Shown: in pieces, positions 1 through 64,000 of the stretch
Layout: each line of letters begins with the position of its first letter
Position numbering within the stretch: the first letter of the stretch is position 1
Source of the DNA: a virus
IMG/VR virus record: IMGVR_UViG_3300045988_176633
Direction: 5' to 3' (one strand)
Length of the DNA stretch: 64,000 bases
Made by a program: the position numbers and the translations under genes
The notes under the pieces: generated by a model
Told to the model about the DNA's origin: nothing
Databases searched by the model: none
Seen by the model: only the letters and a program-made list of their open reading frames with translations

Positions 1-111
1 CTCCGATTTGTCCATAAACACTAGGGATTAAGGGGTTCTTTGTTTCCATCTTTCTCAATATTTGCGATAAAAATAGACAAAAAAAAAACAAAATCAACGA
101 GATTGAAACAA

Positions 112-519
112 TTAAATTTCACTAACTTCAAATAATAAAGGAAGATCGTCAAGTTTTGCAATGACACAAGGCTCTTTGTCGTTGTCATTATCATTGCAAT
201 TTGCAAAGATAACACGACAACCTTCTTTAAAGATCCTAAAGGTCAAGACATGATGTTTTGTTTCAATCGCTTGAAAACGATTATCAACTCCACATTCTTG
301 TGTTAAACGTTGATAAGAAGTCTCATTGAGGTTCAAACCAACATAAAAGATTATAATCTCTTCTCTTTTTGAAGATTCTAAGAAGTTGACAATTTTAGTC
401 GCTTCCATTGAAGTGAAATTCTTTGTATTCACTTCGTCGTTTAATGTGATACATGCACATTTACTTAGTAAGATCTTATAGATCTCATCTCTTTTTTTCT
501 TAATTTCTTCGTTTGTCAT
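112..519 (-). CDS. hypothetical protein
   Basis: Track ORF 112..561. The ATG at 519 (MTNEEIKKKRDE...) is preferred because it shortens the overlap with the upstream ORF. No recognisable motif. Confidence 0.4.
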   Translation of the reverse strand: MTNEEIKKKRDEIYKILLSKCACITLNDEVNTKNFTSMEATKIVNFLESSKREEIIIFYVGLNLNETSYQRLTQECGVDNRFQAIETKHHVLTFRIFKEGCRVIFANCNDNDNDKEPCVIAKLDDLPLLFEVSEI

Positions 520-718
520 GATTAAAAATAATTGTTGAAGATAGAGGAGCACTAAAAGCAATATTTCTTTCGTTGTTAATTTGATCGTCTCGTTCTATGA
601 TAAAAAATCGATTATATTTTTCGTCGATCTCATAGTAATATGATTGATCGTAACTAAATGCAGAATGACCTTCAATTTGAACTATAATTTCAGTCCTTTT
701 AATAATTATTCTTATCAT
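500..718 (-). CDS. hypothetical protein (72 aa)
   Basis: ATG-initiated ORF in the co-directional gene array. No motif. Confidence 0.4.
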   Translation of the reverse strand: MIRIIIKRTEIIVQIEGHSAFSYDQSYYYEIDEKYNRFFIIERDDQINNERNIAFSAPLSSTIIFNHDKRRN

Positions 719-721
719 CTT

Positions 722-1039
722 TCAATTAACTTTCTTAATATTATCTAGTTCCCAACTATCACCCTTTTTTACCCAAAGACATTCTACAGAAAAATCTTTT
801 TTGTTATTTGCAGGATCTATAGCTGCTATAAATTGACGATTCTTCATTGTCTCCGCCAAAGTGTCTTTACTGAAAAGTAAATATTCTTCTCTACTGATTT
901 CAATAAAGTGTGTACTTAAATTACAAAAAAGAGGAATAGAACTACATTTTTCATCAAATACACATTCATGACAACCATGGAATTTTGATTGTACTTCTTT
1001 GTAGAAACAACCATCTATTTCAAATACCTCTCCAATCAT
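722..1039 (-). CDS. hypothetical Cys/His-rich protein
   Basis: The track start at 1069 is a TTG. The ATG at 1039 overlaps the upstream stop as ATGA. Contains HGCHECVFDEKC. Confidence 0.45.
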   Translation of the reverse strand: MIGEVFEIDGCFYKEVQSKFHGCHECVFDEKCSSIPLFCNLSTHFIEISREEYLLFSKDTLAETMKNRQFIAAIDPANNKKDFSVECLWVKKGDSWELDNIKKVN

Positions 1040-1305
1040 AATTTCATAATATAAATAGGTTCGATACAATCAGTACAAGTACTGATCCAAAATTTAGGAT
1101 CTATCTTCCTCCCTTTTTTCACAATGATCATATCATCATTATGAATACATTCGTTAATCAGGTCTAATACATCTTGACTAAAATCTTCTTTCACACGAGA
1201 TTTATTAACCAGACCAAATTTACAATATCCTAGTTTATAAATCTCACAATCATTAGAACATCCTATAGGATGTGGTGAGTCTAATTTCTTTAATTCGTAT
1301 TCCAT
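1036..1305 (-). CDS. hypothetical Cys-rich small protein
   Basis: ATG ORF with several Cys pairs (CSNDCEIYKLGYC). No family recognised. Confidence 0.45.
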   Translation of the reverse strand: MEYELKKLDSPHPIGCSNDCEIYKLGYCKFGLVNKSRVKEDFSQDVLDLINECIHNDDMIIVKKGRKIDPKFWISTCTDCIEPIYIMKL

Positions 1306-1405
1306 ATTATTTTAATTTAAACCATTTACTTCTGTTAGTCTTAGCAAAAAGCCTTTTTTCGATCATCTTCATAGCTAATTCATCATTCTTCGAAATTGGG
1401 CGTTT

Positions 1406-3229
1406 CTACTTGTTTTTATACTTCCACCAATCAATAAGCTCACCTATTATTTTTTCATAAGATAAGCCTTCTTTCGGTTTTAAACCTTCTTTTTGACACC
1501 TTCCAACTAACATAAGATAGAAAGCATCTTCTTGATCTTGTTCTTCTAATAAACACTTCCTCAACTTTTTTAAAATTGGAAGGTATTCTAGATAATTAGG
1601 ACGATCAATCCTACTATTGAGATAAAATTCAATATCATCAAGATTGAGTTGATCGTAATTAATGACCGTCGATTCATCTCTACTAAATTTAAAAAATAAA
1701 CTGTTCTTTCTTTCGTGACTACCATTCCAATCCCATCGAGGATCGTCTGGAATATATCTAATTCCTAATTGTTCTCTCTTTTCTTCTATTCGTTTATGTT
1801 CTTTCCAATATATATCGTTAATGAATGTCTTGTAGACCATATATACACCTTCACCTGGAAAAGTTGGAAGACTCCATTCAGAATAAGATCTCAAGAATCT
1901 ATTCTCATACAACCTTTCTTTAGCAGGTTTCCAATCTTCGACACTTCTACAATAAACGATTCTACTACCTTCTTCAATGGTAGAGTTGATCATCTTTTTC
2001 CACTCAGCAAAAGGTAATCTATTAGTAGGAAGACACAATTCATCGTCATAAATCAACCTTAATGTTTCCTGGGATTGTTCGATATTATTCATGAGGTTGA
2101 TCTTTTCTTTCATTGGAGAAAATATATCTGTACGATCAATTAATCCTTGGATGAAGAAAACGATCCTTTGATAGTAATAGGTGAGATCTTGTATTTTTTC
2201 TTTATCAAAGAAATTCACTTCATTATCTTCGATCTTCATTTTGTCCAAAATCTCTTGAAACTCTTTCTTTCTAGGAAAGAGTCTTTCTGGTACTGTCATT
2301 TTATCAGTATAAACCCTATATAAATTCTCTCCATTCCTCATTAGGAAGTAAGGCATTTTATTCCGTATATCAATTTCTTCCTTACGTCTATCGGCGTCAT
2401 AATAGGTTTTGTTTTTTCGTCTTGGTTTGAATACTACGATTGCTTTCTTCTCTGGTATTAAGATTTCATAATGTTTATCTTTTAGAAGCCATTCGTCGAA
2501 TTGATCAATTTGGGTCCAATCAAGACCTTGATCATCAAGAATACCAACTTCTTCATCCATAAACAATACTTTTTGTCTCAAAGTTAAAGGTTCGTTTTCA
2601 TCTGCTGTTTGACCAGCTTGTAATTGAAAGAGTTCTTCTTCAATCCCTAGATAAAGTTCTATCACACGTATGACTCTCATGATCTTTTCTACTTGTCTCA
2701 TCATGATACTTAATTGATTGTCAAGTTTCCGTCTCATGATGTCAAACTTCTCTTTCATTTCACACAATTGAAAATTAAGCATCTTTTGTAATTGTGTGGT
2801 CTTTGATTGTAAGATTTCGATAGAATCTTTCATAGCCAAGAGATTTTCTTTTGAGTTCATAGCTACAAGTTCAGTACTAGCTTCAAAAGAACTTGAAACC
2901 TCATAATCTTGGATACCGTTTATTTGAGCATCTAAACCTCTTTTATAAAGATCATCTAAATTTGCAATAGGGGAGTTTAATGAATAATAGTTATTTAGCT
3001 CTTTCAAACTAGAATGATAAGGATCAGTCCATTTGTTCTCTACAAATGAAACAAGTCTCTTATATGAAACTAAAAGATATTTTGTAGAAGGATCGTCTTT
3101 TCGATATTGTTTTTCCTCAATTTCTTGGATTCGAATGATCTCTTCACCTCTCTTGTCAAAGAAAAGATCTCCAACTTTGATCCCTTCTTTAACCTCTTGA
3201 AGTCTATCTCGTTTCAATTGTAGTTCCAT
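1406..3229 (-). CDS. hypothetical large protein (607 aa) with a central coiled-coil-like segment
   Basis: Long uninterrupted ORF. Heptad-like region around LQSKTTQLQKMLNFQLCEMKEKFDIMRRKLDNQL. No catalytic motif recognised. Confidence 0.6.
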   Translation of the reverse strand: MELQLKRDRLQEVKEGIKVGDLFFDKRGEEIIRIQEIEEKQYRKDDPSTKYLLVSYKRLVSFVENKWTDPYHSSLKELNNYYSLNSPIANLDDLYKRGLDAQINGIQDYEVSSSFEASTELVAMNSKENLLAMKDSIEILQSKTTQLQKMLNFQLCEMKEKFDIMRRKLDNQLSIMMRQVEKIMRVIRVIELYLGIEEELFQLQAGQTADENEPLTLRQKVLFMDEEVGILDDQGLDWTQIDQFDEWLLKDKHYEILIPEKKAIVVFKPRRKNKTYYDADRRKEEIDIRNKMPYFLMRNGENLYRVYTDKMTVPERLFPRKKEFQEILDKMKIEDNEVNFFDKEKIQDLTYYYQRIVFFIQGLIDRTDIFSPMKEKINLMNNIEQSQETLRLIYDDELCLPTNRLPFAEWKKMINSTIEEGSRIVYCRSVEDWKPAKERLYENRFLRSYSEWSLPTFPGEGVYMVYKTFINDIYWKEHKRIEEKREQLGIRYIPDDPRWDWNGSHERKNSLFFKFSRDESTVINYDQLNLDDIEFYLNSRIDRPNYLEYLPILKKLRKCLLEEQDQEDAFYLMLVGRCQKEGLKPKEGLSYEKIIGELIDWWKYKNK

Positions 3230-3238
3230 GTGTATAAT

Positions 3239-3514
3239 TTAATTTGACCTTTTACTATATTTTAATAACTTCCTCCAAAAGAACTCATCGTGACTCAATC
3301 TAAACACTTCTGGATTCAAGAGCAACTCTCCATCTGTAGATGTGTAGAGTTCGTCGTTTAAATAAAAGTCCACTTTACTACCAAAATGATAAAATTCCAA
3401 CTTATACGTAAGGTTATTTCCACGAAGAGATTTACTCTTTTTTATAAGAGTGCATTGGCTCTTCCACCAAAGATCGTAATCTTCTTTTATATTCCAATTT
3501 GTCAACTTTGCCAT
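3239..3514 (-). CDS. hypothetical protein (91 aa)
   Basis: ATG ORF about 12 nt downstream of conserved element A. Confidence 0.45.
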   Translation of the reverse strand: MAKLTNWNIKEDYDLWWKSQCTLIKKSKSLRGNNLTYKLEFYHFGSKVDFYLNDELYTSTDGELLLNPEVFRLSHDEFFWRKLLKYSKRSN

Positions 3515-3526
3515 GATATTGTTTCT

Positions 3527-3571
3527 TTAATTATACCATAAAGGTCCGACCTTTATTTCAATGGAGCAACT
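3527..3571 (-). repeat. copy A of a ~45-nt conserved element (second copy at 38065..38110)
   Basis: On the - strand it reads GTTGCTCCATTGAAATAAAGGTCgGACCTTTAtggtaTAATTAAA. A 31-nt core matches copy B with one mismatch. It ends about 12 nt before the ATG at 3514. Confidence 0.7.
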
Positions 3572-3847
3572 TTTTACAAGATTTTCTTCTTGGATAGGCA
3601 AGTTTTCTAGTTCAGTAGTATTTATCTTTGTAGATATGTGTTTTTCAATCCTATAATAACCCCTTGATTCTCTAGAGATGAAGCCAGCACACATCAACCA
3701 TCTTATTAATTTCCTGATTGTCGCCTCAGTCAACCCAACTTCCATATAGTAAAGATCAGGGATCTCAAAATGAACCCCAACCCTCTTATTCATCCAATCC
3801 CTGATGAGATCGAAACCACTGGCTTCGCCTTTAGCTACTCTTCCCAT
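3527..3847 (-). CDS. winged-helix DNA-binding protein (putative regulator)
   Basis: HTH-plus-wing-like segment LTEATIRKLIRWLMCAGFISRESRGYYRI. Confidence 0.5.
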   Translation of the reverse strand: MGRVAKGEASGFDLIRDWMNKRVGVHFEIPDLYYMEVGLTEATIRKLIRWLMCAGFISRESRGYYRIEKHISTKINTTELENLPIQEENLVKSCSIEIKVGPLWYN

Positions 3848-3866
3848 AATTCCTCTTATTTAATCG

Positions 3867-4313
3867 TCATTTGTTTAAAATCAAATCTTCTATCAATGTC
3901 TTTGAGACTACACGTACTACACTATCCAACCTGAAACACCAATCATCCATAATTTTTTTAGCTCTTTCACCAGCATGACCATTATCATATGCCTCTACTA
4001 ATATACTTCTCTTATAAGATTTTATCTTACCATTTGATGTTTCGTCGAAATAATTACAATCACACTTGAAGAAAAATTTCTCTTTCCTTGTTTCTTCACT
4101 TAACAAGTACAAACCATCAATCTTTAAAAGATCTATAGGAAGTATATCAATATTGTTAGTTGTCAAATTGATACCCCATTTTGTAGCAAGAGCTTCAGCT
4201 TCTGTATAATTGACAGCTTCGATCAATACATGTCTGTGATAATTTTTCATTTTACCAGGACGAGGATCTTCTTCATCTTCGTCCCAATAATTTATTGTAC
4301 AATCAAAATACAT
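3867..4313 (-). CDS. hypothetical protein with an internal two-fold repeat
   Basis: RHVLIEAVNYTEAEALATKW and RSILVEAYDNGHAGERAKKIMDDW mark two similar halves. Confidence 0.5.
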   Translation of the reverse strand: MYFDCTINYWDEDEEDPRPGKMKNYHRHVLIEAVNYTEAEALATKWGINLTTNNIDILPIDLLKIDGLYLLSEETRKEKFFFKCDCNYFDETSNGKIKSYKRSILVEAYDNGHAGERAKKIMDDWCFRLDSVVRVVSKTLIEDLILNK

Positions 4314-4399
4314 TATACTAACTCCTCTTCTATTTCATTAATACATTCGTAAGTTTCAATTCCCATCTCTTTTATATCTCTTTCTTTTGATGTTGTAAA

Positions 4400-4425
4400 G
4401 GTCCGACTAAATATTTAGTCGGACC
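4400..4425 (-). terminator. perfect 26-nt palindrome / stem-loop downstream of the dpdA-like gene
   Basis: ggtccgactaaat|atttagtcggacc is GC-rich arms in AT-rich DNA, 5 nt after the stop at 4431. The U-tract is weak. Confidence 0.4.
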
Positions 4426-4430
4426 AACAG

Positions 4431-5210
4431 TTAATGACAACATTTTTTCAAAAAAGATATATTTTTCTTTGCAAGTTCAATCTGTTTATCTGTCATACTA
4501 AGCTCAAAGTAATCCTTTGGAGTAGGATATCTTACGAATGGATCGTTTTCAAGGTCTAAATCATTGATTGCAGCTAAAATAGGATAGCAACTATCAGTTG
4601 ATCTCATATTCGAGAATCCTTTGTACATAAGAAACTCTCGACAATCACTCATACCTAAGCAATGATAGTTCTTTTTATAGATCAAAGGATACTTTTGTAA
4701 CTCATATACCATTATAATACGTGCGATATCGATATCACTATCCTTTTTCTTTATACCATATACATAAGGTATCGTCTTCTTCGATAAACCAATTGTCGTG
4801 ATTTCTTTAAACGTAGACATGGCAAACAACAATGATTTGTACTCTGAAACTGTCTGAGCTTGAGGACAAGCAAAGATACCTACACCTTCCATATTAGTTT
4901 TTTTCATCTTATTGATGAACCAAACTAGGTTTGAAACTGTTATACTTGAGTTATACAACTCATCTGTTGGAATCACTTCATTAGGAAGGATCTCCTGTGT
5001 TAACTCGAATAACTCCTCTTTTTGAATGATTTCACCTTCATCTCCAGCACCGTTGTCAAGTATCAAGAATCTACCTTGTTCTTTTGCCTTTTTAGTGTAC
5101 TCACGATATTCTGGATATTTTTTATACAATTGTGCTAAGATGTAGAAATTGTTGTCTCCTAATTCGCTCAATTCTAGGTAATTAAGAGGCGGTGTTACAA
5201 ATACTTCCAT
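4431..5210 (-). CDS. dpdA: DpdA-like DNA-guanine transglycosylase (TGT-family TIM barrel)
   Basis: LILDNGAGDEG resembles the TGT DSGG(F/Y)Q loop. HCLGMSDCRE resembles LMGVGxPxD. MRSTDSCYPILAA resembles FDCVxPTRxA. No Zn-site CxCxxC. Co-occurs with folE/queD/queE in the window. Confidence 0.55.
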   Translation of the reverse strand: MEVFVTPPLNYLELSELGDNNFYILAQLYKKYPEYREYTKKAKEQGRFLILDNGAGDEGEIIQKEELFELTQEILPNEVIPTDELYNSSITVSNLVWFINKMKKTNMEGVGIFACPQAQTVSEYKSLLFAMSTFKEITTIGLSKKTIPYVYGIKKKDSDIDIARIIMVYELQKYPLIYKKNYHCLGMSDCREFLMYKGFSNMRSTDSCYPILAAINDLDLENDPFVRYPTPKDYFELSMTDKQIELAKKNISFLKKCCH

Positions 5211-5211
5211 A

Positions 5212-6123
5212 TCAAACTATTTTTAAATTTTCATAATTGTCAATCAAAAATAAAATGAGTTCATCTAAACCAAGTTTTCTCTCCTGAAGTTCAACTTGTG
5301 TAAACGACAACAACTTATCTTTGTCAGCATTTCTTTTATCAAAACGTTCTCTTCTCTCTGTTGTCGTTGAATTTAGAAGGATCCTATCAATATTGATCAT
5401 ATACGGACCAAAAAATTTTTCAAAAGCTAAAAACAAACTTTTCTGTCTGATCCCCACGATATATACCGTATCTATCTCTGGATTAGATTCCAATTTTTTA
5501 ATGATAAAATTAAATATCGCTTGATCTAATGATTCTTGAAAGATCCTCTCTTCTTGTTTTTTCAAGATCCTCACCACTTCACCAATCTCAAATATGAAGG
5601 CTTTTTGGTTGAGTTTTTGAGAAGTCAGATCTTTGATTAAATTGTCAACGTAAGTTGTCTTGCCAGAACAAACCCTACCGAATACATAAGTCACATTCTT
5701 GATATTAGAAGGAAATTTTAACTTTTCTTCTTTTTTGTATTCAATATCGTCGTCACAATAACATTCTCCATCTTCAAGAGAGACTAAAGCATAATTTTCA
5801 TCATCTTCACTGACTTTCACACTATCAGCATGAAAAACAATCATCAAATCTTTAGCGATCATTTCGCAAGACATCTTGCGAAAATCCAATGCATTGAGTT
5901 CTTCTTGATAATATTTCGAGTGTAAATATTTAATCACTTCTCTTTTCAATAGAATGAATTCCTTATCTCTATTGTCATGTTTCACAGAGACTCTTACTTC
6001 GATATGAAACATATGTCTATGAGGGTACTCCAAGAACTTCACCGACAGACCATGTTTCTCGCTTGCATCTAAATAATAATGTACCCCTTCTACACTCAAC
6101 TTAACCCCTATAATCGTTTTCAT
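5212..6123 (-). CDS. fusion protein: QueD/PTPS-like T-fold domain plus a P-loop kinase-like domain
   Basis: N-terminal YPHRHMFHIEVRVSV resembles the QueD CxxxHGHxF(x)V motif but lacks the Cys. C-terminal Walker A is GRVCSGKTT. The ATG at 6123 is preferred over the track start at 6174, which overlaps the upstream gene. Confidence 0.5.
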   Translation of the reverse strand: MKTIIGVKLSVEGVHYYLDASEKHGLSVKFLEYPHRHMFHIEVRVSVKHDNRDKEFILLKREVIKYLHSKYYQEELNALDFRKMSCEMIAKDLMIVFHADSVKVSEDDENYALVSLEDGECYCDDDIEYKKEEKLKFPSNIKNVTYVFGRVCSGKTTYVDNLIKDLTSQKLNQKAFIFEIGEVVRILKKQEERIFQESLDQAIFNFIIKKLESNPEIDTVYIVGIRQKSLFLAFEKFFGPYMINIDRILLNSTTTERRERFDKRNADKDKLLSFTQVELQERKLGLDELILFLIDNYENLKIV

Positions 6124-6127
6124 GTTT

Positions 6128-6403
6128 TTAATTTTTAAATATAAAATCCTGGATATGACTCTTCTCTTCTTCAATAGAGATCTTAGGAAATTCTTCTTTC
6201 TTTAGAAGAAGTTTACGCATTCTTATACTGCGTATTGACCGAAATAATTCTTTAGGATTTACATCGTTAATATCAGTAACCGAATGTTCTCCTAGCTCTT
6301 GAAGAGCTTCTTCAATCGTTTCCAACGCTTCTTGTTCGTTACTATTTACATAGTCTTCGATAAACTCACGTAACGAAAGGCTTTTAATCTTTTTAATTTC
6401 CAT
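6128..6403 (-). CDS. hypothetical protein (91 aa)
   Basis: ATG ORF. No motif. Confidence 0.45.
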   Translation of the reverse strand: MEIKKIKSLSLREFIEDYVNSNEQEALETIEEALQELGEHSVTDINDVNPKELFRSIRSIRMRKLLLKKEEFPKISIEEEKSHIQDFIFKN

Positions 6404-6407
6404 AATC

Positions 6408-6638
6408 TTAATAAGTTATTTTAAACCTGTTTTTAGCTCTTTCTTTCGAAATACCATACATCCTACAATAATCTTTCTTTTTCTTTTGAAGGATCGGGAA
6501 CGAACCTTCTGCAAGAACTTTTCCATCAAGTAATAATTTCCCGATCTTCTCTCCTCGAATGTTTGGATCTTTCTTCTTTATTGGAAGATCCCATTGATTC
6601 TTGTGATATACGAATCTCTTTAACTCTTCTTCCATCAT
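6408..6638 (-). CDS. hypothetical basic protein (76 aa)
   Basis: ATG ORF downstream of palindromic motif 1. Confidence 0.45.
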   Translation of the reverse strand: MMEEELKRFVYHKNQWDLPIKKKDPNIRGEKIGKLLLDGKVLAEGSFPILQKKKKDYCRMYGISKERAKNRFKITY

Positions 6639-6736
6639 TTCGAATTTTTGTGATCATAAATTGTATCTCTCCTATTTTCAAATCTTCTATATTAAACATT
6701 TATTTCTTTGATATAAAGATAGTTCTAATTTTAGAA

Positions 6737-6755
6737 AGATACAAACATTGTATCT
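6737..6755 (-). promoter_or_regulatory. palindromic intergenic motif, copy 1
   Basis: agatacaa-aca-ttgtatct. On the - strand it reads AGATACAATGTTTGTATCTTTC. Lies in the gap after nrdJ. Confidence 0.45.
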
Positions 6756-6791
6756 AAAATTAGAGCTACCACTGATTAATAATGAACCTAT

Positions 6792-9700
6792 TTAAATACT
6801 ACATTTTCCACCCATACATGCAGTAGCTACATCACTACCTGCATCTCTAATCTCATGTTCCCATCTAATAGATTGCCACTCGATTGATTCTTTGTTCTTA
6901 ATTTTTTGCCAAGTGTGAAAAATATTTACATGTTTTAAACAATTAGCACACAACTGTTCATTTCCATTGAAATAATTGATGGCAAATTTTTTAAACCTTC
7001 TTACCCAGTCTTTTCTCATATCGACTTTATGTTGCAAATAAGAAGAAATAGTGTTTACATCGCTTATATGAATACCATCTATATTCACTAGGAGTTTACC
7101 ATTCTCAAGATGTTTCTTGATAAAAGCTAGAAGGTACTCATCTGAAAACACCAAGAGATTGTCTGCACGTCCTTGTGCTGCATTACATGCAGTCCATATA
7201 TCTCCAAATACTTGTAATCCATCTACAATCAGACCAGACGAAAGAATAGCACCTTGACCATAAGTCTCAGCTAACTCTTTTTCATTTAAATAAGAGGTGT
7301 ATGGTGCTTGTGGATAATCTAAGTCACCGCTTTCTGGTAAAAAACTCAAACCACAGAATCCTTTCTTGTGATCCCATATCCAATCAGCGACTTTCTCCCA
7401 TTCGTCATCCTTAACAGAGACAGTGCAACTTACATTCATACGAATCTTAGGATTCTTTTTCGTAGAAGGATGATCCCAATTTGTACCATTCTCTATCCAA
7501 TTCATTTTAGTGGAATAGATTCTTTTTAAGAAATCTATTGTAGAGAAATCTACTCGTACCATTGTATTCTCATCTAGTTCCACAGGAAAAGAGATTACAC
7601 TTTCATTCTTGGGATTCCAAAATGATTTAGAGATTATTTCTGGATGAACCTTTTGAATCTCTTGAAGAGCTTGTTCGTTGTTGTTTGCTTGTATATTCCT
7701 GATATATTTCCGGAAATGATAGGCATGTATGCCAGATCCACAACCAAGTAATTGTGATGCATTGCCAGATGGTTTTATGACAGTTGTCCTAGCTGCTGGA
7801 TTGATTCCAATGATATCCGCTACTAATTGATTAGTCTTCTTAACTATTTCTGCACCATTTCTCTGAATAGTCTCGTTAAATAATATCGTAGGATTGTCTG
7901 CCATTCCTGTAATACCAACTCCAATCAAAGCATCTCTCTCAGCGATCTTCTTAGAAGTATTTGTCAAAACAGGGAAATCTGTATATGCTGCCTGAAATGT
8001 GCCTAATATAGCTGCTGCTTCACACGCTTTATAAAACTCTTCCTCTGTTTTAATACGTGCACCATTAATTTCACAAAGATTACAATAACCCCAACCATAT
8101 TCAATACTTCCATCTTCGTTCTCATATTTAGGGATCATCGATACCTCGCAATTGTGAACAACTACTCCTTCACTGTATAAGTAATTTTCTTCGCCTTTTG
8201 TGATAATTATGAAATTATGTTCTGGAGCTTCTACCGATATATCAAAGACTTCTTTTTCTTCTGTTAATGAAATAATATCAATTACACTAACATCGTCTTT
8301 TAAATAAGATTTATCTTCGATTGACTTTTCTACAATCTCTCTATGATCTATATGCTCTTGATATTCTTCAATCCCTAAAACAATCTTTTTAAATTTAGAC
8401 CAGGAACCATCGAATCTATTCTTTGAAAAATTCAAAGGAAAACGAGAATCTAATTCTATGCAATTCTTGCGAGTCAAAAGTAAACCCGAAGAAAGCACCT
8501 TCTTTCCTATCTCAATCAAATCCTTATTAGATAATCCCTTGAAATTATTATTTTTTTCAAGAGTTCCATTGATAGAACTGTTCAACTTCCTTCTTACTCT
8601 TTCTTCTTCTGTGAGTTTTTCAATTTGATTAGGATTATTGATTCCTTTACGTCTCTCAGAAGTCTTATTTAAATGATCTTCTCTTGATAAAAGTTGAAGA
8701 TTATCAATGAAATCTCCTCCATCATCATCGATATGATCGATTTCATAACCCTCTGGTTTTTGTCCATTCAAAAATTCCCATAACATTCTGTATTGTCTTG
8801 CGTGTCCATCTGAAAAACTATTGATCGTCCTGTATTTGACACTTTTTGTCGTAAAGAATTTTGACAACGTCAATCCTAGACTATCTTTCGCTTCAACCCA
8901 CCTTCCATCTTTAGTTAAAAGGTTGTGATCTTCTGTACATTCAAAACTACTTCCGTTAGAAAGAATTACTTTTATTGTTTTCTTGAAACCTCTTGAAAAA
9001 GCAATACCATTTGTGATCTTTATTTTTCCACTTTTGCTTTTATAAAAAAGTGGAAAAGGTTCATCTTCTTCTGAAAGCTCTTTTATACTTACAGCGTTTC
9101 TCCCGTCTGCTACAGCAACTAAAGTGTCTCCACTGAAACAACAAGGATTAAGCACTTGATCAGGATGAGAAAGGAAGATTATACCTGGCTCACCATATTC
9201 TTTAACATATTTCATGATCTTCAAATATTCCTCCTTTGGAGTGTCTTCAAAAATCACAGCAGAGTTGTTACATCGACATAACTCAGGATACATCTGAAAC
9301 CAATTCCCAGTCTTACAAGAGAGCATTTCAATATCATCGATATCAAACAAAGCAATCATTGCACTTCTTCTAATGCCACCACTAATTACTGCATCAGCTA
9401 TAATACATGTAATATAATGCAACTCAAAAGGTCTTAACTTTCTATTATTTACTTTATCTAAGATTGCCTTTATTTTAGAGTGACACACTTTTAACGGTTC
9501 TGGACCTGGTGCTTTAAAACCACCAGATATAAACGAACCTTCTGGTCTTATCTGTGAATAATCAAATTCAATGACAGGAAGGTTGTAGTAATAGTGTTCG
9601 ATTAACATACCAACTGATCGTGCCCATCCTTCAATAGAATCAGGTATTTCAAACACAACTTTTTTAGAAGAGTCTACACCTTTCATTACCGGAAGTTGTT

Positions 9701-10103
9701 CTGTGTGTACCTTTTGAACGGAATAACCAGTACCTTCTCCACTTAACAAAGACTCCATACACTCTTCAAAGAAAGCAACCCTATTTAAATAGGAAGACGT
9801 GCAATTGTATAATCTCAGATGATTTTTTAGAAGTTGTTCACCTCCATATTGAAGAGCTCTTTGAGAACCAAGTATCAATCTGTTTTCATATGCTGACCAA
9901 GCAGTATTGAATACTTTCAAAAAAGCCTCTCTTTTTTCTTCTGTAATCTTATTTTCAAAGAAAGACCAATGCATTTGCATAACTCTAGAAATAGACTCCT
10001 CCCAAGATTCTTTAGTACCATCCTCTTTTACACGAGAATATTTACTATAAAAGATGTAATCACTGATTATATTGCGACTATCAACTCGTTCTTCTTCTAA
10101 CAT
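6792..10103 (-). CDS. nrdJ: class II (adenosylcobalamin-dependent) ribonucleotide reductase, intein-containing precursor
   Basis: N-terminal YSKYSR...ESWEE...RV. Thiyl-radical loop NPC|..|CEV is split by the intein. Also has TVIKPSGNASQL and a C-terminal CMGGKC redox pair. Length is 773 aa once the 330-aa intein is removed. Confidence 0.8.
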   Translation of the reverse strand: MLEEERVDSRNIISDYIFYSKYSRVKEDGTKESWEESISRVMQMHWSFFENKITEEKREAFLKVFNTAWSAYENRLILGSQRALQYGGEQLLKNHLRLYNCTSSYLNRVAFFEECMESLLSGEGTGYSVQKVHTEQLPVMKGVDSSKKVVFEIPDSIEGWARSVGMLIEHYYYNLPVIEFDYSQIRPEGSFISGGFKAPGPEPLKVCHSKIKAILDKVNNRKLRPFELHYITCIIADAVISGGIRRSAMIALFDIDDIEMLSCKTGNWFQMYPELCRCNNSAVIFEDTPKEEYLKIMKYVKEYGEPGIIFLSHPDQVLNPCCFSGDTLVAVADGRNAVSIKELSEEDEPFPLFYKSKSGKIKITNGIAFSRGFKKTIKVILSNGSSFECTEDHNLLTKDGRWVEAKDSLGLTLSKFFTTKSVKYRTINSFSDGHARQYRMLWEFLNGQKPEGYEIDHIDDDGGDFIDNLQLLSREDHLNKTSERRKGINNPNQIEKLTEEERVRRKLNSSINGTLEKNNNFKGLSNKDLIEIGKKVLSSGLLLTRKNCIELDSRFPLNFSKNRFDGSWSKFKKIVLGIEEYQEHIDHREIVEKSIEDKSYLKDDVSVIDIISLTEEKEVFDISVEAPEHNFIIITKGEENYLYSEGVVVHNCEVSMIPKYENEDGSIEYGWGYCNLCEINGARIKTEEEFYKACEAAAILGTFQAAYTDFPVLTNTSKKIAERDALIGVGITGMADNPTILFNETIQRNGAEIVKKTNQLVADIIGINPAARTTVIKPSGNASQLLGCGSGIHAYHFRKYIRNIQANNNEQALQEIQKVHPEIISKSFWNPKNESVISFPVELDENTMVRVDFSTIDFLKRIYSTKMNWIENGTNWDHPSTKKNPKIRMNVSCTVSVKDDEWEKVADWIWDHKKGFCGLSFLPESGDLDYPQAPYTSYLNEKELAETYGQGAILSSGLIVDGLQVFGDIWTACNAAQGRADNLLVFSDEYLLAFIKKHLENGKLLVNIDGIHISDVNTISSYLQHKVDMRKDWVRRFKKFAINYFNGNEQLCANCLKHVNIFHTWQKIKNKESIEWQSIRWEHEIRDAGSDVATACMGGKCSI
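8151..9140 (-). mobile_element. HNH-endonuclease-type intein (330 aa) in the NrdJ active-site loop
   Basis: Starts CFSGDTLVAV (block A) and ends VVVHN followed by +1 Cys. Internal HNH motif is EIDHIDDDGGDFIDNLQLLSREDHLNK. Boundaries were checked codon by codon. Confidence 0.85.
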
Positions 10104-10107
10104 AAAA

Positions 10108-10446
10108 CTAATCTTTTGGTAAAATTAAACATATCGGCACAGCAGGCCAAGATAACACAAGTGCTAAATTGTCTTTCTGTGCTAAATTATATCTATCAAT
10201 AATAGCATTAAAGATACTTCTTTTTATGTATAATTCCATAGGCTTAGGTTTGTAATTCTTATCTTTTTGAAGAGATAATTTTTGAATCTGCATATATATT
10301 GAAAGAGCTTCTTCACAAGGAAGAATAGGTTCTAATTCTTCGATCTTATTAGCATTTAAAAGAGTAACCCTAACTTGTTTATATTCTACCCCAAGAAATT
10401 TCTCCTTGGGGATTGGAATATATAATTTTGCTTTCTTCTGTTTCAT
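10108..10446 (-). CDS. hypothetical protein (112 aa)
   Basis: ATG ORF. No motif. Confidence 0.45.
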   Translation of the reverse strand: MKQKKAKLYIPIPKEKFLGVEYKQVRVTLLNANKIEELEPILPCEEALSIYMQIQKLSLQKDKNYKPKPMELYIKRSIFNAIIDRYNLAQKDNLALVLSWPAVPICLILPKD

Positions 10447-10455
10447 AAATCTATA

Positions 10456-11091
10456 TTAAAAAGAACGGAATAAAACATGAAGTAAAACACATGGACCTTC
10501 AAGTTTAAATAATCTACCATCTATTGTTGAATAAAGAAGATTATTTAAACTAATAATTAATTGACCTTTCTTAATTATCATTCGTTTACCTGTACGAAAA
10601 TCTCTTGCCTCACAATTTCGTGATATTATATAACCACGACAATCAATTTCGTTTTTATTCTTTTTCATATTTATAATTTGATTTATTTTATTGTTGTACA
10701 ATTCGTTATACTCTTCTCTTGTCAACTGACGTGCATTATCTGGCATTATATCTTTAAAAACATCCGGAATATCACCTTGGTGCCAACAATTGTTAGACGT
10801 AAGAAGTATCTTTTTATTTCCTTCTGTTTTCTCAAAATACAACCGTCTACCTCCACAACCCAAACCCCAACCAGTACCAACTTTTTTCACTTCTTCTCCT
10901 AATATCCAACTAGAACCGTCTACTCGAATCCATCGAGGATTATCTTTATTTTCATTGTAAAGATTTTGCCAAAAAGAACAATAATAACACCAATCATTCT
11001 TTTCCATTATATCACGAATAGGACAATTCACGTATTTAGTAGGATCTACGTTCTCTTCGCTTCCACATTTTAAGCAAACTTTCTTTTCCAT
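10456..11091 (-). CDS. hypothetical protein with an N-terminal Cys cluster
   Basis: CLKCGS...C....CYYC looks like a zinc ribbon. Family not recognised. Confidence 0.5.
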   Translation of the reverse strand: MEKKVCLKCGSEENVDPTKYVNCPIRDIMEKNDWCYYCSFWQNLYNENKDNPRWIRVDGSSWILGEEVKKVGTGWGLGCGGRRLYFEKTEGNKKILLTSNNCWHQGDIPDVFKDIMPDNARQLTREEYNELYNNKINQIINMKKNKNEIDCRGYIISRNCEARDFRTGKRMIIKKGQLIISLNNLLYSTIDGRLFKLEGPCVLLHVLFRSF

Positions 11092-11103
11092 AACTTTATT
11101 CGT

Positions 11104-12570
11104 TTATATATAACAATATATTAGTTCTTTTCTTGCTCTTGTTATAGCGACAAATCGTAAACATCTTTCTGCATATAATGCTCTTTCTGTTTTAGCATGT
11201 TCACTTGGAATAAGGTCTTGATTTAAGAAAAATACACGATCTGCTTCCAAGCCTTTACTTTTGTGACAAGTACAAAGAACAATACCTTTGACATCTTCTA
11301 CAAAGATTTCGTTTACAGTTGATTTTAACTCTTCTATACTACCTAGAAAACGATTATAGAGTATATGTAAGATCTTACACTTCTCTTCTAAAGCTATGTA
11401 GCTAGGGTTATTCACTGCTGCTGCCCTAGTTATACCTTTTTCCATTAACTTTTTGAGTTTCTCATCTAAAAGATCGTCAAGTTCAGTAATGTTTGTTATT
11501 TTCCCTAAAAGAGACTGAAGAGCTTCTCCTAAATCCTTACCTTTGATCGTAGCTTTCTTTTTTGCTTCTAAAAATTTCAAGAAGGCTTCAACAAGAGGGA
11601 TATTGTTTCTACATAGAACAAAATCACCACTTTCTGCTTCTAGTAGTTTACCTTCTCTTACGACACCATCAATAGCATTTGGTGAAAATTGTATGTCGTT
11701 AGGAAAGACTTTTTGAGCCTCTTTGACAATATTCTTAGCACATCTATATGTGACACTTAATGGTAAGGTTGTCGTATTAGGAAGGTTTTGAAAATAACTG
11801 AAATTATCTACACTTGCTCCTTGAAAAGCATAGATTGCTTGAGAAAAGTCACCTACTATCATAAAACGACCTCTTGGTTTTAAGAGTCTCAATGCAAATT
11901 CTCTTTGTAAGACGTTCAAATCTTGACCTTCATCAAGAAATAACACGTCATATTTTGGTAGATTTAAAGGGTCTATTAATTTGTAGACGAGATATAACAT
12001 ATCAGTGAAATCTAAGACAAACTCTCCACCAGAAGAAATTTTCCTAGCATTTTTCATCCATTCCTTTTCAATATCAATAATATCTTGAATCATTCTTTCT
12101 TTAAATTCAATCTCTTTCTCTAAACAAATCATAGGAATAGAAGATTCGTAATCGTCAAATAAATTAACCCTTATTTGATTCCAAATCTCTTGGAGATCAA
12201 ATAAATATTTTTGACGTTGATTTGCTGGGATCTCATTTTCAATCTTCAAGATCTTTATTCCAATACCAAAAGTCTTGTTTTCACTTATTTTTGGTTTAAA
12301 ATTGAAATTTTTTAATAAGATCTTGAAACCTTTACTGTGAAAAGTAGATGTTTCAAAATGTTCTGGCACTTTAGCCTTTAATTCTTCAGCAATACTCTTG
12401 TTAAATGCCATAAAGATGGATCTTCTCATTGGAGAAGTCCTTTTAGCACATTCAACCATCACTGTCGTCTTACTTCCTCCTGCAGTCGCCTTAACAAATA
12501 TATTTGACCTAGAATTCTCATAAGTATCAAATATATTCTTTTGCAACTCACTCCATTCTTTTCTTACCAT
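11104..12570 (-). CDS. UvrD/PcrA-like superfamily 1 DNA helicase
   Basis: Walker A ATAGGSKTT, motif II FLDEGQD, TYRC, motif VI TCHKSKGLEADRVF, and VAITRARKEL. Confidence 0.85.
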   Translation of the reverse strand: MVRKEWSELQKNIFDTYENSRSNIFVKATAGGSKTTVMVECAKRTSPMRRSIFMAFNKSIAEELKAKVPEHFETSTFHSKGFKILLKNFNFKPKISENKTFGIGIKILKIENEIPANQRQKYLFDLQEIWNQIRVNLFDDYESSIPMICLEKEIEFKERMIQDIIDIEKEWMKNARKISSGGEFVLDFTDMLYLVYKLIDPLNLPKYDVLFLDEGQDLNVLQREFALRLLKPRGRFMIVGDFSQAIYAFQGASVDNFSYFQNLPNTTTLPLSVTYRCAKNIVKEAQKVFPNDIQFSPNAIDGVVREGKLLEAESGDFVLCRNNIPLVEAFLKFLEAKKKATIKGKDLGEALQSLLGKITNITELDDLLDEKLKKLMEKGITRAAAVNNPSYIALEEKCKILHILYNRFLGSIEELKSTVNEIFVEDVKGIVLCTCHKSKGLEADRVFFLNQDLIPSEHAKTERALYAERCLRFVAITRARKELIYCYI

Positions 12571-12815
12571 ATTTTACGAATTTATAAAGTTTTCCACAAA
12601 TAAATTGATCCACGTGCTTTATCCCAGATAAAAGCATGAGATCCATCTTTTTTATCTAAAAGATCAAACCAATCCATTGCCTCACTTAAAGTTTTTGCTT
12701 CTATAATGTTTCTAGGATATTGATTTAAAAAAGTCTGTACATATTATTTAACGCAACAGATCCTGAATGAAGACTAAAACTTGGTAAGTTACAAACCAAC
12801 CAACCAACTATATAT

Positions 12816-13304
12816 CTATACTGTCCCATATTTATCTTCTTTAAACACTTTAAATCCTTTATAATCTGAAAGAATATCGGCAACGTGGTTACCATATACA
12901 ATAGGATCGTTGATATCCTTTTGATGTCCTCTGATCCATTTGAAGCGAATAGCAAGATGTTTATGTTCACTTAATTCTTTGGAAAAGTCTTGCCATAGAT
13001 CCAAATTCGAACAATTCGAAAATTCACCAGTCTCCCAATCAAAAATATAATTTTTGATAAAATTGACTACATTTTCTCGATCTATATAAAAAGTAGCATT
13101 ACATCTGACATTTTTCTTGATTGCTCTTAATGCCATTAAAATAGCATATATTTCTCTTCTTTCGATTGTTGTATTAGAATAACCCCAATCTTCCCTTAGG
13201 AAGTATTCTTTGTCTTTAAACTTAATATAAGCTCCACTTCCACCTTGTCTTGTTTTCCAATAACAAGACCCATCTGTCCATATTTCAAGTTTATATCTTT
13301 CCAT
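12816..13304 (-). CDS. rnhA: ribonuclease HI
   Basis: EIWTDGSC, GGSGAY, ERREIYAILMAL and WIRGHQ...GNHVAD. The track start at 13319 is a GTG; the ATG at 13304 (MERYKLEIWTDGS) fits the family N-terminus. Confidence 0.85.
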   Translation of the reverse strand: MERYKLEIWTDGSCYWKTRQGGSGAYIKFKDKEYFLREDWGYSNTTIERREIYAILMALRAIKKNVRCNATFYIDRENVVNFIKNYIFDWETGEFSNCSNLDLWQDFSKELSEHKHLAIRFKWIRGHQKDINDPIVYGNHVADILSDYKGFKVFKEDKYGTV

Positions 13305-13325
13305 AATTATTTTTAACACTTATAA

Positions 13326-13344
13326 AGATACAACGTTTGTATCT
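13326..13344 (-). promoter_or_regulatory. palindromic intergenic motif, copy 2
   Basis: agatacaa-cgt-ttgtatct. The - strand GTATCTTTA ends 18 nt before the rnhA ATG. Confidence 0.5.
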
Positions 13345-13353
13345 ATTATCCAA

Positions 13354-15021
13354 CTATCTGGGACGATAACTATTGATCAAAGCAAGTGAAAAATCATCTT
13401 CTATCCCCCTATTTACTATATCTGTTACACTTTTCTTCTCCTTCAAAAATTCCCATGATTTTTCATCTATTGTTTCTCTACTTAACAGGTAATAAATATT
13501 TATAGATGATCTTTGACCATCTCTTTCCAACCTGCTCACAGCTTGACTAAGATCAGTGGATTTATTAGGAAGTTCGATTATCATTGCATTGGAGCAAACT
13601 TCTTGTAATCCATCCACTCCTGTTCCAATACACTGGATATTAGCAAATAAAATCTGAATCTTTGGATCGGTCTTAAAACTTTCTAAAATTTCATCTCTTT
13701 TCTTTGACAATGTTTCACCTGTAATTAATCGACTGTTAGAAAACTTCTTATGTAATTCTTTTAATGGTTCTTTCAAACAGCCAAAAACAACGACTTTTTC
13801 ATCTTCATTACTCTCACACCAATCTTTAATAAAAGAAATTATATCTTTCGTTTTCCCTTCTATTGATAATTTCTTTAATAAATTTAATTTTACCAAATGC
13901 TCTGCTCTAAGAGCAGCATCTACTTTCTCTTCATCGGCTAAAGATAAAAATTCTATTAAATCTTTTTCAGCTTCTCTATATATCTTTTTATTGTTGATAT
14001 TACATTCTATCAACTCGTCATTAATAGGAGGTAATTCAAGTAAAACATCTCTTTTTTCTTTTCTGAAATAACAATAATGAGTTAATATATCATTGAGTTC
14101 TTTCATATTACAAGCGTCTTTAGTATTCCAACCAAATTGGGTGTATTTTGCATTACAATATCTAAGACGGTAATAATTTTCATCAGGAAAAATTTCCTTG
14201 AAACGATCGATTACTTTCAATATATTGATAAGTTCTTCAGGTCTATTCAATATCAATGTACCACTTAATCCAAGTATTGTAGGGATGTGTTTCGCTATCT
14301 TCACAAAAGCCTTACTTCTTAAAGCCTTATCATTCTTTAAAAAATGAATCTCATCACCTACCATCAATTGAAACTTGATCTTTAAAAGTTCTTGAAATTT
14401 GATCTTTAAATCACCTGTTTCTTTATCTTTATTACCAAGTATATCGTAATTAATAACATACACATCAGAATCAATATCTATTTCTTTATTAGTGCTATTA
14501 ATAATAGTTACCTTCCGGTTTGGATTACATCTAGACCATTCTCTCTTCCAACCACTTTTCACGCTAGAAGGGCATACGATCAAAGCAGGAAACGTATCAA
14601 GAAATTCGCAATAACAAATAGTGATAGTTGTTTTCCCTGTTCCACAATCTGACCCATTAATACAGTTGCCATGATTCATCATATAATACAAAGCGTCAAT
14701 TTGATAGTTCCTTGGTACTCTCTTCAACTGTAATTCAGGTAACAAATCTTCTATATCCCTTTTAGAAATTACTTCGTCAATAGGTTTCTTTTTAATCTCA
14801 CATTCTCTTTCTAAAGTAAATCCATTGACTTCTTCAAATCCATATTTTTTCAAAAAAGTCATTACAAGAGTTAGATTGATAAGATCAACCTCCAAATACC
14901 ACTCTTTATTAGCTGTATTATATTTAGCTTTCAACTCTTTTCTCATAATATCAACTAGGGTTCGATTGTAGTCGAACCCTATATAATAATATCCCTTACT
15001 CTTGTAATAGTATCTTTTCAT
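13354..15021 (-). CDS. SNF2-family helicase/translocase
   Basis: DCGTGKTT, DEIHFLKN, LSGTLILNRPEEL and QAVSRLERDGQ. Confidence 0.85.
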   Translation of the reverse strand: MKRYYYKSKGYYYIGFDYNRTLVDIMRKELKAKYNTANKEWYLEVDLINLTLVMTFLKKYGFEEVNGFTLERECEIKKKPIDEVISKRDIEDLLPELQLKRVPRNYQIDALYYMMNHGNCINGSDCGTGKTTITICYCEFLDTFPALIVCPSSVKSGWKREWSRCNPNRKVTIINSTNKEIDIDSDVYVINYDILGNKDKETGDLKIKFQELLKIKFQLMVGDEIHFLKNDKALRSKAFVKIAKHIPTILGLSGTLILNRPEELINILKVIDRFKEIFPDENYYRLRYCNAKYTQFGWNTKDACNMKELNDILTHYCYFRKEKRDVLLELPPINDELIECNINNKKIYREAEKDLIEFLSLADEEKVDAALRAEHLVKLNLLKKLSIEGKTKDIISFIKDWCESNEDEKVVVFGCLKEPLKELHKKFSNSRLITGETLSKKRDEILESFKTDPKIQILFANIQCIGTGVDGLQEVCSNAMIIELPNKSTDLSQAVSRLERDGQRSSINIYYLLSRETIDEKSWEFLKEKKSVTDIVNRGIEDDFSLALINSYRPR

Positions 15022-15026
15022 ATCTT

Positions 15027-15236
15027 TTATTTGAGGTATATAATAATATCCCTTACTTCTCGTTTTTTCTCATCGAAAATAAATTGACGACCAGTAACCT
15101 TTCTCAATCTACTTTTGCCGTTATTCTGAAATACGATCTCATCACCTACTGAAGGTATTAATAGATCTTCTTTTCTAACCAACGTTTTATTGATCTCTTC
15201 AATATTTTCAATGTCTTTATAAACTACTCCAATCAT
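15027..15236 (-). CDS. hypothetical protein (69 aa)
   Basis: ATG ORF. No motif. Confidence 0.4.
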   Translation of the reverse strand: MIGVVYKDIENIEEINKTLVRKEDLLIPSVGDEIVFQNNGKSRLRKVTGRQFIFDEKKREVRDIIIYLK

Positions 15237-15243
15237 AATCCAT

Positions 15244-17166
15244 TTATTTTAAATTATCCAACAAACCTTCAAAACCATCCTTTGTAAAGATAGGAATCTT
15301 TAATTCTTGAGCTCTCTGCATCTTAGATGATGTACCAGACAAATCTTTTACAACCAAATGAGTTGTATTGCCAGAAACTCCACTTGCTACTTTATGACCA
15401 AGATTAATCAATCTTTGCTCTAATTCTTTATCTCGGAAACCTGTGAAACATACATTCATTTGTTGATCAGCAGGAACGATTTTCACTAAACTCCTAAAAT
15501 AAGCTATATTGATAGAATCAGGTTCAAGATCCCTAAACACCTCTATCCCATTGTTGAAAACTTTAGCTGTTTTCTCTGCCACTCCTTTTATGCATAACAA
15601 ATGTTCGATAGGTACTGGCTCAAGATCCTTAACGCAATTCAAAGCTGTATCTGACATATTATCTAAGATCATTTGACATGTCTTTTCAGCCATCACCCCA
15701 TTGAAAACATTGTTAGCCGTCAATAACTTCGCAAAACCAACACCTTTGGTTTTATAACCATCAAACTGAGAACTTAATTTCTCAGCTAAAGAGATACCAA
15801 TACCTTCGATTTGTATCATTTCTTCTTTACTCAAAGAAAGGATAGATCGTTTCGTAGTATATCCTGCCTCATAAAACTTGGTGATCGTTGGTTCTCTGAA
15901 TTCTTCAGTACCAAGCACTGAAAAGAAAAAGACAAGTTCTGCAATTTTAGAAGCGTAACACGCTTCGTTTGTACAGATTAATTCTGTGAAAGTCTCATCC
16001 CATTTCAATTGCTTACCACAAGCTGGACAAACCATCATATCATCGCACATAATCTTAAAACTTTCACTATTGTATTTGATGGTTTTAAGGTGTTTAGGAA
16101 TCACATCACCACTTCTTGCTATAGTTACCATAGCACCTTTACAGATGTTGTTATCACAAATATATTTAGCGTTATGTCCAGTCGCACGACATACAGTAGC
16201 TCCACATAAATCAATAGGATCGACGATAATAACTGGCTTAGCCTTTTTATCCTTTGAAATTTTCCATTCTATATCAACGACTTTTGTATCAGCTCTTTCA
16301 GACCATTCTGGATTCTTATAAGCTATTGAATACCTAGGATTCATGTTAGGTAATCTACCTAATTCCTTTCTGACCTTAGCATCATTCAATTCAATGACCA
16401 AACCATCGCACTTATATTCTTGCGACATTTTCTCAAACATACGATCTAAAAGCTCTCGAACTTTTTCTTGAGGATTTAAAAAGTTAGCTCCCGCTAATAA
16501 ACACCAATTTGCTACTTTTTTAAAGTGATGTTCCAAATAAACAAACTGATCACTTTTATCCATCGTTTCATCGTCGAGACCATATCTTATATAACTCACA
16601 TTTCTCAAAAGAAGAGATGGTGTAGGAGAGTTGAATAAACCTGCGACACAATTTCGAGCTGATTTATAATCCCCTTTATTTCTTAAAAAGGATTCTTTAG
16701 AAAAAATAGCCTCACCAAATGTATAGCGAAAAGGCATCTTCTCTGAATCAACAATTTTTTCAACCATCAACTTTTTATGACCGTCACTTCGTTGACCTTC
16801 AACACCGTCACCACGAGTCCAAGCTGCACCAGTTTTCTCTTCACAACACAAAGAAATGCCATCATATTTAGGTGTGATGATAATTTCAGTTGTAGAAGTA
16901 ATCTTCCAAGTATTTTTCATGAATTCGATCAATTCATCGATTTTTTTGAATTTTTCAAGACTATACATTGGAATAGGAAGTCTCTCCATTCGATCAGATG
17001 ATTCAATCTCCTCAATGATCGCTTTTTTCAAGAGTTTATTTTCAGGATCTTTTGTTTTTAACTCTTCTACTAAAAGATCATACTCCTCATCGCTTATAAG
17101 AGGTTCTCCTCGTCTATAAGCATCGTTATACTCCTTTATTAATTGTACTAGTGTCGCTGTTTTCAT
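15244..17166 (-). CDS. ligA: NAD-dependent DNA ligase
   Basis: Adenylation motif KYDGISL, an OB-fold region, a Cys4 zinc finger (CPACGKQL...CTNEAC), HhH repeats and a C-terminal BRCT-like domain FTGFRDKELEQRL. Confidence 0.9.
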   Translation of the reverse strand: MKTATLVQLIKEYNDAYRRGEPLISDEEYDLLVEELKTKDPENKLLKKAIIEEIESSDRMERLPIPMYSLEKFKKIDELIEFMKNTWKITSTTEIIITPKYDGISLCCEEKTGAAWTRGDGVEGQRSDGHKKLMVEKIVDSEKMPFRYTFGEAIFSKESFLRNKGDYKSARNCVAGLFNSPTPSLLLRNVSYIRYGLDDETMDKSDQFVYLEHHFKKVANWCLLAGANFLNPQEKVRELLDRMFEKMSQEYKCDGLVIELNDAKVRKELGRLPNMNPRYSIAYKNPEWSERADTKVVDIEWKISKDKKAKPVIIVDPIDLCGATVCRATGHNAKYICDNNICKGAMVTIARSGDVIPKHLKTIKYNSESFKIMCDDMMVCPACGKQLKWDETFTELICTNEACYASKIAELVFFFSVLGTEEFREPTITKFYEAGYTTKRSILSLSKEEMIQIEGIGISLAEKLSSQFDGYKTKGVGFAKLLTANNVFNGVMAEKTCQMILDNMSDTALNCVKDLEPVPIEHLLCIKGVAEKTAKVFNNGIEVFRDLEPDSINIAYFRSLVKIVPADQQMNVCFTGFRDKELEQRLINLGHKVASGVSGNTTHLVVKDLSGTSSKMQRAQELKIPIFTKDGFEGLLDNLK

Positions 17167-17728
17167 TTCTATTAAATTTTGATAGTTCGGCTCTTAGATT
17201 TTCAATCTTATCACATTTCGTAATCGAAGTTTCTTTATCTTTGTAAAGTTCTAAAAAGACTTTATAAGCCTCTGGAAACTGCTCTTCTAATTGTTTAGAA
17301 GTATTGATATACTCTAAAGCACATTGACATTTATTCTTCAAGGTTCTTCTCTCTTTTTGGAGAGATTCGATTTTCTTCAAGAACTTACTTGCGCTTGAAA
17401 AATATTTATCTTGATGCAAAACATCTTTTAAATCAAATATTCCTTCGATATAATCAATTGTAAGATTTACAATTGCATAATCTACTAGCTTAACACCAAA
17501 ACCTCCGAAGAGACTAGAATCTCCAAGATAAAGAGATTTTTTAACTGAAAGAGCATGTGGATATAATATATGAAATTCCCAGACTTTTTGACCGATTTCT
17601 TGTTTTATAATTTCTGAGATAAAATCACCAAAAATTTTTAACTCCTCGCTTATTTCTTTCTGAATAGGCTTGAGAAGTCCTTTAACTATATCTTCTCTAT
17701 CAGAGTTATTTAATCTTATACTTTTCAT
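17126..17728 (-). CDS. hypothetical protein (200 aa)
   Basis: ATG ORF. Overlaps the ligA start by 41 nt. No motif. Confidence 0.45.
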   Translation of the reverse strand: MKSIRLNNSDREDIVKGLLKPIQKEISEELKIFGDFISEIIKQEIGQKVWEFHILYPHALSVKKSLYLGDSSLFGGFGVKLVDYAIVNLTIDYIEGIFDLKDVLHQDKYFSSASKFLKKIESLQKERRTLKNKCQCALEYINTSKQLEEQFPEAYKVFLELYKDKETSITKCDKIENLRAELSKFNRNENSDTSTINKGV

Positions 17729-18198
17729 TTTCGAATTGTTTTTATAAGAATGATTAATGCTAATGATAATCCAAATAAGAAACCAGCTCCTAAAGAACAG
17801 AAAATCAATCTCAACTTATTAGGAGCTGCTTTTACTTGTTCTTGAAGTTCAGAATTCTGTTTATTGACCTTCGTTAATTCTTCAGTTAATACTTGGATCT
17901 TCAATTCTAAACTATCACAAGATGCAGTTACAAGTAACGTCCCATCTTCTTGTTTCTCAACCGAGACAGTTGCTTGTCCTTTTTTCTCTTCTTTCTTCTC
18001 ACCTACATCTAACTTATCTGGAAGTACAACTAAAGGTACATATGATCCTGGTATTTTTATCAAACTATCTCCTGATGTTTTTTTCCAATACAAAGAATCA
18101 TTTAAAGTTACAGTGAGATTAGTATTCTTGGTAGGAGTACTTCTACAACCTACCAAGATACACATAAACACAAATACTATGCAAAACAGTTTCTTCAT
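17725..18198 (-). CDS. lipoprotein with a C-terminal transmembrane anchor (unimolecular-spanin-like topology)
   Basis: N-terminal signal plus lipobox MKKLFCIVFVFMCILVGC. Central coiled coil. C-terminal TM helix LIFCSLGAGFLFGLSLALIILI. Confidence 0.5.
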   Translation of the reverse strand: MKKLFCIVFVFMCILVGCRSTPTKNTNLTVTLNDSLYWKKTSGDSLIKIPGSYVPLVVLPDKLDVGEKKEEKKGQATVSVEKQEDGTLLVTASCDSLELKIQVLTEELTKVNKQNSELQEQVKAAPNKLRLIFCSLGAGFLFGLSLALIILIKTIRK

Positions 18199-18740
18199 TT
18201 TTCAACAATGATTAGTTCACTTGCGTATGGAAGTGATTCAATCCATTCACAAAACTCATGCCATACTGGCAATCTATGATTTCGTCTCTGAAAATAGATC
18301 CTACGTAAAGTCTGGTAAGAAAAACAATCGATTGTTTTTTGGATCTTACCACTCGGTATTTCGTCTTTTGTTTTCATAAGTTCTTCTCCATTCAACCCCT
18401 TACAATCAATATGCATCGTAGATTCAGAACTTAATCTTTCTCGACCAACCCTATATGTTTCAAGCTCCCGATAAAACCAAATAGGTGCTTCAATCGAGGC
18501 GTAAACTTGAAGCCCTCGAATTGCCTTAGCATGTTCATCACCTCTCTTGACAAGAGTAGACATTAATGTTAAATCCTTTGGATCAATGCTAATAGAACTT
18601 TGGAAAAGAATGTTGTTGTTCGTTGATACCTGCCAATCTGCTTTACTTCTCATCTCTTTGCCAAAAGGCAATCTCAACGCTGCTAAAACACTTGCAAATC
18701 CAGCGATTTCTAAAGTTGAAACTTTAAATCTAGTACTCAT
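18195..18740 (-). CDS. thyX: ThyX-family (flavin-dependent thymidylate synthase-like) protein with a divergent signature
   Basis: GDEHAKAIRGLQVYASIEAPIWFYRELETYRVGRERLSSESTMH aligns to the ThyX EH...RHRxxSxxxxSxRY block, but RHR is replaced by YRV. The C-terminal LRRIYFQRRNHRLPVWHEF is ThyX-like. Only 181 aa. Confidence 0.5.
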   Translation of the reverse strand: MSTRFKVSTLEIAGFASVLAALRLPFGKEMRSKADWQVSTNNNILFQSSISIDPKDLTLMSTLVKRGDEHAKAIRGLQVYASIEAPIWFYRELETYRVGRERLSSESTMHIDCKGLNGEELMKTKDEIPSGKIQKTIDCFSYQTLRRIYFQRRNHRLPVWHEFCEWIESLPYASELIIVEK

Positions 18741-19047
18741 TTTCTTTGATTGATTTTAATTTGACATATTGATCGTGACTAAATGAAAAATCTTTCTTTG
18801 GTAAATTATTCCAACGAGCTTCTAGTGAAGCCTTGTTTACATCCAACCCTAAAGAAATTTGTAGATTCTCCACAATAAGAGTGATATCTCTTGCACCTAT
18901 AACTTCATTTTCAAAAAAATCACGGGATTTAGGTTTGAATGAATCGAGTGTAAAAACTTTAATCTCTCCAAAGAAATCTACAACTAAAACTTGAGCCTTG
19001 AATAAATTAACAAAACTCCAACTTTTCTCAATAATTTCCTGATTCAT
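18730..19047 (-). CDS. hypothetical protein (105 aa)
   Basis: ATG ORF 20 nt downstream of palindromic motif 3. Confidence 0.45.
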   Translation of the reverse strand: MNQEIIEKSWSFVNLFKAQVLVVDFFGEIKVFTLDSFKPKSRDFFENEVIGARDITLIVENLQISLGLDVNKASLEARWNNLPKKDFSFSHDQYVKLKSIKENEY

Positions 19048-19067
19048 ATCGTTTTATGTTTTTCTAA

Positions 19068-19086
19068 AGATACAAACATTTTATCT
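19068..19086 (-). promoter_or_regulatory. palindromic intergenic motif, copy 3
   Basis: agatacaa-aca-ttttatct, with one arm mismatch. Overlaps the stop of the upstream ORF. Confidence 0.45.
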
Positions 19087-19410
19087 TCCAAAGAACTTAT
19101 CTATCGCTTTTTTTCGATAAAACTCTTTCTTTTCTATAGCCCCATCTTTTTTATTATAAATATCAGCACGCTTTTTCAACATTGTTGTTTTTTGTTGAAG
19201 ACTCATACCAGCAAACTCTCCGATCGCTATCTCAGGTACTTTTTTAGAAAGTGTCTCTGAAAAAGAATATTGTTTGCCACAAGCTGGACATTTAGGAATG
19301 TTTCCTGGAAATAATTTTCCTTCTTTAAAAACATAGGAGATTTTATGTGGAAGCACTGTTTCTCCATGTTTTTCACACGATTCATTATTACAATAATAAA
19401 TTAATGCCAT
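19081..19410 (-). CDS. hypothetical zinc-ribbon protein
   Basis: CNNESC...CPACGK. Confidence 0.45.
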   Translation of the reverse strand: MALIYYCNNESCEKHGETVLPHKISYVFKEGKLFPGNIPKCPACGKQYSFSETLSKKVPEIAIGEFAGMSLQQKTTMLKKRADIYNKKDGAIEKKEFYRKKAIDKFFGR

Positions 19411-19412
19411 AT

Positions 19413-19595
19413 TTATCCTCCTTTCTTTAAATCAAAAATTAACCTTTGACAATCGTTTAATTTAGCTTGCAACCAAATGATCTTGTCTTTCTCTTCTTTT
19501 GAAAGATCATTACAAGTCTTTGTTGTATATTGTAACAAATCAACACTACTTTTAATTTGATCATCGATCAAATGAATAACACTTTCCTTCTTCAT
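19413..19595 (-). CDS. hypothetical protein (60 aa)
   Basis: ATG ORF. No motif. Confidence 0.35.
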   Translation of the reverse strand: MKKESVIHLIDDQIKSSVDLLQYTTKTCNDLSKEEKDKIIWLQAKLNDCQRLIFDLKKGG

Positions 19596-19597
19596 GA

Positions 19598-20098
19598 TTA
19601 CAATTTTTTTCTTCGTGCATATTCAGCGATTAACAAACCATCAAAATCCGTATGATAATTAGAGTCTAATGTAGGAAATAACCTACATCCTATATCATGA
19701 GATGCTTTCTTCAACTCTTCAGAACCTTTGATACCTTTAGGTAGGAGTTCCTTTTGCCATTCTTTAGAATCTATGAATTGATAAGGTAAATTTAACATCT
19801 CAAGTGTTATTAATGTAGCTTCTAATGCTCTTAAAGCAGATGTAGTTGCAACAAAACGTGTAGGATTAACCATTGGTCTTTCTACTAAGACAAATGGAAT
19901 TATATCTTCTCCTTTCTGATAAAGTTCAAGTTCCTCCTTCAAGAGTACTCCGTTAATTCTTGTAATATTTTTTTTGGCTTTTGTATAATCCTGCTGTTTA
20001 ATGATAGGAGTTTTCCAAAAGCTAACCTCTGATTTATCTTCGGCTATTATACCAATAGATCCTGTCACACCATTGTCAATTCCAATATAATATCTCAT
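19598..20098 (-). CDS. RuvC-like Holliday junction resolvase
   Basis: N-terminal YIGIDNGVTGSIGII (RNase H-fold first Asp). C-terminal DGLLIAEYARR resembles the RuvC DAxAIA motif. Confidence 0.6.
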   Translation of the reverse strand: MRYYIGIDNGVTGSIGIIAEDKSEVSFWKTPIIKQQDYTKAKKNITRINGVLLKEELELYQKGEDIIPFVLVERPMVNPTRFVATTSALRALEATLITLEMLNLPYQFIDSKEWQKELLPKGIKGSEELKKASHDIGCRLFPTLDSNYHTDFDGLLIAEYARRKKL

Positions 20099-23000
20099 TG
20101 TGATACAATTTTACTTACACCATCTTTTTTACGAATTCTCAGAACTTTACATTTTTCCAAATAGGATCCATCTAATACATGAGTAGTAACTAACACTGGG
20201 AATTTCAACATTGAATCCAATGCTTCTACCATATCAAATAGACCTTCTTTAGAAAGACCTTCAGTTACTTCATCAAATGATATAAATTCTAGACCACCGT
20301 ATGGATTCGTAGAATTAATCATTTGTTGAAATGCTATAATCGTAGCAACTTCTACTTTCGCTCTTTCACCACCACTATAATACCAGAACGACTCAGCTTC
20401 GTCTCGAATGACATAAGGAGTGATTTCATCTTTTCGATTCCCTTTAGAATCTTGTTTGAAAGCCTCAACGATTAAACGAAGGTCACTGTTTTCTTTTTCT
20501 AGGATCTTATTCGCTCTATTTTGTATATTTTTGACTTGTTCTGCAGCAAGATACATCTTGAAATCCTTAAATCGATTGACCCATCGATCTTTTTCAATCA
20601 CTTGCACAGAAAGCTCATCGACCTCCTTTTGTTTGGATTCGATTTGCTCCTGAAAAAGACTTATATCTTTATTCAGACTATCGATCAATGATTGATTGAT
20701 TTCGCTTTTTGTTTCACGAACTTCTTCGATCTTTTCCTTTAAAGAAGAAATCTTTTGATTTTCTTCTGAGATCTTTTGATTCAAACTATCAATTTCTAAG
20801 ATCTTACTCTTTTTAATCCTTTCTTTTTCAAAAACTGTGGTTTCTAATTCAGAGATCCTTTTTTTGATTTTCCTTGTTGAATCTAGTATAGAATTGATAC
20901 TATCTTCTGCTTCACTTTTAAGACCAAAAAGTTCGGTTAATACTTCTTCGTATTCTATGAGCTCCTTATTCACTTCTTCTTCAGAATGAATACAATCTTT
21001 CTCTTCTTCTCCTAACTTCTTCTTCTTTTTCTCTTCTTCCTCTAAAGTCGTATCTTTTAACGTTAAGAACTTATACTTACATTTTGGACAAGTTATAGTT
21101 CCAGACAAATTGATAAGGATTACTCTCAATTGTTTCCTAATCTCGCCTCTTTTCGCTTCAATTATCTCTTGTTTTTCTAACAAGATCTTTTGACCTTCAT
21201 TTGTTTTAGCTAGTTCTTCTTTGATCAACTTCAAGTTTTCCTCCTCTTCTTCAATAGAAGGGATCTTTTCTAATTCTAAATTAGTTACAGAAATCATTTT
21301 TTTAGAACTCTTTATTTCTTTATCTAATTTAGAATTTTGTTCTTCAAGAAAATTCCTCTTTTTCTCCCAAGAATCAATGATATCGTATTTTTCGTTTATC
21401 TCTTTCTCAAGAGCACTAATCCTTATTTCTTTCTCTTTTTCAAAATCACGACTTGTCTCTTTGTCAATGTTCTGCATTTGAACTTCTAATTTACCCTGTA
21501 AAGAGTAAATATCGTTTTCCAATAAACGTTTTTCAGCGTTTAATTTTGTTATCTCTTTAGAAATAATATCTTTTACACCATCCAACTTATTAAAGTTGAT
21601 AAACCGTGAAATCAATGCTAAACGATCTATATTAGATGCTTTAAAGAAAGATTTATAGTATTCCTTACAAATGATAAAATAGTTCCTCAAATCTTCGGCA
21701 CTGATACCGATCCATTTTAAAATAAAATCATTCCCATCTTTAACAGTGGCATAAGATACATCCTTATCATTGATCTTAATGGTTAATTTACTACTGGATT
21801 TCAACGGAAGTACCCTATCGATATACAATGTTTCGTTTCTCATGGGACACCATATTTCAATATGAGTCCTAGCTTCTTTTTCTCCTCTTCGAATCAACTT
21901 TTTATCCGACGATCCTCTTAGACTACTTCCTATTAAAGAGTAATAAAAGATCTGTTGGATTGAAGAATTGTGGGTAACAACAAAATTGTTAGTCAAGAAA
22001 AGACCATCTTTATTAGAGACTTCAATACACTGCATTTCTTTTTTACCAACGTATTCAATCGATACGATTCTTCGATTAATACAATTCATCTTTTTTCCTT
22101 GTAAAGATCTTTCTTTTTTTCTACTTAAATGAAAAAGATTTAAACCTTTAGGTGGTACAATTCTTAAACGATAATGATCCTTACATTCAATATATTGACC
22201 ATCTTTTTTATAACCAGATTTCATCTTCGTTATTTTATGACAAAGACATCCGAGACTTCGAGCGACAAAAGCTACATCTTCAATAAGTTGCTTCGAAATT
22301 AAAGCGAGTTCGATCAAACCCTTTTTATCAACATACCCATCGGTATCTAAAATCCCTCGCAACAACTCTAATCGTATTTCACGATCATTAAAAATATAAT
22401 CTTTAGGAATGAATTTAGTCTCTGAATCTTGAAGATATAAATTGTATGTTTTCAACAAAGTCATCATCGAATCACAATCGTTATCCTTACTTCCTTGAAT
22501 TCTATAATTACAATTATTTTGTTTCTTCAAATATAAACCTTGAGGAAGTTTATCTTGAAACCTATTTAGAATCTCATCGTCCTTTGAAGTAAAAAGAATT
22601 GTTCGACTTTGACTATAGTAAGATTTTGAATAACCTTTAATTTTACATCCCAATGTTCCATCTCCAAGTAGACAGCCCAAAACATATGGATCGATTAAAA
22701 TATCTTTGTGATTATATTCTATCTTTTCTACAGTTGGTATCCTATATCGATAAGGTTTGCTTGTCCCACAATCACATCGAATAGATTGTTTCATTATATC
22801 TTTCAAATTTACAACTTTCCAATTTTGTGGAGTGTAACAACTAGCAACTTTCCAAAGATGCTCATCGTTACATTCAACTTCTGTGCCGTCGTTGAAAGTA
22901 ATCCTATAACAATCAATAATCCCTTGTGGAGCTGTAGCAACGACACTTTGTTCTTTTCCATTGAAACCTAGAATTTTATCTCCTATTTTTATATCTCTCA

Positions 23001-23184
23001 TCTTAATTGATCCTGTTATAGTCATAATATCAGAATCAAGAGAAAGAGCTTTACCACTACCATTTGAACCTTGGTCTTCTTCTGTGAGATTTTCACCGAC
23101 CAAAGTTACAACCCTATCCTCGAATTCATAATCGAAATCTTTGAACGATAGGAAGTTACTCGCTGTCATCCTTATTGGTTTCAT
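20095..23184 (-). CDS. sbcC: SbcC/Rad50-like recombination ATPase, intein-containing precursor
   Basis: Walker A GSNGSGK|..|SS is split by the intein. Long coiled coils with a CPKC zinc hook. Signature YSGGERAK and Walker B FISFDEV. Confidence 0.8.
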   Translation of the reverse strand: MKPIRMTASNFLSFKDFDYEFEDRVVTLVGENLTEEDQGSNGSGKALSLDSDIMTITGSIKMRDIKIGDKILGFNGKEQSVVATAPQGIIDCYRITFNDGTEVECNDEHLWKVASCYTPQNWKVVNLKDIMKQSIRCDCGTSKPYRYRIPTVEKIEYNHKDILIDPYVLGCLLGDGTLGCKIKGYSKSYYSQSRTILFTSKDDEILNRFQDKLPQGLYLKKQNNCNYRIQGSKDNDCDSMMTLLKTYNLYLQDSETKFIPKDYIFNDREIRLELLRGILDTDGYVDKKGLIELALISKQLIEDVAFVARSLGCLCHKITKMKSGYKKDGQYIECKDHYRLRIVPPKGLNLFHLSRKKERSLQGKKMNCINRRIVSIEYVGKKEMQCIEVSNKDGLFLTNNFVVTHNSSIQQIFYYSLIGSSLRGSSDKKLIRRGEKEARTHIEIWCPMRNETLYIDRVLPLKSSSKLTIKINDKDVSYATVKDGNDFILKWIGISAEDLRNYFIICKEYYKSFFKASNIDRLALISRFINFNKLDGVKDIISKEITKLNAEKRLLENDIYSLQGKLEVQMQNIDKETSRDFEKEKEIRISALEKEINEKYDIIDSWEKKRNFLEEQNSKLDKEIKSSKKMISVTNLELEKIPSIEEEEENLKLIKEELAKTNEGQKILLEKQEIIEAKRGEIRKQLRVILINLSGTITCPKCKYKFLTLKDTTLEEEEKKKKKLGEEEKDCIHSEEEVNKELIEYEEVLTELFGLKSEAEDSINSILDSTRKIKKRISELETTVFEKERIKKSKILEIDSLNQKISEENQKISSLKEKIEEVRETKSEINQSLIDSLNKDISLFQEQIESKQKEVDELSVQVIEKDRWVNRFKDFKMYLAAEQVKNIQNRANKILEKENSDLRLIVEAFKQDSKGNRKDEITPYVIRDEAESFWYYSGGERAKVEVATIIAFQQMINSTNPYGGLEFISFDEVTEGLSKEGLFDMVEALDSMLKFPVLVTTHVLDGSYLEKCKVLRIRKKDGVSKIVSQ
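21967..23049 (-). mobile_element. class 3-type intein (361 aa, Ala1) with a LAGLIDADG endonuclease, in the SbcC P-loop
   Basis: Starts ALSLDSDIMT and ends VVTHN followed by +1 Ser. Block B is GTEVECNDEHLW (W at B:12). Block F is EMQCIEV (Cys at F:4). Thr precedes HN. LAGLIDADG motifs are YVLGCLLGDGTL and LLRGILDTDGYV. Confidence 0.8.
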
Positions 23185-24145
23185 GATATTTTTCTAAAGT
23201 TGTTTCTTTTAAATCTTCAAATAACTCTTTATCATTCTCAAGATATTCTCGAGTCTGAGCAAGTCCTTGTCCAATACGAAAATCACCGTAATAATACCAA
23301 GCACCTTTCTTTGAACAAACATTCAAATCAATAGCTAAGTTAAGAATCTCTTGAATCTTATCAAATCCAATGCCAAAACGTAGGGATAAGTCGCACTTCT
23401 TGAAAGGTTTAGCAACTTTATTCTTTTTCACAGAGATACGAGTCTTATTAGCCGTCACTTCTTCTCCTTCTTTTTCACTTCCAATCCTAGACATTTCAAC
23501 TCGCTGAGAGGCATAGAATTTAAGGGCTTTTCCTCCTGGTGTTGTAGTTGTTGCCCCACCAAATCCAAAGCCACCTCCAACTTTCTCTCGAATTTGATTA
23601 ATGCAGAATAAAATACATCCATTTTTCTTACAAATGTTTTTCAAAACGTTTAATTGCGAAGACATTAATCGAGCCACCAACGCTACTTTTGCATCACCAG
23701 CTTCTCCTTGTAAGACCGCTTTAGGAACGAGGCCAGCCACAGAATCTAATACCACTAAACCAATCGCTGGTTCTTCACACATTTCTCGTACGATTTCCAA
23801 CGCTTGCTCTGCATCATCTGGTTGACTTAGAATCCATTTATCCTCACTCATATCAACGCCAAGTGATTGAATATAATCAGGATCCATAGCTTGTTCTACA
23901 TCAACATAACCTACAGCTTTCCCAAGTTTCTGGACTTCTGCTGCAACATGAATCGCAGCAGTTGTCTTACCACAAGATTCTGCTCCATACACTTCTATGA
24001 TCCTACCTATAGCCCATCCTCCTCCAAGTGCTTCGTCTAATAGCACAGAACCAGAATGGATAAATTGGACTTTATCATTACCTCTTGAAACAGCTTCTTT
24101 ACCGAAACGCTTTTCAATCTTTCCTACTACATCTTTTACTGACAT
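23156..24145 (-). CDS. recA: RecA recombinase
   Basis: GRIIEVYGAESCGKTT, VVLDSVAGLVP and FCINQIREKVG. Confidence 0.9.
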   Translation of the reverse strand: MSVKDVVGKIEKRFGKEAVSRGNDKVQFIHSGSVLLDEALGGGWAIGRIIEVYGAESCGKTTAAIHVAAEVQKLGKAVGYVDVEQAMDPDYIQSLGVDMSEDKWILSQPDDAEQALEIVREMCEEPAIGLVVLDSVAGLVPKAVLQGEAGDAKVALVARLMSSQLNVLKNICKKNGCILFCINQIREKVGGGFGFGGATTTTPGGKALKFYASQRVEMSRIGSEKEGEEVTANKTRISVKKNKVAKPFKKCDLSLRFGIGFDKIQEILNLAIDLNVCSKKGAWYYYGDFRIGQGLAQTREYLENDKELFEDLKETTLEKYHETNKDDSE

Positions 24146-25173
24146 AAAACTTGTTTTAAAATTGATAAACCTTCTTCGTATCTATAATCATTCTCATTAC
24201 AAAACTCTTTGAATTTCTCAACAATATCACTATCTGACAACTTTTCAACCTTCTCATTTACAGCGATATCAATAGATAGTTCCACATCTTTGTGTTTCTT
24301 TTTGAAATCAATACCTAAATCACTATATTCAGATTTATCAAAAGATTCAAGAGTTGAAGACTTGCCCCACAATTCAATCCTTAGACGGGAATTTGGATTA
24401 TCTTCTTTGATTTTTCTCAAAGTCGCTTTTAATTGTTTAGGCGGTATATTGTCTAAGTCTAATCGCTCTTTTTTGAAAACATTCCCATTCTTACTTTTTA
24501 AAAGCTCTACAGTGCAATCATCATATAACATCCAGAAACCCTTAGACTCATCTTCTCCAAAATTATTTTGTTGTAACGATCCTAGATGAAAAATATTCGA
24601 ACCTACCTGTTGATAATCATGATAATGACCAAGATACACCTTTTTAAAATCTTTAAAACTAGAAGGTTTTATATTATTTTCAACGACACTTCTATCATTA
24701 TTTCGACTACCTGCAACAGCAAAATGTCCAAATAAGACATCAATACCTTCAATCTTTGGAAAATCCAAAATGTACTCGTTTAATATATCATCAGTAAAAA
24801 AAGGCAGAAAGAGGCATTTTAATTCATTTACCCATCTTATATCGAGATCGTTAATGAGATCAAACGAAGGATGATACTTATAAGCATCAAGAAAAGAATC
24901 TGTTTTATTATAATCTGTTTTATCGTGATTTCCTACGATCGCAAGAATATTATGACCTCTTTTATCATACTTTTCAATAATAGATGTTAAACCATTTAAA
25001 ACATCCATTTTTTGACTAATACGATTGTCAAAAATATCTCCTAACCAGATATGAGTCTTTATTCCTGCATTGCTAGCGATTTCAATCGCTTCTTCGCATA
25101 ATTTTGTGACAGAATCAAGAGTTTCAGGTTTGATATGAAAATCTGTGTAAACAAGAGCTATTGGATTCTTCAT
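24136..25173 (-). CDS. sbcD: SbcD/Mre11-like nuclease
   Basis: Calcineurin-like phosphoesterase motifs YTDFH, LGDIFD, GNHD, GHF and GHYH. Confidence 0.85.
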   Translation of the reverse strand: MKNPIALVYTDFHIKPETLDSVTKLCEEAIEIASNAGIKTHIWLGDIFDNRISQKMDVLNGLTSIIEKYDKRGHNILAIVGNHDKTDYNKTDSFLDAYKYHPSFDLINDLDIRWVNELKCLFLPFFTDDILNEYILDFPKIEGIDVLFGHFAVAGSRNNDRSVVENNIKPSSFKDFKKVYLGHYHDYQQVGSNIFHLGSLQQNNFGEDESKGFWMLYDDCTVELLKSKNGNVFKKERLDLDNIPPKQLKATLRKIKEDNPNSRLRIELWGKSSTLESFDKSEYSDLGIDFKKKHKDVELSIDIAVNEKVEKLSDSDIVEKFKEFCNENDYRYEEGLSILKQVLCQ

Positions 25174-25185
25174 ACGAATTTAATT

Positions 25186-25214
25186 AAAAGGGGACCTAAG
25201 TCCCCTTGTTTTTT
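25186..25214 (-). terminator. intrinsic terminator hairpin (symmetric, flanked by A and T tracts)
   Basis: aaggggac-ctaa-gtcccctt (25188..25207), followed on the - strand by TTTTAATT. Sits immediately after the stop at 25213. Confidence 0.7.
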
Positions 25215-26625
25215 ACTTCTTTGTTAATTTGTTTCTCAAAGCAGAAAGTCTATCGCGAGTACTTGCTAGACTTGAAGAACTAGCTGTTTTACTTTCATCA
25301 ATAGGATCTTCAACCCCATCTTCTGGATCTTCGGTTCCTGCCTCATCTTCTTCATCTGGATCTTCGGCTTCGTCATCGAAAGGAACTGCGTTTGAATCTT
25401 CTTTATACAAATCAAATGGCAATAATTCACCTGCTTGTGCTAAATCATACCAATCACGAAGTTCTACGATTGAAAGATCCGGTAAAGTTTCTGTGCCTTC
25501 GTATTCTCTTTCAATATATTCTTCCAAAAAGGCCTTCAATTTGATCAAAGGAGGGTATTTTTTCACTTCACTAACTTTCGCTGCGGCCGCTGGACGTTGA
25601 ACTGCTGGTTCCGTCTTTTTAGTGGTTGGCTTATTGACTGGTTTAGAAGAAGCTGGACGTCTTTTAGGTGCCTCATCTTCTTCATCTGGATCTTCGGTTT
25701 CGGTTTCATCTTCTGGCAACATACTTGCCATTTCATCAAGTTCATTTAAGAAAGCGTCATCTGCAAAGATATCGTAACCGATTTCCTCATCGAATCTCTT
25801 CAAACCATCAAGAGCCATTTTGAAATCTTTTACACCATAAGAATCAATATATATATCACTTAATGGTGTAAGTTCACTTAACTCTTCCAAAATTTCGTCT
25901 GAAATTGCATTTTCTTCGAAGAATTCTTCCCAAGACTGACTTTTTTTAGGAGTTACTGCTGACAAAGTATAAGTTTTCTTCTTTCCTTTAGAATCTTTAC
26001 CAACAACGATTCTCAATGGATAACCATCATCAACACCTGAGAATACATCCAATGAAAGTGTATCATCCTCTGATTGTTCAACAGAAATCTCCTTCATTCT
26101 TTTCAACCAAGCTGGACGAAGTTGTAACTTACGAATTTCATTTGAATCACTTGGAACAACATATGCTACATAGGCGAGCATTGGATTGATTCCAAAAACC
26201 CACGATCCCTTTACATATCCACCGTTGATCGGAAAAAGATATTTCTCTCTTTCTTTTGCATCTTGGATTTCCTCCTCAGCTTTCTTTTGGACATAAGAAA
26301 TATAAGTTACAATAGGATCTTTGCCCTTCAAAAGATTTGGACCGTGAACATCTGCACAAAAAACATTTGATTCTTTAATTTCAGTTCCAACTTTTTTACC
26401 ATTTTCATCATAATTGATTTTTTCAACTTTCAATTTTGATGTTTTTAAAGGTGCATAGCAGATACCTTTTGTAGAAGGTAAAATCCTGAAAATATTCTCA
26501 CCTTCCACTGGTGAGATAAATTGGGTATAACCACCTTGTGAACCCATAGTGGCATTGACTTTCTTTTCAACTACTGTAATCTCTTCAATACTTGTCTTTT
26601 TGAATTTACTTCTGTCAAATTGCAT
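25213..26625 (-). CDS. acidic-repeat protein, possible ssDNA-binding/recombination accessory protein (function uncertain)
   Basis: 470-aa ORF next to sbcD/recA. The C-terminal half is low-complexity with a duplicated EDPDEEDEA module and a PT/K-rich linker. No diagnostic SSB motif was seen. Confidence 0.3.
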   Translation of the reverse strand: MQFDRSKFKKTSIEEITVVEKKVNATMGSQGGYTQFISPVEGENIFRILPSTKGICYAPLKTSKLKVEKINYDENGKKVGTEIKESNVFCADVHGPNLLKGKDPIVTYISYVQKKAEEEIQDAKEREKYLFPINGGYVKGSWVFGINPMLAYVAYVVPSDSNEIRKLQLRPAWLKRMKEISVEQSEDDTLSLDVFSGVDDGYPLRIVVGKDSKGKKKTYTLSAVTPKKSQSWEEFFEENAISDEILEELSELTPLSDIYIDSYGVKDFKMALDGLKRFDEEIGYDIFADDAFLNELDEMASMLPEDETETEDPDEEDEAPKRRPASSKPVNKPTTKKTEPAVQRPAAAAKVSEVKKYPPLIKLKAFLEEYIEREYEGTETLPDLSIVELRDWYDLAQAGELLPFDLYKEDSNAVPFDDEAEDPDEEDEAGTEDPEDGVEDPIDESKTASSSSLASTRDRLSALRNKLTKK

Positions 26626-26926
26626 AATTCTTGTTTTTAAAAGTTATTTTTATTTTTTGAAACATCTCTTCTTGAATCGTCTTAAATTCTTCTACATAAT
26701 CCTTCAAATTCAAAAACTCTTCTTCGTTTAATTTATACTTTTCATTAAGTTCAAAATCAGGAGCTTTTTTCAAAACTTGTCCTAAATCAAGACCTGATGC
26801 CTTAAACCATTCAACCAACTCTTCCTTACCTTTTCTAATTCCTTTAGAAACTGTATAAAGATCCCAAAGGAATGGAGCTGCTGAACATTGTTCAATAAAC
26901 ACATTATCCGATAAATATATCCTCAT
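26615..26926 (-). CDS. hypothetical protein (103 aa)
   Basis: ATG ORF. No motif. Confidence 0.45.
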   Translation of the reverse strand: MRIYLSDNVFIEQCSAAPFLWDLYTVSKGIRKGKEELVEWFKASGLDLGQVLKKAPDFELNEKYKLNEEEFLNLKDYVEEFKTIQEEMFQKIKITFKNKNYAI

Positions 26927-27453
26927 TATTTCAATTTTTTGATGGTAAATGTATTAATCGTCCCTTCGACTAAATCATTGTAGAACTCCTCTGGAGTCAC
27001 TTTAGGAACCAAGTTGTTTAATTTTCGATCTTTCGATTGAATCGACCAGTACAAAGACTCTATGAAATCAAGATTTTTCTTATGTTCTATAAGATTCTTC
27101 TTCATCTGTTGAAAACCTTCGTCTAATAGGATTAATTCAGATAAAGTTCCTTCAGTGAATTTTATTGTACCATCTTCTAACTTCAACTTACCTCCTTCAA
27201 GAGCTGCCCTTTTTCTCAATCTCTTTTTCAGATTCGCTTCGTAAATATCACATTCTAATTTTCTTGAAGAATAAATAGACTCAGCTTCAGCACGAAGTCC
27301 ACCTATTTTGTTCAATAAGACTGAGCATGTAGCAATCTCTCCATACACATTTGAATGATCTATAGATGTCACTTGATCCATATCAAGTTCATCTATACAA
27401 TCCTTCGAAAGAAGGACGATCATTTTATCTCCTAAATTAATCGCTTGTTTCAT
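26926..27453 (-). CDS. hypothetical protein (175 aa)
   Basis: ATG ORF 15 nt downstream of palindromic motif 4. Confidence 0.45.
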   Translation of the reverse strand: MKQAINLGDKMIVLLSKDCIDELDMDQVTSIDHSNVYGEIATCSVLLNKIGGLRAEAESIYSSRKLECDIYEANLKKRLRKRAALEGGKLKLEDGTIKFTEGTLSELILLDEGFQQMKKNLIEHKKNLDFIESLYWSIQSKDRKLNNLVPKVTPEEFYNDLVEGTINTFTIKKLK

Positions 27454-27471
27454 CTCTTTATTTTTAACTAA

Positions 27472-27490
27472 AGATACAAAGATTTTATCT
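27472..27490 (-). promoter_or_regulatory. palindromic intergenic motif, copy 4
   Basis: agatacaa-aga-ttttatct. Lies 2 nt after the dnaE stop. Confidence 0.45.
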
Positions 27491-27491
27491 A

Positions 27492-29507
27492 TTAGACAAT
27501 GTTTAATTGTATGATTTCACTACAATCCATGATAGTAATTGTGTTCTTCTTTTTCCAGGAATCAAACCTCACACAACCGTTTAAAACCAACAAAGTTTTT
27601 TTAGAATTGAGGAGAATGTCCCTTCTTTCTTTCCAGTAATCTGGGAAAAACACCACTTCTATGAAATCATAGTTATTTTCTAGGGTTATCTTAGCATATT
27701 GACCTTTTTTCGAAGACATTTCATCGATATTCAAAACATAACCACCTACCATAACATGATTCGTGTAATGATCAACGATATCTTCATCTTGTATCTGTTT
27801 ACCATCAACAAAATACGGCGTTCCCAATCCTCCATCTGTCACAATAGGAGAGAGGTATTTGTTAACTAAGTATTTATAATCAAAGAAACAGAACCCTGAT
27901 TTTCGTTTTTGTTGCAATAACCACCACCACTCTTGATCTTTTTTCCCTTTATCTTTAGCAATACTATACTCATCCTTCTTCTCATCTATCTTGATATTTT
28001 TCTTTTCTCGATAATTAAGAAGAAGTCTTTCTCGATCAGTTACCTTTTTAATTCCTTCAATAGAATCAAATGCACCACTATAAATCAGATTTTCAACCAC
28101 AGATTTGTTAATTGAAGAACCTTTTTTATTAAATCTGTCGATAAATTCATCAAAAGAAAAATACTCACCATTTTTAGTTCTTTCTTCCATCAATTCTTGT
28201 TGAGCTACATCGCCAAGTTGAGAAACCGAATTGAAAGCCCAGTAAATACTATTACTTTTTACATCAGAAACGATATTGGCTCCTGATTGATTTATATCTA
28301 CAGATTTGATCTGTATATTACCACTTCTCCTGATTTCATTTATATAGTAAGGATAGTCTTCTGCTTTAGCACGACTAAAAGTTACCGACCAGAATTCAAT
28401 CGGATAATGTACTTTCAACCATAGGGAATTGTATCCATTTATTGAATAAGATACAGAATGTGATTTGTTAAATAGATAGGAGGAGGCTTTTACAATTTCT
28501 TCCCAGAAATCTTTGGCATATTCTTCTGTCACTTTATATCTATCACAGTAACCCTTTATAAATTGACCTTCCAAAGATTTGATAACATCAATCTTCTTCT
28601 TACCCATCGCTTTACGAGCTGTGTCACATGTAACAAGATCCATACCTGCTAATTCATGCATAAGAGCCATAACTTGTTCTTGATATACAAACAATCCATA
28701 GGTGCTATTTAATATCTTCTCAGTACCCACATGATAAGTACACTCTCTTTCTCCTGCCTTCCTTAACAAATATTCTTCATGATAACCATTTTCCATGACA
28801 CCTGGACGATATAACGCTGCACAGTCACTCAACTCATCGACACTTGTTGGTTGCATCTTCACACAATAGGAAGATAAACCTTTAGCTCCAAAGTGGAAAA
28901 CATCTCCTAAGAATCCTCTTTGGAAAAAATCAAAGACCTTTGGATCGTCCTTTGGAATCTTATACAAATCGATCCTTTTACCATAATGTTCTTCAATTAG
29001 ATTTAAAATATCCGTAAACTTATCAAGTTGCTCAATTCCTAAAATATCCTCTTTTAAGAAACCTGCTTCATCTAATTCAAGACCTTCCCACTCACTTACA
29101 ATCAATCCTTTTTGACTTCTTACCGGACACCATTCATACAAGGTCTTTTCGTCAGGAAATATCATCATAGCACAAGCATGTATCGAAGAAGTCTTTGGTT
29201 GACCAAGTGATAACATCAAACAATTAAACATTTCTGCATGATCGTTTAGAAATTTCTTGACTTCTTCATATTTACAAGCTGTCTTAAAAAAATCTTCAAT
29301 AGTCTTGACTTTTTCTGTCTCTAAGATCTTGCAAATCCTACGGACCAATGGAATTGGAATTTTCTCTAGTCTTGCGAAATCTTGTATCGCTGCTTTTAAT
29401 TGTAGGGTACCATAAGTACCTACAGAACAAACTTGATCAATACCAAAACGTTGTTCCATATACTCTTTTACACGAGGCCTGGCTTCGCCAGGGAAATCTG
29501 TATCAAT
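27492..29507 (-). CDS. dnaE: DNA polymerase III alpha-type (DnaE) replicase, proposed exon 2
   Basis: The track ORF starts at M (29459), but the frame is open back to 29507. There it encodes IDTDFPGEARPRVKEY, the catalytic Asp motif PDIDxDF, directly after a UAG. Downstream QRFG..VCSVGTYGTLQLKAAIQDFARL is the DnaE palm/fingers. Confidence 0.75.
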   Translation of the reverse strand: MDTDFPGEARPRVKEYMEQRFGIDQVCSVGTYGTLQLKAAIQDFARLEKIPIPLVRRICKILETEKVKTIEDFFKTACKYEEVKKFLNDHAEMFNCLMLSLGQPKTSSIHACAMMIFPDEKTLYEWCPVRSQKGLIVSEWEGLELDEAGFLKEDILGIEQLDKFTDILNLIEEHYGKRIDLYKIPKDDPKVFDFFQRGFLGDVFHFGAKGLSSYCVKMQPTSVDELSDCAALYRPGVMENGYHEEYLLRKAGERECTYHVGTEKILNSTYGLFVYQEQVMALMHELAGMDLVTCDTARKAMGKKKIDVIKSLEGQFIKGYCDRYKVTEEYAKDFWEEIVKASSYLFNKSHSVSYSINGYNSLWLKVHYPIEFWSVTFSRAKAEDYPYYINEIRRSGNIQIKSVDINQSGANIVSDVKSNSIYWAFNSVSQLGDVAQQELMEERTKNGEYFSFDEFIDRFNKKGSSINKSVVENLIYSGAFDSIEGIKKVTDRERLLLNYREKKNIKIDEKKDEYSIAKDKGKKDQEWWWLLQQKRKSGFCFFDYKYLVNKYLSPIVTDGGLGTPYFVDGKQIQDEDIVDHYTNHVMVGGYVLNIDEMSSKKGQYAKITLENNYDFIEVVFFPDYWKERRDILLNSKKTLLVLNGCVRFDSWKKKNTITIMDCSEIIQLNIV

Positions 29508-30599
29508 CTATTGCCCCAAAGGGCTAGATGTCGGGAAGCGAACCCGGAGTTCTGACCTTCCCGACAAATCTTTCAATTTTTTTTACTTTCATGTTTAAAA
29601 ATTTTTTGATAATCTCTCCAATACTGTTCTCTATACCATTTTCCTCCAGAATTCAATTGATATAAATCTTTTTCATCTTCATTTCTATACCATCTTCTAT
29701 AATATTGATTTCTAACAGATAAATTCAAAAGATTCTCTTTGATTGTATTATTAAGATCTAAATTCTCTTTATCTTCAACAATTATCCAAAACCCTTTGAA
29801 AATATGATCTAATTGATTTCTATATTTTCGAACTGTATCAGGTTTAAGGTGTAAAAATTGTCCAGCTTCTTTCATACAACCAAACCTAATAATTTCTTCT
29901 GTTATTAGATTTATACAAAAGACAGGAATCGCTTTATTATTCTTTTCACCTTTAGTATCTCTATACTTTTTAAAAAACTCACTCAATCGAATTTTCTTTT
30001 CTAAAGACCACTTCTTTCCATAATTTCCATTATTCTTTCCTCTTTTTGTAGGAGGTTTGAATCCTCCTACACAACAATTTAACGTCTCTTCACTTTCAAT
30101 AAATATTTGATTTACAATGATTTCTTCTGCTTTTAACAAATCTTTCTTCTTCTTGAAATATAATAGATTTTCTCTTTTAAAAGAAGAATATCCATATTTT
30201 TCTACAGATCGTTTCAAATGACTAATTCCATATCCCAAAGATTTTCTCTTTATTATATTAGAATTGATTCCGTTACCTATATAACGATCTTTTATATAAA
30301 GAGAAGAGTGTATACCAATATAAATTTTACCATTTTGAATACATGTTGTTTTGTATAAAACATGATACAATTGACCTTCTCCTTTGAAAGGTTCAACACT
30401 ACAATCCATATCCTTTAATGCAAAGATAATCTCTTCATTTGTAAGATATAATTTCATCTCCTTCTTGTATATCCTTAGCTTCAACTAACATTTCTTTGTT
30501 TTCCCTAAAGATCTTACAATTAGTAGAAATATCCAACTCTATCTCTAAATTATCTTCACCTATTATTCTTACCATTTCTTTTTCAGTTTCTTTCCATAG
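29508..30599 (-). mobile_element. putative group I intron carrying a GIY-YIG homing endonuclease, interrupting dnaE (5' boundary uncertain: 30530-30599)
   Basis: A GC-rich structured 3' segment sits in AT-rich DNA. It has stems GUCGGGAAG...CUUCCCGAC and GCCC-UUUG-GGGC, then AAUAG (candidate omega-G) immediately before exon 2. An I-TevI-like ORF lies inside. The catalytic motif resumes in frame right after the stop. Confidence 0.5.
29573..30484 (-). CDS. GIY-YIG homing endonuclease (I-TevI-like)
   Basis: VLYKTTCIQNGKIYIG gives the GIY..YIG pair with 10-aa spacing. A NUMOD3-like GKNNGNYGKKWSLEKKIRLSE and a C-terminal HTH-like FGCMKEAGQFLHLKPDTVRKY follow. The real start may be M26 (30409). Confidence 0.75.
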   Translation of the reverse strand: MKLRIYKKEMKLYLTNEEIIFALKDMDCSVEPFKGEGQLYHVLYKTTCIQNGKIYIGIHSSLYIKDRYIGNGINSNIIKRKSLGYGISHLKRSVEKYGYSSFKRENLLYFKKKKDLLKAEEIIVNQIFIESEETLNCCVGGFKPPTKRGKNNGNYGKKWSLEKKIRLSEFFKKYRDTKGEKNNKAIPVFCINLITEEIIRFGCMKEAGQFLHLKPDTVRKYRNQLDHIFKGFWIIVEDKENLDLNNTIKENLLNLSVRNQYYRRWYRNEDEKDLYQLNSGGKWYREQYWRDYQKIFKHESKKN

Positions 30600-32072
30600 A
30601 CGGCCTTTGTTTAGAAAACGTTCGAACAACAAGCCATACCTCATAGGATCAACCTTAGTGATACCAAGTAAGTAAGTAACTAGACTTCCAGCCGCAGATC
30701 CACGACCAGCTCCTAATAAGATGTTGTTAGCACGACACCAATTAACTATATCTCTTAACACCAAGAAATAATCTTCAACTCCTCCAAATTCTATAGTACT
30801 TATTTCTCGATCTATTCTTTCACCAATAACATCCTCGCCATATTTATCAAGCAAATCGATATGTTCTTCTAAACCTTTGAAAACAAGTTCTTCAAACATT
30901 TCTTTGTTAGAAGAGTAAAGTTTTCTTTCTTCCTCTGTCATGATATATCTAGGAAGGTGTCTTTGGTTGGTTTCAAAGGTGTAATTGCATTCCGCACAAA
31001 TATCAACAAGATTCTCAACCGCATCCATGAAACTATCTAGAAACCTTTCAAAATCGTTTTCATTAAACAACGATTGTAACTCAAAAAAATATTCTTCACC
31101 ATTTTTAAAATACTGATTCTTACTCTCGTAATTCATGACACCAGCAATCTTGTTTAAACGGTTTCTTACTATGTAACCTTCTTTCTCTACATAGTAAGCA
31201 TCACACATCGCTACTGGTTTAATCTTTGAATCGAAAAATTTTTTCAAGTTTTCAAGGTACCAACGATCTCTATCTTCTTTCTCATAGACAACAGTATCTA
31301 ATTGATAATAAAATTGATGAGCGAACATAGTTCTCCAACCAACTGGTATATCTTCAAATCGAATAGTCTTAGGATCAAGGATACAAAATAAACCATTTCG
31401 ATTTTCAATGAAACTTTCGATACTTGTAAAACCATTTCCATCTACATTGAGAAGTTTGCTGATTTTCAGTAAATTCAACCAACCCTCTTCGTTTTTTACA
31501 AATACTTTCACTGAAAACAACAAATCTTTCTTTTCATCTTTTATAGGAATTTCCATACCAAAAATCGGATCTATCCCTTCTTTTTTGCAGGCTGATTGAA
31601 ATTTAAATACACCTGCTAAGCTCCCTTTTTCACAAATACCTAATTTTTGAATACCTAGAAATTTGGCTTTGTCAACCCAATCTTTATAAGAGCCGCAACT
31701 ATTCAACATCTCGAATGGACCATGAACACCTAGAAAACAAGGCAAGAGAAGATCTTCTTCTTGTAGATTAACCTTACCTAAATATTTCACTCTATTGAGT
31801 TTGATGTTCTTTTCTTCACCTCTATTAAACCAATACCAACAACCACCAAATTTGAATATATAACGATCGTATTCAGTCTTATCATTTACCCAAGTAAACG
31901 CTTCATCAAAAAAAACGGGATTCTCGTCATCATTCCACTGTAGTGGTTCAAACAATTCGTAAGATTTTCCATCTATAGAAAATAAATAACGATCTTGTTC
32001 TGTTTTCCGACTAGAAAATTGAATAAAATTCTCTAAAAGGTAAGCCTGTAATTCTTCATATAATTCTTTCAT
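30435..32072 (-). CDS. dnaE: DNA polymerase III alpha-type (DnaE), proposed exon 1 (PHP domain); ORF as read through into the intron
   Basis: PHP motif GVHGPFEMLNSCGS, then ...GRGSAAGSLVTYLLGITKVDPMRYGLLFERFLNKGR. The frame then continues to a stop at 30435. The ATG at 32072 (MKELYEEL) is preferred because the track start at 32105 lies inside the upstream terminator stem. Confidence 0.75.
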   Translation of the reverse strand: MKELYEELQAYLLENFIQFSSRKTEQDRYLFSIDGKSYELFEPLQWNDDENPVFFDEAFTWVNDKTEYDRYIFKFGGCWYWFNRGEEKNIKLNRVKYLGKVNLQEEDLLLPCFLGVHGPFEMLNSCGSYKDWVDKAKFLGIQKLGICEKGSLAGVFKFQSACKKEGIDPIFGMEIPIKDEKKDLLFSVKVFVKNEEGWLNLLKISKLLNVDGNGFTSIESFIENRNGLFCILDPKTIRFEDIPVGWRTMFAHQFYYQLDTVVYEKEDRDRWYLENLKKFFDSKIKPVAMCDAYYVEKEGYIVRNRLNKIAGVMNYESKNQYFKNGEEYFFELQSLFNENDFERFLDSFMDAVENLVDICAECNYTFETNQRHLPRYIMTEEERKLYSSNKEMFEELVFKGLEEHIDLLDKYGEDVIGERIDREISTIEFGGVEDYFLVLRDIVNWCRANNILLGAGRGSAAGSLVTYLLGITKVDPMRYGLLFERFLNKGRLWKETEKEMVRIIGEDNLEIELDISTNCKIFRENKEMLVEAKDIQEGDEIISYK

Positions 32073-32085
32073 ACGATTAAAAATT

Positions 32086-32128
32086 AAAAAGGGTCCCAAG
32101 TCCATTTTTGGACAACAGGACCCTTTTT
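32086..32128 (-). terminator. intrinsic terminator (11-bp outer stem with an inner hairpin)
   Basis: aaaaagggtcc ... ggacccttttt. Followed on the - strand by TTTTTAATTTTT. Lies after the stop at 32153. Confidence 0.65.
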
Positions 32129-32152
32129 CTATTTTATATTAGAATCTTATTT

Positions 32153-32752
32153 TTATTCAGTGACTTCTTTCTGTTCCACATCAAAGTACTTTGAGATAAC
32201 CTTGTCAACAACAGAAAAATAAGTACCAACTTTTTTCGCTACTTGATAACAAGACTCATTACTTGTCAACAATTCATCATAAGCCTTGCTAGATTTATCA
32301 CCAAGTTTCTCCGGCTTTTCGCCTTTAGGCTTGTAAGTGAAGATTGTTTTTACACGAGGCTGTTTCTCTTTCTTCTGAGCTTTTTTAGCTTCACGTTCAG
32401 CCTTTTTCTTAGCCTTTTCTTCTTCTTTTGCTTTCTTAGCGGCTTCTTTTTCAACACGCTTTTCTGCAGCTAACTCTTTTTTAGTCTTCTTCTTTTCACC
32501 CGTTGGTTTTAGATCTGCTGCTTCTTCTGCGCTAATCTCTTCGACTTCACCAGCTTCTTCTTTTTCAGCGACAATAGCCTTTTCTTCTTCTTTTGCTTCT
32601 TCAGCAGCTACTTCGACAACAGTACTTTCTCCTTCTTTCTTTTCAGATTCCATCTTGTCGATCATTTCCACTAACTCTTGTTTGGAATATTTTCCATAAT
32701 CTTGGATTCCTAAACTCTCAGCTTTTCTACGCAATTCTAATAAAGATGCCAT
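32153..32752 (-). CDS. HeH/Rho-N-like domain protein with a Lys/Glu-rich tail
   Basis: N-terminal LLELRRKAESLGIQDYGKYSKQELVEMI (Rho_N/SAP-like helix-extended-helix), then a KE/AK low-complexity region. Confidence 0.5.
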   Translation of the reverse strand: MASLLELRRKAESLGIQDYGKYSKQELVEMIDKMESEKKEGESTVVEVAAEEAKEEEKAIVAEKEEAGEVEEISAEEAADLKPTGEKKKTKKELAAEKRVEKEAAKKAKEEEKAKKKAEREAKKAQKKEKQPRVKTIFTYKPKGEKPEKLGDKSSKAYDELLTSNESCYQVAKKVGTYFSVVDKVISKYFDVEQKEVTE

Positions 32753-32765
32753 TTTCTTTTAATTT

Positions 32766-33161
32766 TTAATCGTTTAAAAACTCATTTATTTTACTTTGAA
32801 TCTCTTCTTCAGTCTTATTTTCAATATACTTTTTATAAACTCGACGAACATTTGTATAAGAGTAACCTCCTATTTTTGCGATTTTATATAAAGTCCATTT
32901 TTTATGGTCTCTATGTTTTAGAATCGTCTTGAAAATCTCCATAGATGCTACACCAGCTTTTGGAGCTGTACGCGCTTCTCTTGATTTTTTCTTTTTCTTG
33001 AAACAAGAAAATTTAACGATTATAACTGGCAAATACAATTTCTTTCTCTCTTCTTCTTCAACCAAGACTAGAAGTTCTTGTTTAGAATACTTCTTATAAT
33101 TCTTGATCTTTAAAGCACTTGCCTTTTTTCTTAGTTCGTCTAATTTAATTATTGCTTCCAT
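32766..33161 (-). CDS. HeH/Rho-N-like domain protein with a C-terminal HTH-like segment (paralog of 32153..32752)
   Basis: LDELRKKASALKIKNYKKYSKQELLVLV. The C-terminal segment is WTLYKIAKIGGYSYTNVRRVYKKY. Confidence 0.5.
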   Translation of the reverse strand: MEAIIKLDELRKKASALKIKNYKKYSKQELLVLVEEEERKKLYLPVIIVKFSCFKKKKKSREARTAPKAGVASMEIFKTILKHRDHKKWTLYKIAKIGGYSYTNVRRVYKKYIENKTEEEIQSKINEFLND

Positions 33162-33195
33162 ATTCTTTTAATTTTGCTCTTTTATTATGTCGTAA

Positions 33196-33214
33196 AGATA
33201 CAATGTTTGTATCT
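33196..33214 (-). promoter_or_regulatory. palindromic intergenic motif, copy 5
   Basis: agatacaa-tgt-ttgtatct, a perfect 8-bp arm pair. Lies 31 nt upstream of the ATG at 33161. Confidence 0.5.
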
Positions 33215-33259
33215 AGCGAGCAACAAAATCAAAGAAGAAAACAATAAAAATCTACTAAT

Positions 33260-33841
33260 TTAAGACTTTTTAAGTTTACAATCTTTCATAAGGATTTTCT
33301 TAATGAACTTAACTCTGTCAGTAACAGAGCAATTAGGAATGATTGTGTAATCAACAAGACTGTGATAGAGGATATTTTGTATTTCAAGATCCCAGTGTTT
33401 TCTACGTTCTTCATCAAAGAGCCTTTCTCCATCATCGACAGAATCCCAGTAAATTGGGAAGTAAAATATCTTACCTATTCTATCAATATTTTGAGCCAAT
33501 ATCCTTCTCTCACGATTCAATTCAGTCTTTACATTGATGTTCTGATCAAAAGTTCTTGTCATTGTAAAGACATCTATAATAGATCGATCAGATAAACATT
33601 TTGACATATCTAAGACTTTCACGTATTCGTCGAAAATCAATCCTTGATTTTTAATTGATTGAAAATTTCGATCGACACTTATCTTATCTTCCCGTATCAA
33701 TTTACGTGAAATAGATTCTTGAATACTCCATCCTTCGAAAATAGGGTCTTGTTTGAGTACATCAAACACACTTGTTTTCCCTACACAACAAGACCCTAAA
33801 AGAGTTACTTTATCTATTGTCTCCAGAACCATGGATAACAT
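33260..33841 (-). CDS. P-loop NTPase / nucleotide kinase-like protein
   Basis: Walker A LLGSCCVGKTS close to the N-terminus. About 190 aa, typical of small (d)NMP/nucleoside kinases. Specificity unknown. Confidence 0.45.
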   Translation of the reverse strand: MLSMVLETIDKVTLLGSCCVGKTSVFDVLKQDPIFEGWSIQESISRKLIREDKISVDRNFQSIKNQGLIFDEYVKVLDMSKCLSDRSIIDVFTMTRTFDQNINVKTELNRERRILAQNIDRIGKIFYFPIYWDSVDDGERLFDEERRKHWDLEIQNILYHSLVDYTIIPNCSVTDRVKFIKKILMKDCKLKKS

Positions 33842-34346
33842 TTCTTTGTTTACGAGAAGCTAACTTCTCAATGTTTTGTTGACCTTGTTGATTCATCGTT
33901 AAATCAAATACTTGATCGTTTATATCAACCATTATTTGCATAACCTCATTCCATGCACTTTGAATTTTCTCTTTTCTCTCTTCAGAAAGGGAAATCTCTT
34001 GATCTTCTTTCCAATCGTCCCTCAAATATTTTTTAATCTGTTCTGCAATCTTTCCTACTGAAGACGGCAAATCAAAAGGACCAACTTCTTTATCACTAGG
34101 CTTAGGCCAATCAGTAATTTCTTTTAAACTAAATTCAATACGAATAGCAGCTAAATACCACAGAATATCTTGAAACTCAGCTACAGTCGATTGATCATCT
34201 GCTTCTTGTTTTAACTTCTCATAGAATTCACCTAATTCTCCACACAAACCCAATGTAACATAAGGTAAAGCTACCTTATCAGAATAACACTTAGTCGTGA
34301 TAGCAAGTGCTTCATAAGAAGCATAATTAATTACTTTACTTTCCAT
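33810..34346 (-). CDS. mazG: MazG-like nucleoside triphosphate pyrophosphohydrolase
   Basis: LGLCGELGEFYEKLK ... FQDILWYLAA matches the MazG EXXE/ExxD helices. Confidence 0.7.
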   Translation of the reverse strand: MESKVINYASYEALAITTKCYSDKVALPYVTLGLCGELGEFYEKLKQEADDQSTVAEFQDILWYLAAIRIEFSLKEITDWPKPSDKEVGPFDLPSSVGKIAEQIKKYLRDDWKEDQEISLSEERKEKIQSAWNEVMQIMVDINDQVFDLTMNQQGQQNIEKLASRKQRNVIHGSGDNR

Positions 34347-34351
34347 ATGTT

Positions 34352-35149
34352 TTAAAACTTATTTTGAATTTGATTCATTTCATTATTTCCCTCACAAGAC
34401 TTGGTTGCAACCAATTTACAAAAATTAATAAATTCTTCTTGTGTCAATGTTGATTTCATAATATTTATACTTTTATGAACCCATTGAACGTTTCCTTCTA
34501 CATATCCTTTAAAAGAGTCGATTCTATCTAACGAAATAGTTGTCTCTAAACGACCTCTCTTGGAACCCAAACCATAATTCGAAACACATAAATCTATTCC
34601 CGATAAAGCACATTTCATATCTTGTTTCTCAAGTAGATCAGCTAAATATTCATCAGAAACAGACCATTCTAAATTTCTGGCTTCTGCTCCTTCTCGAGCT
34701 CTTCTAATAACTGAAGCATTCAAACATCCAATTTTCCGACTTCCTCTTCCTATTCTACAATCTTTACAACAAGTGCTTCGTTTGTTAGTTAAGAAAGTTA
34801 TTCTAACGTAACTCTCTTCTCCACAGTCACACTTAACTCTATAAGACCTTTCTTTATCAGAAGAAAGAAATTTGAAATCATTTACATCAACAATAGTCCA
34901 ATGTCCAAATCTCATACCATTTTCAACTTTTGTCCAATGTTTCGGTTTTTGCTTTCTTTCTGCGACAACAGATCCATACCTACACTTTAGACATTGTTTA
35001 GATGTACCTGTTTTCAGATCATAAAATCGCTTCGTCACAATTTCACCACATTCACACTGGACAACAATTCTACCACCTTTAATTACTTCTATTATGGTCC
35101 ACTTGCCATACTTATCTCCAACTTTAGGATAAATTGTTTCTAATTTCAT
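34352..35149 (-). CDS. free-standing HNH-family homing endonuclease-like protein
   Basis: Two (K/H)WTI(I/V)..C.CG....C..C zinc-ribbon modules. C-terminal SLDRIDSFKGYVEGNVQWVHKSINIMKS, a degenerate HNH common in phage HEGs. Confidence 0.55.
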   Translation of the reverse strand: MKLETIYPKVGDKYGKWTIIEVIKGGRIVVQCECGEIVTKRFYDLKTGTSKQCLKCRYGSVVAERKQKPKHWTKVENGMRFGHWTIVDVNDFKFLSSDKERSYRVKCDCGEESYVRITFLTNKRSTCCKDCRIGRGSRKIGCLNASVIRRAREGAEARNLEWSVSDEYLADLLEKQDMKCALSGIDLCVSNYGLGSKRGRLETTISLDRIDSFKGYVEGNVQWVHKSINIMKSTLTQEEFINFCKLVATKSCEGNNEMNQIQNKF

Positions 35150-35766
35150 TTGAGATTAACAATCATGTCAAAAAATTCTTTTCTAGATCCTATTTCATTA
35201 GTCTTAAAATAACCACTACAATAAGACGTCTGCATCGTTGAATCTTGCTCAATCCCACGTAATTTAACACACATATGATCTGCTTTAATAAAGACGATCA
35301 CACCCTGATTGTCGGGAATTATATCGTTAATATAGTCGTGAATTTGTTTCGTTAAGAATTCTTGAGTCTGAGGTCTCTTCGAAAGAAAATCCACAATTCG
35401 ATTCAACTTAGATAAACCAATGATATTCCCATCTTTTTTAGGAATATAAGCAACATGACAAACTCCAACTATACTTGCAAAATGATGTGCACACAAACTG
35501 TGTACCGGAATATTTCCTTGGAACACAATACCGTCATATTGGGATTCATTCGGGAAAACCGTGATCTTTGGTGGTTCTGAGTAAGCACCTGATGTCACTT
35601 CGTTTACATACATCTTTGCCACACGATAAGGAGTCTTCTTCATATTAGGATCATTTTCCCAATCATAACCTAAGGCCCTTAGAAAATTACCGAAGGCAAA
35701 CTCGGCATTTTCTAACATTTGTTTTCTTTGACTTTCAGTCAAAACTTTATTTTCTCCTGCTTTCAT
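35146..35766 (-). CDS. folE: GTP cyclohydrolase I
   Basis: VHSLCAHHFASIVGVCHVAYIP, IGLSKLNRIVDFLSKRPQTQEFLT and IKADHMCVKLRG. Confidence 0.9.
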   Translation of the reverse strand: MKAGENKVLTESQRKQMLENAEFAFGNFLRALGYDWENDPNMKKTPYRVAKMYVNEVTSGAYSEPPKITVFPNESQYDGIVFQGNIPVHSLCAHHFASIVGVCHVAYIPKKDGNIIGLSKLNRIVDFLSKRPQTQEFLTKQIHDYINDIIPDNQGVIVFIKADHMCVKLRGIEQDSTMQTSYCSGYFKTNEIGSRKEFFDMIVNLK

Positions 35767-35769
35767 ATT

Positions 35770-36573
35770 TTACGCTTCTCTTTTATTACCATATGCTAAT
35801 ATCTGTAGACGATCTGAATAGTTAAAACCACGTTTTAAACATTCTTCCATCAACCAAACTCTTTTCTCAGAAATCTGTTCAGGTGTTACACCTTCTGGCA
35901 TTAGATAGACTTGTGATCGAATAAACATAGCAAGCTTATCTTCGTCTTGATTATATAGTTCATCTCGAATCTTTAAAAGTTGTCCTTCTATCTCCTCTAA
36001 ATCCTTTTCAGATCCAACAACATATTTTAATTGAAAATCTCTAGCATAAATAATCCAATCCACAATATTAGAGATGTTCTCTCTTTCTTTGATATGCTTC
36101 TTTTCAATTTCTTTAGAATATTTCATTCCAAATTTTTCCATTTTCTCTTGAGTTGGAATACTTGATTCTAACTTAGGAGAGATAGAAGCTAAATCAATAG
36201 ATTTCATCACTGAAGGAGGTACTTTAATTGATCCATTTGTCTCAATAGTGATTGAAATAGGATAATCGAAATCATCACTATTACTTGCAAATTCTTCTAC
36301 AAGGTCTAAATGAAGACAAGGCTCACCACCTGTAATCATCATGTGATTTATACCTAAATTATCTTCGCAGAACTCTTGTACATCTTGTAATGTATACTTT
36401 CCTTTTTCAGGATTAAAACTAGAATAAGGTGTGTCACAATAAGAATCTTTGAAAGCACAACGAAGATTACAACCACTTAAACGTACCAAAATATGTGGTA
36501 CACCAGCTAACTTACCTTCTCCTTGTAGACAAGTGTGTAAGTCAATGATCGGAAGAATTTTATTTTTGTCCAT
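35770..36573 (-). CDS. queE: 7-carboxy-7-deazaguanine synthase (radical SAM)
   Basis: CLQGEGKLAGVPHILVRLSGCNLRCAFKDSYCDTPYS. Confidence 0.85.
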   Translation of the reverse strand: MDKNKILPIIDLHTCLQGEGKLAGVPHILVRLSGCNLRCAFKDSYCDTPYSSFNPEKGKYTLQDVQEFCEDNLGINHMMITGGEPCLHLDLVEEFASNSDDFDYPISITIETNGSIKVPPSVMKSIDLASISPKLESSIPTQEKMEKFGMKYSKEIEKKHIKERENISNIVDWIIYARDFQLKYVVGSEKDLEEIEGQLLKIRDELYNQDEDKLAMFIRSQVYLMPEGVTPEQISEKRVWLMEECLKRGFNYSDRLQILAYGNKREA

Positions 36574-37177
36574 TTTTAACTTGAAGATTTACTGAAGGAT
36601 TTTTAAAGAAAAAAGAATCTGATTCGTATTTGTTATTGAATATGAATGAATAAAGATCGTTGTCCCAATCAGACCAAACACCTTTTGAAACAGAAAAATT
36701 CAAAAGATTTGCAATCTCAGAGTTATTAACTAAATCTTCTTCAAAACAAGTAGCAGATCCTGTAGTCGTCTCGTGATACTTAACAGAATAAACTTTAATT
36801 CTCGATTCTCCATTTTTAAATTCCGTGTGATCTATAATCTCTTGAATCCAATAGAAGAAAAACATAGATAAACATTCTGCACTAGGATTGACTCCTAACT
36901 CAATCCAACGAGCGTTTTCACTTTTAATAAAATCACGATAATCTTTTTTATCCTTATTCCAAAGAACGTGACAATGATCAAAAGAATCGATGAATTGTTT
37001 AATACTACCTTTCATCAGACCGAAATCCATCAACATACCACCATTATCCAATTTATCGGCTGTAATTGACACTTCGAGTTTGAAACTATGTCCGTGTATC
37101 GAATGACTACATCTAATAGATGTACAATTTCGAACTATGTGAGACATCTCACCTGTGAAAATTTTTGTAACAATCAT
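36560..37177 (-). CDS. queD: 6-carboxy-5,6,7,8-tetrahydropterin synthase
   Basis: FTGEMSHIVRN..CSHSIHGHSFKLEV...GGMLMDFG...FDHCHVLWN. At 205 aa it is longer than typical QueD. Confidence 0.8.
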   Translation of the reverse strand: MIVTKIFTGEMSHIVRNCTSIRCSHSIHGHSFKLEVSITADKLDNGGMLMDFGLMKGSIKQFIDSFDHCHVLWNKDKKDYRDFIKSENARWIELGVNPSAECLSMFFFYWIQEIIDHTEFKNGESRIKVYSVKYHETTTGSATCFEEDLVNNSEIANLLNFSVSKGVWSDWDNDLYSFIFNNKYESDSFFFKNPSVNLQVKNGQK

Positions 37178-37204
37178 AAAGTATCTCTTTTTAAATATGT
37201 CTAA

Positions 37205-37219
37205 AGATACTACTTATCT
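37205..37219 (-). promoter_or_regulatory. palindromic intergenic motif, degenerate copy 6
   Basis: agata-ctact-tatct preceded by taa on the + strand. The - strand GTATCTTTA ends 24 nt before the queD ATG. Confidence 0.35.
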
Positions 37220-37701
37220 ACCATTTCTTTAGCGAAGATGGCCACTAGTTTTAAGTTAGTTACGTACACATATGGTAGTGTTATGTCTTCCCCTTTAACA
37301 TTTAAAATGATTGAATCCTCATCTGGTATATTTGTCTTTACTTTGTAAACCTCTTTCTTATAAGAGACCATATTCCCAGCATGAAATAGATAGAATTTAT
37401 CCCAATAAGATATTGAAATATTTTTTTCTTGATTTGTTCCATATTGGAAGTTCGGCATCCCATATTCTTGGGAAAAACATTGTACAAAAAATTGATGGAA
37501 GGCTTTTTTCGAATCAAAGATTGAGATCATATGAAACTTTTTTGCCAAGTTTATGATCTTTTCTTTTTTCTTTTCAGCGATATCTCGATTCATTTTAATG
37601 AATTCAGGACGCTCATAAATTAATTCTCGTGTTTTAAACGAAAAATACTCCAATTGAAGGACTTGTAAAAATTCTGTTATGCTTAAATCTCTACTTTTCA
37701 T
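37210..37701 (-). CDS. hypothetical protein (163 aa)
   Basis: ATG ORF. No motif. Confidence 0.45.
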   Translation of the reverse strand: MKSRDLSITEFLQVLQLEYFSFKTRELIYERPEFIKMNRDIAEKKKEKIINLAKKFHMISIFDSKKAFHQFFVQCFSQEYGMPNFQYGTNQEKNISISYWDKFYLFHAGNMVSYKKEVYKVKTNIPDEDSIILNVKGEDITLPYVYVTNLKLVAIFAKEMVDK

Positions 37702-37707
37702 AATAAC

Positions 37708-37754
37708 AAATTTGGAGTTGTAAATCTACAAAATAAAACTACAACTCCAAATTT
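37708..37754 (-). other. long perfect hairpin (15-bp stem, 17-nt loop) between two small genes
   Basis: aaatttggagttgta ... tacaactccaaattt. No U-tract follows on the - strand, so it is not a classical terminator. Confidence 0.6.
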
Positions 37755-37762
37755 TTACACTT

Positions 37763-38053
37763 TCAATTTGCAAATTTTCTAAATTCCTTAACAGCTTCTA
37801 AATAATCAACCTTTTCGCTCCAAGTCCAATTTCCATAAATATCATTCATCAATCTCTTTATCATTCTTATTACCGCTGCTTTAGCGTAATTAATCTTCTT
37901 ATTCATCTCTAAGAATTGCTCCAACACTTCGTAATTATAATGACCTTCTTCATCAAATAATTTCTCATCCAATTCATTCCTTATATCTTTTAAAGAAGAA
38001 ACTTCATTCATCTTTTCGAATATTGCTGTTCTTTTATCTTCTCTTGTCTTCAT
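37763..38053 (-). CDS. hypothetical protein (96 aa)
   Basis: ATG ORF about 12 nt downstream of conserved element B. Confidence 0.45.
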   Translation of the reverse strand: MKTREDKRTAIFEKMNEVSSLKDIRNELDEKLFDEEGHYNYEVLEQFLEMNKKINYAKAAVIRMIKRLMNDIYGNWTWSEKVDYLEAVKEFRKFAN

Positions 38054-38064
38054 TTTATTAGCTC

Positions 38065-38110
38065 TTTTAATTATGACCTAAAGGTCAGACCTTTATTTCA
38101 ATGGAGCAAC
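38065..38110 (-). repeat. copy B of the ~45-nt conserved element (see 3527..3571)
   Basis: On the - strand it reads GTTGCTCCATTGAAATAAAGGTCtGACCTTTAggtcaTAATTAAAA. Intergenic, between the primase stop and the next ATG. Confidence 0.7.
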
Positions 38111-38115
38111 AGATC

Positions 38116-39123
38116 CTACAAAAATTTTTTCAATACTCTAAAATTAATAGGATCGATCAAATTATCAAGAGCATCTAACAATTCTTCACAAGTTGCATTT
38201 CCTGGGTCTTTGCTAGTATCTTTCAACAATGCTATCTTTGTCTCAAAAGATTTCTGTAAATTTAATGCAGAGCTTTTTATCTGATCAGGTTTATCTGGAT
38301 CGTACATCAATATGACTCGCTCAATCTTCTTCTTTTGTAAAAAAGAAATTTGCTCCTTACTTATACTGTTGCCAAATGTAAATACACACCTGATGCTTTC
38401 GTCTTCTCTAAGATTCAACTTAGAATCAAGACCAATATAATCAAAGAGACCTTCTACTATTATAACAACTTGTGTTTTCTCTGAAATATCATCGTAACCT
38501 CCTAATATCTTGGTAAAATCAGTCTTACTATTCTCATATCTTAATTTTGGTTTTATCCCCTTTTCTTTCGCTTTTTTCAAATTCATCTCATGCCATTCTT
38601 TAGAATGACGACTACGAGCTAACCAAGCGATTGTCTTACCATTCATCTTCATCTTGAAAATGATATAATTCTTTAATTCTCTTTCTAAAGGGGATTCGGT
38701 AAATGATGGTTCAAATTCATCATAATGAAACTGTTTAAAACCTCTAGAATTTAGATATTCATCATCTACTAATCTTTGTAACTTAAATGGTAATGAAACA
38801 GCTTTAAACACTATATCATCCTCTTTTTCATCTTCCTTTTCAGGAACCAATTCGACTAGGGAAGATTTAATACTATTTTCATAGTGATTTCTTATTAAAT
38901 CTAATCTATCAATCTGCTTTAAAAATTCAAAAGCACTTGACTTTTTACCACATTTAAAACAGTGAAATATAAAAGAAGTGTTGTTATCGCTAAATACAAT
39001 TCCCCACTTCTTTTCACCTTTGCAGAAAGGACATGCGTTATTCTTGTCCTGAAAAAATCCTCTAGCTCCAAATGGAGTTAGATTTAATTCAGAGATAATC
39101 TCATTCCTATCGATCCTAATCAT
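38116..39123 (-). CDS. dnaG: DNA primase (zinc ribbon + Toprim)
   Basis: CPFCKGEKK...HCFKCGKKS zinc ribbon. Toprim motifs VIIVEGLFDYIGL and ILMYDPD. Confidence 0.75.
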   Translation of the reverse strand: MIRIDRNEIISELNLTPFGARGFFQDKNNACPFCKGEKKWGIVFSDNNTSFIFHCFKCGKKSSAFEFLKQIDRLDLIRNHYENSIKSSLVELVPEKEDEKEDDIVFKAVSLPFKLQRLVDDEYLNSRGFKQFHYDEFEPSFTESPLERELKNYIIFKMKMNGKTIAWLARSRHSKEWHEMNLKKAKEKGIKPKLRYENSKTDFTKILGGYDDISEKTQVVIIVEGLFDYIGLDSKLNLREDESIRCVFTFGNSISKEQISFLQKKKIERVILMYDPDKPDQIKSSALNLQKSFETKIALLKDTSKDPGNATCEELLDALDNLIDPINFRVLKKFL

Positions 39124-40574
39124 ATCACAGTGACTTCTTGAGTTTCTTTCTTCTTACCCTTACGTAGTTTATCCTTTCTCTCAGGTTTATCGGCAGTCGT
39201 TGATATAACTTCGGAACTATCATTGTATAAAGCCATAGTACGCTTACGATTATAGAACCTACCACGACCATAATCAGTAGCGATAGAAAAGATTTCTTGA
39301 CTACTCTTGTAATCACGAAGTTTGTCAACAAAGATCCTACATTTCTCATCTTTCTTCTCTTGCATTGTAATATTTCCAGTAAATACAAATGAATAAGGCT
39401 TCACAAGAGTTCTATCACCTTCAGTATTAGAACGGTCTATATGTTTCATTTCATTATTCCAGACATCCATAGGTACATCACCTGTTTGTGTAGCTGTTAT
39501 ACCAACCATTTTAAATTCGACACAAATATCTTTAAATAATTGTGAACATTTCTGTAATCTAAACTTAGTAAATTCTGGATCATTGTCTATCTTCTTGTTT
39601 ACACCAGTCATTAGAAGATCTAACGAATCGACGATCAATAGTTGTGGAAAATGACCATATACTTTTTGATATTCGATACATAGATTTCGAATATCAACCA
39701 TTGATGCTTGACCGAATTTTTCAAATCCATAGATATCAATATCTTGACCAAAAGATTTCATATCTCTTAAAGTTTTCATGATCTGTTTTTCATCTTCTTG
39801 TTTTAAAAGACCTTTTTTGATGTCTATGTAACTTTGATTTGTCCACATTTGATCGTATTTGTCTGTACAAGCATCAACACCACCTTCTAATTGTATGTGT
39901 AGCACTGAAATGCTTTCAAGTGCTGCTGCATATCCATGCCATTTTAATACGGTTGATTTTCCAACACCAGATCTCATAATCCACAATACCGTATCTCCTG
40001 GATCTGCGCCACCATAACTAATATCATCAAGACGATCAATTCCCAAAGAAACTTTATTTTGGACTTTAGCGAGCTTATTTTCATCATATCTCTTTTTCAT
40101 CCTTTCTTGAAATCCTTCAAATACTCGAATAAATTTTCCACCAGTCTTTCGAAGTGATATTTCTAATATTCTTTTACTTTCTTCTGCATTGACTTTAATC
40201 GCTTCATCTCTTTTACCTTCTTCGTATAAATCATGAACCTTTTTACTAAGAAGTTCAAACTCAGTCTCGCGAATAAAAGATTCTAGTTGATCAATAATTA
40301 ATTCTTTGTCAACTAAACGAGCCTTTTTAATTTCTTTGATTGATTCTTGAACAGAATCATTATCAGCATATTTCTGAGCAATAACTCCCAAAGAAGGTGT
40401 TACTTCTTTCCCAATGAATTGTTCGACAGCTTCTTTCAATAGAAACTTATAACCGACCCACTCTTTAGGAATTAATTGATAAGTCATATGACCCGAAACC
40501 ATTCTCATGATATTCCCATCAATGAACATCAATTTGAATAACTCTGCCATAAAATTTTCATTCAACTTTCTCAT
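39120..40574 (-). CDS. dnaB: DnaB-like replicative DNA helicase
   Basis: RecA-fold C-terminal domain with Walker A MRSGVGKST and Walker B LLIVDSLDLL. Overlaps the primase gene by 4 nt. Confidence 0.75.
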   Translation of the reverse strand: MRKLNENFMAELFKLMFIDGNIMRMVSGHMTYQLIPKEWVGYKFLLKEAVEQFIGKEVTPSLGVIAQKYADNDSVQESIKEIKKARLVDKELIIDQLESFIRETEFELLSKKVHDLYEEGKRDEAIKVNAEESKRILEISLRKTGGKFIRVFEGFQERMKKRYDENKLAKVQNKVSLGIDRLDDISYGGADPGDTVLWIMRSGVGKSTVLKWHGYAAALESISVLHIQLEGGVDACTDKYDQMWTNQSYIDIKKGLLKQEDEKQIMKTLRDMKSFGQDIDIYGFEKFGQASMVDIRNLCIEYQKVYGHFPQLLIVDSLDLLMTGVNKKIDNDPEFTKFRLQKCSQLFKDICVEFKMVGITATQTGDVPMDVWNNEMKHIDRSNTEGDRTLVKPYSFVFTGNITMQEKKDEKCRIFVDKLRDYKSSQEIFSIATDYGRGRFYNRKRTMALYNDSSEVISTTADKPERKDKLRKGKKKETQEVTVI

Positions 40575-43366
40575 ATCGTGTTTATTTGAACCGTTATATG
40601 ACTATCTTCACGAAGACTATTAATCGCTATGAATGAGCTCATACAAATATCGTCATGAGCACCAACAGCTTCTAATTTACCTCTGTCACTTCTAAAAGTA
40701 ATAGAAGAGAATTCACCAAAAACAATCTTCACCATATCTCTTGTTGGTCCTACTGCATATGGTATTTTTATTTGACCTCTTTCAAACATTGCCGAAAGAC
40801 TTGGTAAACCAGTATGAAGATCCTTCTTATTGCCTTCTGTTGTTGTAAAGGTCTCAATGTTTTTCAAACCTCTTTCCCTTGCTAGTCCACTTAAAATACT
40901 TTGAAAACCATTAGCTTCACATACAATTTTATTGGGTTTGAATAAAGTATTAAATAATACAATTTTATCAACTTGCTCATTGTGACTCATTCCTTTCTGT
41001 CTATGGATCGCTATCAAATAATAATTATCCATAAAATCGATCCCCCATACTGTGTAAACTGTATAGTCTGCACCGATATTACCAGAAACTGCAAAATCAC
41101 AACCAACAACAACCCTTTGTAATTTAAATGGAAAGTAATCAATGGTATCTGCAAAAGAAATATTTTCCATCCCAACTGTCGATCTCATTAAAAACTCATA
41201 AGGGAAAATGGTACTACTATCTGCAATAGGAACTACTAAGTATTCACGACTAAATACCATTGTACCTAACTCATCTTTTTTCTGAATAATATCATCAAAA
41301 GTATATCTATCTGGAGCAAGAGGACGTCCATCTGGAAATATTATCGGATACTCAAAGACTGCAAAACGTTTATCAGCTTTAATAATATTATAAAGTTCAT
41401 TAGGAGCAGTTGAATATGGTGTACCAGAAATCAAGAAATACCCATAAGGTTCAACAATGGGACTGATTGTCCCTCGAAAAGTTTCTTTTAATTTTTCTCT
41501 CTGTTCATCACTATAAATAGAACTTTCATCTGGCATATCATCAACTATAGCTGCACCAACATGTAAACCACGAATCATAGAATCTTTACCACGAACATGT
41601 AATATTCCTCCGTTTTCAGTTTCAATCATCGTCTCTCCTAATTTCGCTTTTTTATTAGGATTAAGTTTGTTACTTAAAATTGGATTTGTCTCTATTTCTT
41701 CAATGATTTTCCCAACGTGAACCTTAGCAAGAGTTATCATATTAGTAATCAGAGCGGTTTCCTTTCGATTCTTATTATCAATCGTATCACCAGCATAAAA
41801 AATTGGTTTTGTATAACTATATAATCTCCATAATGGGAATGCGTAAGCAAACTCATAACTATTATGAACAACAGTCCCATCTGATAATAAAAATTTATGA
41901 TCTCCATCTAAAGAAAAACCATAATAATCACCTTTGCCAACTGGAGTTATTGATAAACTACTTCTACTAAAATCTTGAATTTTCTCAATCTTTAGACATT
42001 TCTTTCTTTCGATCTTAGTAGGAATCGTGTCGATATCTCCAGAAATATTACATTGATATTGGATATTACCTTTTAAATCATATTTTTTACCATTTGTTTT
42101 TAATGTTGTACTAACAACTCTTTTTCTAACTGAAACACATCTAAATCCTAAAGATAAAGCTAATTGTCTAACATCATTTATTAATCGCTCATTTGAATTC
42201 GCAAAAATAAATGACTTTCCTCCATTTTTCTTAGTCTTCTCTAAAGAACCGTCTGTATCGATAAGACCTGCTAACAATTGAAGTCTCTGTTGTCGAGAAC
42301 TTCTCATATAAATATCTGGAATATGTTTATTTCTAAGAACATTTAACTTTTCGAGATTTTCATTAAGAAAATTTCTTTTTGATCCAGGAATATTTACAAT
42401 ACATGAATATAATTCTTTTTGATGAAAAGAACAAAATCTTCTTTTGTGAATCCCTCCCAATCTATCAGCATACTGATCCAAATAAAGACAAATCTCTGGA
42501 TCAATTGTAGTTATAACTTGATTATGAGAATTTCCATCACCTAACCATAATCCTAAAAAATAAGGTTCTATAGAAAGAGATTTTTCAGGAAGATCCCAAC
42601 CCTTAACTCTATATCCATAGATCTTTTTATATCTATATAACCATCTTTGAGGAATTTTTTCAACTGGAATCTCCTCTTTACAAATTTCTCTTCCTATATA
42701 TTTTTTACCTTTCGAACCATGATCAATATATTTTTCTTTATCCCATTGAATACAAACCAAATGACCCTCATTTACACAATAATCCTTTGCATAAGTCTGA
42801 TGAATTTTATACATAGGTGCTTTACCTCTATGCAATTGAAGAACTTTCCTTGGTGTTGAATCTGGTCCCATAACTAAATCACCGACTTTGACGTCTTGAA
42901 CTTTCTTTAGAGATCCATCATACATAACCACTAACTCATTGAGACTCATACATTTCCCAGAACCGCGACTACAAAGATAACTAGACCAAGGAAATAATTG
43001 AGTTAAATTCCCCCATTCTAAATTTCTCCATCCCATCATAAAATTAGATAAGACAGTCGCACAAAAATAATTGAAAGACAATATTCTCAATCTCTCATCC
43101 ATAGCTGCAGCTAGATTGTCAATGTACGAAAGATTTTCAGTATCTAACGATCTACCGAAATTCATTGCCATATCAGTTTGATTAACAATCTCTGTTAGAA
43201 GTTTATCTATGTCCTCAGAATAACCTTCTAACAATTGATTGATCGAATGTGCAGGCAATCTTTCAATTATATCGTTTGCCGCAGAATATAACCTCCTGTT
43301 TTGTAAGAGTGTAAATTTGCTAGCTGGTTTATCTTGTTCAGTCCAATCTTGTTGTTTGATTATCAT
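40571..43366 (-). CDS. terL: terminase large subunit, intein-containing precursor
   Basis: Walker A CSRGSGK|..|S is split by the intein. Walker B-like AAIVDDM and coupling motif ISGTPYS. RNase H-like nuclease residues VGCDFAVS, ANGFQ and HDDICMS. Confidence 0.75.
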   Translation of the reverse strand: MIIKQQDWTEQDKPASKFTLLQNRRLYSAANDIIERLPAHSINQLLEGYSEDIDKLLTEIVNQTDMAMNFGRSLDTENLSYIDNLAAAMDERLRILSFNYFCATVLSNFMMGWRNLEWGNLTQLFPWSSYLCSRGSGKCMSLNELVVMYDGSLKKVQDVKVGDLVMGPDSTPRKVLQLHRGKAPMYKIHQTYAKDYCVNEGHLVCIQWDKEKYIDHGSKGKKYIGREICKEEIPVEKIPQRWLYRYKKIYGYRVKGWDLPEKSLSIEPYFLGLWLGDGNSHNQVITTIDPEICLYLDQYADRLGGIHKRRFCSFHQKELYSCIVNIPGSKRNFLNENLEKLNVLRNKHIPDIYMRSSRQQRLQLLAGLIDTDGSLEKTKKNGGKSFIFANSNERLINDVRQLALSLGFRCVSVRKRVVSTTLKTNGKKYDLKGNIQYQCNISGDIDTIPTKIERKKCLKIEKIQDFSRSSLSITPVGKGDYYGFSLDGDHKFLLSDGTVVHNSYEFAYAFPLWRLYSYTKPIFYAGDTIDNKNRKETALITNMITLAKVHVGKIIEEIETNPILSNKLNPNKKAKLGETMIETENGGILHVRGKDSMIRGLHVGAAIVDDMPDESSIYSDEQREKLKETFRGTISPIVEPYGYFLISGTPYSTAPNELYNIIKADKRFAVFEYPIIFPDGRPLAPDRYTFDDIIQKKDELGTMVFSREYLVVPIADSSTIFPYEFLMRSTVGMENISFADTIDYFPFKLQRVVVGCDFAVSGNIGADYTVYTVWGIDFMDNYYLIAIHRQKGMSHNEQVDKIVLFNTLFKPNKIVCEANGFQSILSGLARERGLKNIETFTTTEGNKKDLHTGLPSLSAMFERGQIKIPYAVGPTRDMVKIVFGEFSSITFRSDRGKLEAVGAHDDICMSSFIAINSLREDSHITVQINTI
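41861..42952 (-). mobile_element. LAGLIDADG-type intein (364 aa) in the TerL P-loop
   Basis: Starts CMSLNELVVMYDG and ends GTVVHN followed by +1 Ser. LAGLIDADG motifs are YFLGLWLGDGNS and LLAGLIDTDGSL. Boundaries were checked codon by codon. Confidence 0.85.
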
Positions 43367-44028
43367 AGTTGAAATTTTTCTCTAAATCTAGTGAATCCTG
43401 TTTCTTGCGGAGCATTTGTAATAGATGAGGAAGTATTTGTCCCTCTCAAGGATTTAACATATTCAATTAATAAGTAAGCATTTGCTTTAGTATCATCCAA
43501 AGCTCTATGTGCATTTACAAGATCAATGTTAGACAGTCCACAACAAGTATGTAACTTATAATCTTGTTGTTCTAATGCAGCCATATGAGCTATCTGCATA
43601 GTATCGAGTTGATACTTAACATATTTATCAAGATCGTCACCTAAATATTCGAACATGTTTTTAACAAAAGGAACGTCAAAACCAACGATATTATGCCCGG
43701 CAAGAGTACAGAGTTGTCTGGGATTTTTGTATTTTTTAAACAACTCTAACCATTTCTTATAAACTTCCTTTAATGAGACTCCTTTTGATTCTTGTATTTC
43801 TCTGGTAATACCGTGAACATCTGTGGCTTGTTGTTCATATGTTAAACCTTCCTTGTAATCAGGTTCCAAAATCAGAGAACATTCTTCACATACTTCTAAT
43901 TTCTCCATATCAATAACTACCATAGCGAATTCTACGATTGGTACATCGTAAAATGCTTTCTTGTCTTTAGAACACAACCCTCCGGTTTCGAGGTCAAAAA
44001 CAATAATATATTTACAACTCGTTTTCAT
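43363..44028 (-). CDS. dnaQ: DnaQ-like DEDDh 3'-5' exonuclease
   Basis: ExoI IVFDLETGG, ExoII LAGHNIVGFDVPF and ExoIII HRALDDTKA. Confidence 0.85.
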   Translation of the reverse strand: MKTSCKYIIVFDLETGGLCSKDKKAFYDVPIVEFAMVVIDMEKLEVCEECSLILEPDYKEGLTYEQQATDVHGITREIQESKGVSLKEVYKKWLELFKKYKNPRQLCTLAGHNIVGFDVPFVKNMFEYLGDDLDKYVKYQLDTMQIAHMAALEQQDYKLHTCCGLSNIDLVNAHRALDDTKANAYLLIEYVKSLRGTNTSSSITNAPQETGFTRFREKFQL

Positions 44029-44239
44029 TATTTTGAATGTTATAAAGTTTTACACTACAATTTTGCTGTTCTACTTCAACAATTTTATTACCACCTAAAT
44101 ATTCTGGTAACTTACCTCGATTGATATAGCCTAATACATCTCTAGGATTGAATCTTTCGTTTGAATCTTTCTTTGAGAAATTATCATTTAAAAATTTTGT
44201 TATGCCTGTTAAATTGGCATTTTTTAATAAATACTTCAT
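44012..44239 (-). CDS. hypothetical protein (75 aa)
   Basis: ATG ORF. No motif. Confidence 0.4.
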   Translation of the reverse strand: MKYLLKNANLTGITKFLNDNFSKKDSNERFNPRDVLGYINRGKLPEYLGGNKIVEVEQQNCSVKLYNIQNNENEL

Positions 44240-44661
44240 ACTTTCATTATCGTCTGAATCTTATCGAAATCTCTATCTCTTGCATCTACGTCATCATAGA
44301 TGATCCTTAAATTTTTAATAGGGTTGTCTTTGAGGTTGACCTCTTCTGGCATCTCATTAATATTAAGGATTGCAGCTCCATTACTATCCCAATCTTTACT
44401 ATAAGTCAATACATAATACTTTGGAAGAGTAATTACTTTATCACCACTTCCAAGTGTGATAAATTTACTTTTTGACTGTTCAAGATTTCTTTTGAAAAGG
44501 AATCTTTTCAAACATTCGTATCGAAATTCTTTAAAACTTTCTTCATCTTCTACTTCAATCAATGTCTTTAATTTAGAAGATATAAGACCTGTCGAAGGAT
44601 TATCTTCGATAATTTTAAGACACAAACTAAGAGCTTTTATCAAAACCAATCTATGTAACAT
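44236..44661 (-). CDS. hypothetical protein
   Basis: The track start at 44667 is a GTG. The ATG at 44661 avoids overlap with the upstream stop. Confidence 0.45.
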   Translation of the reverse strand: MLHRLVLIKALSLCLKIIEDNPSTGLISSKLKTLIEVEDEESFKEFRYECLKRFLFKRNLEQSKSKFITLGSGDKVITLPKYYVLTYSKDWDSNGAAILNINEMPEEVNLKDNPIKNLRIIYDDVDARDRDFDKIQTIMKV

Positions 44662-44663
44662 AA

Positions 44664-45002
44664 TCACTCCCTTTCGTTAAAATCTTCGAACTTGTGACAA
44701 GCTGAACAAAGAAGTCTAATATTGTTTTTATCCATCTTCAATTCAGGATGAGCTCCACGAGACTTTATGTGAGAAAAGAAAATAGGCTTTGGATCGTTTC
44801 CAAGGTCTTTTCCACATTTGGTACATTTATGAGGTCTCTCATTCCATATTTCTTGAAATAAAGATTGAAGATCCCCTCTTCGCTCTCGTGTTACTTCTTT
44901 GTCACAATCTTTACACAACCACTTAATCCTATTGTAAATCAAATGATTTGTACCACATTTTACACATGGACGAACTTCTTCTTTAACCTTCTTTTTCCAC
45001 AT
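44664..45002 (-). CDS. small zinc-binding HNH nuclease
   Basis: CVKCG...CKDC and CTKCG... then FFSHIKSRGAHPELKMDKNNIRLLCSACH, a beta-beta-alpha-Me H-N-H with paired CxxC. Confidence 0.5.
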   Translation of the reverse strand: MWKKKVKEEVRPCVKCGTNHLIYNRIKWLCKDCDKEVTRERRGDLQSLFQEIWNERPHKCTKCGKDLGNDPKPIFFSHIKSRGAHPELKMDKNNIRLLCSACHKFEDFNERE

Positions 45003-45156
45003 ATTTATGATATTCTCTCATTGCTGATAATATACCTTGATACACTTCTTCATCAAATAGAACGTTGTCTATCCGATCTTTGTTATAGTTCAATGATTTT
45101 GAAATTTCGTTCCACAAAATCATTTCTTCTTCAGTTTTATACCTTTTCTTTTCCAT
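44983..45156 (-). CDS. small hypothetical protein (57 aa, below the track cutoff)
   Basis: Hand-translated: ATG at 45156, MEKKRYKTEEEMILWNEISKSLNYNKDRIDNVLFDEEVYQGILSAMREYHKYVEKEG, stop at 44983. It fills an otherwise empty 156-nt gap in a tightly packed array. Confidence 0.4.
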   Translation of the reverse strand: MEKKRYKTEEEMILWNEISKSLNYNKDRIDNVLFDEEVYQGILSAMREYHKYVEKEG

Positions 45157-45158
45157 AA

Positions 45159-45647
45159 TCATTCTGTTTTACATACATAAAAATATTTACAACTCTTACA
45201 TTTGATCTCATTAAAAAGACTACCAAACGACAAACATCTTATGTAACCTCTAGGAGAAGAAAAATCTTTTCGTCGTTGTTCGTCAAAATATCTTTCGCTT
45301 ATTTTTATCGACTCGTCTTTAATAGGTGATCTCAATTTATAAGATTGAACAAACTTTGAAGTCATGTATTGTTGTTCTATAGTTCGTTCATCCCATCGTT
45401 TCAAAGCGTTCTTACCTATTATATGATTTAATGGTATAACAGGAAACCTTGTTCCTGTAATCACTTTAAAACTGAATTGAAACAACAAATATTCCCATAA
45501 ATCAATACTAAAACTTTCTATCTTATCCAGAAAAGACGAAAGAGTTGGTTCTTGTCTCTTATTGATTTTCAGACGAAAACTTGGGTTATTCAAGACCCTG
45601 CCTTGAATATACTCATATAACTCAATAAACTTTTCTTCTAACGACAT
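45159..45647 (-). CDS. hypothetical protein (162 aa)
   Basis: ATG ORF. The C-terminus is CKSCKYFYVC. The start codon lies inside palindromic motif 7. Confidence 0.45.
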   Translation of the reverse strand: MSLEEKFIELYEYIQGRVLNNPSFRLKINKRQEPTLSSFLDKIESFSIDLWEYLLFQFSFKVITGTRFPVIPLNHIIGKNALKRWDERTIEQQYMTSKFVQSYKLRSPIKDESIKISERYFDEQRRKDFSSPRGYIRCLSFGSLFNEIKCKSCKYFYVCKTE

Positions 45648-45662
45648 ACAATGTTTGTATCT
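45644..45662. promoter_or_regulatory. palindromic intergenic motif, copy 7 (opposite polarity)
   Basis: acatacaa-tgt-ttgtatct. Here the TTTGTATCTTTA tail is on the + strand, and the - strand arm contains the ATG of 45159..45647. Confidence 0.35.
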
Positions 45663-45676
45663 TTAACTTTAAAAGT

Positions 45677-45699
45677 AAAGGATGAACAACTCATCCTTT
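45677..45699 (-). terminator. hairpin terminator candidate after the structural module
   Basis: aaaggatga-acaac-tcatccttt, about 30 nt after the stop at 45728. A partly T-rich tract follows on the - strand. Confidence 0.5.
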
Positions 45700-45727
45700 C
45701 ACCTTGTAAATATACAAAAATTAACTA

Positions 45728-46288
45728 CTATTCCCAACTAATTTGAAAAGCAATGGACTCTTCTGTTGCCTTTTCTATAGGTTTGTACCTGTTTTCAGTT
45801 GCAGTATCTTTTTCAGCGACATTATTATAATCTTCTATCACAGTCTTCTTATCGATAGATCGACACAGCCATAAACCTATTTCTTGATCAATCTCCATAT
45901 CCCCAATAGTAGCTTTGTCAAGTTCAGTCGCTTGATGAAATTCAGCGTAAAAAGGTTTACTGAAAATATCTGGGATCATTTCGAAGAAAGATTGTCCTTC
46001 ATTATTCTTATCAGTCTGAACAGCAGCTAATTGAAAAGAACCATAACTACCCTCTGGTGTTTCAAACCAGAGTTGAACATTTTTAACCTCAACTCCCAAT
46101 TCATTTTTCAAAATCAAACCAATATATTGAGTTTTACCTTTTACAAGAGAAAGAAGGCTCAATTCATCAAAAACATTGTTATCCTGATCATTGGGTACAG
46201 GAGTCGAAGATTTGAAACCACCTAGTGAATTGACTAATTTTGATTGTGGATCGTTGTATCCAGAAGATACTGTATAATATAATCTCAT
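45728..46288 (-). CDS. hypothetical structural-module protein
   Basis: The track start at 46321 is a TTG. The ATG at 46288 overlaps the upstream stop (TAATG coupling). It is the last gene in the fibre cluster. Confidence 0.5.
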   Translation of the reverse strand: MRLYYTVSSGYNDPQSKLVNSLGGFKSSTPVPNDQDNNVFDELSLLSLVKGKTQYIGLILKNELGVEVKNVQLWFETPEGSYGSFQLAAVQTDKNNEGQSFFEMIPDIFSKPFYAEFHQATELDKATIGDMEIDQEIGLWLCRSIDKKTVIEDYNNVAEKDTATENRYKPIEKATEESIAFQISWE

Positions 46289-47118
46289 TATTTTGTTGCT
46301 TTTAAATTTCCTAAAGCCCAATACTCACTCTTGACCGTATTATCAATGGTAAATGTACCGTTTGTATTTTTAATACGAGCAATATAAAATTCATTATTTC
46401 CTTTTTCGGGAGGGGTTTCTACAGAAGTTTCTTGAACTAAAGAAATCTCATAATAATCGTAAATGTAAAGACCTTCTCTCTGAGATTGTGAAAATACACC
46501 ACCAATAGGAAGAGTTCCTAATACAATCGGTCTTAAATTTGATTCTGCGACAAAAGTTGTATTAGAAGTTAATACTAAATTTTGATTATCGATTACATTG
46601 ACGACTTGATAAATACCGTTATTCAATGGTATAGAACCATCGTCTTTTATGAAACGGATACAAGTAGGGGTACTCGTTGATTGACCTCTTACTTTGCCAG
46701 AAAAATCTGCAGTACCAGAAACTACACCTTTAGTGTTAACTGAAACAATACCGAGTTCATAATTTCTAGTTGCGTACGCAATTTTCACCCAATAGAATAA
46801 GCTATCGTTAGGAACTTGGATATTATCTTCTACATTGATCTTTATAAACTGTCCTAAACTATTGATCGCCATTCCTGGCAAAACCTTGATACTATTTGCA
46901 ACAGAACCTTGTTGTACGATAAAAGGATCATTATATTCTACTCCATCAGGAGCAGTTCCACTACCATTGGCTTTAGCTGGATTGTTGGTGATGATACCAA
47001 AACTAAATGTTGCTTGTAACAATGCTTGAAAAAGCATTTCACTTGCAAAGAAAGATTGGAAATTAACCAATTCTTCTTTCTCTAAGAACATGTTTCTATT
47101 AATATTTAATTGACTCAT
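46288..47118 (-). CDS. hypothetical structural-module protein (276 aa)
   Basis: ATG ORF directly downstream of the LRR fibre gene. No motif. Confidence 0.5.
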   Translation of the reverse strand: MSQLNINRNMFLEKEELVNFQSFFASEMLFQALLQATFSFGIITNNPAKANGSGTAPDGVEYNDPFIVQQGSVANSIKVLPGMAINSLGQFIKINVEDNIQVPNDSLFYWVKIAYATRNYELGIVSVNTKGVVSGTADFSGKVRGQSTSTPTCIRFIKDDGSIPLNNGIYQVVNVIDNQNLVLTSNTTFVAESNLRPIVLGTLPIGGVFSQSQREGLYIYDYYEISLVQETSVETPPEKGNNEFYIARIKNTNGTFTIDNTVKSEYWALGNLKATK

Positions 47119-47131
47119 ATATATTAAAAAT

Positions 47132-50100
47132 TTATTTCCAACCTGACGGAATCAAATTTGAATAAGATATCTTTGAACATCCTTTGAAAGTTTGATAATG
47201 TGATGCTGACGAAGGAGCTAAATCCCAAAGCCAACCCAGTGTAATTGGTTTAGATTCTGCAATAATAGGCATAGATTGTAATTCACTACAATTCAAGAAA
47301 GCATAATTCCAGTTAGTAACTGTAGAAGCTATATTTTGCGATATAACAATCACTTGTAGCGAGTTATAAGTTGAATCACCAACTCTTATACAACCATTCA
47401 AAAATTCTGACATATTCTGTAAAGAAGTGCAACCGTTAAATGTACCATGAGAAGACTCAGCTCCTCCATCTGGAGCCCATTCTGTTAAATTAGTACAATT
47501 CTTGAAACAAGAAGCTACTGAAACCAATCGAGATTGACCAGCAAAAAATCTTGGTGGAATTCTTTGTACACCAGAACCTTCAAAAGCTCTTGCCCAAGTA
47601 GTCACATTTCCATTCTCAATCTTACATCCAGAAATATCTGTCAATGATTTACAATCAATGAAAGACCAACTGAAACTAGAAGCACTAGTGGGGAAGCAAT
47701 CTGAACCTATACTACTCAGTAATATGCAACTATGAGCTAATACATTGAAATTAGTAGCTCTTGTGCAATTCCTGAAACATCTAGCTGGAATACTTCTCAA
47801 ATTGGTACAAGAAGAAACTAATCCTTCGAAAGTAGTTGCGTATACACAACTATCAAATAAACCAGAAGGAATCGAAGAAATTCCACTGTTTGCAAACGTG
47901 TAATAAAACGATTCTGCATTTCGTGGGAAAATAGAACTTCCAACACTTGAAAGCGAACTACAACCATTGAAAGCTGACTCAAAATCAGTACCATTTCTAA
48001 AAGGACTACCTGATACACTCGAAAGCGATTTACAATCTCTGAATACACTAGCGAACAATGTAAGATTACTTCCGAATAAGTCCAAAGGCACACTTGTTAT
48101 TCCAGAACCTCTAAAACAATTACTAGCATCACTTCCTGATACATTTAATAAAAGTCCAGAAGGAATACTTCTTAGAGCTGTACAATTCCTAAACCAACTC
48201 TCTATTGATCCACTAATATTTGGTGAACCAGACGCTAAACTTGATAAACTTGTACAACCATTAAATACACTTGTTCCATTTATTGGAAAATATCCTGGCC
48301 ATTGTGTAACAGCTAAGACGCTTGTATTATTCTGACAATTAAAATTCAACGTACTAGGGTTGGTCCTAGATCCTCCTACTATCTTCAACTCATTACCAGA
48401 CCATTCGTAATCAACTGAAGATCCAAAGCTCGGGAGTCTTTGACTGCTCATCCGAAGGATCAATGCCTTGTAAAGTGCGACAACAAGACCTGTTGTATTG
48501 ATAGCTATCCGTCTGGTTGTTATTGGTAAGCAACCAGATTCTTCTACCTTCAGAAGGACATACGCCGAATATGGAGCGTTTATAACGTATTTCCCTTGAT
48601 AATCAGAAGATCCATTGCCACTACTAACTACCACGTTAGAATCCGCAGATTCATATACTGTATATGATATATTGACTCCAGATGCGTTTGAACCATCAAT
48701 TAAAGTCGTCACTGTAAATTCTCGTAACGAATAAGTCAATGAAACTTGTTGATTAGCATCATTATTCGAAACTTGAACAGTGCCTTCTTTATCATAGTAA
48801 CCTACAGCTTGTATCGTCCAATTATATAAACCATTTCTCTTATCTGGAAACGTCACTTTTCCACTAGTATCTGTAGTCTTTGTATCACCGTCTAATACTA
48901 TTGTTGCATTAGGGACAGCATTACCATTAGTATTTGTAACTGTAAAATTAATATTATATGTCTTGTTCGTCAATAATACATTGATTGTTTGAGGTGTATC
49001 TGTAATCGACACTTCACCTGAAACAGAAGTATATTCTGGACGCTTAGAAACTTCGTAATCATACGAGTCAATTGGGAGGGTGTATTTTGCCTTACCTTGA
49101 CTATTTGTAATTCTGGTAATATTATTACAAACAACAGTCGCAGCTTCCACTGGTTTCCCTAAATCATCGACAACCATGAAAGTTACTTGACCATTTCGTC
49201 TAACCAAATTTATATCAAACACATAAGGAGCACTGTTCACGACAAATTGTCCTTGTTGTGAAGCATAAATCGTTTTCTTCGCCGTCCAATTATAGGAACC
49301 ATTAGGTAGTTCAGTCGATACTTTTCCTTGGCTATCTGATTCCCCAGAATAAGATCCTAAAGTAACAGTTGCGCCAACTGAAATTTGACCTTCTTCTCTT
49401 ACAGTTGCAGTCACTTGATACATCTTTTGTGACATTGTTATATTGACCGTTTCTGGACCTCCATTTACACCAAATAAATCTGTAATAGTGTGATATTCGT
49501 TTAATGTCGCTGTATAATTAAAAGATCCATCAGGTAAATTGATAGTTGCTTGTCCCTGTGCGTTTGTAGTTATAATAGGATTGTTTTCCACCTGAATAGA
49601 AACACCAGAAAGTTTTTTATTATTATCGTCTTGTACTACAAAAGTAACAACATAAACTTTTTGGTTCATTCTAATTTCAATATCAGAATCCTCATCAACA
49701 GAAATTGTATTTTTATAATCATTGTAACCAGCTTTCGTCGCTGTTAAAGAATACGATCCAGCTTTAACAATGAAACTCACTTGACCACTTGAATCAGATA
49801 TTTTAGTTGAACCGGCAAAAGTTACTGAAACACCTGTCAACAATGAAACTACCCCTTGATAATTAACACCTCTTGTTGTAAATGTCACATTATAAGTAGG
49901 AACTGGATTCATTGTTATATTTTGAGTCACTGGGGCATTAGTTACAGTCACAGATCCTGTAACTGGCAACCAATCAATTTTTTCAATTCGATAATTGAAA
50001 GTACCTACTAAAACATCTTTAAAAACAGCTTGTCCTTGTTCATTGGTATCAATATATGTATTGTTAAAATTAATTCTAGCTCCTTGAATAGGATTTGAAG

Positions 50101-51865
50101 AAGAATCTTTCACAATAAAAGTTACATCAAAAATAGGGATTAATTGCATCGTGACATTCTCAATCATATCGTCACGAACAAGGACTGACTTATCAACCGG
50201 ATAATACTTTTCCTTCTCAACTGTATACAGATATAAATCTGGATAAGCCATGAAGAATGTACTACCATCTTGACCTGTTGATTTAACCTCATTATTGAAT
50301 TTAACAACAGCTCCTAAAATAGCTTTAGCTTGTTCATTCTTGACAACAAAAGTTACCTTACGTTTGTAAAGTTCTCCTTGCATTTGTATATAACAAATCT
50401 GCTCATCTCCTTCGATTTCTTCTTCTACATATAGAACATTATTGACAATAGAAATGAAAAGGTTTTTTTCAACTGAATAAAGATAATCGCCAGGATAAAG
50501 ATCAAGAGTTACTTCACCATTAATATCTGTTTGCAATTCTTGATCTGCTATTGTAATAGTAGCTCCTTTAATATATTCTTTTCTTTCAGAAAAAACCTTG
50601 AAACGTACAGTTGTTTTTGTAAGAGCTTTAATCTCTTCACTAGCAAAAATATTTTTATATGAAACTAAATAAGTTTCTATAAATTGATCTATAGTAGATG
50701 TAGAAGAATAAGAATTATTCCTATAATAGGAGGCGATTATGTTTTTCTCCCCTAGATAACCTTGATAGAAAGGTAAATATATTGGTTTGATCTTTATATC
50801 ATAAATATTTAAATTTGAACTAACTTTAGTTCGATCTTGAACCAAATACAAAGACATGTATTTGATACCTTCTACAAATCTTAATCCTCTTCCATTAGGG
50901 AAATTCAGGGCTACTTCGTCGACAAAACTTCTATTTTTCTTTGAAATTGTTGCTCTTAACTCATAATAAATATCGGCGTTGTTTAACGTAACAGAAGCGT
51001 CATTTTTAACAAATGAATTGCTTTGTACAGTACCAATCGATTCAATACAAGAAACAGGTCTCTTCAATTCATCATAAACTTGGACTCCAAAAGTCAAATT
51101 CATGTTTTGAATATTATCTGTTTTTAAACGTAAAGAAACTTGATAAGCTAAATCTTCATCAACTACTAGAAGTTTATCTAAATCTCCTTCTGAACTGATT
51201 CCTACCAACTCATTTCCTATAAAAGTCATAGTTTGGATAGGTTCATTATCGTTGTCTACATCAGCTTGTAAAATAACACCACTAGGATTGATTAATGGAT
51301 ATTTATCTAAATTTTCAATATTGCTTGAACATTCGTAGGCTTTGGTTATATTCTCAACTGTATCTGTCCTATTCCAAGTAGGAGAGCTATGTCCTAATGT
51401 CCAACCACTATCTTTAGGAGCTAGAAGGGCAAAGATGAATTCATTTAAATCGTTGTATCGAATCAAACGAAGAAGTTCTCCTAATATAGTACCTTCTTTT
51501 GAAACGATATCCATACGACCTCTTTTTCTATACTCTTCTACATAGTTGTTGAAAAGATATTGCATTTGTTCTGTCGTATCAACAGTATCGGTTACCAAAC
51601 CTCTTTCTTTGATAAAGATATCAAATAAGATCTTGTTTACATCAATCTCTTCGTATTGTCGTCCATATAATACAACAATCGCAAAAAGATGTGTCACAGA
51701 TCCCCAAAACGAAACAAAATCTTCATTTTGTTTATTAAAAAAAACAGGAAGAATACCTGGACTACATATTTTATCCAAGACATTCTGTGCCCAAGCCTGA
51801 ATTTTAATATCATTCTTTTCAAAGAATTTTTTAAATATAGTTCTATTATATATTATATCTGCCAT
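47132..51865 (-). CDS. large tail-fibre/adhesin-like protein with CarboxypepD_reg-like repeats and a C-terminal BspA-type leucine-rich-repeat domain
   Basis: About 9 tandem ~80-aa modules (V.F.V.d....l.gA.V......t.Td..G......l..G.Y.Y.v). These are followed by at least 14 units of F(R/N/K)(N/G/D)C(T/S/K)(S/N/A)L(S/T)S(I/V/L). Confidence 0.7.
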   Translation of the reverse strand: MADIIYNRTIFKKFFEKNDIKIQAWAQNVLDKICSPGILPVFFNKQNEDFVSFWGSVTHLFAIVVLYGRQYEEIDVNKILFDIFIKERGLVTDTVDTTEQMQYLFNNYVEEYRKRGRMDIVSKEGTILGELLRLIRYNDLNEFIFALLAPKDSGWTLGHSSPTWNRTDTVENITKAYECSSNIENLDKYPLINPSGVILQADVDNDNEPIQTMTFIGNELVGISSEGDLDKLLVVDEDLAYQVSLRLKTDNIQNMNLTFGVQVYDELKRPVSCIESIGTVQSNSFVKNDASVTLNNADIYYELRATISKKNRSFVDEVALNFPNGRGLRFVEGIKYMSLYLVQDRTKVSSNLNIYDIKIKPIYLPFYQGYLGEKNIIASYYRNNSYSSTSTIDQFIETYLVSYKNIFASEEIKALTKTTVRFKVFSERKEYIKGATITIADQELQTDINGEVTLDLYPGDYLYSVEKNLFISIVNNVLYVEEEIEGDEQICYIQMQGELYKRKVTFVVKNEQAKAILGAVVKFNNEVKSTGQDGSTFFMAYPDLYLYTVEKEKYYPVDKSVLVRDDMIENVTMQLIPIFDVTFIVKDSSSNPIQGARINFNNTYIDTNEQGQAVFKDVLVGTFNYRIEKIDWLPVTGSVTVTNAPVTQNITMNPVPTYNVTFTTRGVNYQGVVSLLTGVSVTFAGSTKISDSSGQVSFIVKAGSYSLTATKAGYNDYKNTISVDEDSDIEIRMNQKVYVVTFVVQDDNNKKLSGVSIQVENNPIITTNAQGQATINLPDGSFNYTATLNEYHTITDLFGVNGGPETVNITMSQKMYQVTATVREEGQISVGATVTLGSYSGESDSQGKVSTELPNGSYNWTAKKTIYASQQGQFVVNSAPYVFDINLVRRNGQVTFMVVDDLGKPVEAATVVCNNITRITNSQGKAKYTLPIDSYDYEVSKRPEYTSVSGEVSITDTPQTINVLLTNKTYNINFTVTNTNGNAVPNATIVLDGDTKTTDTSGKVTFPDKRNGLYNWTIQAVGYYDKEGTVQVSNNDANQQVSLTYSLREFTVTTLIDGSNASGVNISYTVYESADSNVVVSSGNGSSDYQGKYVINAPYSAYVLLKVEESGCLPITTRRIAINTTGLVVALYKALILRMSSQRLPSFGSSVDYEWSGNELKIVGGSRTNPSTLNFNCQNNTSVLAVTQWPGYFPINGTSVFNGCTSLSSLASGSPNISGSIESWFRNCTALRSIPSGLLLNVSGSDASNCFRGSGITSVPLDLFGSNLTLFASVFRDCKSLSSVSGSPFRNGTDFESAFNGCSSLSSVGSSIFPRNAESFYYTFANSGISSIPSGLFDSCVYATTFEGLVSSCTNLRSIPARCFRNCTRATNFNVLAHSCILLSSIGSDCFPTSASSFSWSFIDCKSLTDISGCKIENGNVTTWARAFEGSGVQRIPPRFFAGQSRLVSVASCFKNCTNLTEWAPDGGAESSHGTFNGCTSLQNMSEFLNGCIRVGDSTYNSLQVIVISQNIASTVTNWNYAFLNCSELQSMPIIAESKPITLGWLWDLAPSSASHYQTFKGCSKISYSNLIPSGWK
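48467..50608 (-). repeat. array of about 9 protein-level CarboxypepD_reg/Big-like repeats within the 1577-aa gene
   Basis: Periodicity was read from the translation. DNA-level identity between units is low. Confidence 0.6.
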
Positions 51866-51992
51866 AATTAAGTTGTTTCCAACGATTCAAAGTTACTAAA
51901 ATGAAAGCAAACTATAACCAACAACAGTGTCAAAGCAAACTTTTTCAACCGCATAAAGATATCTACTTCCTTCATAACAAACAACATTTATT

Positions 51993-52874
51993 TTGTTTTT
52001 AAACACCTCAATCACTCTCCAGAAGGCAGCTAAACTTGTACAGATCACGACTCCACTGAATACAGAAACTGCAATTAATATTGAAAGTGGATTTTCAAAG
52101 TTAGAGTGGTGTTTAGTACACGCAGGTGCAGGTGGAGGAGGTGGAAATGTAAGATATCCAGGCGGAGGAGGTGGAGGAGGAAGTACTATTCTTGGAGAAT
52201 TATTAACTTTATTAGATGGCGGCACTTATACTGGAGGTTATATTATAAGAAGTGGTGGAGTTGGAGGCGAAGGTAGAACTTCTATAGCTCCAGGAGGTAT
52301 AGGAAAAGAACCAGATATGGCTAATATCTGGTTTAAAAAGAATGGAAGTTATGTTTACAATATTTTACACCAATTTAATGGTAACGGAGGATCAGGAGCT
52401 GGTAGTGGAGGAAGTAACGGAGGTCCTGGTAGTGGTCTTCTTAATACATTTGGTGTAAAACTTGGTATAGGTGGCGGCGGTGGTGGAGGTAGCGAAGGAG
52501 AAACCGATTTTGCTGCAGGTGGTGCAGGTGGTGCAGGTGGTGCAGTTTATTATAACGGTACAACTTATAATGGAGGAAAGGGTTACAGCCCATCTAATAT
52601 TTCAGTTCCAAATGGTGGCGGCGGCGGCAGTGGTGCTAGTAGTACAAATATAGGAAAGAATGCTGTGAATTACATAGGAGCATTAAGTGTTGGTGTACCT
52701 AATGATTTTGAAAAATATGGAATAACTGGAAGCGGTGAAGGTGGAAATGGAGGAAAAATAGGTTCAGGTGGAGAAAGTTCTCTTCCAAACTATGGTTCAG
52801 GTGGAAAAGGTGGAAAAATAAAAGAAAGTGGATTATCTGGACAACAAGGTATTCTTTTTATTTATTATCATTAA
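51993..52874 (+). CDS. promoterless, ATG-less alternative C-terminal (Gly-rich) cassette for the baseplate-J fibre protein
   Basis: The only long + strand ORF not antisense to a gene. It begins at a TTG. Residues NTSITLQKAAKLVQITTPL are identical to the 2097-aa protein. It ends GILFIYYH, versus GIIELYYK in the expressed copy. Confidence 0.6.
   Translation: MFLNTSITLQKAAKLVQITTPLNTETAINIESGFSKLEWCLVHAGAGGGGGNVRYPGGGGGGGSTILGELLTLLDGGTYTGGYIIRSGGVGGEGRTSIAPGGIGKEPDMANIWFKKNGSYVYNILHQFNGNGGSGAGSGGSNGGPGSGLLNTFGVKLGIGGGGGGGSEGETDFAAGGAGGAGGAVYYNGTTYNGGKGYSPSNISVPNGGGGGSGASSTNIGKNAVNYIGALSVGVPNDFEKYGITGSGEGGNGGKIGSGGESSLPNYGSGGKGGKIKESGLSGQQGILFIYYH
52002..52055. repeat. inverted repeat, left copy (54 bp, perfect)
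   Basis: aacacctcaatcactctccagaaggcagctaaacttgtacagatcacgactcca is the exact reverse complement of 53896..53949. Confidence 0.95.
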
Positions 52875-52888
52875 TTTAAATAAAACAA

Positions 52889-52912
52889 GGGCCTGGAAAT
52901 GAATCCAGGCCC
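52889..52912. terminator. bidirectional hairpin terminator between the two convergent cassettes
   Basis: gggcctgga-aatgaa-tccaggccc. A GC-rich 9-bp stem with A/T-rich flanks on both sides. Confidence 0.7.
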
Positions 52913-52920
52913 TATTCAAT

Positions 52921-55900
52921 TTATTTATAGTATAATTCAATAATACCTTGTCCTCCATTTCCTCCGTTTCCACCTTTATATGAAGAATTGTAAACTCTTC
53001 CACCTCCTCCTCCACCAGCTCCATACTCTCCTAGACCACCGTTTCCACCATCGCTAGTAGTGCTGCTACCATTTCCACCATTTCCACCTTTACCAAAGGA
53101 TCCACCTCCACCACCTCCTCCTGAAGAATTACTTCCACTTGTTCCACTTCCACCTGTTCCACCATCACCTTTTGAAGGTAAAAGAATATCTGGAATGACT
53201 GTATAAGTACTAGTTCCAAATCCACTTCCACCTGTTCCGTAATTTCCACCATCAATTGTTGATCTATTGGTATAACCAGAACCACCATCTCCTCCTGTAC
53301 CATTTCCTCTATTTAAATTTCCTCCTTCACTAACACCACCTTTACCTCCTCCTGTTGTATGCGCTAGACCTTTACCACCTATCGCTCCTTGAATACTACC
53401 AGCATTTACACGGTTATTTCTAGCACCTCCTCCTCCACCACCTCCCCAATCGGGTGTAGATGATTCTTGATAAGAACCACCACCACCACCTCCTCCTCCA
53501 CAACCCTTATTATTGTTAGAAGGGTTAACACTACCACCATCTCCTCCGTCTCCCCTACTTTCATTGTTTAATTGAGAAGCACCGTATCCCCAACGACCTG
53601 AATATGCTTGATGTACTACATCTTCAATAGTAACAATACTCTCGTAACCATCATTACCAGTATAACCTTGAGTAGTCGTACTACCTCCTGCACCTCCTGC
53701 ACCTGCATTACCAACTACGAGTTTTAAATTTGATATACTTGTTGTATGATCTTTTATATAAACAATTCCACCTCCTCCGCCTCCACCTCCTGCTGCAATA
53801 TTGTTTCCACCTCCTCCGCCTCCACCTCCTGCTGCAATAAGAAAATCAACATTTGTATATCCTGGTTCTATTTGTTGATTAATTTCTGCACCCAATGGAG
53901 TCGTGATCTGTACAAGTTTAGCTGCCTTCTGGAGAGTGATTGAGGTGTTGATTGAATCATTCGACCCAGACATCGTCACAGTTCCAGTCTTAGTCACATA
54001 TCCAGCCGCACTCACTGAATAGCTTAACGTTCCTGCTGCAATTCCAGCTTTTGAAGCTGCTCCACTTGAATTTGTCGTTAAAGTCCCCGTTGCTATTCCA
54101 GTTAACGTTATTTTTGCTCCTGAAATAGGACCGTTAGCGTCAGAAATAGTAAATTGTGCTGTATATAAAGCAGTTAAAGCGATATTGATAGTTGATGTAC
54201 TTGAAATTGTATACGATTGACTAAACGCTTTCCAATATGTACCTGCATCAATTGCTATTGTATGACTTCCGTAAAGTACATTTGACATTGTGATGTTACC
54301 AGAAGAATTTGTCGTACCTTTTGATGTACCATCCAATTTCACTGTGACACCATTTCTATTAACACCCGCTCTTTTAACATTCACAACAAATGTATAATAT
54401 CTCAAAAGAGCATAAGTTGCACTCTGACTATGAGAACTTCGACTTACAGTTACACTACCAGTCGTATCTTTGTAACCAGATTTTGAAATCGTGTAAGTGT
54501 AAGAACCTGGTTTCACATTTGGAATTGTAGCAACTCCACTTGAATCTGTCGTACCTGTAAAAGTACCTAAACTTGAGTTGACAAGTTTAACAGTTGCACT
54601 ACCGACATTTGCACCAGACGTTGTATTTTCTTTAACTGTCGCTGTAAATGTAACCAAATACTGTAAACTTGCATTTACAGTTTGATTACTCAAACCAACT
54701 GTAACATTACCCGACCAAGTTTGATATCCACTTAATTCAACAGTGCAAGCATAAGCTGCTGACTGTGATTGCATTGTTACAGCTAATTGACCACTTGAAT
54801 TTGTCGTACCCTTTGATGTACCAGCAACTTTCACTGTCGCTCCAGAAAGAGCTGTACCAGCGTCATCTTTAGCGATAAATGTAACTGTTACTTGACTGGT
54901 TAAAGTAATTTGTTGATTAACGTTTGTACCATTAACTGTTACACTTCCTGATTTAGCTTGATAAGGTGATTTAGCAGCACTACTCCAATTGTACGTACCA
55001 TCTATTACATTAGAGAAAATCGCCTGACCACTTGCATTTGTAGTTACAGTTTGATTATTCATAGTAACTGAAATACCAGAAAGAGCTGTACCAGCATAAT
55101 TAACAAAAGTCAAAGTAACCGTACTATACTTCTCTAAAGTAACATTGATCGTCTGATTTGCATTGACAATGTTAAATGAACCAGAAGCTGATCTATATCC
55201 ACTTAAAGAAGCAGTCCAAGAAACGGCACCATTTAAAGTTGCATCGTTTTTAGCACTAGCAGCTAAAATCCATTGACCGCTGGAATTTGTCGTTCCATTT
55301 GCAGTAGAAGTTCCACCAATAGTTTTAACATTACTAATACTAACAGAAGCCCCGTTTAAATTCGTTGTCTTGTACTTAACATTAAAAGTAACACCCCAAT
55401 ATTTGTAGTTCTGCATTTGTACTTGAACCGTTTTATCCGCAGAACTTACTGTTGTGCTTCCAGGTTGTTGTTTGTATCCACTAGCATCTGTTGTGTAAGT
55501 ATAATTTCCATTAGGGACATCAACTGAAATATTTCCATTAGAATCTGTCGTACCAGATTTGACTGTCGTACCAGAACTATTCTTGATAACAACAGTAGCT
55601 CCACTTAAATTTGCCACACCATTTTTAACATTTAAAGTTAATAACCCTCCATGAACCATAGTTAAGTTCACATACGAAGTTTCATCCTCTTTAACATTGA
55701 CAGTACCAGTTATCGTTTGATAACTTACAAGACTTACTTTGTAAGTATGATTCCCTGCTGACAGCGAAACGTTGACTTGTCCATCAACACCTGTTTGATA
55801 GTTGGTAACGTTATCGATCAAAATATTAGCACCTTGTAAAGGATCAGTTCCATCTGTAACTGTAAAGACAGCTCTTTTGCCTCGTTTCAATGAAATAGCT

Positions 55901-58900
55901 ACTGTCTTATTTGCATTAGCAATAGTATCGTCTCCTTCACCTGTTGAATAATCTGAGAAAGACGCTCCCCAATGAAACGAACCGTTTATCGCTTGAACCT
56001 GAGGTGTACGTCCTGCGTCATTTGTCGTTAATTCAATCGACGATTGACCAGCAGGAAGAACAATAGCTTCACCACTTACAACAACTTTGGCTCCTGATAA
56101 GATCGTCCCTTGTTCTCCTGTAACTGTAAAATCTAATAAATAAATCCTATCAATTTGAACATTGATCGTATCAATGCCTGTAACAGTTATTTGAGTTGTC
56201 GTACTGATGTAATTCTGTTTTGTGATAGAAACTTCAAAATCACCTTTTGGAAGTTGTAAAACTGCTTCACCACTTGCATTTGTTAAAACTGATTGACCCT
56301 TTGCCGATACAACAGCATCTTGAACTAAAGCAGGTGTTGGAGTTGTTTTATCTCTTACCACAAATGTGATCGGATAAGTAACTGGATCTAAAGAAACTTG
56401 TACACTTGTATCTGAATTACTTACCGTTACAGAACCTGTCTTTGTTTGAAATTCTGTTGCAGATATCTCATATTGATGTATACCATTTACCAAACCAATC
56501 ACCGCAATACCACCAGCATTAGTCTCTACCGTTATTCCTTCAACTGTTATCGAAGCACCTTCAACTGGAACACCTTCACTCGTAACAGAAAAGATAACGT
56601 TCCAAGGTCTCAATACCATTGGTACATCTACAGATACATTGGAATTATTAACAACTAAAGTTCTATCAACATCTACATAACCAATTTTAGTCACTGTATA
56701 GTCATAAGAACCATTGATTAACGTCAACTTCACTAAACCATCTTGACCTGTTGAATATTGTTGACCATTTATATTGATAACTGCTCCTTGAATAGGAGTG
56801 TTTCCGTCTTTGACAGAGAAAGTTATCGACCAGGGATAATCAACCATTTTAGCGACAACGCTAACATCGTTATCTTTCACCAGAACAGATCCTGAAAAGT
56901 CATAATAACCCAATTTTTCAACCTTATAAGGATAGGTCCCATTTTGCAAACCAATTTGCACTTTACCACCTTCATCGGTTACAAGTACTTGATCTGAAAT
57001 AGATACTAAAGCATCTTGAATGGGGTTGTTCTTAGAATCGACAACAGTTATGAAAACATCGTAATGTCTGAAATCTAACTGATAGACGAAATCAGCGTCT
57101 GATGTATCAATGTTAAAATTAATCGTTAAATCGTCATAAATTGGATTTGTGATTGTACCAGTATATTCACCATTTGTCAATCTAAAAACAACTAATCCAT
57201 TGCTATTGGTACGAGCAACTAATCCATTGTTCAACGTTATTAACGCATCTGGAATCACTTTACCAGAAACAAGTTCAATGACCTTAATAGTAACATTATA
57301 CTTGTAAAGATCCATTTCGATAGTTCTTGTTTCATCTTGATTTAAAACCACAATAAGAGCTTGTGTATCTACATATCCTGGTTTACTAAATTTAGCAAGA
57401 TAACTTCCATTGATCAAACTAACTTGAACCTTACCATCGTCATCTGTCACATAACTATCACTACCTATCTCAACTAAAACACCTGAAATAAAATTCTCAG
57501 AATTGAGACCTTTTACGAAAATTGTTTGTACCCATTTATGATAATATAAAGTAACTGGTACATAAACATCTGAATTATCAACAACGACAGAACTTCCTTC
57601 ATTAGAATCAAAACCTAATTTTTCAACTGTATAAGGATAGGTCCCATTTTTCACCAACACTGTTGCTTCACCGTTGACATTAGTTGTTAAAGTTTGATTA
57701 GCAATAGAAATGGTTGCGTCTACAACTGGTACACCAAATTGATCTTCAACCATGAAACTAACCTGAAATGGAGCTAATTCTAATACAATACCAATGTAAA
57801 CCGGCGCATTCAATACAACAAATTGTCCTTGTTGTTGTTTATACTTTTCTTTACTAGCAGTATAAATGTAATTACCATTTACCAAAGAAATAGTCGCTAA
57901 ACCATCTTCATCTATGATAACAGATCCACTACCAACAGAGATTCTCACACCCGACAACGGATTACCATCTTCATCTGTGATAGTAAAATAAACTGGTTGT
58001 CTAAGTGCTAATGCACTATCATTTAAACCTTGAAATAAATCCTCTTGTCCTGCAGGATAAAACATAGGAGAGAGTTCACTTCCAGCATCGTATAAAACAA
58101 TACCTTCAAGATTTCTCATTACGAATCCTTTAATTCTAGGAAGTTGATTAGGTGGAACTTCTTGGTCGTAATATGGAAAGAAATATTCGTCAGGAACATA
58201 TTTGACACCTTCAGCATTCTTCACGATACCAAGTAGATCATCCCATTGAACGATCTTACCTGCTTCCCAGAATCGAAAGTCGAGATATTTTGTCAAAGCT
58301 ACCTGAATATTTTTTCTTACTGTAGCTACATCGTAAGAAGGATCAATTTCTATTCGAAAATCCATCCCACGCTCACTACCAATAAAAAACCATTCAGCAT
58401 TCTTTAATTGAATCCCAACAACGTTTCCTTCGAGGTTTAATTCAAAAAGTCCAAAATAACTTTTAGATTTCTCTAATAAAGTCTCTAATTCATCCTGTGT
58501 GAATAAAATTCCATTTTGACTTACTAGATAAAGATAAAAGATTCCATCTTCTCCCAACCCAACATTTAATACTTTCAAAATACGATCATCGATATTTTGG
58601 AATATTTGAGTATAATATTCCAACGTTCCTTTAGAAAGTGTGTTGAGGTTAGTCATGATCCTAATACGAAAAGTCTCATCATCTTCACTATCTCTACCAC
58701 CTGTAGCCATGTATTCATTAGTGCATTCAATATGACCACTAGGAGCAGGAGTGACGTTGATAATACTATTTGCATCGACATTTGTAACCAATCCTTGGTT
58801 AACACTTCTGACACTTACATATGCATAACCAGATCTACCAACTGTAACAGATTCATTTACAGAGAAACGAATACCGTTTTGATTTACAAAGAAATTAGTT

Positions 58901-59214
58901 TCATTGTAAATAGTTCCCGGGTCTGCATAAACTCTCACATAAGTAGATGAACCAAGAGCACCTTTTCTTGGACTAACCCCAAAAAGTGCCGCTGATTTAT
59001 CGAGATATTCTCCTGTAGCTGTTTCTGGGAATATCTTTGCTTCTGTGATAGCAATATCTTTGATCGCTTTTTGTGCGACTTTTGCAGTACCAAAAGCCAC
59101 AGCATTTAAGACTGAACCATCAGCTACATTCGTAACTTTATTGGTCTTGTCTAAAAACAGCTCGATCCAAAGATTTTTAAGCGTCGAAATTGTATTACTA
59201 ACTTGCGTTATCAT
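52921..59214 (-). CDS. baseplate J-like protein fused to a long repeat stalk and a Gly-rich C-terminal domain (2097 aa)
   Basis: The N-terminal ~390 aa show the Baseplate_J pattern (...ATGEYLDKSAALFGVSPRKGA...NEYMATGGRDSEDDETFRIRI). About 15-18 CarboxypepD_reg-like modules follow, then a C-terminal 324 aa with poly-Gly GGxGG repeats. Confidence 0.75.
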   Translation of the reverse strand: MITQVSNTISTLKNLWIELFLDKTNKVTNVADGSVLNAVAFGTAKVAQKAIKDIAITEAKIFPETATGEYLDKSAALFGVSPRKGALGSSTYVRVYADPGTIYNETNFFVNQNGIRFSVNESVTVGRSGYAYVSVRSVNQGLVTNVDANSIINVTPAPSGHIECTNEYMATGGRDSEDDETFRIRIMTNLNTLSKGTLEYYTQIFQNIDDRILKVLNVGLGEDGIFYLYLVSQNGILFTQDELETLLEKSKSYFGLFELNLEGNVVGIQLKNAEWFFIGSERGMDFRIEIDPSYDVATVRKNIQVALTKYLDFRFWEAGKIVQWDDLLGIVKNAEGVKYVPDEYFFPYYDQEVPPNQLPRIKGFVMRNLEGIVLYDAGSELSPMFYPAGQEDLFQGLNDSALALRQPVYFTITDEDGNPLSGVRISVGSGSVIIDEDGLATISLVNGNYIYTASKEKYKQQQGQFVVLNAPVYIGIVLELAPFQVSFMVEDQFGVPVVDATISIANQTLTTNVNGEATVLVKNGTYPYTVEKLGFDSNEGSSVVVDNSDVYVPVTLYYHKWVQTIFVKGLNSENFISGVLVEIGSDSYVTDDDGKVQVSLINGSYLAKFSKPGYVDTQALIVVLNQDETRTIEMDLYKYNVTIKVIELVSGKVIPDALITLNNGLVARTNSNGLVVFRLTNGEYTGTITNPIYDDLTINFNIDTSDADFVYQLDFRHYDVFITVVDSKNNPIQDALVSISDQVLVTDEGGKVQIGLQNGTYPYKVEKLGYYDFSGSVLVKDNDVSVVAKMVDYPWSITFSVKDGNTPIQGAVININGQQYSTGQDGLVKLTLINGSYDYTVTKIGYVDVDRTLVVNNSNVSVDVPMVLRPWNVIFSVTSEGVPVEGASITVEGITVETNAGGIAVIGLVNGIHQYEISATEFQTKTGSVTVSNSDTSVQVSLDPVTYPITFVVRDKTTPTPALVQDAVVSAKGQSVLTNASGEAVLQLPKGDFEVSITKQNYISTTTQITVTGIDTINVQIDRIYLLDFTVTGEQGTILSGAKVVVSGEAIVLPAGQSSIELTTNDAGRTPQVQAINGSFHWGASFSDYSTGEGDDTIANANKTVAISLKRGKRAVFTVTDGTDPLQGANILIDNVTNYQTGVDGQVNVSLSAGNHTYKVSLVSYQTITGTVNVKEDETSYVNLTMVHGGLLTLNVKNGVANLSGATVVIKNSSGTTVKSGTTDSNGNISVDVPNGNYTYTTDASGYKQQPGSTTVSSADKTVQVQMQNYKYWGVTFNVKYKTTNLNGASVSISNVKTIGGTSTANGTTNSSGQWILAASAKNDATLNGAVSWTASLSGYRSASGSFNIVNANQTINVTLEKYSTVTLTFVNYAGTALSGISVTMNNQTVTTNASGQAIFSNVIDGTYNWSSAAKSPYQAKSGSVTVNGTNVNQQITLTSQVTVTFIAKDDAGTALSGATVKVAGTSKGTTNSSGQLAVTMQSQSAAYACTVELSGYQTWSGNVTVGLSNQTVNASLQYLVTFTATVKENTTSGANVGSATVKLVNSSLGTFTGTTDSSGVATIPNVKPGSYTYTISKSGYKDTTGSVTVSRSSHSQSATYALLRYYTFVVNVKRAGVNRNGVTVKLDGTSKGTTNSSGNITMSNVLYGSHTIAIDAGTYWKAFSQSYTISSTSTINIALTALYTAQFTISDANGPISGAKITLTGIATGTLTTNSSGAASKAGIAAGTLSYSVSAAGYVTKTGTVTMSGSNDSINTSITLQKAAKLVQITTPLGAEINQQIEPGYTNVDFLIAAGGGGGGGGNNIAAGGGGGGGGIVYIKDHTTSISNLKLVVGNAGAGGAGGSTTTQGYTGNDGYESIVTIEDVVHQAYSGRWGYGASQLNNESRGDGGDGGSVNPSNNNKGCGGGGGGGGSYQESSTPDWGGGGGGGARNNRVNAGSIQGAIGGKGLAHTTGGGKGGVSEGGNLNRGNGTGGDGGSGYTNRSTIDGGNYGTGGSGFGTSTYTVIPDILLPSKGDGGTGGSGTSGSNSSGGGGGGGSFGKGGNGGNGSSTTSDGGNGGLGEYGAGGGGGGRVYNSSYKGGNGGNGGQGIIELYYK
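53766..53839 (-). repeat. tandem 35-nt duplication (period 39 nt) encoding IAAGGGGGGGGN twice
   Basis: ttccacctcctccgcctccacctcctgctgcaata occurs at 53766..53800 and again at 53805..53839. Confidence 0.85.
53896..53949. repeat. inverted repeat, right copy (54 bp, perfect)
   Basis: Reverse complement of 52002..52055. Lies inside the 2097-aa ORF in the same codon phase as the left copy. Confidence 0.95.
53950..57996 (-). repeat. array of about 15-18 protein-level CarboxypepD_reg/Big-like repeats within the 2097-aa gene
   Basis: The repeating pattern V.F.V.D..g.Pi.gA.V.i.g...tTd..G.a.i.L.nG.Y.Y.v.k.GY was read from the translation. Confidence 0.6.
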
Positions 59215-60007
59215 ATATTAAAAATGATTTAATCCCTTCAATTCGCTCAAGCCAATTTTCGGGAAGTTTATCTCGTTTTTCTAAATTATCTTTGGCCCAT
59301 AAAGGTTGTAAATTTCTGAAATTGAAACAAATACGTTGTTGATTAGGATCTGAAAGATCAAAAGAGGCACAAGGAACAATATGATCAACGTGCCATTCAC
59401 CGTAATTATCCCAACTCATTCCTTCAACAAACTGATTCTCAAGGTGTTTCTTGAGATCCTCAAGAGAGCAACCGATATATTTAATTGTGTGGTGTAATTT
59501 ACGATTTTCTTTTAAAACTCTATACAATCTATTTCGTAAATTTAACTTCAAAATAAAATTAATATCTCGTTCTCTTCTTTTTTCTTTTGAATATTGCAAA
59601 ACATATTTACTGATTTTCTCTTTATTCTTTCGCTGATATTCTTTGTGATATTCTTTTAAATACTCTTGATTTTTTAAATTCCAATTCTTTATTCGAATAA
59701 ACTGAGCCTCTCTGTTGTTTTTATAATATTCTTTGTGTTGTTTTCTTAATCTTTCTTTATTGTTTAAATAATAAAGATGCGACCTTTCTCTCTGTTTATC
59801 TTTATTATTTAAACGTCTCTCCTGTGATTTGACTATAATTTTAACTCTATTCTTCTGATAATAAGAATCACTACTTTCTTTATAACAATCCTTACAACGA
59901 AGACTCAAACCATCAGATTTACACTTACATTTATAAAAGTTATCGAGAGGGAGTTCTCGTTTACAACGAGAACAAACTTTTAGACCGGTTTCAAAATTCG
60001 CTTTCAT
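59198..60007 (-). CDS. free-standing HNH homing endonuclease-like protein inside the baseplate module
   Basis: N-terminal CSRCKRELP...CKDC, basic repeats (YY.KN...), and C-terminal EWHVDHIVPCASF...NLQPLWAKDNLEKRDK. Confidence 0.65.
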   Translation of the reverse strand: MKANFETGLKVCSRCKRELPLDNFYKCKCKSDGLSLRCKDCYKESSDSYYQKNRVKIIVKSQERRLNNKDKQRERSHLYYLNNKERLRKQHKEYYKNNREAQFIRIKNWNLKNQEYLKEYHKEYQRKNKEKISKYVLQYSKEKRRERDINFILKLNLRNRLYRVLKENRKLHHTIKYIGCSLEDLKKHLENQFVEGMSWDNYGEWHVDHIVPCASFDLSDPNQQRICFNFRNLQPLWAKDNLEKRDKLPENWLERIEGIKSFLIYDNAS

Positions 60008-60010
60008 AAA

Positions 60011-60919
60011 TTAAATAGGAATGTTGATAATATAACTATTTGCACTAATAGTCGTTGCTCTTATAGATAAAAAGACCGAATCTTGATCTCTCTTTAAATC
60101 CAAGAGCTCAACTGTTTTCCATCTACTATCTCTTTGAAACATATTCATAAGTCCCTTGAAAATAGTAGCATATTGAATGGCGTTCACCGTTGTTCCAATA
60201 AATTCATTGGTTATTCCATAATCTTCAAATTCTGGGTAAGAACCTTTTAAAGAACTTTGAATCAATTCTAAGGCTTGTACCATTGCTTGATCATATTCAA
60301 TCACCTTTAAATCATCGTTTTCAAAGGTAAATGATTTATCTAAATCAACACCAAGAATACTTTTCCCATTTAATACATCAACAACATTATCAACGTAATT
60401 TAACCCCACATTCTGAAGATTAACTGAAAATATAGGAGAAGAAGAATTTGTATACAATTCTTCTGTGATGTATTGAGGTACTGTTATATTTACCCAATCG
60501 TCTTGAGGAGTTATTGCATCGAGATTTGCTGATACATCTTCAAAAGTTTCATCAGATTGAAGTATCTTTTCAACTTTGATCGTGTTAGTTCGAACATAAT
60601 CAAACACACTTCTCATCCATTTAGCTGAACTCCTTATCGTCAAAATCTTTGTTTGAATCTCTGTGAAAGTGTCTAATAATTCCCAGGCATCGAGATCATT
60701 TAAAGAATTTTTGTGCAAAGTAAAAAGAGGTTCTATTTTATTAACCTCTTTAGTTAAACGATCTAAAGCATAGAACGATTCTTGTCTTATACTACCACCT
60801 TGATAGTAATCGACAATATAAGGATATTCTGTTGATACAAAATCAACAAAACTCTGAAAAAATGATTTTATATCATATCCAGTTATATTCTCAAATTTTT
60901 CATACATCGTCTCATTCAT
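60011..60919 (-). CDS. baseplate-module protein (function assigned by position only)
   Basis: 302-aa ORF immediately upstream (in transcription) of the baseplate-J gene. No motif recognised. Confidence 0.4.
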   Translation of the reverse strand: MNETMYEKFENITGYDIKSFFQSFVDFVSTEYPYIVDYYQGGSIRQESFYALDRLTKEVNKIEPLFTLHKNSLNDLDAWELLDTFTEIQTKILTIRSSAKWMRSVFDYVRTNTIKVEKILQSDETFEDVSANLDAITPQDDWVNITVPQYITEELYTNSSSPIFSVNLQNVGLNYVDNVVDVLNGKSILGVDLDKSFTFENDDLKVIEYDQAMVQALELIQSSLKGSYPEFEDYGITNEFIGTTVNAIQYATIFKGLMNMFQRDSRWKTVELLDLKRDQDSVFLSIRATTISANSYIINIPI

Positions 60920-61677
60920 AATATTCCTGCAACATATGAAGCTAAATCATTTACACTTTTCTGAATGGTAGAACTAGCTAATTTTTTAACCATCGAACTT
61001 GACCCTGGTGAATTCTTTACAGCTTCTAAAGGAGCTATCACAGTCATATTGATATTATATTCCCAGATCATATTCTTTTGAATATTCATCGAAAACTCAG
61101 CCCCAGATGGAGGTATTGTCACTAAATAATTCTCACCAAAAGCCATATTGTAGAAATACAATCGAAATGGTTTCCCATCATTGTCTACTCCATTACTCTT
61201 TGAAATGATAGCTTTCAATATCCTACTAGCACCGAATCCAGTTTTTACTGAAATATCAAAGTCTGGAGTCTTTAGATTAGAAGATTTTTTCGATCCTATT
61301 TGATACAGATCGTACATACCATTCCTTATGCTAAATGCTACTCCAGATACAGATTCGTTTTCAGATAATAAGATCTTAAAATTTTTCCCAAAATTTCCCC
61401 TGATGTTAATTTCACTTGGAGAATAAATAGGAGAAGTTAATGTCGTGATTCCACCTGCAGTATTCCTAACAGTACTTCGTTTTAATTCAGATTTTCTAAT
61501 GCTGTCTGGCATTATAGGAAAAGTGAAGAAATCAATTGTCCTTCCTTGAGAATCTGTTAACTCTAAAGAACATAAATATATCTCAAAATCGTTAGGATAT
61601 AATGTTGCCAAAGCCGCTCTTCCAAGCGTCCCTACCATCTCAATCGCTTTCTTCTGAATAGTACTTACACTGCTCAT
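60916..61677 (-). CDS. baseplate-module protein (function assigned by position only)
   Basis: 253-aa ORF with a 4-nt overlap on the next gene. Confidence 0.4.
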   Translation of the reverse strand: MSSVSTIQKKAIEMVGTLGRAALATLYPNDFEIYLCSLELTDSQGRTIDFFTFPIMPDSIRKSELKRSTVRNTAGGITTLTSPIYSPSEINIRGNFGKNFKILLSENESVSGVAFSIRNGMYDLYQIGSKKSSNLKTPDFDISVKTGFGASRILKAIISKSNGVDNDGKPFRLYFYNMAFGENYLVTIPPSGAEFSMNIQKNMIWEYNINMTVIAPLEAVKNSPGSSSMVKKLASSTIQKSVNDLASYVAGIL

Positions 61678-61714
61678 AAGTTATATATTTGAATGTAAAT
61701 ATAAGATTTATTCT

Positions 61715-62698
61715 TCAATCTAAAAAACCTATTTGACTTTTTATTGGATTGAAGTCAATTTTCACGATTCCAGATAACGAACCATATGCAGTCGTCATCG
61801 CTGTCCTACCGCCATCCATATTAACTGCTGCTGCAGCACCTGTAGCAAATGCTTGGACTATTTGACTGATTTGAGTTTGAAGTTGATCTATACGAAGAAT
61901 CAAATCTTCTGCTTTTACCATAGATTGACCTCCATTATTTATATTAACTTTTTTATCGGTCTTTAACAAGATGTTTTCAAGATCAATCTTGATTTCTTTA
62001 TTACCACCCTCAGTCTTAATATCTACACCATTTTGATCAAGAACAATAGTCGTATCTTCTTTCGTACTTTGACATTTCCTCGTTAATAGAGCCTTTTCTT
62101 TGTCAAAATAAATCTGATAAACATCGTTTTTATTTTCAACGTCTTTTATTTGTACACTCGCTTCTTTGTAACTTGTAGCATTAATAGACTTATCCGCACT
62201 TACATTAACCGATCCTGAAGAAACTATATTTAATTCATTTTCTTCCGAACCAACACATTTCAGAAAAACTTTACCAGCTTTTGAACTAGTCAGATTAATT
62301 ACCAAAGAATTGTCTTTAGGATTGGCTTGTATCAAGACTTCAGAATCTCCCATAACCTTTCTCACTTGATACATATTTTCTTTCAACATAGAAGAACTGT
62401 TGTCACCTTGTAATACACCAACAACAATTGGTTTATTGTTAAAAGTGCAAGAAATAAAACAAACACAACTACCTTTTTCTTCTATGTTGCTTGGAAAACT
62501 AATTCTCTGCAAAGCATCACTCGTTATATAACAATCGTTAAAAACACCACCTAAATCAGTTATCACTGTCACTCTTTCCCTACGAAAACAAGTATCGATA
62601 TAATTATCACGATCAACACCAGAAGGTATAGCTATATAACCATATCCCACTGAATATGGGGAATCACTTTGTCTTTCTCTACTTACACCGTCAATCAT
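61715..62698 (-). CDS. possible baseplate hub/central spike protein
   Basis: N-terminal OB-like segment ending PIVVGVLQG. It is followed by a beta-rich repetitive segment and an Ala-rich helix. Positioned upstream of the wedge genes. Weak call. Confidence 0.35.
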   Translation of the reverse strand: MIDGVSRERQSDSPYSVGYGYIAIPSGVDRDNYIDTCFRRERVTVITDLGGVFNDCYITSDALQRISFPSNIEEKGSCVCFISCTFNNKPIVVGVLQGDNSSSMLKENMYQVRKVMGDSEVLIQANPKDNSLVINLTSSKAGKVFLKCVGSEENELNIVSSGSVNVSADKSINATSYKEASVQIKDVENKNDVYQIYFDKEKALLTRKCQSTKEDTTIVLDQNGVDIKTEGGNKEIKIDLENILLKTDKKVNINNGGQSMVKAEDLILRIDQLQTQISQIVQAFATGAAAAVNMDGGRTAMTTAYGSLSGIVKIDFNPIKSQIGFLD

Positions 62699-63969
62699 TT
62701 GTACATTTTTCTTTTTAAGAAATACTCAAACTGTTCTTTATTAAGAGGAGCAACTCCCAATCCAGAAGTTTTTGTTTGTCCACTTTTAGCTGCATTTTGA
62801 GCAGTTAAAATATCCTCTTTGATTCTTTTTATATCAACAATCTTAAAATAAGAAGCCTTTTGAGAACCTGCGTTTAAATTTATTTCTTCATCTTCTCCTA
62901 CTACACCACTTAGAATAGGGAAGAACATTCCTCGTTCAACTTCAAGAATCGTTTCTCGAGAAATAGAATTTTCTGAGAACGATAAAGAATTTGAAACACC
63001 CGTGACATAAAACAATTCATTCGTATAATTATTTTTGACAAATGAACCTACCTTGATCCTCCTATCTCCATTAATTGTTATAGTACCTCTTCGTGTAAAC
63101 GGCAAATACGCAGTCGTTTCTATAACAAATAAAAGATCGTTCAACATTGTCGCTGCCATACTGTTCAAGTTTGAAGAACCACTAGCACCGTCAAGTGCAT
63201 TTGCAGCGATATAAATATCTTGTATTTCTAACTTTTTATTACCAAAATATTTAGTTATCTCATTTAAATAAATAATTGGTACAAAAGCTAAAGAAGTTGT
63301 ATTATCTTTTCCTGTAATTTGGTCTTGTGGGAAAAGTCTATAAGATGAATAAACTCGATCATCATAACTCAATGAACTTGATATGAAATTACTTGAATCT
63401 ATTTCAATATAAGTTTCACTAACAATAACGTCTTTAATAGCGCTTTCGGTAAAAGGTGGTTGTCTAACTACTATATCCAATGTATCAACATAGGTATCAA
63501 ACAAAACCTCTACAAATGGATCTTGACAAGTCTTAAAAATAAAATCCATTAATGATCCGTCAGGATTAGCAAATGAAGGATCTACGAGGGTTCTTTTTTC
63601 AAGATTATCGTCACAAAAAACTTTGACAATTTGCCAAATACCATTGACTTTTTGAGTTTGTTTGTAACTTTGATCACCTGTTTCTATTTCATAAGAAGTA
63701 GTGCGTCTTTCTTTATAAGCTGAAAAAAGATCGTTTGATACAATACCAATATTAGATAAAAGGTTGATAACAAACCAAAGAGTTTCTCTTATTCCTCGAA
63801 AGCCATAATTAAAGAAGAAATCATAGGTACCAGTTACGATATTTCTCTTGTACCACTCATCCGATTGATCGCCTACATAAAACCATAAGTCTTTATTTCC
63901 TTCTACCCATTTTAATGGAATGAAATAACTACCATCTTCTACAAATAACTTAGTAAAATCCCGACCCAT
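62695..63969 (-). CDS. tail/baseplate-module protein (424 aa)
   Basis: ATG at 63969 overlaps a TAA of an upstream frame (TAATG). The same frame is also open to the window edge. No motif. Confidence 0.45.
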   Translation of the reverse strand: MGRDFTKLFVEDGSYFIPLKWVEGNKDLWFYVGDQSDEWYKRNIVTGTYDFFFNYGFRGIRETLWFVINLLSNIGIVSNDLFSAYKERRTTSYEIETGDQSYKQTQKVNGIWQIVKVFCDDNLEKRTLVDPSFANPDGSLMDFIFKTCQDPFVEVLFDTYVDTLDIVVRQPPFTESAIKDVIVSETYIEIDSSNFISSSLSYDDRVYSSYRLFPQDQITGKDNTTSLAFVPIIYLNEITKYFGNKKLEIQDIYIAANALDGASGSSNLNSMAATMLNDLLFVIETTAYLPFTRRGTITINGDRRIKVGSFVKNNYTNELFYVTGVSNSLSFSENSISRETILEVERGMFFPILSGVVGEDEEINLNAGSQKASYFKIVDIKRIKEDILTAQNAAKSGQTKTSGLGVAPLNKEQFEYFLKRKMYK

Positions 63970-64000
63970 TACAGTGACAAGATAATCGTCGTAAGATGTA

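Follow-up and report, generated by a model that had tools for sequence, protein, structure and literature searches.

The window analysed here, a 64,000-nucleotide stretch of viral DNA in which the genes described below lie on the minus strand, carries two adjacent genes, one for a DpdA3-type protein and one for a fusion of a DpdL domain with a P-loop domain, together with a distal cluster of que genes. The features of interest are the following:

3867..4313, minus strand: DUF4494 gene directly downstream of dpdA3 (Pfam DUF4494, 1.2e-14)
4400..4425, minus strand: perfect 26-nt palindrome, 5 nt past the dpdA3 stop
4431..5210, minus strand: dpdA3, predicted minimal TGT-fold guanine transglycosylase without the Zn subdomain
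5212..5718, minus strand: P-loop domain of the fusion (aa 136-303 and stop), nucleoside-monophosphate-kinase fold
5719..5769, minus strand: flexible linker of the fusion (aa 119-135), pLDDT below 50 in the fusion model
5770..6123, minus strand: DpdL domain of the fusion (aa 1-118), QueD-like T-fold
33260..33841, minus strand: second P-loop kinase-like protein (Pfam AAA_28, 3e-8; PHROG 2107 thymidylate kinase, 2e-15)
33810..34346, minus strand: MazG-like nucleotide pyrophosphohydrolase (PHROG 229, 7e-16)
34352..35149, minus strand: HNH homing-endonuclease gene (PHROGs endonuclease/HNH families, 8.5e-23)
35146..35766, minus strand: folE, GTP cyclohydrolase I (Pfam PF01227, 7.7e-50)
35770..36573, minus strand: queE, 7-carboxy-7-deazaguanine synthase (Pfam Radical_SAM; PHROG 2076 QueE-like, 3e-44)
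36560..37177, minus strand: queD, CPH4 synthase (Pfam PTPS, 4e-21; PHROG 2389; C..HGH present)

The dpdA3 reading frame encodes 259 residues. The mechanically called fusion frame extends back to a TTG at 6174; we placed the start at the ATG at 6123 because homologues begin at MKT, resulting in a 303-residue protein whose gene ends at 5212. A single base separates the TGA stop of the fusion gene (5212-5214) from the ATG of dpdA3 at 5210. The fusion protein contains the segment YPHRHMFHIEVRV at residues 33-45 and the Walker A sequence GRVCSGKTT at residues 149-157, and DpdA3 contains the motifs LDNGAGDEG (residues 50-58), HCLGMSD (183-189), and STDSCYPILAA (204-214). The reading frames, their motifs, the 1-nt spacing, and the palindrome lie where the first-pass annotation had placed them. 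These observations are not due to chance, since homologues of the two proteins number from dozens to thousands, with E-values as low as 1e-180. The palindrome is the sole long perfect GC-armed one in the window, and its RNA folds at -19.2 kcal/mol (z = -6.0), a value reached by none of 200 shuffles. A scan for intrinsic terminators did not call it because it lacks a U-tract; it probably forms an RNA hairpin at the end of the operon, acting as a terminator or stabiliser.

The annotation had located the pair about 30 kb from the que genes. We found QueD, QueE, FolE, and MazG, the rest of a cluster like that of Cellulophaga phage phiST, 27-31 kb away, and the window therefore holds a phiST-type system split into two loci in a roughly 100-kb phage. 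FolE, QueD, and QueE (35146..37177) are also expected of a phage with a transglycosylase of the DpdA3 subfamily. The queE product matched phiST QueE at 2.8e-41 (phmmer), and the MazG-like protein is an orthologue of phiST CGPG_00068 (BLASTP, 35% identity, E 5e-26). The HNH gene between folE and mazG, whose product matches HNH endonucleases of many phages (tblastn), is a mobile insert and encodes no pathway enzyme. The AAA_28 protein shares 27% identity (E 2e-8) with gp203 of immuto, which belongs to the immuto deazaguanine cluster, making a link to the 7-deazaguanine pathway possible. The DUF4494 gene likewise follows directly downstream in L003 and in 33 of 80 IMG/VR loci, the closer relatives of the window, and is annotated within the immuto cluster, too. 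The operon adjoins a ribonucleotide reductase gene. Other products encoded in the window are RecA, DnaB, a baseplate wedge, and a split PolIII-alpha-like polymerase; among isolates, MA9V-3 and phiST are the closest. A crAss-like affiliation, first suggested partly by HNH matches, was rejected since gene content and closest isolates differ.

The DpdA3 transglycosylase and the DpdL domain

With its TGT fold, the 259-residue protein belongs to the DpdA3 subfamily, which bears out its earlier description as a DpdA-like member of the TGT family. By tblastn, it is 38% identical to phiST CGPG_00065 over 99% of its length (E 6e-48), 43% identical to its counterpart in Chryseobacterium phage MA9V-3, and about 25% identical both to the protein of Campylobacter phage CP220 and to the "DNA guanine transglycosylase" of immuto. 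A family HMM scored phiST at 1e-103, CP220 at 1e-24, and immuto (gp206) at 5e-30, and the protein matched PHROG 20335 at 3.5e-52. The AF2 model has a pLDDT of 95.8, and its best 36 Foldseek matches in the PDB were all tRNA-guanine transglycosylase (E 3.7e-6 to 9e-5, probability 1.0, TM 0.46-0.62). Pfam gave no match at E ≤ 1 (hmmscan), the family profile found no TGT among PDB sequences, and hhalign against the single E. coli Tgt sequence reached a non-significant probability of 0.55% with sensibly aligned motifs. The fold assignment rests on Foldseek because hhalign against single sequences was not significant. For the phiST orthologue, an HHpred probability of 98.8% to PF01702 has been published (PMC10516641).

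Six residues (D52, Q117, H183, L185, G186, and D206) are invariant across 44 DpdA3 homologues. D52 (LDNG), Q117, L185-G186, and D206 (TDSC) follow the order of D89, Q187, G245, and D264 in E. coli Tgt, a correspondence in sequence order only; they are candidates for the two catalytic Asp (DSGG-type and the F-D-C nucleophile) and the Q-G and L/M-G-x-G substrate motifs of the superfamily. The G-to-D spacing is 20 in DpdA3 and 19 in Tgt. There is no CxCxxC motif in the 259 residues, and C208 is the only cysteine conserved in the family. The first-pass annotation had taken the missing zinc site as expected for a DNA-acting DpdA. This explanation does not hold, as the CXCX2CX22H zinc site is conserved in the DpdA family and kept by bacterial DpdA according to the crystal-structure paper (PMC10164549); only the minimal DpdA3 barrel has lost this site, which TGTs share as well. 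We dropped the isoelectric point of DpdA3 (5.5; family median 6.0) as a clue to DNA binding, since E. coli Tgt has a pI of 6.0, equal to the family median.

As had been proposed, the N-terminal domain of the fusion has a T-fold like that of QueD and lacks the catalytic cysteine. It is homologous to phiST CGPG_00067 (DpdL) by tblastn, the DpdL HMM gives 4.6e-42 for phiST and 7e-57 for the window, and the domain matches PHROG 17812 at 1.4e-30. Its LEYPHRHMF sequence (L31, H35, R36, H37, F39) fits the published LxxxHRHxF signature, and these five residues are invariant among 16 fusion homologues; the invariant residues of the domain include E12, G13, H15, H35, R36, H37, E55, S85, C86, E87, E106, D107, and E109. 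Where QueD of the window reads CSHSIHGH (C..HGH), the fusion carries Leu at the Cys position (LEYPHRH). Foldseek matched the domain to E. coli QueD (4ntk, 4ntm, and 4ntn) with E-values of 2.7e-5 to 5e-5 and a TM of about 0.6 relative to the target. The family profile found no QueD among PDB sequences, and hhalign of the DpdL family against QueD of the window gave a non-significant probability of 0.43% with sensibly aligned motifs. DpdL has been put forward as a QueD paralogue, with LxxxHRHxF replacing CxxxHGH, that decarboxylates 7-carboxy-7-deazaguanine, a role that stands as a published proposal (PMC10516641). In other proteins, DpdL is also fused to an uncharacterised C-terminal domain. We assign the families of DpdA3, DpdL, and the P-loop kinase with high confidence.

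The P-loop kinase domain and its association with dpdA3

A flexible linker, variable in sequence and length among fusion homologues, connects DpdL to the C-terminal domain, which is a P-loop kinase with the nucleoside-monophosphate-kinase fold, in agreement with the kinase-like module initially suggested. The domain is homologous to phiST CGPG_00066 and matches PHROG 19196 at 1.2e-14. Its profile found a single significant match in the PDB, the Sulfolobus adenylate-kinase-related protein SSO1041 (3lw7/3h0k, E 4e-6), whose 3lw7 entry title names bound AMP; Pnkp scored E 0.45. The alignment pairs GdiVR with DvVRK, GiRQ with DGvR, and a C-terminal L-G. Foldseek returned UMP/CMP kinase 5ukd at 2e-6, adenylate kinases, 3lw7, and polynucleotide kinases too, and matches in BFVD comprised adenylate/UMP-CMP, deoxynucleoside, and polynucleotide kinases. 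In Pfam, AAA_33 (18.1 bits against a cut-off of 27) and AAA_18 (14.9 against 29.4) stayed below threshold, as did the NCBIfam matches to adenylate, (d)CMP, and dephospho-CoA kinases and Pnkp. Single-sequence PDB searches gave noise, such as SH3 domains and pyridoxal kinase. Of the checks that the first-pass annotation had named, Pfam yielded no match for DpdA3 and a sub-threshold P-loop for the fusion, whereas the predicted structures matched TGT, QueD, and NMP kinases.

Residues G149, S153, G154, K155, G224, R226, Q227, and G285 are invariant among homologues of the domain. The Walker A pattern GxxxxGK[ST] is present as G149-R-V-C-S-G-K155-T, G-x-R226-Q227 is invariant, and conservation reaches at least 90% at R193 (in the V-R block) and at R257. 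By analogy with adenylate kinases, the R193, R226, and R257 blocks may supply the arginines of the NMP site (G-D-x-x-R after strand 2, D-G-x-x-R after strand 3) and of the lid. The most likely substrate of the kinase is a nucleotide of the guanine or 7-deazaguanine type, whose phosphorylation would tie the 7-deazaguanine system to the nucleotide pool. The possibility raised at the outset, that the fusion acts on a deazapurine base or nucleotide, is compatible with the evidence here.

Co-occurrence of the fusion with dpdA had also been named as a check. In an IMG/VR scan, the kinase lies between dpdL and dpdA3, or is fused to DpdL, in 72 of the 76 viral DpdA3 loci with enough upstream sequence, and four loci lack it. 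The kinase-bearing loci include 37 fused to DpdL and 34 with a separate gene. Between the P-loop and DpdA3 frames, the gap has a median of 0 nt, and the DpdA3 proteins of the IMG/VR backbones with this order are 32-50% identical. The order dpdL, P-loop gene, dpdA3 also occurs in phiST, MA9V-3, and metagenomic contigs, some of which hold a T4-type Gp23 capsid gene as well. The DpdL-kinase fusion forms about 45 clusters at 50% identity and recurs in several gene arrangements, and recurrent neighbours of the cluster are MazG-like, dUTPase-like, or phosphoribosyltransferase genes. No such kinase was found near DpdL in ACP17 and BUCT-ZZ01, which have DpdL without DpdA3. The kinase family was likewise not found in CP220 and immuto, which have DpdA3 and fully substituted genomes. 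CP220 gp055, an HD::P-loop protein adjoining DpdA3, was dropped as a kinase homologue despite an hhalign value of 93%, because it is 51% identical in Fletcherviruses without DpdA3 and is annotated as Pnkp-like.

The suggestion that the pair falls outside the textbook pathway stood in part: DpdL and DpdA3 are names given to the T-fold paralogue and to the transglycosylase in 2023 (PMC10516641), whereas the literature searched contains no description of the kinase or its fusion. The same paper judged the P-loop protein of phiST not conserved and unrelated to the pathway (PMC10516641). Our literature searches turned up nothing later on DpdL, DpdA3, or a kinase of the pathway. New here are the kinase module and its fusion to DpdL.

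Proposed pathway and alternative explanations

DpdA3 phages replace every guanine with a 7-deazaguanine, defeating restriction enzymes. In our preferred reading (probability roughly 0.55), the pair constitutes the downstream half of a phiST-type system putting 7-deazaguanine (dDG) into DNA, with the kinase as a third dedicated component. We regard a 7-deazaguanine-type DNA modification, most likely dDG, as probable, and we lean slightly towards the kinase having a nucleotide of the pathway as its substrate. From homology, folds, motifs, gene order, and co-occurrence, we infer the enzymatic activities, the product, and the kinase substrate as follows. FolE, QueD, and QueE would convert GTP to 7-carboxy-7-deazaguanine (CDG), which the DpdL domain, with its metal-binding His kept and Leu for the catalytic Cys, would decarboxylate to 7-deazaguanine. 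DpdA3, a stripped-down TGT barrel with two invariant Asp, would swap guanine for the deazapurine on deoxyribose. The kinase domain, translationally coupled to DpdA3, would phosphorylate a nucleoside monophosphate of the guanine type, be it 7-deaza-(d)GMP towards the triphosphate or GMP from the released guanine, and together with the MazG-like pyrophosphohydrolase it would link the pathway to the nucleotide pool.

Several observations count against this explanation. The kinase fold is also near polynucleotide kinases (T4 Pnk 1ly1, TM 0.67), neither protein reaches a Pfam cut-off, and the four kinase-free loci are joined by CP220 and immuto. The known TGT-family enzymes all act on polynucleotides. 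The substrates of the kinase and of DpdA3 decide whether the genome is modified before or after replication. As a tentative possibility, less likely than our preferred reading, DpdA3 phages may build their substituted genomes via the nucleotide pool instead of modifying finished DNA. A MazG-like enzyme would then degrade dGTP to dGMP, the Zn-less DpdA3 would swap guanine for the deazapurine on the mononucleotide (some relatives would instead attach the base with a phosphoribosyltransferase), the DpdL-linked kinase would raise the 7-deaza nucleotide to the diphosphate, and the phage polymerase would incorporate 7-deaza-dGTP. If true, this route would provide the first small-molecule substrate for the TGT superfamily.

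It is unlikely, though not negligibly so, that the P-loop domain serves as an ATPase partner of DpdA3 for base exchange in double-stranded DNA after replication, as a counterpart of DpdB. Bacterial DpdA reportedly requires the ATPase activity of DpdB for preQ0 insertion, and the P-loop gene is almost always directly upstream of or overlapping dpdA3; DpdB is, however, a ParB-like protein, not a P-loop kinase. Base insertion is held to be post-replicative, and DpdA3 alone did not work in E. coli (PMC10516641), both in line with such a partner. Its fit is poorer with the block-by-block alignment to AMP-bound SSO1041, in which the invariant G-x-R-Q stands opposite D-G-x-R, and with the fusion of the domain to DpdL rather than DpdA3, and it leaves the MazG-like and phosphoribosyltransferase neighbours unexplained. 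Another improbable alternative, to which we give somewhat less weight, is that the fused T-fold and kinase domains produce or modify another deazapurine or a pterin derivative, so that the final DNA base is not dDG. Expression of only dpdL and dpdA in E. coli failed to give dDG, other enzymes may be required, the DpdL role is a proposal, and T-fold enzymes are catalytically promiscuous according to earlier work (PMC10516641). Of about 45 ORFs scanned in the window, which spans about two-thirds of the genome, none was recognised as QueC, QueF, or another tailoring enzyme; a product other than dDG is possible because the check for QueC covered part of the 64-kb window. DpdL fusions to another C-terminal domain point the same way. 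The orthology to the phiST cluster is complete, however, and the phiST product was chemically identified as dDG (PMC10516641).

We consider a general role of the kinase, as a phage (d)NMP kinase or other housekeeping nucleotide enzyme, very improbable; the fusion would then be functionally meaningless. Phages often encode dNMP kinases, nucleotide-metabolism genes cluster, as with the adjoining ribonucleotide reductase gene, and CP220 gp055 shows that a P-loop protein beside DpdA3 can prove Pnkp-like and occur without DpdA3. Yet the position of the kinase is constant in 72 of the 76 loci although their DpdA3 proteins are only 32-50% identical, its fusion to DpdL recurs in several arrangements, and it is absent where DpdL occurs without DpdA3. 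Least probable of all is a polynucleotide 5'-kinase acting on DNA or RNA ends, for instance in repairing base-exchange nicks. Foldseek did yield matches to T4 Pnk (1ly1) and Clostridium Pnkp (4gp6), in each case to the kinase domain, and the phiST orthologue weakly matched bacterial Pnkp in NCBIfam (E 2e-4, far below the cut-off), but the sole significant PDB profile match is the AMP-binding adenylate-kinase-like protein, with Pnkp at E 0.45. Furthermore, the residue preceding the V-R block, the position of the catalytic Asp in hydroxyl kinases such as T4 Pnk, varies (E, D, Q, N, K, G, or S), and a ligase or phosphatase partner is absent.

Under our preferred reading, lack of the kinase may explain the failed dDG reconstitution with dpdL and dpdA in E. 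coli, the one published attempt, whose authors suspected that an enzyme was missing, and the near-universal order of dpdL, kinase, and dpdA3 makes the kinase a concrete candidate for the missing enzyme. A working enzymatic route to fully 7-deaza-G DNA or 7-deaza-dGTP would have practical value, as 7-deaza-dGTP is a common reagent in PCR and sequencing.

Comparison with known systems

As in the bacterial Dpd system, a TGT-fold enzyme with an NTP-using partner would swap guanine for a 7-deazaguanine in DNA. Bacterial DpdA modifies under 0.1% of G, in contrast to the full substitution in DpdA3 phages (PMC10516641). It is larger, with four insertions and Zn ligands at residues 368-395 (PMC10164549), whereas DpdA3 has 259 residues and no Zn motif. 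The fusion differs from a DpdB-type partner in that its domain has a P-loop kinase fold, not a ParB-like one; a functional analogy is possible. SSO1041 (UPF0200) resembles the P-loop domain in its aligned blocks and bears AMP in its entry title, but it is an archaeal stand-alone protein of only about 19% identity.

In pre-replicative base replacement, T4 makes its hydroxymethyl-C through the dCTPase gp56, the dCMP hydroxymethylase gp42, and the dNMP kinase gp1, and Z-genome phages use MazZ, PurZ, and DatZ. The likeness lies in a pyrophosphohydrolase for the canonical nucleotide, a maker of the modified monophosphate, and a dedicated NMP kinase, with one base wholly replaced. The window has no enzyme known to make a modified mononucleotide, and its kinase is no detectable member of the T4 gp1 family.

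The closest parallel is phiST, in which all G is replaced by 2'-deoxy-7-deazaguanine, at a level of 302,000 dDG per million nucleotides and without a peak for dG (PMC10516641). The window differs in joining DpdL and the P-loop protein in one polypeptide through a flexible linker, in its division into two loci about 27 kb apart, in the homing endonuclease between folE and mazG, and in the extra AAA_28 kinase-like gene after mazG. Nevertheless, the window has a counterpart for each of the seven genes of the phiST cluster (QueD-QueE-FolE-MazG-DpdL-ATPase-DpdA3); the identities of DpdA3, DpdL, MazG, and the P-loop protein lie at 35-38%, and the dpdL, P-loop, dpdA3 order and the LxxxHRHxF signature are common to both.

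DpdA3 and the DpdL-kinase fusion

The locus consists of two tightly spaced genes preceded by two small ORFs:

4431..5210, minus strand: dpdA3, 259 aa, carrying the transglycosylase-like motifs quoted in the first-pass annotation
5212..6123, minus strand: DpdL-kinase fusion, 303 aa, read from the ATG at 6123
6128..6403 and 6408..6638: two small ORFs upstream of the fusion gene, packed with 4-nt gaps

A single base separates the fusion stop codon from the dpdA3 start. A perfect 26-nt palindrome (4400..4425), the only one of its kind within the window, begins 5 nt past the dpdA3 stop; as RNA, it has a folding energy of -19.2 kcal/mol (z = -6) and lacks a U-tract. The small ORFs, the fusion gene and dpdA3 look like a single operon ending at this hairpin. 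Motifs, ORF positions, 1-nt spacing and palindrome all agree with the first-pass annotation.

Two flanking genes were also observed. A DUF4494 gene (3867..4313, minus strand) sits after dpdA3, as in 33 of 80 IMG/VR loci, which are the closer relatives of the window, and a small DUF4494 gene lies within the deazaguanine cluster of Flavobacterium phage immuto (L009 7963..8160); the proximity may be a coincidence among Bacteroidota phages or a genuine association. Just upstream of the operon, a ribonucleotide-reductase-like gene (6792..10103, minus strand; 1103 aa) contains an intein-like insert, from CFSGDTLV to VVHNC, with an HNH-type endonuclease (HIDDDGGD...HLNKT). Its homologue in the related contig L003 has 1109 aa.

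The 259-aa protein is DpdA3. Although a Pfam search with it returned no match, tblastn against phage genomes aligned it with Chryseobacterium phage MA9V-3 (43% identity), over its full length with CGPG_00065 of Cellulophaga phage phiST (38%, E 6e-48), and at about 25% identity with both Campylobacter phage CP220 and the immuto gene annotated 'DNA guanine transglycosylase'. The phiST, CP220 and immuto proteins are the founders of the DpdA3 subfamily (PMC10516641). The AlphaFold model, computed with 44 homologues as input, has a pLDDT of 95.8, and its best 36 PDB matches are all tRNA-guanine transglycosylases. Residues D52, Q117, L185-G186 and D206 are invariant among DpdA3 homologues; D52/Q117/G186/D206 follow the same order as D89/Q187/G245/D264 of E. 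coli Tgt, with nearly equal spacing of the last pair. The identity with phiST DpdA3 and the structural matches bear out the initial DpdA-like assignment to the transglycosylase family. The zinc motif is absent from the 259-aa protein, which the first-pass annotation regarded as normal for DpdA. This view is contradicted by the bacterial DpdA crystal structure, which has a CXCX2CX22H site conserved across that family (PMC10164549). DpdA3 is a stripped-down barrel.

In the fusion protein, the first ~115 residues match phiST CGPG_00067 and the last ~160 residues match CGPG_00066, which are encoded by two adjacent genes in phiST but by one fused polypeptide in the window. CGPG_00067 is DpdL, the published candidate CDG (7-carboxy-7-deazaguanine) decarboxylase, with the signature LxxxHRHxF where QueD has CxxxHGH (PMC10516641); the window motif reads LEYPHRHMF. 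In the AF2 model (pLDDT 84), both domains are folded and residues 119-135 form a disordered linker between them. Foldseek matched the N-terminal domain to E. coli QueD and the C-terminal domain to UMP/CMP kinases, adenylate kinases and the AMP-bound Sulfolobus adenylate-kinase-like protein SSO1041, with weaker matches to nucleoside kinases and polynucleotide kinases. A profile of the C-terminal domain had SSO1041 as its single significant match among PDB sequences (E 4e-6), and the conserved blocks align. The fusion protein passed no curated kinase family cut-off, and the nearest UniProt homologue is named only 'AAA domain protein'. Judging from homology and modeling, the 303-aa protein is a predicted DpdL fused to a nucleotide-kinase-fold domain, and both the QueD-like T-fold and the kinase-like module proposed in the first-pass annotation stand.

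DpdL has further fusion partners elsewhere. Metagenomic P0243, P0253 and P0302 (also P0073) carry a different C-terminal domain of ~150-230 aa with no Pfam match; its motifs in P0243 and P0253 include WSGxExE, CPDV, HIMLDI and DTIKVE, and P0302 is more divergent. An HNH domain is found in-frame at the DpdL N-terminus in MA9V-3 (L002 11461..12342) and metagenomic P0070, P0236 and P0254.

Conservation of the kinase with DpdL and DpdA3

According to the 2023 paper, homologues of CGPG_00066 are absent from other deazaguanine phages, and its authors left the protein out of consideration (PMC10516641). We screened related loci with HMMs of DpdL, the P-loop domain and DpdA3. The order DpdL, P-loop, DpdA3 was found in phiST, MA9V-3, three metagenomic contigs with a T4-type Gp23 capsid gene, and further metagenomic contigs. 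Searching IMG/VR with the DpdA3 alignment gave 80 loci (32-99% identity); the 76 that extend 1.5 kb or more upstream were used for co-occurrence counts. DpdL is present in 75 of the 76 and the P-loop domain in 72, fused to DpdL in 37 and as a separate gene in 34. The P-loop reading frame usually abuts or overlaps that of dpdA3, and about 45 clusters of a representative-sequence library (50% identity) are full-length fusions. Acidovorax phage ACP17 and Synechococcus phage BUCT-ZZ01 have DpdL without DpdA3, and no such kinase was found near their DpdL. The kinase thus goes with the DpdL and DpdA3 combination, of which it is a core component.

The distal half of the pathway

33260..37177: QueD, QueE, FolE, HNH insert, MazG-like and AAA_28 kinase-like genes
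34352..35149, minus strand: HNH homing endonuclease inserted between folE and mazG

The MazG-like pyrophosphohydrolase is 35% identical to phiST CGPG_00068. Since every gene of the phiST cluster has a counterpart in the window, the entire cluster is present; unlike in phiST, about 27 kb separate its two parts. Neither QueC nor a phosphoribosyltransferase was found among about 45 window ORFs scanned. In phiST DNA, every G is replaced by 2'-deoxy-7-deazaguanine (dDG) (PMC10516641), and by analogy, dDG is also the most likely product of the window's system.

The AAA_28 P-loop family, annotated 'thymidylate kinase', adjoins mazG in the window (33260..33841, minus strand), lies beside dpdN in immuto (L009 10412..10936) and directly follows dpdA3 in CP220 (L008 9798..10340). 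The three proteins share a short block with V/I-D/S-D-G-x-R in common (FYFPIYWDSVDDGER / YFPIEFASVDDGVR / FYIRPEFDLVSDGVR); the closest phage relatives of the family are in Streptomyces phages.

The window belongs to a large tailed phage encoding a baseplate wedge, TerL, DnaB, a PolIII-alpha-like polymerase, NAD ligase and RecA. Metagenomic contigs of 96-101 kb encode near-identical fusion proteins. HNH homing endonucleases recur in this pathway, in the folE-mazG gap here and at the DpdL N-terminus elsewhere. The large terminase (40571..43366, minus strand; 931 aa) and an SbcC-like protein (20095..23184, minus strand; 1029 aa) each hold a ~370-aa segment matching the same PHROGs 19299, 36964 and 15, which points to one kind of mobile insert or intein shared by two unrelated genes. 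The polymerase (PHROG 405; 27492..32105, minus strand) is split into an N-part (30435..32105) and a C-part (27492..29459), with a 303-aa ORF of no family match between them (29573..30484); a homing endonuclease or an intron may have inserted here. A 200-aa protein (17126..17728, minus strand) weakly matches Pfam Nmad5, 'nucleotide modification associated domain 5', at E 1e-4; its 22.9 bits fall short of the 27-bit cut-off. Two adjacent genes (32153..32752 and 32766..33161, minus strand) each start with a Rho_N (Rho termination factor N-terminal) domain.

A possible role for the kinase

As predicted from the sequences, FolE, QueD and QueE would convert GTP to CDG, DpdL would convert CDG to 7-deazaguanine, and DpdA3 would exchange guanine for the deazapurine. 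The fold, the conserved blocks aligned with AMP-bound SSO1041, the fusion to DpdL and the coupling to DpdA3 together suggest that the kinase phosphorylates a nucleoside monophosphate of this pathway, with a probability of roughly 0.55. The kinase might add a second phosphate to 7-deaza-(d)GMP; the modified base would then reach DNA via the polymerase, with MazG removing dGTP. 7-Deaza-dGTP is a good polymerase substrate. Such a route would fit the complete G replacement in DpdA3 phages and the loss of the zinc subdomain in DpdA3. It would also fit the unsuccessful attempt to rebuild the pathway from dpdL and dpdA only (PMC10516641) and the ADG nucleoside reported in the cytoplasm of CP220-infected cells, as cited in the same paper. 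Alternatively, it could be a GMP kinase through which the guanine freed by DpdA3 becomes GTP again, the starting point of CDG synthesis.

Genes of nucleotide metabolism are frequent neighbors. MazG-like genes adjoin dpdL or dpdA3 in phiST, immuto and several IMG/VR loci, and the L006 deazaguanine cluster has a dUTPase-fold gene. Guanine-type phosphoribosyltransferases, compatible with both the polymerase route and guanine recycling, lie inside deazaguanine clusters at 13 loci (L006, L009 (immuto gp211), L015 (BUCT-ZZ01), L044, L045, L057, L066, L071, L075, L077, L088, L089 and L095). L044, L045 and L057 have a phosphoribosyltransferase instead of the kinase; upstream of their dpdL lies a CPCS-containing protein of ~280-290 aa, read as a putative FolE2-type cyclohydrolase. 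On a third, less likely reading, the P-loop domain would be an ATPase that assists DpdA3, much as DpdB reportedly assists DpdA in the bacterial Dpd system. CP220 and immuto, in which the kinase family was not found, and the four of the 76 IMG/VR loci without it count against the helper and both monophosphate-kinase routes alike, all of which are predicted roles.

The window locus belongs to the phiST-type DpdA3/DpdL system, which is already known. In the literature that could be searched, there is no description of the fusion, of the split cluster or, most notably, of the conserved kinase. The locus offers a candidate, amenable to testing, for the component that dDG synthesis has been missing, and it reopens the question of whether DpdA3 genomes acquire their modified base before replication or after it.

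Follow-up and report, generated by a model that had tools for sequence, protein, structure and literature searches.

The closest described counterpart of the system reported here is the QueC-independent anti-restriction system of the Cellulophaga phage phiST (Cui et al. 2023, PMC10516641), also carried by phages phi13:1 and phi19:2, whose dDG gene set comprises FolE, QueD, QueE, CGPG_00068, DpdL (CGPG_00067), CGPG_00066 and DpdA3 (CGPG_00065). In phiST, which has the same gene set as the phage analysed here, LC-MS detected 100% dDG, while dCDG, dPreQ0 and dADG were undetected; the published model has DpdA3 working on DNA after replication (PMC10516641). The Campylobacter phage CP220 and Firehammervirus also replace G completely with FolE, QueD, QueE and DpdA3 and without QueC, but their product is dADG. 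Complete DpdA3-based replacement is likewise found in the Flavobacterium phage immuto, which has QueC, QueF and the formyltransferase DpdN but no DpdL. Classical preQ0/G+ systems (phage 9g, CAjan, Rosebush), composed of FolE-QueD-QueE-QueC or Gat-QueC together with DpdA1 or DpdA2, need QueC, modify G only partially (~0.1-30%) and rely on transglycosylases that Pfam detects.

Here, we analysed a 64,000-nucleotide stretch of viral DNA (hereafter the window) whose system is a further example of the phiST type, with one novel feature: DpdL is joined in a single protein to an NMP-kinase-like P-loop domain homologous to phiST CGPG_00066. We consider it likely that its FolE, QueD and QueE form the front half of such a QueC-independent system, predicted to replace dG by 7-deazaguanine (dDG) in the phage DNA. 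The genes lie in two loci 29 kb apart, at 33.3-37.2 kb and 3.9-6.1 kb, both carried by an uncultivated myovirus-like phage of the human gut, probably with a Bacteroidota host; its genome of ~103 kb encodes a split DnaE-type polymerase. The first-pass annotation had proposed a pathway that goes no further than CDG without host help, a proposal that overlooked DpdA3 (4431-5210) and the predicted decarboxylase DpdL (5212-6123), ~29 kb away from the operon it described. The "missing" queC is explained because these two functions, a predicted decarboxylase and a transglycosylase, are encoded at that distance. The relevant features of the window are the following.

3867..4313, minus strand: DUF4494 protein (148 aa; PF14902, E=1.2e-14), downstream of DpdA3
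4431..5210, minus strand: DpdA3-family guanine transglycosylase (259 aa; phiST DpdA3 CGPG_00065, AF2 model)
5212..6123, minus strand: fusion of DpdL and an NMP-kinase-like P-loop domain (303 aa; phiST DpdL, CGPG_00066, AF2 model)
33260..33841, minus strand: P-loop kinase (AAA_28, "thymidylate kinase"-like; 190-193 aa; PF13521, phrog_2107)
33810..34346, minus strand: MazG-like all-alpha NTP pyrophosphohydrolase (178 aa; phrog_229, CGPG_00068)
34352..35149, minus strand: HNH endonuclease (265 aa; phrog_3322, phrog_374, phrog_1035)
35146..35766, minus strand: FolE, GTP cyclohydrolase I (206 aa; PF01227, NF006826, phiST FolE)
35770..36573, minus strand: QueE, 7-carboxy-7-deazaguanine synthase, radical SAM (267 aa; NCBIfam, phiST QueE)
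36560..37177, minus strand: QueD-like 6-carboxytetrahydropterin synthase (205 aa; PF01242, TIGR03367, phrog_2389)

The queD/queE/folE operon placed at 35146-37177 by the first-pass annotation is indeed made of three minus-strand ORFs whose family assignments lie far beyond chance, and all the QueD, QueE and FolE motifs it quoted occur in the translations. The QueD and QueE genes share 14 nt, and 3 nt separate QueE from FolE. FolE matches PF01227 with E=7.7e-50 (169 bits for a cut-off of 27), exceeds the cut-off of NCBIfam NF006826 (166.1 for 162) and is 47% identical to phiST FolE (E=6e-64). QueE exceeds the Pfam cut-off for Radical_SAM and is 36% identical to phiST QueE over its full length (E=2e-46); QueE models also fill the top five places among its NCBIfam matches (best E=5.9e-18), each match staying under its equivalog cut-off. 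Its cluster motif is an expanded radical-SAM CX3CX6C common to the QueE of phiST and immuto; the phiST lineage is a functional one, deazaguanine having been demonstrated in phiST DNA (PMC10516641). QueD carries a T-fold/PTPS domain at residues 3-146 (PF01242, E=4e-21) followed by a C-terminal tail of ~55 aa, its best NCBIfam model being TIGR03367 QueD (E=1.2e-17, under the equivalog cut-off), with a further match to the QueD-like phrog_2389 (E=8e-19); its motif, Cx4HGH, is one residue longer than the canonical CxxxHGH. The atypical QueD and the scores of QueD and QueE under the NCBIfam equivalog cut-offs were counted against the main explanation.

The absence of SGGxDS and of QueC and QueF from the window, noted in the first-pass annotation, was confirmed by motif searches in stop-to-stop ORFs of at least 50 aa and by Pfam searches for QueC, QueF and TGT in ORFs of at least 90 aa. 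The whole-genome search that it had proposed for QueC and QueF was carried out with phmmer, tblastn and a QueC HMM built from four sequences on the window plus a reconstruction of the rest of the circular ~103-kb genome. Neither enzyme was found: the best QueC scores were E=3.6 (HMM) and E=0.048 (tblastn), there was no PP-loop motif, and Pfam searches of the remaining large ORFs of the reconstruction returned nothing related. The suggestion that queC lies outside the window is thus ruled out, since QueC is absent from the circular-genome reconstruction too. This reconstruction combined the window, flanks from the exact genome and ~25 kb of a ~96%-identical relative closing the circle, with segment lengths of 26.3 and 26.7 kb (agreement within ~0.4 kb). 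The ~25 kb of relative-derived sequence was counted against the main explanation. QueC and QueF were found in 0/80 surveyed DpdA3 loci, DpdN is likewise absent from the phage analysed here, and neither QueC nor Gat-QueC, one of which a canonical preQ0-type system requires, was found.

The DpdL-kinase protein starts at the ATG at 6123, the TTG at 6174 given in the ORF listing lying upstream, and the same 303-aa gene call was found in 12 contigs. It consists of a DpdL T-fold domain (residues 1 to ~118), a disordered linker (119-136) and a P-loop domain (~137-303). The N-terminal half is 44% identical to phiST DpdL (E=5.5e-30) and displays the signature LEYPHRHMF, an instance of LxxxHRHxF, which replaces the CxxxHGH of QueD and is diagnostic of DpdL (PMC10516641). 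This signature is almost invariant across the family, with H35, R36, H37 and F39 conserved in at least 90%. In the AF2 model of the fusion (pLDDT 84), the N-domain resembles E. coli QueD (4ntk); as in the published prediction, it is a predicted CDG decarboxylase. E. coli co-expressing dpdL and dpdA3 gave no dDG (PMC10516641), and this failed co-expression was counted against the main explanation, as was the predicted nature of the DpdL and DpdA3 activities.

The C-terminal half of the fusion is 29% identical to CGPG_00066 (E=1e-15) and bears the Walker A motif GRVCSGKT. Its modelled structure matches adenylate, UMP/CMP and dTMP kinases, with the AMP complex 3lw7 (E=1.8e-6, TMt 0.66) ahead of these three groups in the Foldseek results. 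The P-loop family profile, in which G13, G18, K19, R57, G88, R90 and Q91 are invariant, aligns with the AdkA-like 3lw7/3h0k (E=7e-11) over Walker A, DxVR, DGxR and the lid arginines. Taken together, sequence and model indicate that residues ~137-303 adopt a P-loop fold with adenylate-kinase-like features, namely a Walker A motif, arginine motifs for NMP binding and a lid rich in arginines.

DpdA3 starts 1 nt past the stop codon of the DpdL-kinase gene. It is 38% identical to phiST DpdA3 over 258 aa (E=1.4e-56) and 43% identical to that of the Chryseobacterium phage MA9V-3, with weaker matches to the immuto and Campylobacter enzymes; apart from MA9V-3 and the Weizmannia phage Youna2, tblastn retrieved no phage outside the published DpdA3 clade (Cellulophaga, Campylobacter, Flavobacterium immuto). 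The AF2 model (pLDDT 95.4) points to a TIM barrel of the TGT type, as its Foldseek matches in the PDB are nearly all TGT structures, the top ~39 without exception being tRNA-guanine transglycosylases (E down to 5e-6, TMq 0.5-0.6). Sequence-based comparisons of DpdA3 gave no match to Pfam TGT (PF01702) at E<=0.01, no TGT among PDB sequences searched with the DpdA3 profile, and a non-significant hhalign probability of 0.4% against the single E. coli Tgt sequence; the phiST homolog reached 98.8% with HHpred (PMC10516641). The C-terminal zinc subdomain (CxCxxC...H) and its zinc-site cysteines are not conserved in the DpdA3 family, the protein stopping at residue 259, and Cys/His conservation is limited to C115, column 127 (Cys in 75%), H183 and C208. 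The lack of a Pfam TGT match and of zinc cysteines, and the non-significant Tgt profile comparison, were counted against the main explanation. D52 (LDNGAGD) and D206 (STDSC), candidates for the two catalytic aspartates of the TGT superfamily (general acid/base and nucleophile), are invariant among 40 DpdA3 sequences, at positions that may coincide with those of the TGT motifs TDSGG and FDCV. Downstream, the DUF4494 gene follows DpdA3 in every gut-clade locus and in a 39%-identity relative (L110); in immuto, it adjoins FolE.

Among 75 informative DpdA3 loci from viral metagenomes, the order DpdL, kinase, DpdA3 is kept in 71, with DpdL and kinase fused in 31 loci spread over two separate DpdA3 clades. 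Outside the branch of Bacteroidota phages, the cultured phages with DpdL have no P-loop partner. Since the Campylobacter dADG phages have no DpdL homolog, DpdL tracks the dDG type.

The flanking MazG-like, P-loop kinase-like and HNH genes match their first-pass description. The MazG-like protein is 35% identical to phiST CGPG_00068 (E=9e-25) and matches phrog_229 (E=7e-16). The adjacent kinase matches PF13521 (E=3e-8), the phrog_2107 thymidylate kinase (E=2e-15) and gp203, the kinase of the immuto DpdA3 cluster (E=1.8e-6); its family is widespread in Streptomyces phages, and it can be assigned to the pathway only tentatively. As the MazG-kinase pair also occurs without CDG genes in a gut-phage fragment (MT835760.1), it may belong to generic nucleotide metabolism, and this occurrence elsewhere was counted against the main explanation.

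All seven phiST components have homologs in the window, although its QueD comes from a different lineage (E=0.2 to phiST QueD). Both phages lack QueC, share LxxxHRHxF and keep the orders QueD-QueE-FolE-MazG and DpdL, P-loop, DpdA3, and the window phage lineage, like phiST, appears associated with Bacteroidota. The window differs by the single polypeptide uniting DpdL and the CGPG_00066 homolog, the split into two loci, the HNH gene between FolE and MazG, the additional AAA_28 kinase, and its setting, a ~103-kb human-gut genome with a split DnaE-type polymerase and a predicted modification. The closest cultured carrier is MA9V-3 (PV245944, 103,203 bp), of similar genome size, in whose description a DNA-modification system went unrecognised (PMC13120357). 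It has QueD, QueE and FolE (FolE 50% identical to that of the window), and keeps the order DpdL, P-loop gene, DpdA3, close to a class II RNR, but its DpdL carries a fused HNH domain and its P-loop gene is separate. By comparison, DpdA3 of CP220/Firehammervirus is ~25% identical to that of the window. Immuto shares a QueE (33% identical), an AAA_28 kinase homolog and a DUF4494 gene in its cluster, whereas its QueC, QueF and DpdN have no counterpart in the window. With the classical preQ0/G+ systems, the window shares the first three enzymes and the anti-restriction logic, while its DpdA3 is divergent.

The first-pass interpretation is partly supported: its reading of the operon as a 7-deazaguanine precursor pathway without QueC, part of a phage DNA-modification system, holds. 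In the pathway that we propose, FolE, QueD and QueE, orthologs of families with established chemistry, would convert GTP to CDG; without QueC, CDG would then be turned into 7-deazaguanine by the T-fold domain of DpdL, through the predicted decarboxylation, and the TGT-fold DpdA3 would swap the bases and thereby form a new glycosidic bond. For the MazG-like pyrophosphatase and the kinase domains, the most plausible task is the handling of (d)GTP and deaza-nucleotide pools, and the phage DNA would be expected to resist G-recognising restriction enzymes. Given this system, we lean slightly towards action of DpdA3 on DNA after replication, as the default, because other DpdA subfamilies are reported to be DNA transglycosylases.

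The linkage of DpdL, kinase and DpdA3 bears on the choice between this post-replicative entry of the published model and a route through the nucleotide pool, which we regard as a possible, though less probable, alternative. Here, MazG would hydrolyse dGTP to dGMP, both removing the competitor nucleotide and supplying substrate; DpdA3 would replace guanine by CDG or 7-deazaguanine on the mononucleotide rather than on DNA; DpdL would decarboxylate and the fused or adjacent NMP kinase would turn 7-deaza-dGMP into 7-deaza-dGDP, and incorporation would be completed by an NDP kinase of the host and the DnaE-type polymerase of the phage. Such a route would fit the NMP-kinase-like character of the DpdL-fused domain in structure and profile, the conserved gene order with fusions in two DpdA3 clades, the position of MazG beside the CDG genes in phiST and the window alike, the kinase and phosphoribosyltransferase of the immuto DpdA3 cluster, and the minimal 259-aa barrel of DpdA3 devoid of the zinc subdomain. 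To our knowledge, however, no TGT-superfamily enzyme is known to act on mononucleotides, and full modification can also be reached after replication, as in T4 glucosylation; both points were counted against the pool route. Further arguments against it are the DpdL phages without a P-loop partner, the frequency of MazG and AAA_28 kinases in phages without deazaguanine genes, a kinase-domain substrate that is not readable from sequence, and the published post-replicative model (PMC10516641). In its favour, DpdA3 phages replace 100% of the base and dpdL with dpdA3 was not sufficient in E. coli (PMC10516641), and a modified-dGTP route was earlier proposed for Campylobacter phages (PMC6884629). An analogy, between non-homologous systems, is offered by 2-aminoadenine in cyanophage S-2L and PhiVC8 (PurZ, MazZ, DatZ; PMC8342488), where complete replacement is achieved by pool engineering and a MazG-family (d)GTP pyrophosphatase feeds dNMP-level synthesis, a model for the pre-replicative reading; that system converts A to Z with other enzymes and no transglycosylase. 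If the pool route were true, the kinase would be the component absent from the failed reconstitution of DpdL and DpdA3, and DpdA3 would be the first mononucleotide-acting member of the TGT superfamily.

That the phage pathway ends at CDG, with dCDG inserted or with host QueC leading through preQ0/ADG to dPreQ0/dADG as in Campylobacter phages, appears improbable. In its favour, QueC is truly absent from window and reconstruction, DpdA2 can insert CDG, if inefficiently, in E. coli deleted for queC, Campylobacter DpdA3 phages without QueC still have dADG, and DpdL decarboxylation is a prediction (PMC10516641). Against it, DpdL is intact, bears the signature of its family and precedes DpdA3 by 1 nt, DpdL is conserved in 71/75 related loci, the dADG phages lack DpdL, and phiST showed no detectable dCDG, dPreQ0 or dADG (PMC10516641). 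With DpdL and DpdA3 predicted in the window and a phiST-like QueD-QueE-FolE-MazG order, there is no need to invoke QueC of the host or a novel derivative; the novel derivative of the first-pass annotation corresponds to dDG, which has been known since 2023 (PMC10516641). That the genes merely raise the host supply of queuosine or folate precursors while the DNA stays unmodified, as suggested in 2019 for phages with preQ0-pathway genes and without DpdA (PMC6884629), is very hard to credit, since the same genome encodes DpdA3 and DpdL, the pathway product is useless for queuosine synthesis without QueC, and every DpdA3 phage tested so far has modified DNA (PMC10516641).

Beside the QueC-independent dDG pathway favoured here, the HNH endonuclease between FolE and MazG, which matches endonuclease/HNH phrogs with E=8.5e-23 (phrog_3322) to 5e-16, is probably a mobile homing element rather than a pathway enzyme. 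The FolE-MazG junction of phiST is free of it, and homologs of this HNH protein are fused to DpdL in MA9V-3, P0070 and L173.

The window carries a complete phiST-type 7-deazaguanine module, divided between two loci ~29 kb apart: a gene cluster for 7-carboxy-7-deazaguanine (CDG) and, near the left end, genes related to those of Cellulophaga phage phiST for DpdL, a predicted CDG decarboxylase, and the transglycosylase DpdA3. The window has a GC content of ~32% and the minus strand holds nearly all of its genes, among them those of the CDG cluster:

Genes of the CDG cluster
36560-37177, minus strand: QueD; PTPS domain (E=4e-21), best NCBIfam model QueD with a score below the equivalog cut-off
35770-36573, minus strand: QueE; radical-SAM protein; QueE models fill the top five NCBIfam places, with scores below their equivalog cut-offs
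35146-35766, minus strand: FolE; PF01227 (E=7.7e-50), exceeds the NCBIfam FolE subfamily cut-off
34352-35149, minus strand: HNH endonuclease (phrog_3322)
33810-34346, minus strand: MazG-like protein (phrog_229), 35% identical to the phiST MazG-like protein (E=9e-25)
33260-33841, minus strand: AAA_28 P-loop protein, "thymidylate kinase"-like (phrog_2107)

The FolE assignment is unambiguous, and phage versions of such enzymes, being divergent, often fall below equivalog cut-offs. The first-pass annotation had reported queD, queE and folE at 35146-37177, flanked by MazG-like, small P-loop kinase-like and HNH genes; the three ORFs were recovered there with matching family models, and the flanking genes are as it described. 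From QueD through QueE, FolE, HNH and MazG to the kinase, the successive spacings are -14, +3, -4, +5 and -32 nt. The nearest annotated QueE proteins are those of phiST and its sibling phages (36% identity), followed by that of Flavobacterium phage immuto, and a megablast search with the locus among 50,697 phage records yielded no close relative. QueD diverges from its phiST counterpart: it displays a Cx4HGH motif instead of the canonical CxxxHGH, bears a C-terminal extension of ~55 aa that is absent from five reference QueDs, and resembles phiST QueD only weakly (E=0.2), in contrast to the clear phiST affinity of QueE and FolE. Immediately downstream of the kinase, window 32153-33161 encodes two adjacent small proteins, each with an N-terminal Rho_N domain and one with a long Lys/Glu-rich low-complexity stretch. 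No tRNA was found in the window.

The cluster was initially read as a pathway lacking queC and stopping at CDG, with queC lying outside the window as one explanation. Within the window, the SGGxDS PP-loop of QueC is indeed missing from every open frame of at least 50 aa, and no ORF of at least 90 aa has a Pfam match to QueC, QueF or TGT. To cover the rest of the genome, we walked outwards through contigs encoding window proteins and through four scans of viral contigs, which closed the circle, and then searched all ORFs. Contigs from human-gut metagenomes, of 102,803 bp and of 102,875 bp (ena:ERZ919584 k127_68896), encode proteins identical to those of the window; the window corresponds to positions ~39-64038 of the longer contig, and the fetched flanks are 100% identical where they overlap. 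The flanks added 4.8 kb (left) and 8.7 kb (right) of the exact genome, while the remaining ~25 kb were covered via a ~96%-identical IMG/VR contig, walked until it overlapped the right flank. The relative and the exact contig agree in the length of this segment (26.7 and 26.3 kb, respectively). A 424-aa ORF at the window's right edge was not found in recorded contigs.

Across the window and this reconstruction, four QueC queries (E. coli, phiSM, Vibrio R11Z and the JenP1 Gat-QueC) and an HMM built from them retrieved no homolog (best E=3.6), tblastn gave a best E of 0.048, the PP-loop motif was absent, and two QueF queries had no match. As a control, the E. coli QueC query alone finds 313 phage records, Gat-QueC fusions included. 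The larger ORFs outside the window, as classified with Pfam, encode lysis genes, a sigma factor, BACON-domain proteins, a portal, a capsid, a NUDIX protein and a PBECR1 nuclease, none of them deazaguanine-related. A queC gene beyond the window edges is therefore ruled out, with ~25 kb of the circle read from the ~96%-identical relative.

The absence of QueC in the initial reading thus stands; the stop at CDG does not, DpdL and DpdA3 having been overlooked 29 kb away. In phiST, dG is wholly replaced by 2'-deoxy-7-deazaguanine (dDG) (Cui et al. 2023, PMC10516641). The phiST locus runs QueD, QueE, FolE, MazG-like, CGPG_00067, CGPG_00066 (a P-loop gene) and CGPG_00065; CGPG_00067, named DpdL and marked by the signature LxxxHRHxF, has a QueD-like T-fold and is a predicted CDG decarboxylase, and CGPG_00065 is a very divergent TGT-like transglycosylase named DpdA3 (PMC10516641). 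A queD-queE-folE set without queC is explained by this published system and is on its own ordinary.

In a search of all open frames of the window, the ORF at 4431-5210 (minus strand) was 38% identical over 258 aa to phiST DpdA3 (E=1.4e-56). An alignment of 40 DpdA3 homologs contains 29 invariant positions, including D52 (LDNGAGD) and D206 (STDSC). The AlphaFold model of the protein (pLDDT 95.4) matches only tRNA-guanine transglycosylases over approximately the first 39 PDB ranks (E down to 5e-6, TMq ~0.6). At the sequence level, no significant TGT match came from Pfam, from a DpdA3 profile run on PDB sequences or from hhalign with E. coli Tgt, so that the TGT-like assignment derives from the fold search and from homology to phiST DpdA3. 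The cysteines of the TGT zinc site are missing from the DpdA3 family, which makes it a minimal barrel. The isoelectric point was uninformative as a proxy for DNA binding (family median 6.0 versus 5.97 for E. coli Tgt).

Upstream of DpdA3, the ORF at 5212-6123 (minus strand; ATG at 6123, 303 aa) is a fusion. Its N-terminal half is 44% identical to phiST DpdL (E=5.5e-30) and carries the DpdL signature as LEYPHRHMF, and its C-terminal half is 29% identical to CGPG_00066 (E=1e-15). The structural model (pLDDT 84) comprises two domains joined by a disordered linker (119-136), of which the first matches E. coli QueD and the second matches 3lw7 (adenylate-kinase-related, AMP-bound), UMP/CMP kinases, adenylate kinases and dTMP kinases. 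A single-sequence search of the PDB with the P-loop domain returned noise; a profile of 36 P-loop partners reached 3lw7/3h0k (E=7e-11), and the motifs line up, namely Walker A, DxVR, DGxR and the arginine-rich lid. Predicted structure and sequence profile hence both identify the C-terminal domain as NMP-kinase-like.

The window system has every sequence-testable feature of the phiST-type DpdL/DpdA3 dDG system and lacks QueC, the defining enzyme of classical preQ0 systems. It differs from phiST in that DpdL is fused to the kinase, the genes are divided between two loci, an HNH gene is inserted, one kinase is extra and QueD is divergent. From gene content, homologies, motifs and linkage, all directly observed, we consider that it is probably a phiST-type dDG system. 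FolE, QueD and QueE would produce CDG, DpdL would take off its carboxyl group, and DpdA3 would install the resulting 7-deazaguanine, giving DNA that is presumably dDG-substituted and restriction-resistant.

To evaluate how widely the DpdL-kinase-DpdA3 module is spread, we used a DpdA3 profile in place of a QueE-based survey of viral contigs, which had given only near-identical phages. The profile retrieved 80 IMG/VR loci, none of which encodes QueC, QueF or DpdN, and 75 of them include at least 1.5 kb upstream of DpdA3. DpdL followed by the P-loop gene lies upstream of DpdA3 on the same strand in 71 of these 75, as a fusion in 31 of the 71. Full-length fusion proteins (294-319 aa) reach down to 30-45% identity, on contigs of ~100-120 kb. 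A 39%-identity relative (L110) has the order RNR, fusion, HU, DpdA3, DUF4494, and a more distant one has DpdA3 directly after the fusion. On a neighbour-joining DpdA3 tree (built without support values), the fused forms fall into two separate clades, the gut clade and a group of four loci (L171, L182, L186 and L188).

With DpdA3 as query, tblastn found only the published DpdA3 phages (Cellulophaga, Campylobacter and immuto), Chryseobacterium phage MA9V-3 (43% identity) and Weizmannia Youna2. The cultured MA9V-3 encodes an HNH-DpdL fusion, a separate P-loop gene and DpdA3, with QueD, QueE and FolE upstream; the modification system went unrecognised by its authors (PMC13120357). Among cultured phages, the P-loop partner joins DpdL only in the Bacteroidota-phage branch; several jumbo phages have DpdL without it, and no DpdL homolog was found in the Campylobacter (dADG) phages. 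The gene between DpdL and DpdA3 was set aside in 2023 because homologs of CGPG_00066 were stated to be lacking in other deazaguanine phages (PMC10516641); for the Bacteroidota-phage branch, the metagenomic loci contradict this.

Two further gene families recur around these modules. A DUF4494 gene (window 3867-4313) comes after DpdA3 in L110 and in all loci of the gut clade, and adjoins FolE in immuto; its product may be a still uncharacterised accessory in DpdA3 systems. The HNH family of window 34352-35149 is fused in frame to the N-terminus of DpdL in MA9V-3 (L114:6647-7528), in the metagenomic protein P0070 and in L173:6965-8059, and this repeated presence in deazaguanine clusters may reflect homing or a functional link, e.g. 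a nuclease directed against unmodified DNA.

A mechanistic question concerns the route by which the base enters DNA. The published view is a post-replicative exchange by DpdA3 (PMC10516641), while a modified-dGTP route was proposed earlier for Campylobacter phages (PMC6884629). Our literature search found no post-2023 paper on the mechanism of DpdL or DpdA3. A nucleotide-level, pre-replicative entry of 7-deazaguanine is conceivable but rather doubtful in our judgment. It would more easily account for the near-obligate linkage of the NMP-kinase-like domain to DpdL and DpdA3 with its two separately fused clades, the MazG-like pyrophosphatase adjoining FolE in both phiST and the window phage, the kinase and phosphoribosyltransferase of the immuto cluster, the completeness of replacement in DpdA3 phages, and the lack of success with DpdL plus DpdA3 alone in E. 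coli (PMC10516641). However, we know of no TGT-family enzyme that acts on mononucleotides, and the genes for MazG and AAA_28 kinases are common in phages, too widespread to serve as pathway-specific markers. In a human-faecal phage fragment (MT835760.1, 1546-3104), a homolog of the 163-aa gene of the window (37210-37701) is directly followed by the MazG-kinase pair with no CDG genes between, so that at least this pair may belong to backbone nucleotide metabolism. Against window 33260-37701, this fragment thus shows the QueD-QueE-FolE-HNH block to be an insertion/deletion polymorphism relative to that backbone.

DpdL and DpdA3 alone failed in E. coli, and the 2023 authors suspected an "other unknown enzyme" after this failed reconstitution (PMC10516641). 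Present in 71 of 75 loci and fused to DpdL in two clades, the NMP-kinase-like gene is a candidate for that enzyme. Such a conserved partner bears on whether modification is pre- or post-replicative and makes the question directly testable, with MA9V-3 as a cultured model. Near-identical contigs of ~100 kb occur in many gut metagenomes, and with the module, an abundant lineage of human-gut phages would possess a dDG system of the complete-replacement kind. DNA of the dDG type may be resistant to Cas9, to restriction enzymes that recognise G and to some molecular-biology enzymes, and anti-phage glycosylases described recently act on it (bioRxiv 10.1101/2025.10.29.685425).

BACON-domain proteins outside the window (L005:16302-16904 and L104:15184-16671) and the Flavobacteriia-phage affinities of the pathway genes point to a Bacteroidota host. 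In the head-morphogenesis region, beside the portal and capsid genes, a 706-aa protein (L105:12451-14571) combines a NUDIX domain with DUF5856 and is possibly another nucleotide hydrolase. A 200-aa ORF (window 17126-17728) has a weak, below-cut-off match to Nmad5, the nucleotide-modification-associated domain 5 (E=1e-4), and matches phrog_15487, "DNA polymerase".

Inteins and homing elements are numerous in this genome. Three ORFs (window 6792-10103, 40571-43366 and 20095-23184) encode a class II ribonucleotide reductase with an HNH_3-containing intein, the large terminase with a Hint and LAGLIDADG intein, and a 1029-aa protein of unassigned host function with a LAGLIDADG/Hom_end domain. A DnaE-type Pol III alpha is split across 27492-32105: the PHP domain and the first part of the NTPase domain lie in ORF 30435-32105, ORF 27492-29459 holds the rest of the latter domain, the fingers and an HhH motif, and between them lies a 303-aa ORF (29573-30484) with no Pfam match. 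This arrangement may reflect a split of the gene, or else an intein or homing insertion that has degenerated.

Variation among close relatives touches two other regions. Three tandem 256-aa paralogs, just right of the window (L009:1-1711) and in L008, differ in copy number among near-identical phages; the family is widespread, with 149 confirmed IMG/VR relatives, and its query returned only relatives of at most 52% identity. Finally, window 47132-59214 encodes two giant tail-fibre-like proteins (1577 and 2097 aa) with many CarboxypepD_reg repeats, between which lies the sole plus-strand gene of the window (51993-52874), glycine-rich and variable in length among close relatives (293, 337 and 317 aa).

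Follow-up and report, generated by a model that had tools for sequence, protein, structure and literature searches.

Host-range switching by DNA inversion is a textbook property of temperate enterobacterial phages that carry the Gin or Cin invertases. In the Mu G and P1 C segments, inversion changes the receptor-binding end of the tail fibre and hence the host range, and the reaction belongs to dedicated recombinases, namely Gin in Mu, Cin in P1, Min in p15B and Rci in R64, the last in a shufflon, where multiple 19-bp sfx repeats part at least three segments in one replicon. To our knowledge, all the tail-fibre inversions characterised so far in phages or plasmids (Mu, P1, e14, p15B) rely on a site-specific invertase; the Gin/Cin/Hin-type systems also have a Fis-bound recombinational enhancer. 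The nested inversion of the Campylobacter fetus sap S-layer locus is described as recA-dependent and as proceeding by general homologous recombination with no invertase. In that bacterial system, the alternative genes have conserved 5′ coding regions, and a programmed inversion takes place between these, over repeats of hundreds of base pairs; the silent alleles are complete and promoter-less, and it is the promoter that moves, with no splicing of C-terminal domains. In T-even phages, the gp38/gp37 adhesins are swapped at conserved glycine-rich or His-box motifs. A search of the literature found no account of an inversion-based host-range switch in large gut phages of Bacteroidota, or of any such switch that operates without a recombinase.

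The locus considered here belongs to a human gut phage with a genome of about 104 kb, from which a stretch of 64,000 nucleotides (the window) was analysed. The phage is probably virulent, since no integrase is recognisable, and its host is probably a member of the Bacteroidota. No near relative at the DNA level was found among GenBank phages, and exact-protein look-ups of the window proteins returned no match; the relatives at the protein level are MT835500.1 (70% identity), a set of metagenome relatives (61-65%), the Chryseobacterium phage MA9V-3 and the B. thetaiotaomicron DAC/SJC phages. The repeat and silent cassette described below are absent from these protein-level relatives, and the repeat sequence is thus not comparable across such deep divergence. 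Nor does the repeat pattern occur in any of 185,579 representative genomes of bacteria and archaea, which gives no sign of a prophage and no clue to the host. It is considered rather probable, with appreciable doubt, that the locus is a two-cassette DNA-inversion switch of a receptor-binding fibre tip, in which the exchange most likely occurs by general homologous recombination.

The fibre gene (52921-59214, minus strand) encodes 2097 aa. Its constant part (53950..59214, minus strand) opens with an N-terminal Baseplate_J domain (PF04865, 59.8 bits; phrog_6, baseplate wedge, E = 2.8e-28), which places the protein in the Baseplate J family, and continues with about 14 CarboxypepD_reg/PEGA/SpaA beta-sandwich repeats before the terminal Gly_rich_2 domain; a tail-tube initiator and a baseplate protein are among the neighbours of the gene. 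The last 324 aa and the stop codon make up the expressed, glycine-rich cassette A (52921..53895, minus strand), which, within the fibre, matches Gly_rich_2 (PF21722) at 33.3 bits, above the cut-off of 24.3. The silent cassette B (52056..52874, plus strand) encodes 272 glycine-rich aa and a stop codon, and it scores 21.5 bits, under the same cut-off; PF21722 is precomputed for P0003 (type B, 86% identical). Cassette B lies in a plus-strand ORF of 293 aa with a TTG start (51993-52874), and, shadows of minus-strand genes aside, every other ORF of 100 aa or more is on the minus strand. Independent expression of the plus-strand ORF was considered and rejected, since it has no ATG, its frame is open for no more than 9 nt ahead of the repeat, relatives have upstream stops and the first 18 aa of its product are a second copy of the fibre linker. 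Between the converging cassettes there is a GC-rich hairpin (52888..52913; 10 pairs), which is terminator-like on both strands (dG -20.7 and -24.5 kcal/mol, z -4.7 and -6.0) and kept in relatives, the orientation of its loop following that of the segment. A non-coding outer flank (51866..52001), which the relatives also keep and which has no relationship to the constant part, lies between the silent cassette and the point where the next fibre-like gene begins (47132-51865, minus strand).

At the head of the silent cassette, positions 52002..52055 (plus strand) are the exact reverse complement of 53896..53949 (minus strand), which sits in the fibre gene at the junction of constant part and variable tip, 324 aa before the protein end. 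The match is 54/54, and the in-frame product of both copies is NTSITLQKAAKLVQITTP. The 64-kb window holds no other inverted repeat of at least 40 nt, none being expected by chance, and dinucleotide shuffles gave 0 comparable matches even with 3 mismatches permitted. The first-pass annotation had described this perfect repeat and its common peptide, the right copy in the 2097-aa minus-strand gene before its last 324 aa, the left copy at the head of the only real plus-strand ORF, with TTG and no ATG, and the convergence of the cassettes on a GC hairpin, all of which hold; its statement that the inner flanks diverge after 1 nt has to be corrected, since imperfect identity runs 13 nt past the repeat, to 52068 and 53883, giving 63/67 (94%). 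No dyad symmetry was detected in the repeat, whose best dyad was matched or beaten in 182 of 500 shuffles, and no hix, gix or Mpi-like core (11/26 to the hixL and 13/26 to the gixL consensus). It does not, in other words, have the form of a 26-bp hix/gix/cix-type crossover site with an imperfect dyad around a 2-bp core.

Across all relatives, the repeat copy in the fibre gene carries 0-5 substitutions, and the exact repeat length varies by genome (67, 54, 53, 44 or 27+26 nt). Nucleotides 18-21 of the repeat occur as three multi-nucleotide alleles (CCAG, TACA, TGCG), and whatever the cassette type, both copies in a genome carry the same allele; the C36 variant is likewise common to both copies of a genome. 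Additionally, the 5′ end of cassette A has three states, which approach the B sequence along a polarity gradient, as graded conversion-tract ends would. On the evidence of these alignments, the two copies evidently evolve in concert, with gene conversion taking place between them. The outer boundary of the repeat is sharp and identical in every relative, an arrangement that also fits a defined site and that common descent explains equally well.

Isomers of the segment bounded by the repeats (52056..53895, which spans the silent B and expressed A cassettes with the bidirectional terminator between them) are documented in near-identical genomes. The orientation of the window, with A expressed and B silent (A/B), recurs in L005, L043, OGCZ01000075 and L047-L049, whereas in two independent gut-metagenome contigs, L042 and L046, which are 97-99% identical to A/B genomes such as the window, the fibre is fused to cassette B and the silent copy is A (B/A). 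Against A/B genomes (the window and L043), the backbone of these two contigs is 96-99% identical and the segment about 95-99% identical. The segment is colinear but inverted with respect to the fibre gene, at 95.5% identity over 1813 nt in L042 and 94.7% over 1854 nt in L046, and it is flipped as a whole, hairpin and loop included; this comparison is one between samples. In-frame fusions of cassette B to the fibre are present in L006/L002, L011, L042 (P0013, 2040 aa) and L046, and cassette A is silent in L009 as well as in L042 and L046. Non-reciprocal gene conversion of the pilE/pilS type was also considered and rejected as a source of the isomers: B/A genomes park A in the silent site and have a flipped terminator loop, so that the exchange must have been reciprocal.

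Cassettes are reused among the approximately 20 relatives, which draw on about ten types. Types A, B, C and G each occur in both positions, expressed or silent depending on the relative; the pairs observed, expressed before silent, are A/B, B/A, B/C, D/E and G/B′, and C/H′ and F/G are likely pairs, read from contigs that end within the silent cassette. The architecture with its shared bidirectional terminator is kept in about 20 assemblies, and every silent cassette that is complete and in an unchimeric contig is an intact ORF in frame with the repeat. Silent B copies have a dS of 0.19 and a dN of 0.046 (dN/dS ~0.24), and the silent copies, as judged from their substitutions, are under purifying selection. 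The first-pass annotation had proposed a comparison with related phages for both orientations, and had held that decay of the cassette or loss of the repeat in relatives would speak against a maintained switch. Both orientations were found (L042/L046 against the window and L043), and neither decay nor loss was seen, the relatives keeping the repeat and silent cassettes that are open and in frame.

The tip is a putative receptor-binding domain. It occupies the distal C-terminus of the fibre and is hypervariable among phages whose backbones are 95-99% identical, and nonsynonymous changes exceed synonymous ones between near-identical copies (e.g. 11 to 1). A weak profile match links it to the Pam3 gp24 fibre (7YFW/7YPX; E = 0.08), and a C-terminal GxQGIxxxxY motif is common to both. 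The AlphaFold2 model of the tip, built from a 4-sequence alignment, has a pLDDT of 31.9, too low for a usable fold. The tip profile matched only 6 proteins in 1.84 billion representatives, and the family, as this profile defines it, appears very narrow.

A recombinase was sought throughout the genome. Pfam revealed no Resolvase, Phage_integrase or Recombinase domain in window ORFs of at least 100 aa, and no recombinase domain in the scanned ORFs (of at least 80 aa over most of the stretch) of the 39.8 kb absent from the window, which were walked in a 94-98% identical contig and not in the window's own genome; PHROGs revealed neither an integrase nor an invertase in a selection of about 30 ORFs. 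The earlier remark that no recombinase is recognisable in the window thus extends to the whole genome at the Pfam level, with PHROGs covering the selected ORFs, and the search for an invertase outside the window, which the same annotation had suggested, found none in the 39.8 kb read in the close relative. Specifically, no serine invertase (Resolvase domain plus HTH) adjoins the segment, as would be expected of a Gin/Cin/Hin system, and no Rci-type tyrosine recombinase was found, there being no Phage_integrase domain; each genome has a single repeat pair and two cassettes, as against the multiple sfx repeats of a shufflon. Many or most phage ORFs have no family match, and a novel recombinase could hide among those that are unannotated. 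A XerC-like gene (332 aa) beside the truncated silent cassette of L016 was discarded as a candidate, since this contig was chimerically assembled with sequence of a Bacilli chromosome: an identical protein occurs on a 556-kb contig, its homologues are named XerC of Bacilli, GC falls to 26%, the contig has a coverage of 3.8x and the gene is absent from all other relatives.

Genes for general recombination are present in the window. A RecA gene (23156..24145, minus strand; Pfam RecA, E = 5e-80) encodes a candidate strand-exchange enzyme for the inversion, and a Holliday-junction resolvase-like gene (19598..20098, minus strand; phrog_1770, E = 2.9e-12) may also take part in it. An SbcC-like gene with a LAGLIDADG intein (20095..23184, minus strand; LAGLIDADG_3, Hom_end) has an SbcD-like partner (24136-25173), the pair being assigned through phrog_77/phrog_100. 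The set agrees with the RecA, SbcCD and RuvC that had been read from the sequence at first sight.

In the mechanism proposed, the fibre gene ends in an 18-codon linker followed by the glycine-rich tip of cassette A, and cassette B is a second tip, devoid of promoter and start, placed tail-to-tail with A behind the common bidirectional terminator. Reciprocal exchange between the 54-bp copies would flip the 1.84-kb segment, bringing B in frame with the constant 1773 aa and parking A as the silent copy. The exchange would be performed by the phage RecA and resolvase, by the host RecA or by both, rather than by a dedicated site-specific invertase. Recombination at the repeat and the terminator during co-infection would replace parked cassettes across the phage population, so that each genome would hold two tips from a pool of about ten. 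Homologous recombination appears the most likely inverting mechanism because the repeat has no dyad, its copies evolve in concert and its length ranges from 27 to 67 bp with graded conversion ends. For efficient recombination of the RecA or UvsX type, 54 bp is near the lower limit of repeat length, and a switch that works by homologous recombination might therefore be slow. Switching may occur on ecological time scales within one phage population.

The same architecture and function could be served by an unrecognised site-specific recombinase, either a Bacteroidota tyrosine or serine invertase supplied by the host in trans or a novel phage enzyme, with homologous recombination merely homogenising the repeats from time to time. 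Bacteroidota hosts do encode many invertases that could act in trans, and the large share of phage ORFs devoid of any family match, the sharp outer boundary common to every relative and the dedicated recombinases that, as is well established, are used in all known tail-fibre and pilus-tip inversions (see also bioRxiv 10.64898/2026.02.14.705889) are in its favour. However, about 104 kb contain no Resolvase, Phage_integrase or Recombinase domain, the repeat has none of the dyad core of hix, gix or Mpi sites, its length and inner boundary differ between genomes with graded conversion tracts, and the sole recombinase seen beside the locus belongs to the chimeric L016. A probably virulent phage would, moreover, need a suitable host enzyme in every host. 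This explanation is accordingly regarded as rather unlikely, at something over one chance in four.

It is less probable still, and quite improbable overall, that the locus is only an evolutionary store of cassettes, shaped by rare historical recombination between co-infecting phages, in which the silent copy is a passenger that comes under selection only afterwards and a phage population would not produce both forms on ecological time scales. The short 54-bp homology, the isomer evidence, which lies solely between samples, and the cassette pairs, which differ by genome and imply that inter-phage exchange occurs too, would fit such a store. It accounts poorly for isomers between genomes that are ~95-99% identical with segments 94.7-99% identical, for silent copies that are under purifying selection with none decayed, for repeat copies kept identical within each genome, for four cassette types that have each switched position, and for an architecture and shared terminator kept in ~20 assemblies. 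As for an assembly artefact, in which the inverted copy would be a mis-join in a low-complexity, glycine-codon-rich region, contigs do break inside the segment (L004, L007, L009, L010, L014, L042, L046) and L016 is demonstrably chimeric there; yet the same architecture emerged independently from many assemblers, samples and sequence collections (IMG/VR, ENA, Logan), some of the contigs being ~99-102 kb long, and the chance of such an artefact is negligible.

A homologous-recombination switch would have several consequences. It is tentatively suggested, at slightly less than an even chance, that a probably virulent phage flips its host-range switch during replication with its own RecA and resolvase, over a 54-bp coding repeat and with no dedicated invertase. 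If so, a minority of the particles in each burst would carry the alternative receptor-binding tip, and the repeat would double as a docking point for tip exchange between co-infecting phages, a distributed, population-wide shufflon that would mirror, on the phage side, the phase-variable capsules of its Bacteroidota hosts. In gut ecology, this would offer a concrete, testable means by which a phage could track hosts whose surface is phase-variable. If general recombination over a short coding repeat suffices, such switches would be invisible to searches keyed to invertases and could be common in metagenomic phages; the switch may also account for some fragmented assemblies around tail-fibre genes. 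In phage engineering, the 18-codon linker and repeat could provide a natural plug-in site for receptor-binding tips.

Compared with known systems, the locus resembles Mu G, the P1 and P7 C segments and e14 Pin in joining a constant 5′ fibre part to alternative 3′ parts on an invertible segment. As in Mu G and P1 C, and in line with the Gin/Cin/Hin systems generally, the inverted repeats lie within the fibre coding sequence at the junction of a constant N-terminal and alternative C-terminal parts, the cassettes converge, and both orientations occur, here in relatives. Unlike Mu G and P1 C, it has no recognisable invertase, adjacent or elsewhere in the genome, a repeat of 54-67 bp with no gix-like dyad, and no alternative chaperone (U/U′) genes in the segment; the phage, with no recognisable integrase, is probably virulent, its 2097-aa fibre fuses Baseplate_J to a glycine-rich tip, and about ten cassette types occur in the population. 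With p15B Min and the R64 shufflon (Rci), it shares a pool of specificities, several C-terminal segments being joinable to one constant N-terminal part. In those systems, however, the whole pool is in one replicon under one site-specific recombinase acting on short sites of 19-26 bp, whereas here each genome has two cassettes, the pool is spread across the phage population and no recombinase was found. The C. fetus sap locus is similar in its inversion at conserved coding repeats, in its complete, promoter-less silent copies and, on the mechanism proposed here, in its use of general homologous recombination; the present case differs in being a phage, in its short repeat and in splicing a C-terminal domain onto a constant protein.

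Pam3 gp24 and S16 gp38 are glycine-rich receptor-binding tips (PMC9608196). In these, as in T-even gp38/gp37 and in the tip described here, GGGGxGG-type motifs alternate with hypervariable stretches, and homologous recombination at the conserved motifs exchanges specificity; in the known cases specificity passes from one phage to another and not by intramolecular inversion with a resident silent copy, and the homology of Pam3 gp24 to the present tip is only marginal, at the E-value given above. Finally, Anabaena cyanophages contain an invertible 30-kb region between inverted repeats that yields two genome isomers, and their authors raised the possibility of inversion with no dedicated recombinase (bioRxiv 10.64898/2026.02.14.705889). 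Both cases thus present two isomers bounded by inverted repeats, although the cyanophage region is a multi-gene module in which no gene is spliced and which has no link to a receptor-binding tip, whereas the segment described here would splice alternative tips onto one fibre.

The invertible segment (52056..53895) is bounded by an inverted repeat whose left copy (52002-52055, + strand) is the exact reverse complement, over 54 bp, of the right copy (53896-53949, - strand), the latter lying in frame inside the minus-strand gene of the 2097-aa fibre protein (52921-59214). Only these two copies were found in the window with 3 mismatches permitted, no match with up to 3 mismatches appeared in 100 dinucleotide shuffles, and no other inverted repeat in the 64 kb reaches 40 nt, confirming the repeat described in the first-pass annotation. 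The divergence of the inner flanks after 1 nt had been slightly overstated, since imperfect identity extends 13 nt further on that side, giving 63/67 matching positions. The fibre protein begins with Baseplate_J, continues with about 14 repeats of the CarboxypepD_reg type and ends in Gly_rich_2. The left repeat copy heads a plus-strand ORF (51993-52874), which lacks an ATG and starts 9 nt upstream of the repeat, and every other credible gene of the window is carried by the minus strand. The two glycine-rich cassettes, the expressed tip A and the silent tip B, converge on a GC hairpin of 10 pairs (52888-52913), which is terminator-like on either strand (dG -20.7 and -24.5 kcal/mol). Directly downstream of the segment, a second giant fibre-like protein is encoded (47132-51865, - strand; 1577 aa, CarboxypepD_reg repeats, phrog_9915), and the region upstream of its gene forms the conserved flank on the outer side of the repeat. 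Additionally, an HNH/endonuclease VII-like gene (59198-60007, - strand; 269 aa, phrog_1035) is found among the baseplate genes, overlapping the fibre-gene start; it is missing in the related contigs L006/L020 and L042 and present in L043 and L046, and this variable presence indicates a polymorphic insertion of the homing-endonuclease type.

Searching with the repeat, as an exact or codon-degenerate pattern, recovered about 20 related loci in IMG/VR and in metagenomes of ENA, JGI and Logan, all from human gut samples, and contigs of 99-102 kb together with a contig walk set the genome at about 104 kb. The fibre backbone of these relatives is 94-99% identical to that of the window, and all of them have the same layout, in which the constant fibre part is followed by the repeat, the expressed tip, the hairpin, the reversed silent tip, the second repeat and a conserved non-coding flank, after which the next fibre-like gene begins. 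It was verified that L042 (ERZ772822) encodes a 2040-aa fibre tipped by cassette B, with cassette A downstream in the silent position; its positions 10280-12089 are colinear with window 52002-53808 at 95.5% identity, while the adjoining fibre gene aligns the opposite way. Compared with L043, in which A is expressed and B silent (A/B), L042 has 98.95% identity in the segment and 97.4-99.2% in the backbone, and L046, a second B/A isomer from another sample, has 98.97% and 98.7%, respectively. Samples underlying the A/B and B/A contigs include ERZ28564279/SAMEA7045177, ERZ28621411, ERZ772822 and ERZ28597899/SAMEA2338856. Moreover, the hairpin loop on the fibre strand reads ATTCATTT in A/B genomes and AAATGAAT in L042, demonstrating that the entire segment between the repeats has turned. 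One-way gene conversion from a silent donor was therefore ruled out, since the exchange is reciprocal, with A parked in the silent position and the loop flipped in L042, and the switch proposed in the first-pass annotation is supported by these isomers. Nine assemblies (L004, L007, L009, L010, L014, L042, L046, L050 and L051) break within or at the edges of the segment, possibly a sign that the samples contained more than one orientation or cassette, or an effect of the repetitive glycine codons alone.

About 10 tip types were distinguished (A, B, B', C, D, E, F, G, H and H'), with 30-58% amino-acid identity among them. The expressed/silent pairs A/B, B/A, B/C, D/E and G/B' were observed, whereas C/H' and F/G are probable pairings deduced from contigs whose end falls within the silent cassette; on contigs starting within the segment, A, G and H were also seen silent. 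Types A, B, C and G each occur in both positions. All complete silent cassettes are intact ORFs in frame with the repeat, and partial ones stay open to the contig end, with the exception of L016. Between two genomes in which B is silent in both, dS was 0.19 and dN 0.046, a ratio of 0.24 that indicates protein-level selection on copies found silent. Cassette E, silent and identical in two assemblies (L003 12167-12502 and L013 1571-1906), has a length of just 111 aa. The N-terminal strand region is retained in it, as is the C-terminal GGQGIMVLYYHD motif, and E could be either a minimal tip or one derived by internal deletion.

Near-identical copies of A and B were compared across the window, L005, L042, L043 and L018. 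Cassette A differs between the window and L005 by 11 nonsynonymous and 1 synonymous changes, and close B copies by 3-6 nonsynonymous against 0 synonymous; such an excess, in pairs that are not independent, is the pattern expected for a receptor-binding surface and suggests that the tips are under diversifying selection; alternatively, the excess could stem from assembly noise in runs of glycine codons. Cassette A scores above the Pfam Gly_rich_2 cut-off and cassette B just under it. The family is very narrow, with 6 proteins among 1.84 billion representatives in a profile search, and a profile of all cassette types matched the Pam3 cyanophage fibre gp24 (7YFW, 7YPX) only marginally (E = 0.08), the match taking in the common C-terminal GxQGIxxxxY motif. 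The distal glycine-rich domain of Pam3, with GGGGxGG motifs and a hypervariable tip, was considered by its authors to be the receptor-recognising part, similar to the S16 gp38 adhesin (PMC9608196). An AlphaFold model of the tip failed to give a usable fold. The tip probably binds the receptor, judging by its position, hypervariability and selection pattern and by these weak homologies.

How the segment is turned was considered in light of the enzymes available. By Pfam, no window ORF of 100 aa or longer had a Resolvase, Phage_integrase or Recombinase domain. The 39.8 kb absent from the window were covered by walking the IMG/VR contig 3300045988_168379 (94-98% identity) back to window position 1; the ORFs of this stretch, read in the relative, include portal, capsid, holin, amidase, sigma factor, NUDIX and BACON-domain proteins, with no recombinase among those scanned, which over most of the stretch were those of 80 aa or longer. 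PHROGs likewise returned no integrase or invertase among about 30 selected ORFs, so that the earlier remark that no invertase is in sight holds beyond the window, and the repeat pattern was not found in 185,579 representative prokaryotic genomes. In L016 (8800-10977, ERZ835051 NODE-808; coverage 3.8x), the phage is joined inside the silent cassette to a Bacilli fragment with a GNAT-like gene and xerC; this XerC gene belongs to an assembly chimera with a Bacilli chromosome and is not a phage invertase, representing a trap for searches after "the invertase". The main rival explanation, in which a trans-acting host enzyme or an unrecognised phage enzyme drives inversion, is possible but rather unlikely. 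Internal dyad symmetry in the 54-mer does not exceed chance (182/500 shuffles were as good), and the sequence is unlike the consensus of hix, gix or the Mpi core.

The variation of the repeat agrees better with general recombination than with a fixed crossover point. Repeat positions 18-21 carry three multi-nucleotide alleles (CCAG for Gln, TACA for Thr and TGCG for Ala), and both copies have the same allele in 7/7 assemblies showing both (five distinct genome types), whatever cassettes adjoin; a C36 variant is also common to both copies in L003 and in L013. Thus, a new allele was moved to the other copy at least twice, indicating that homologous gene conversion acts on the inverted repeat. 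Exact identity is longest in L005, L043 and OGCZ01000075 (67 nt), against 54 nt for the window, 53 nt for L006 and 44 nt for L003 and L013, and in L015 it is broken into 27+26 nt; the two copies differ at nt 45 and 51 in L003 and at nt 28 in L015. At its first 13 nt, cassette A occurs in three states: the window has TTGGGTGCAGAA, L009 has CTGAATGCAGAA, and L005, L043 and L012 have CTGAATACAGAA. These approach the B sequence stepwise from the repeat side, exactly as variable conversion-tract ends would give. The phage encodes its own RecA (23156-24145), an intein-containing SbcC-like protein (20095-23184, - strand; LAGLIDADG intein), an SbcD-like protein (24136-25173) and a Holliday-junction resolvase-like protein (19598-20098). 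On these sequence features, homologous recombination between the two copies of a minimal coding repeat is the best-supported mechanism of inversion, and is somewhat probable.

In relatives that share 57-75% identity over the Baseplate_J part, among them GenBank MT835500.1 (human faeces) and many gut phage contigs of 100-110 kb, the fibre modules are different ones, and neither the repeat nor a reverse cassette is present. MT835500.1 has a related linker, TKPNKLVQITS, ahead of a single C-terminal domain, indicating that the linker peptide is structural and older than the switch. By fibre protein, the closest cultured relatives are phages of Chryseobacterium and Bacteroides thetaiotaomicron, which, together with the BACON domains, suggest a Bacteroidota host, and the lack of a recognisable integrase or invertase makes the phage probably virulent.

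Three essential genes, all on the minus strand, contain inteins with homing-endonuclease domains: ribonucleotide reductase (6792-10103; Intein_splicing and HNH_3), the SbcC-like gene (20095-23184) and the large terminase (40571-43366; Hint and LAGLIDADG). A fourth intein is likely in a 657-aa structural-region protein of a relative (L024 652-2625). DNA polymerase III alpha (27492-32105, - strand) lies in two ORFs (30435-32105 and 27492-29459) with a 303-aa homing-endonuclease ORF between them (29573-30484, phrog_314), and may be split or intron-bearing. A cluster at 35146-37177 (- strand), encoding GTP cyclohydrolase I, a QueE-like radical-SAM protein and a QueD-like PTPS, suggests 7-deazaguanine modification of the phage DNA. 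Additionally, a conserved intergenic element of about 45-74 nt with a small hairpin (AAAGGTCnGACCTTT) recurs between genes (window 3526-3570, 33180-33224 and 38066-38110; L034 1-64 and 7557-7617) and is possibly a promoter or terminator module.

Literature searches returned no account of such a switch in gut phages, nor of one without a recombinase. The Mu G and P1 C host-range switches have the same mode of working, whereas neither a recognisable invertase gene nor gix-type sites, the features that define their family, are present here. The invertible architecture in the window is real, resembling Mu G and P1 C yet having no recognisable invertase gene.
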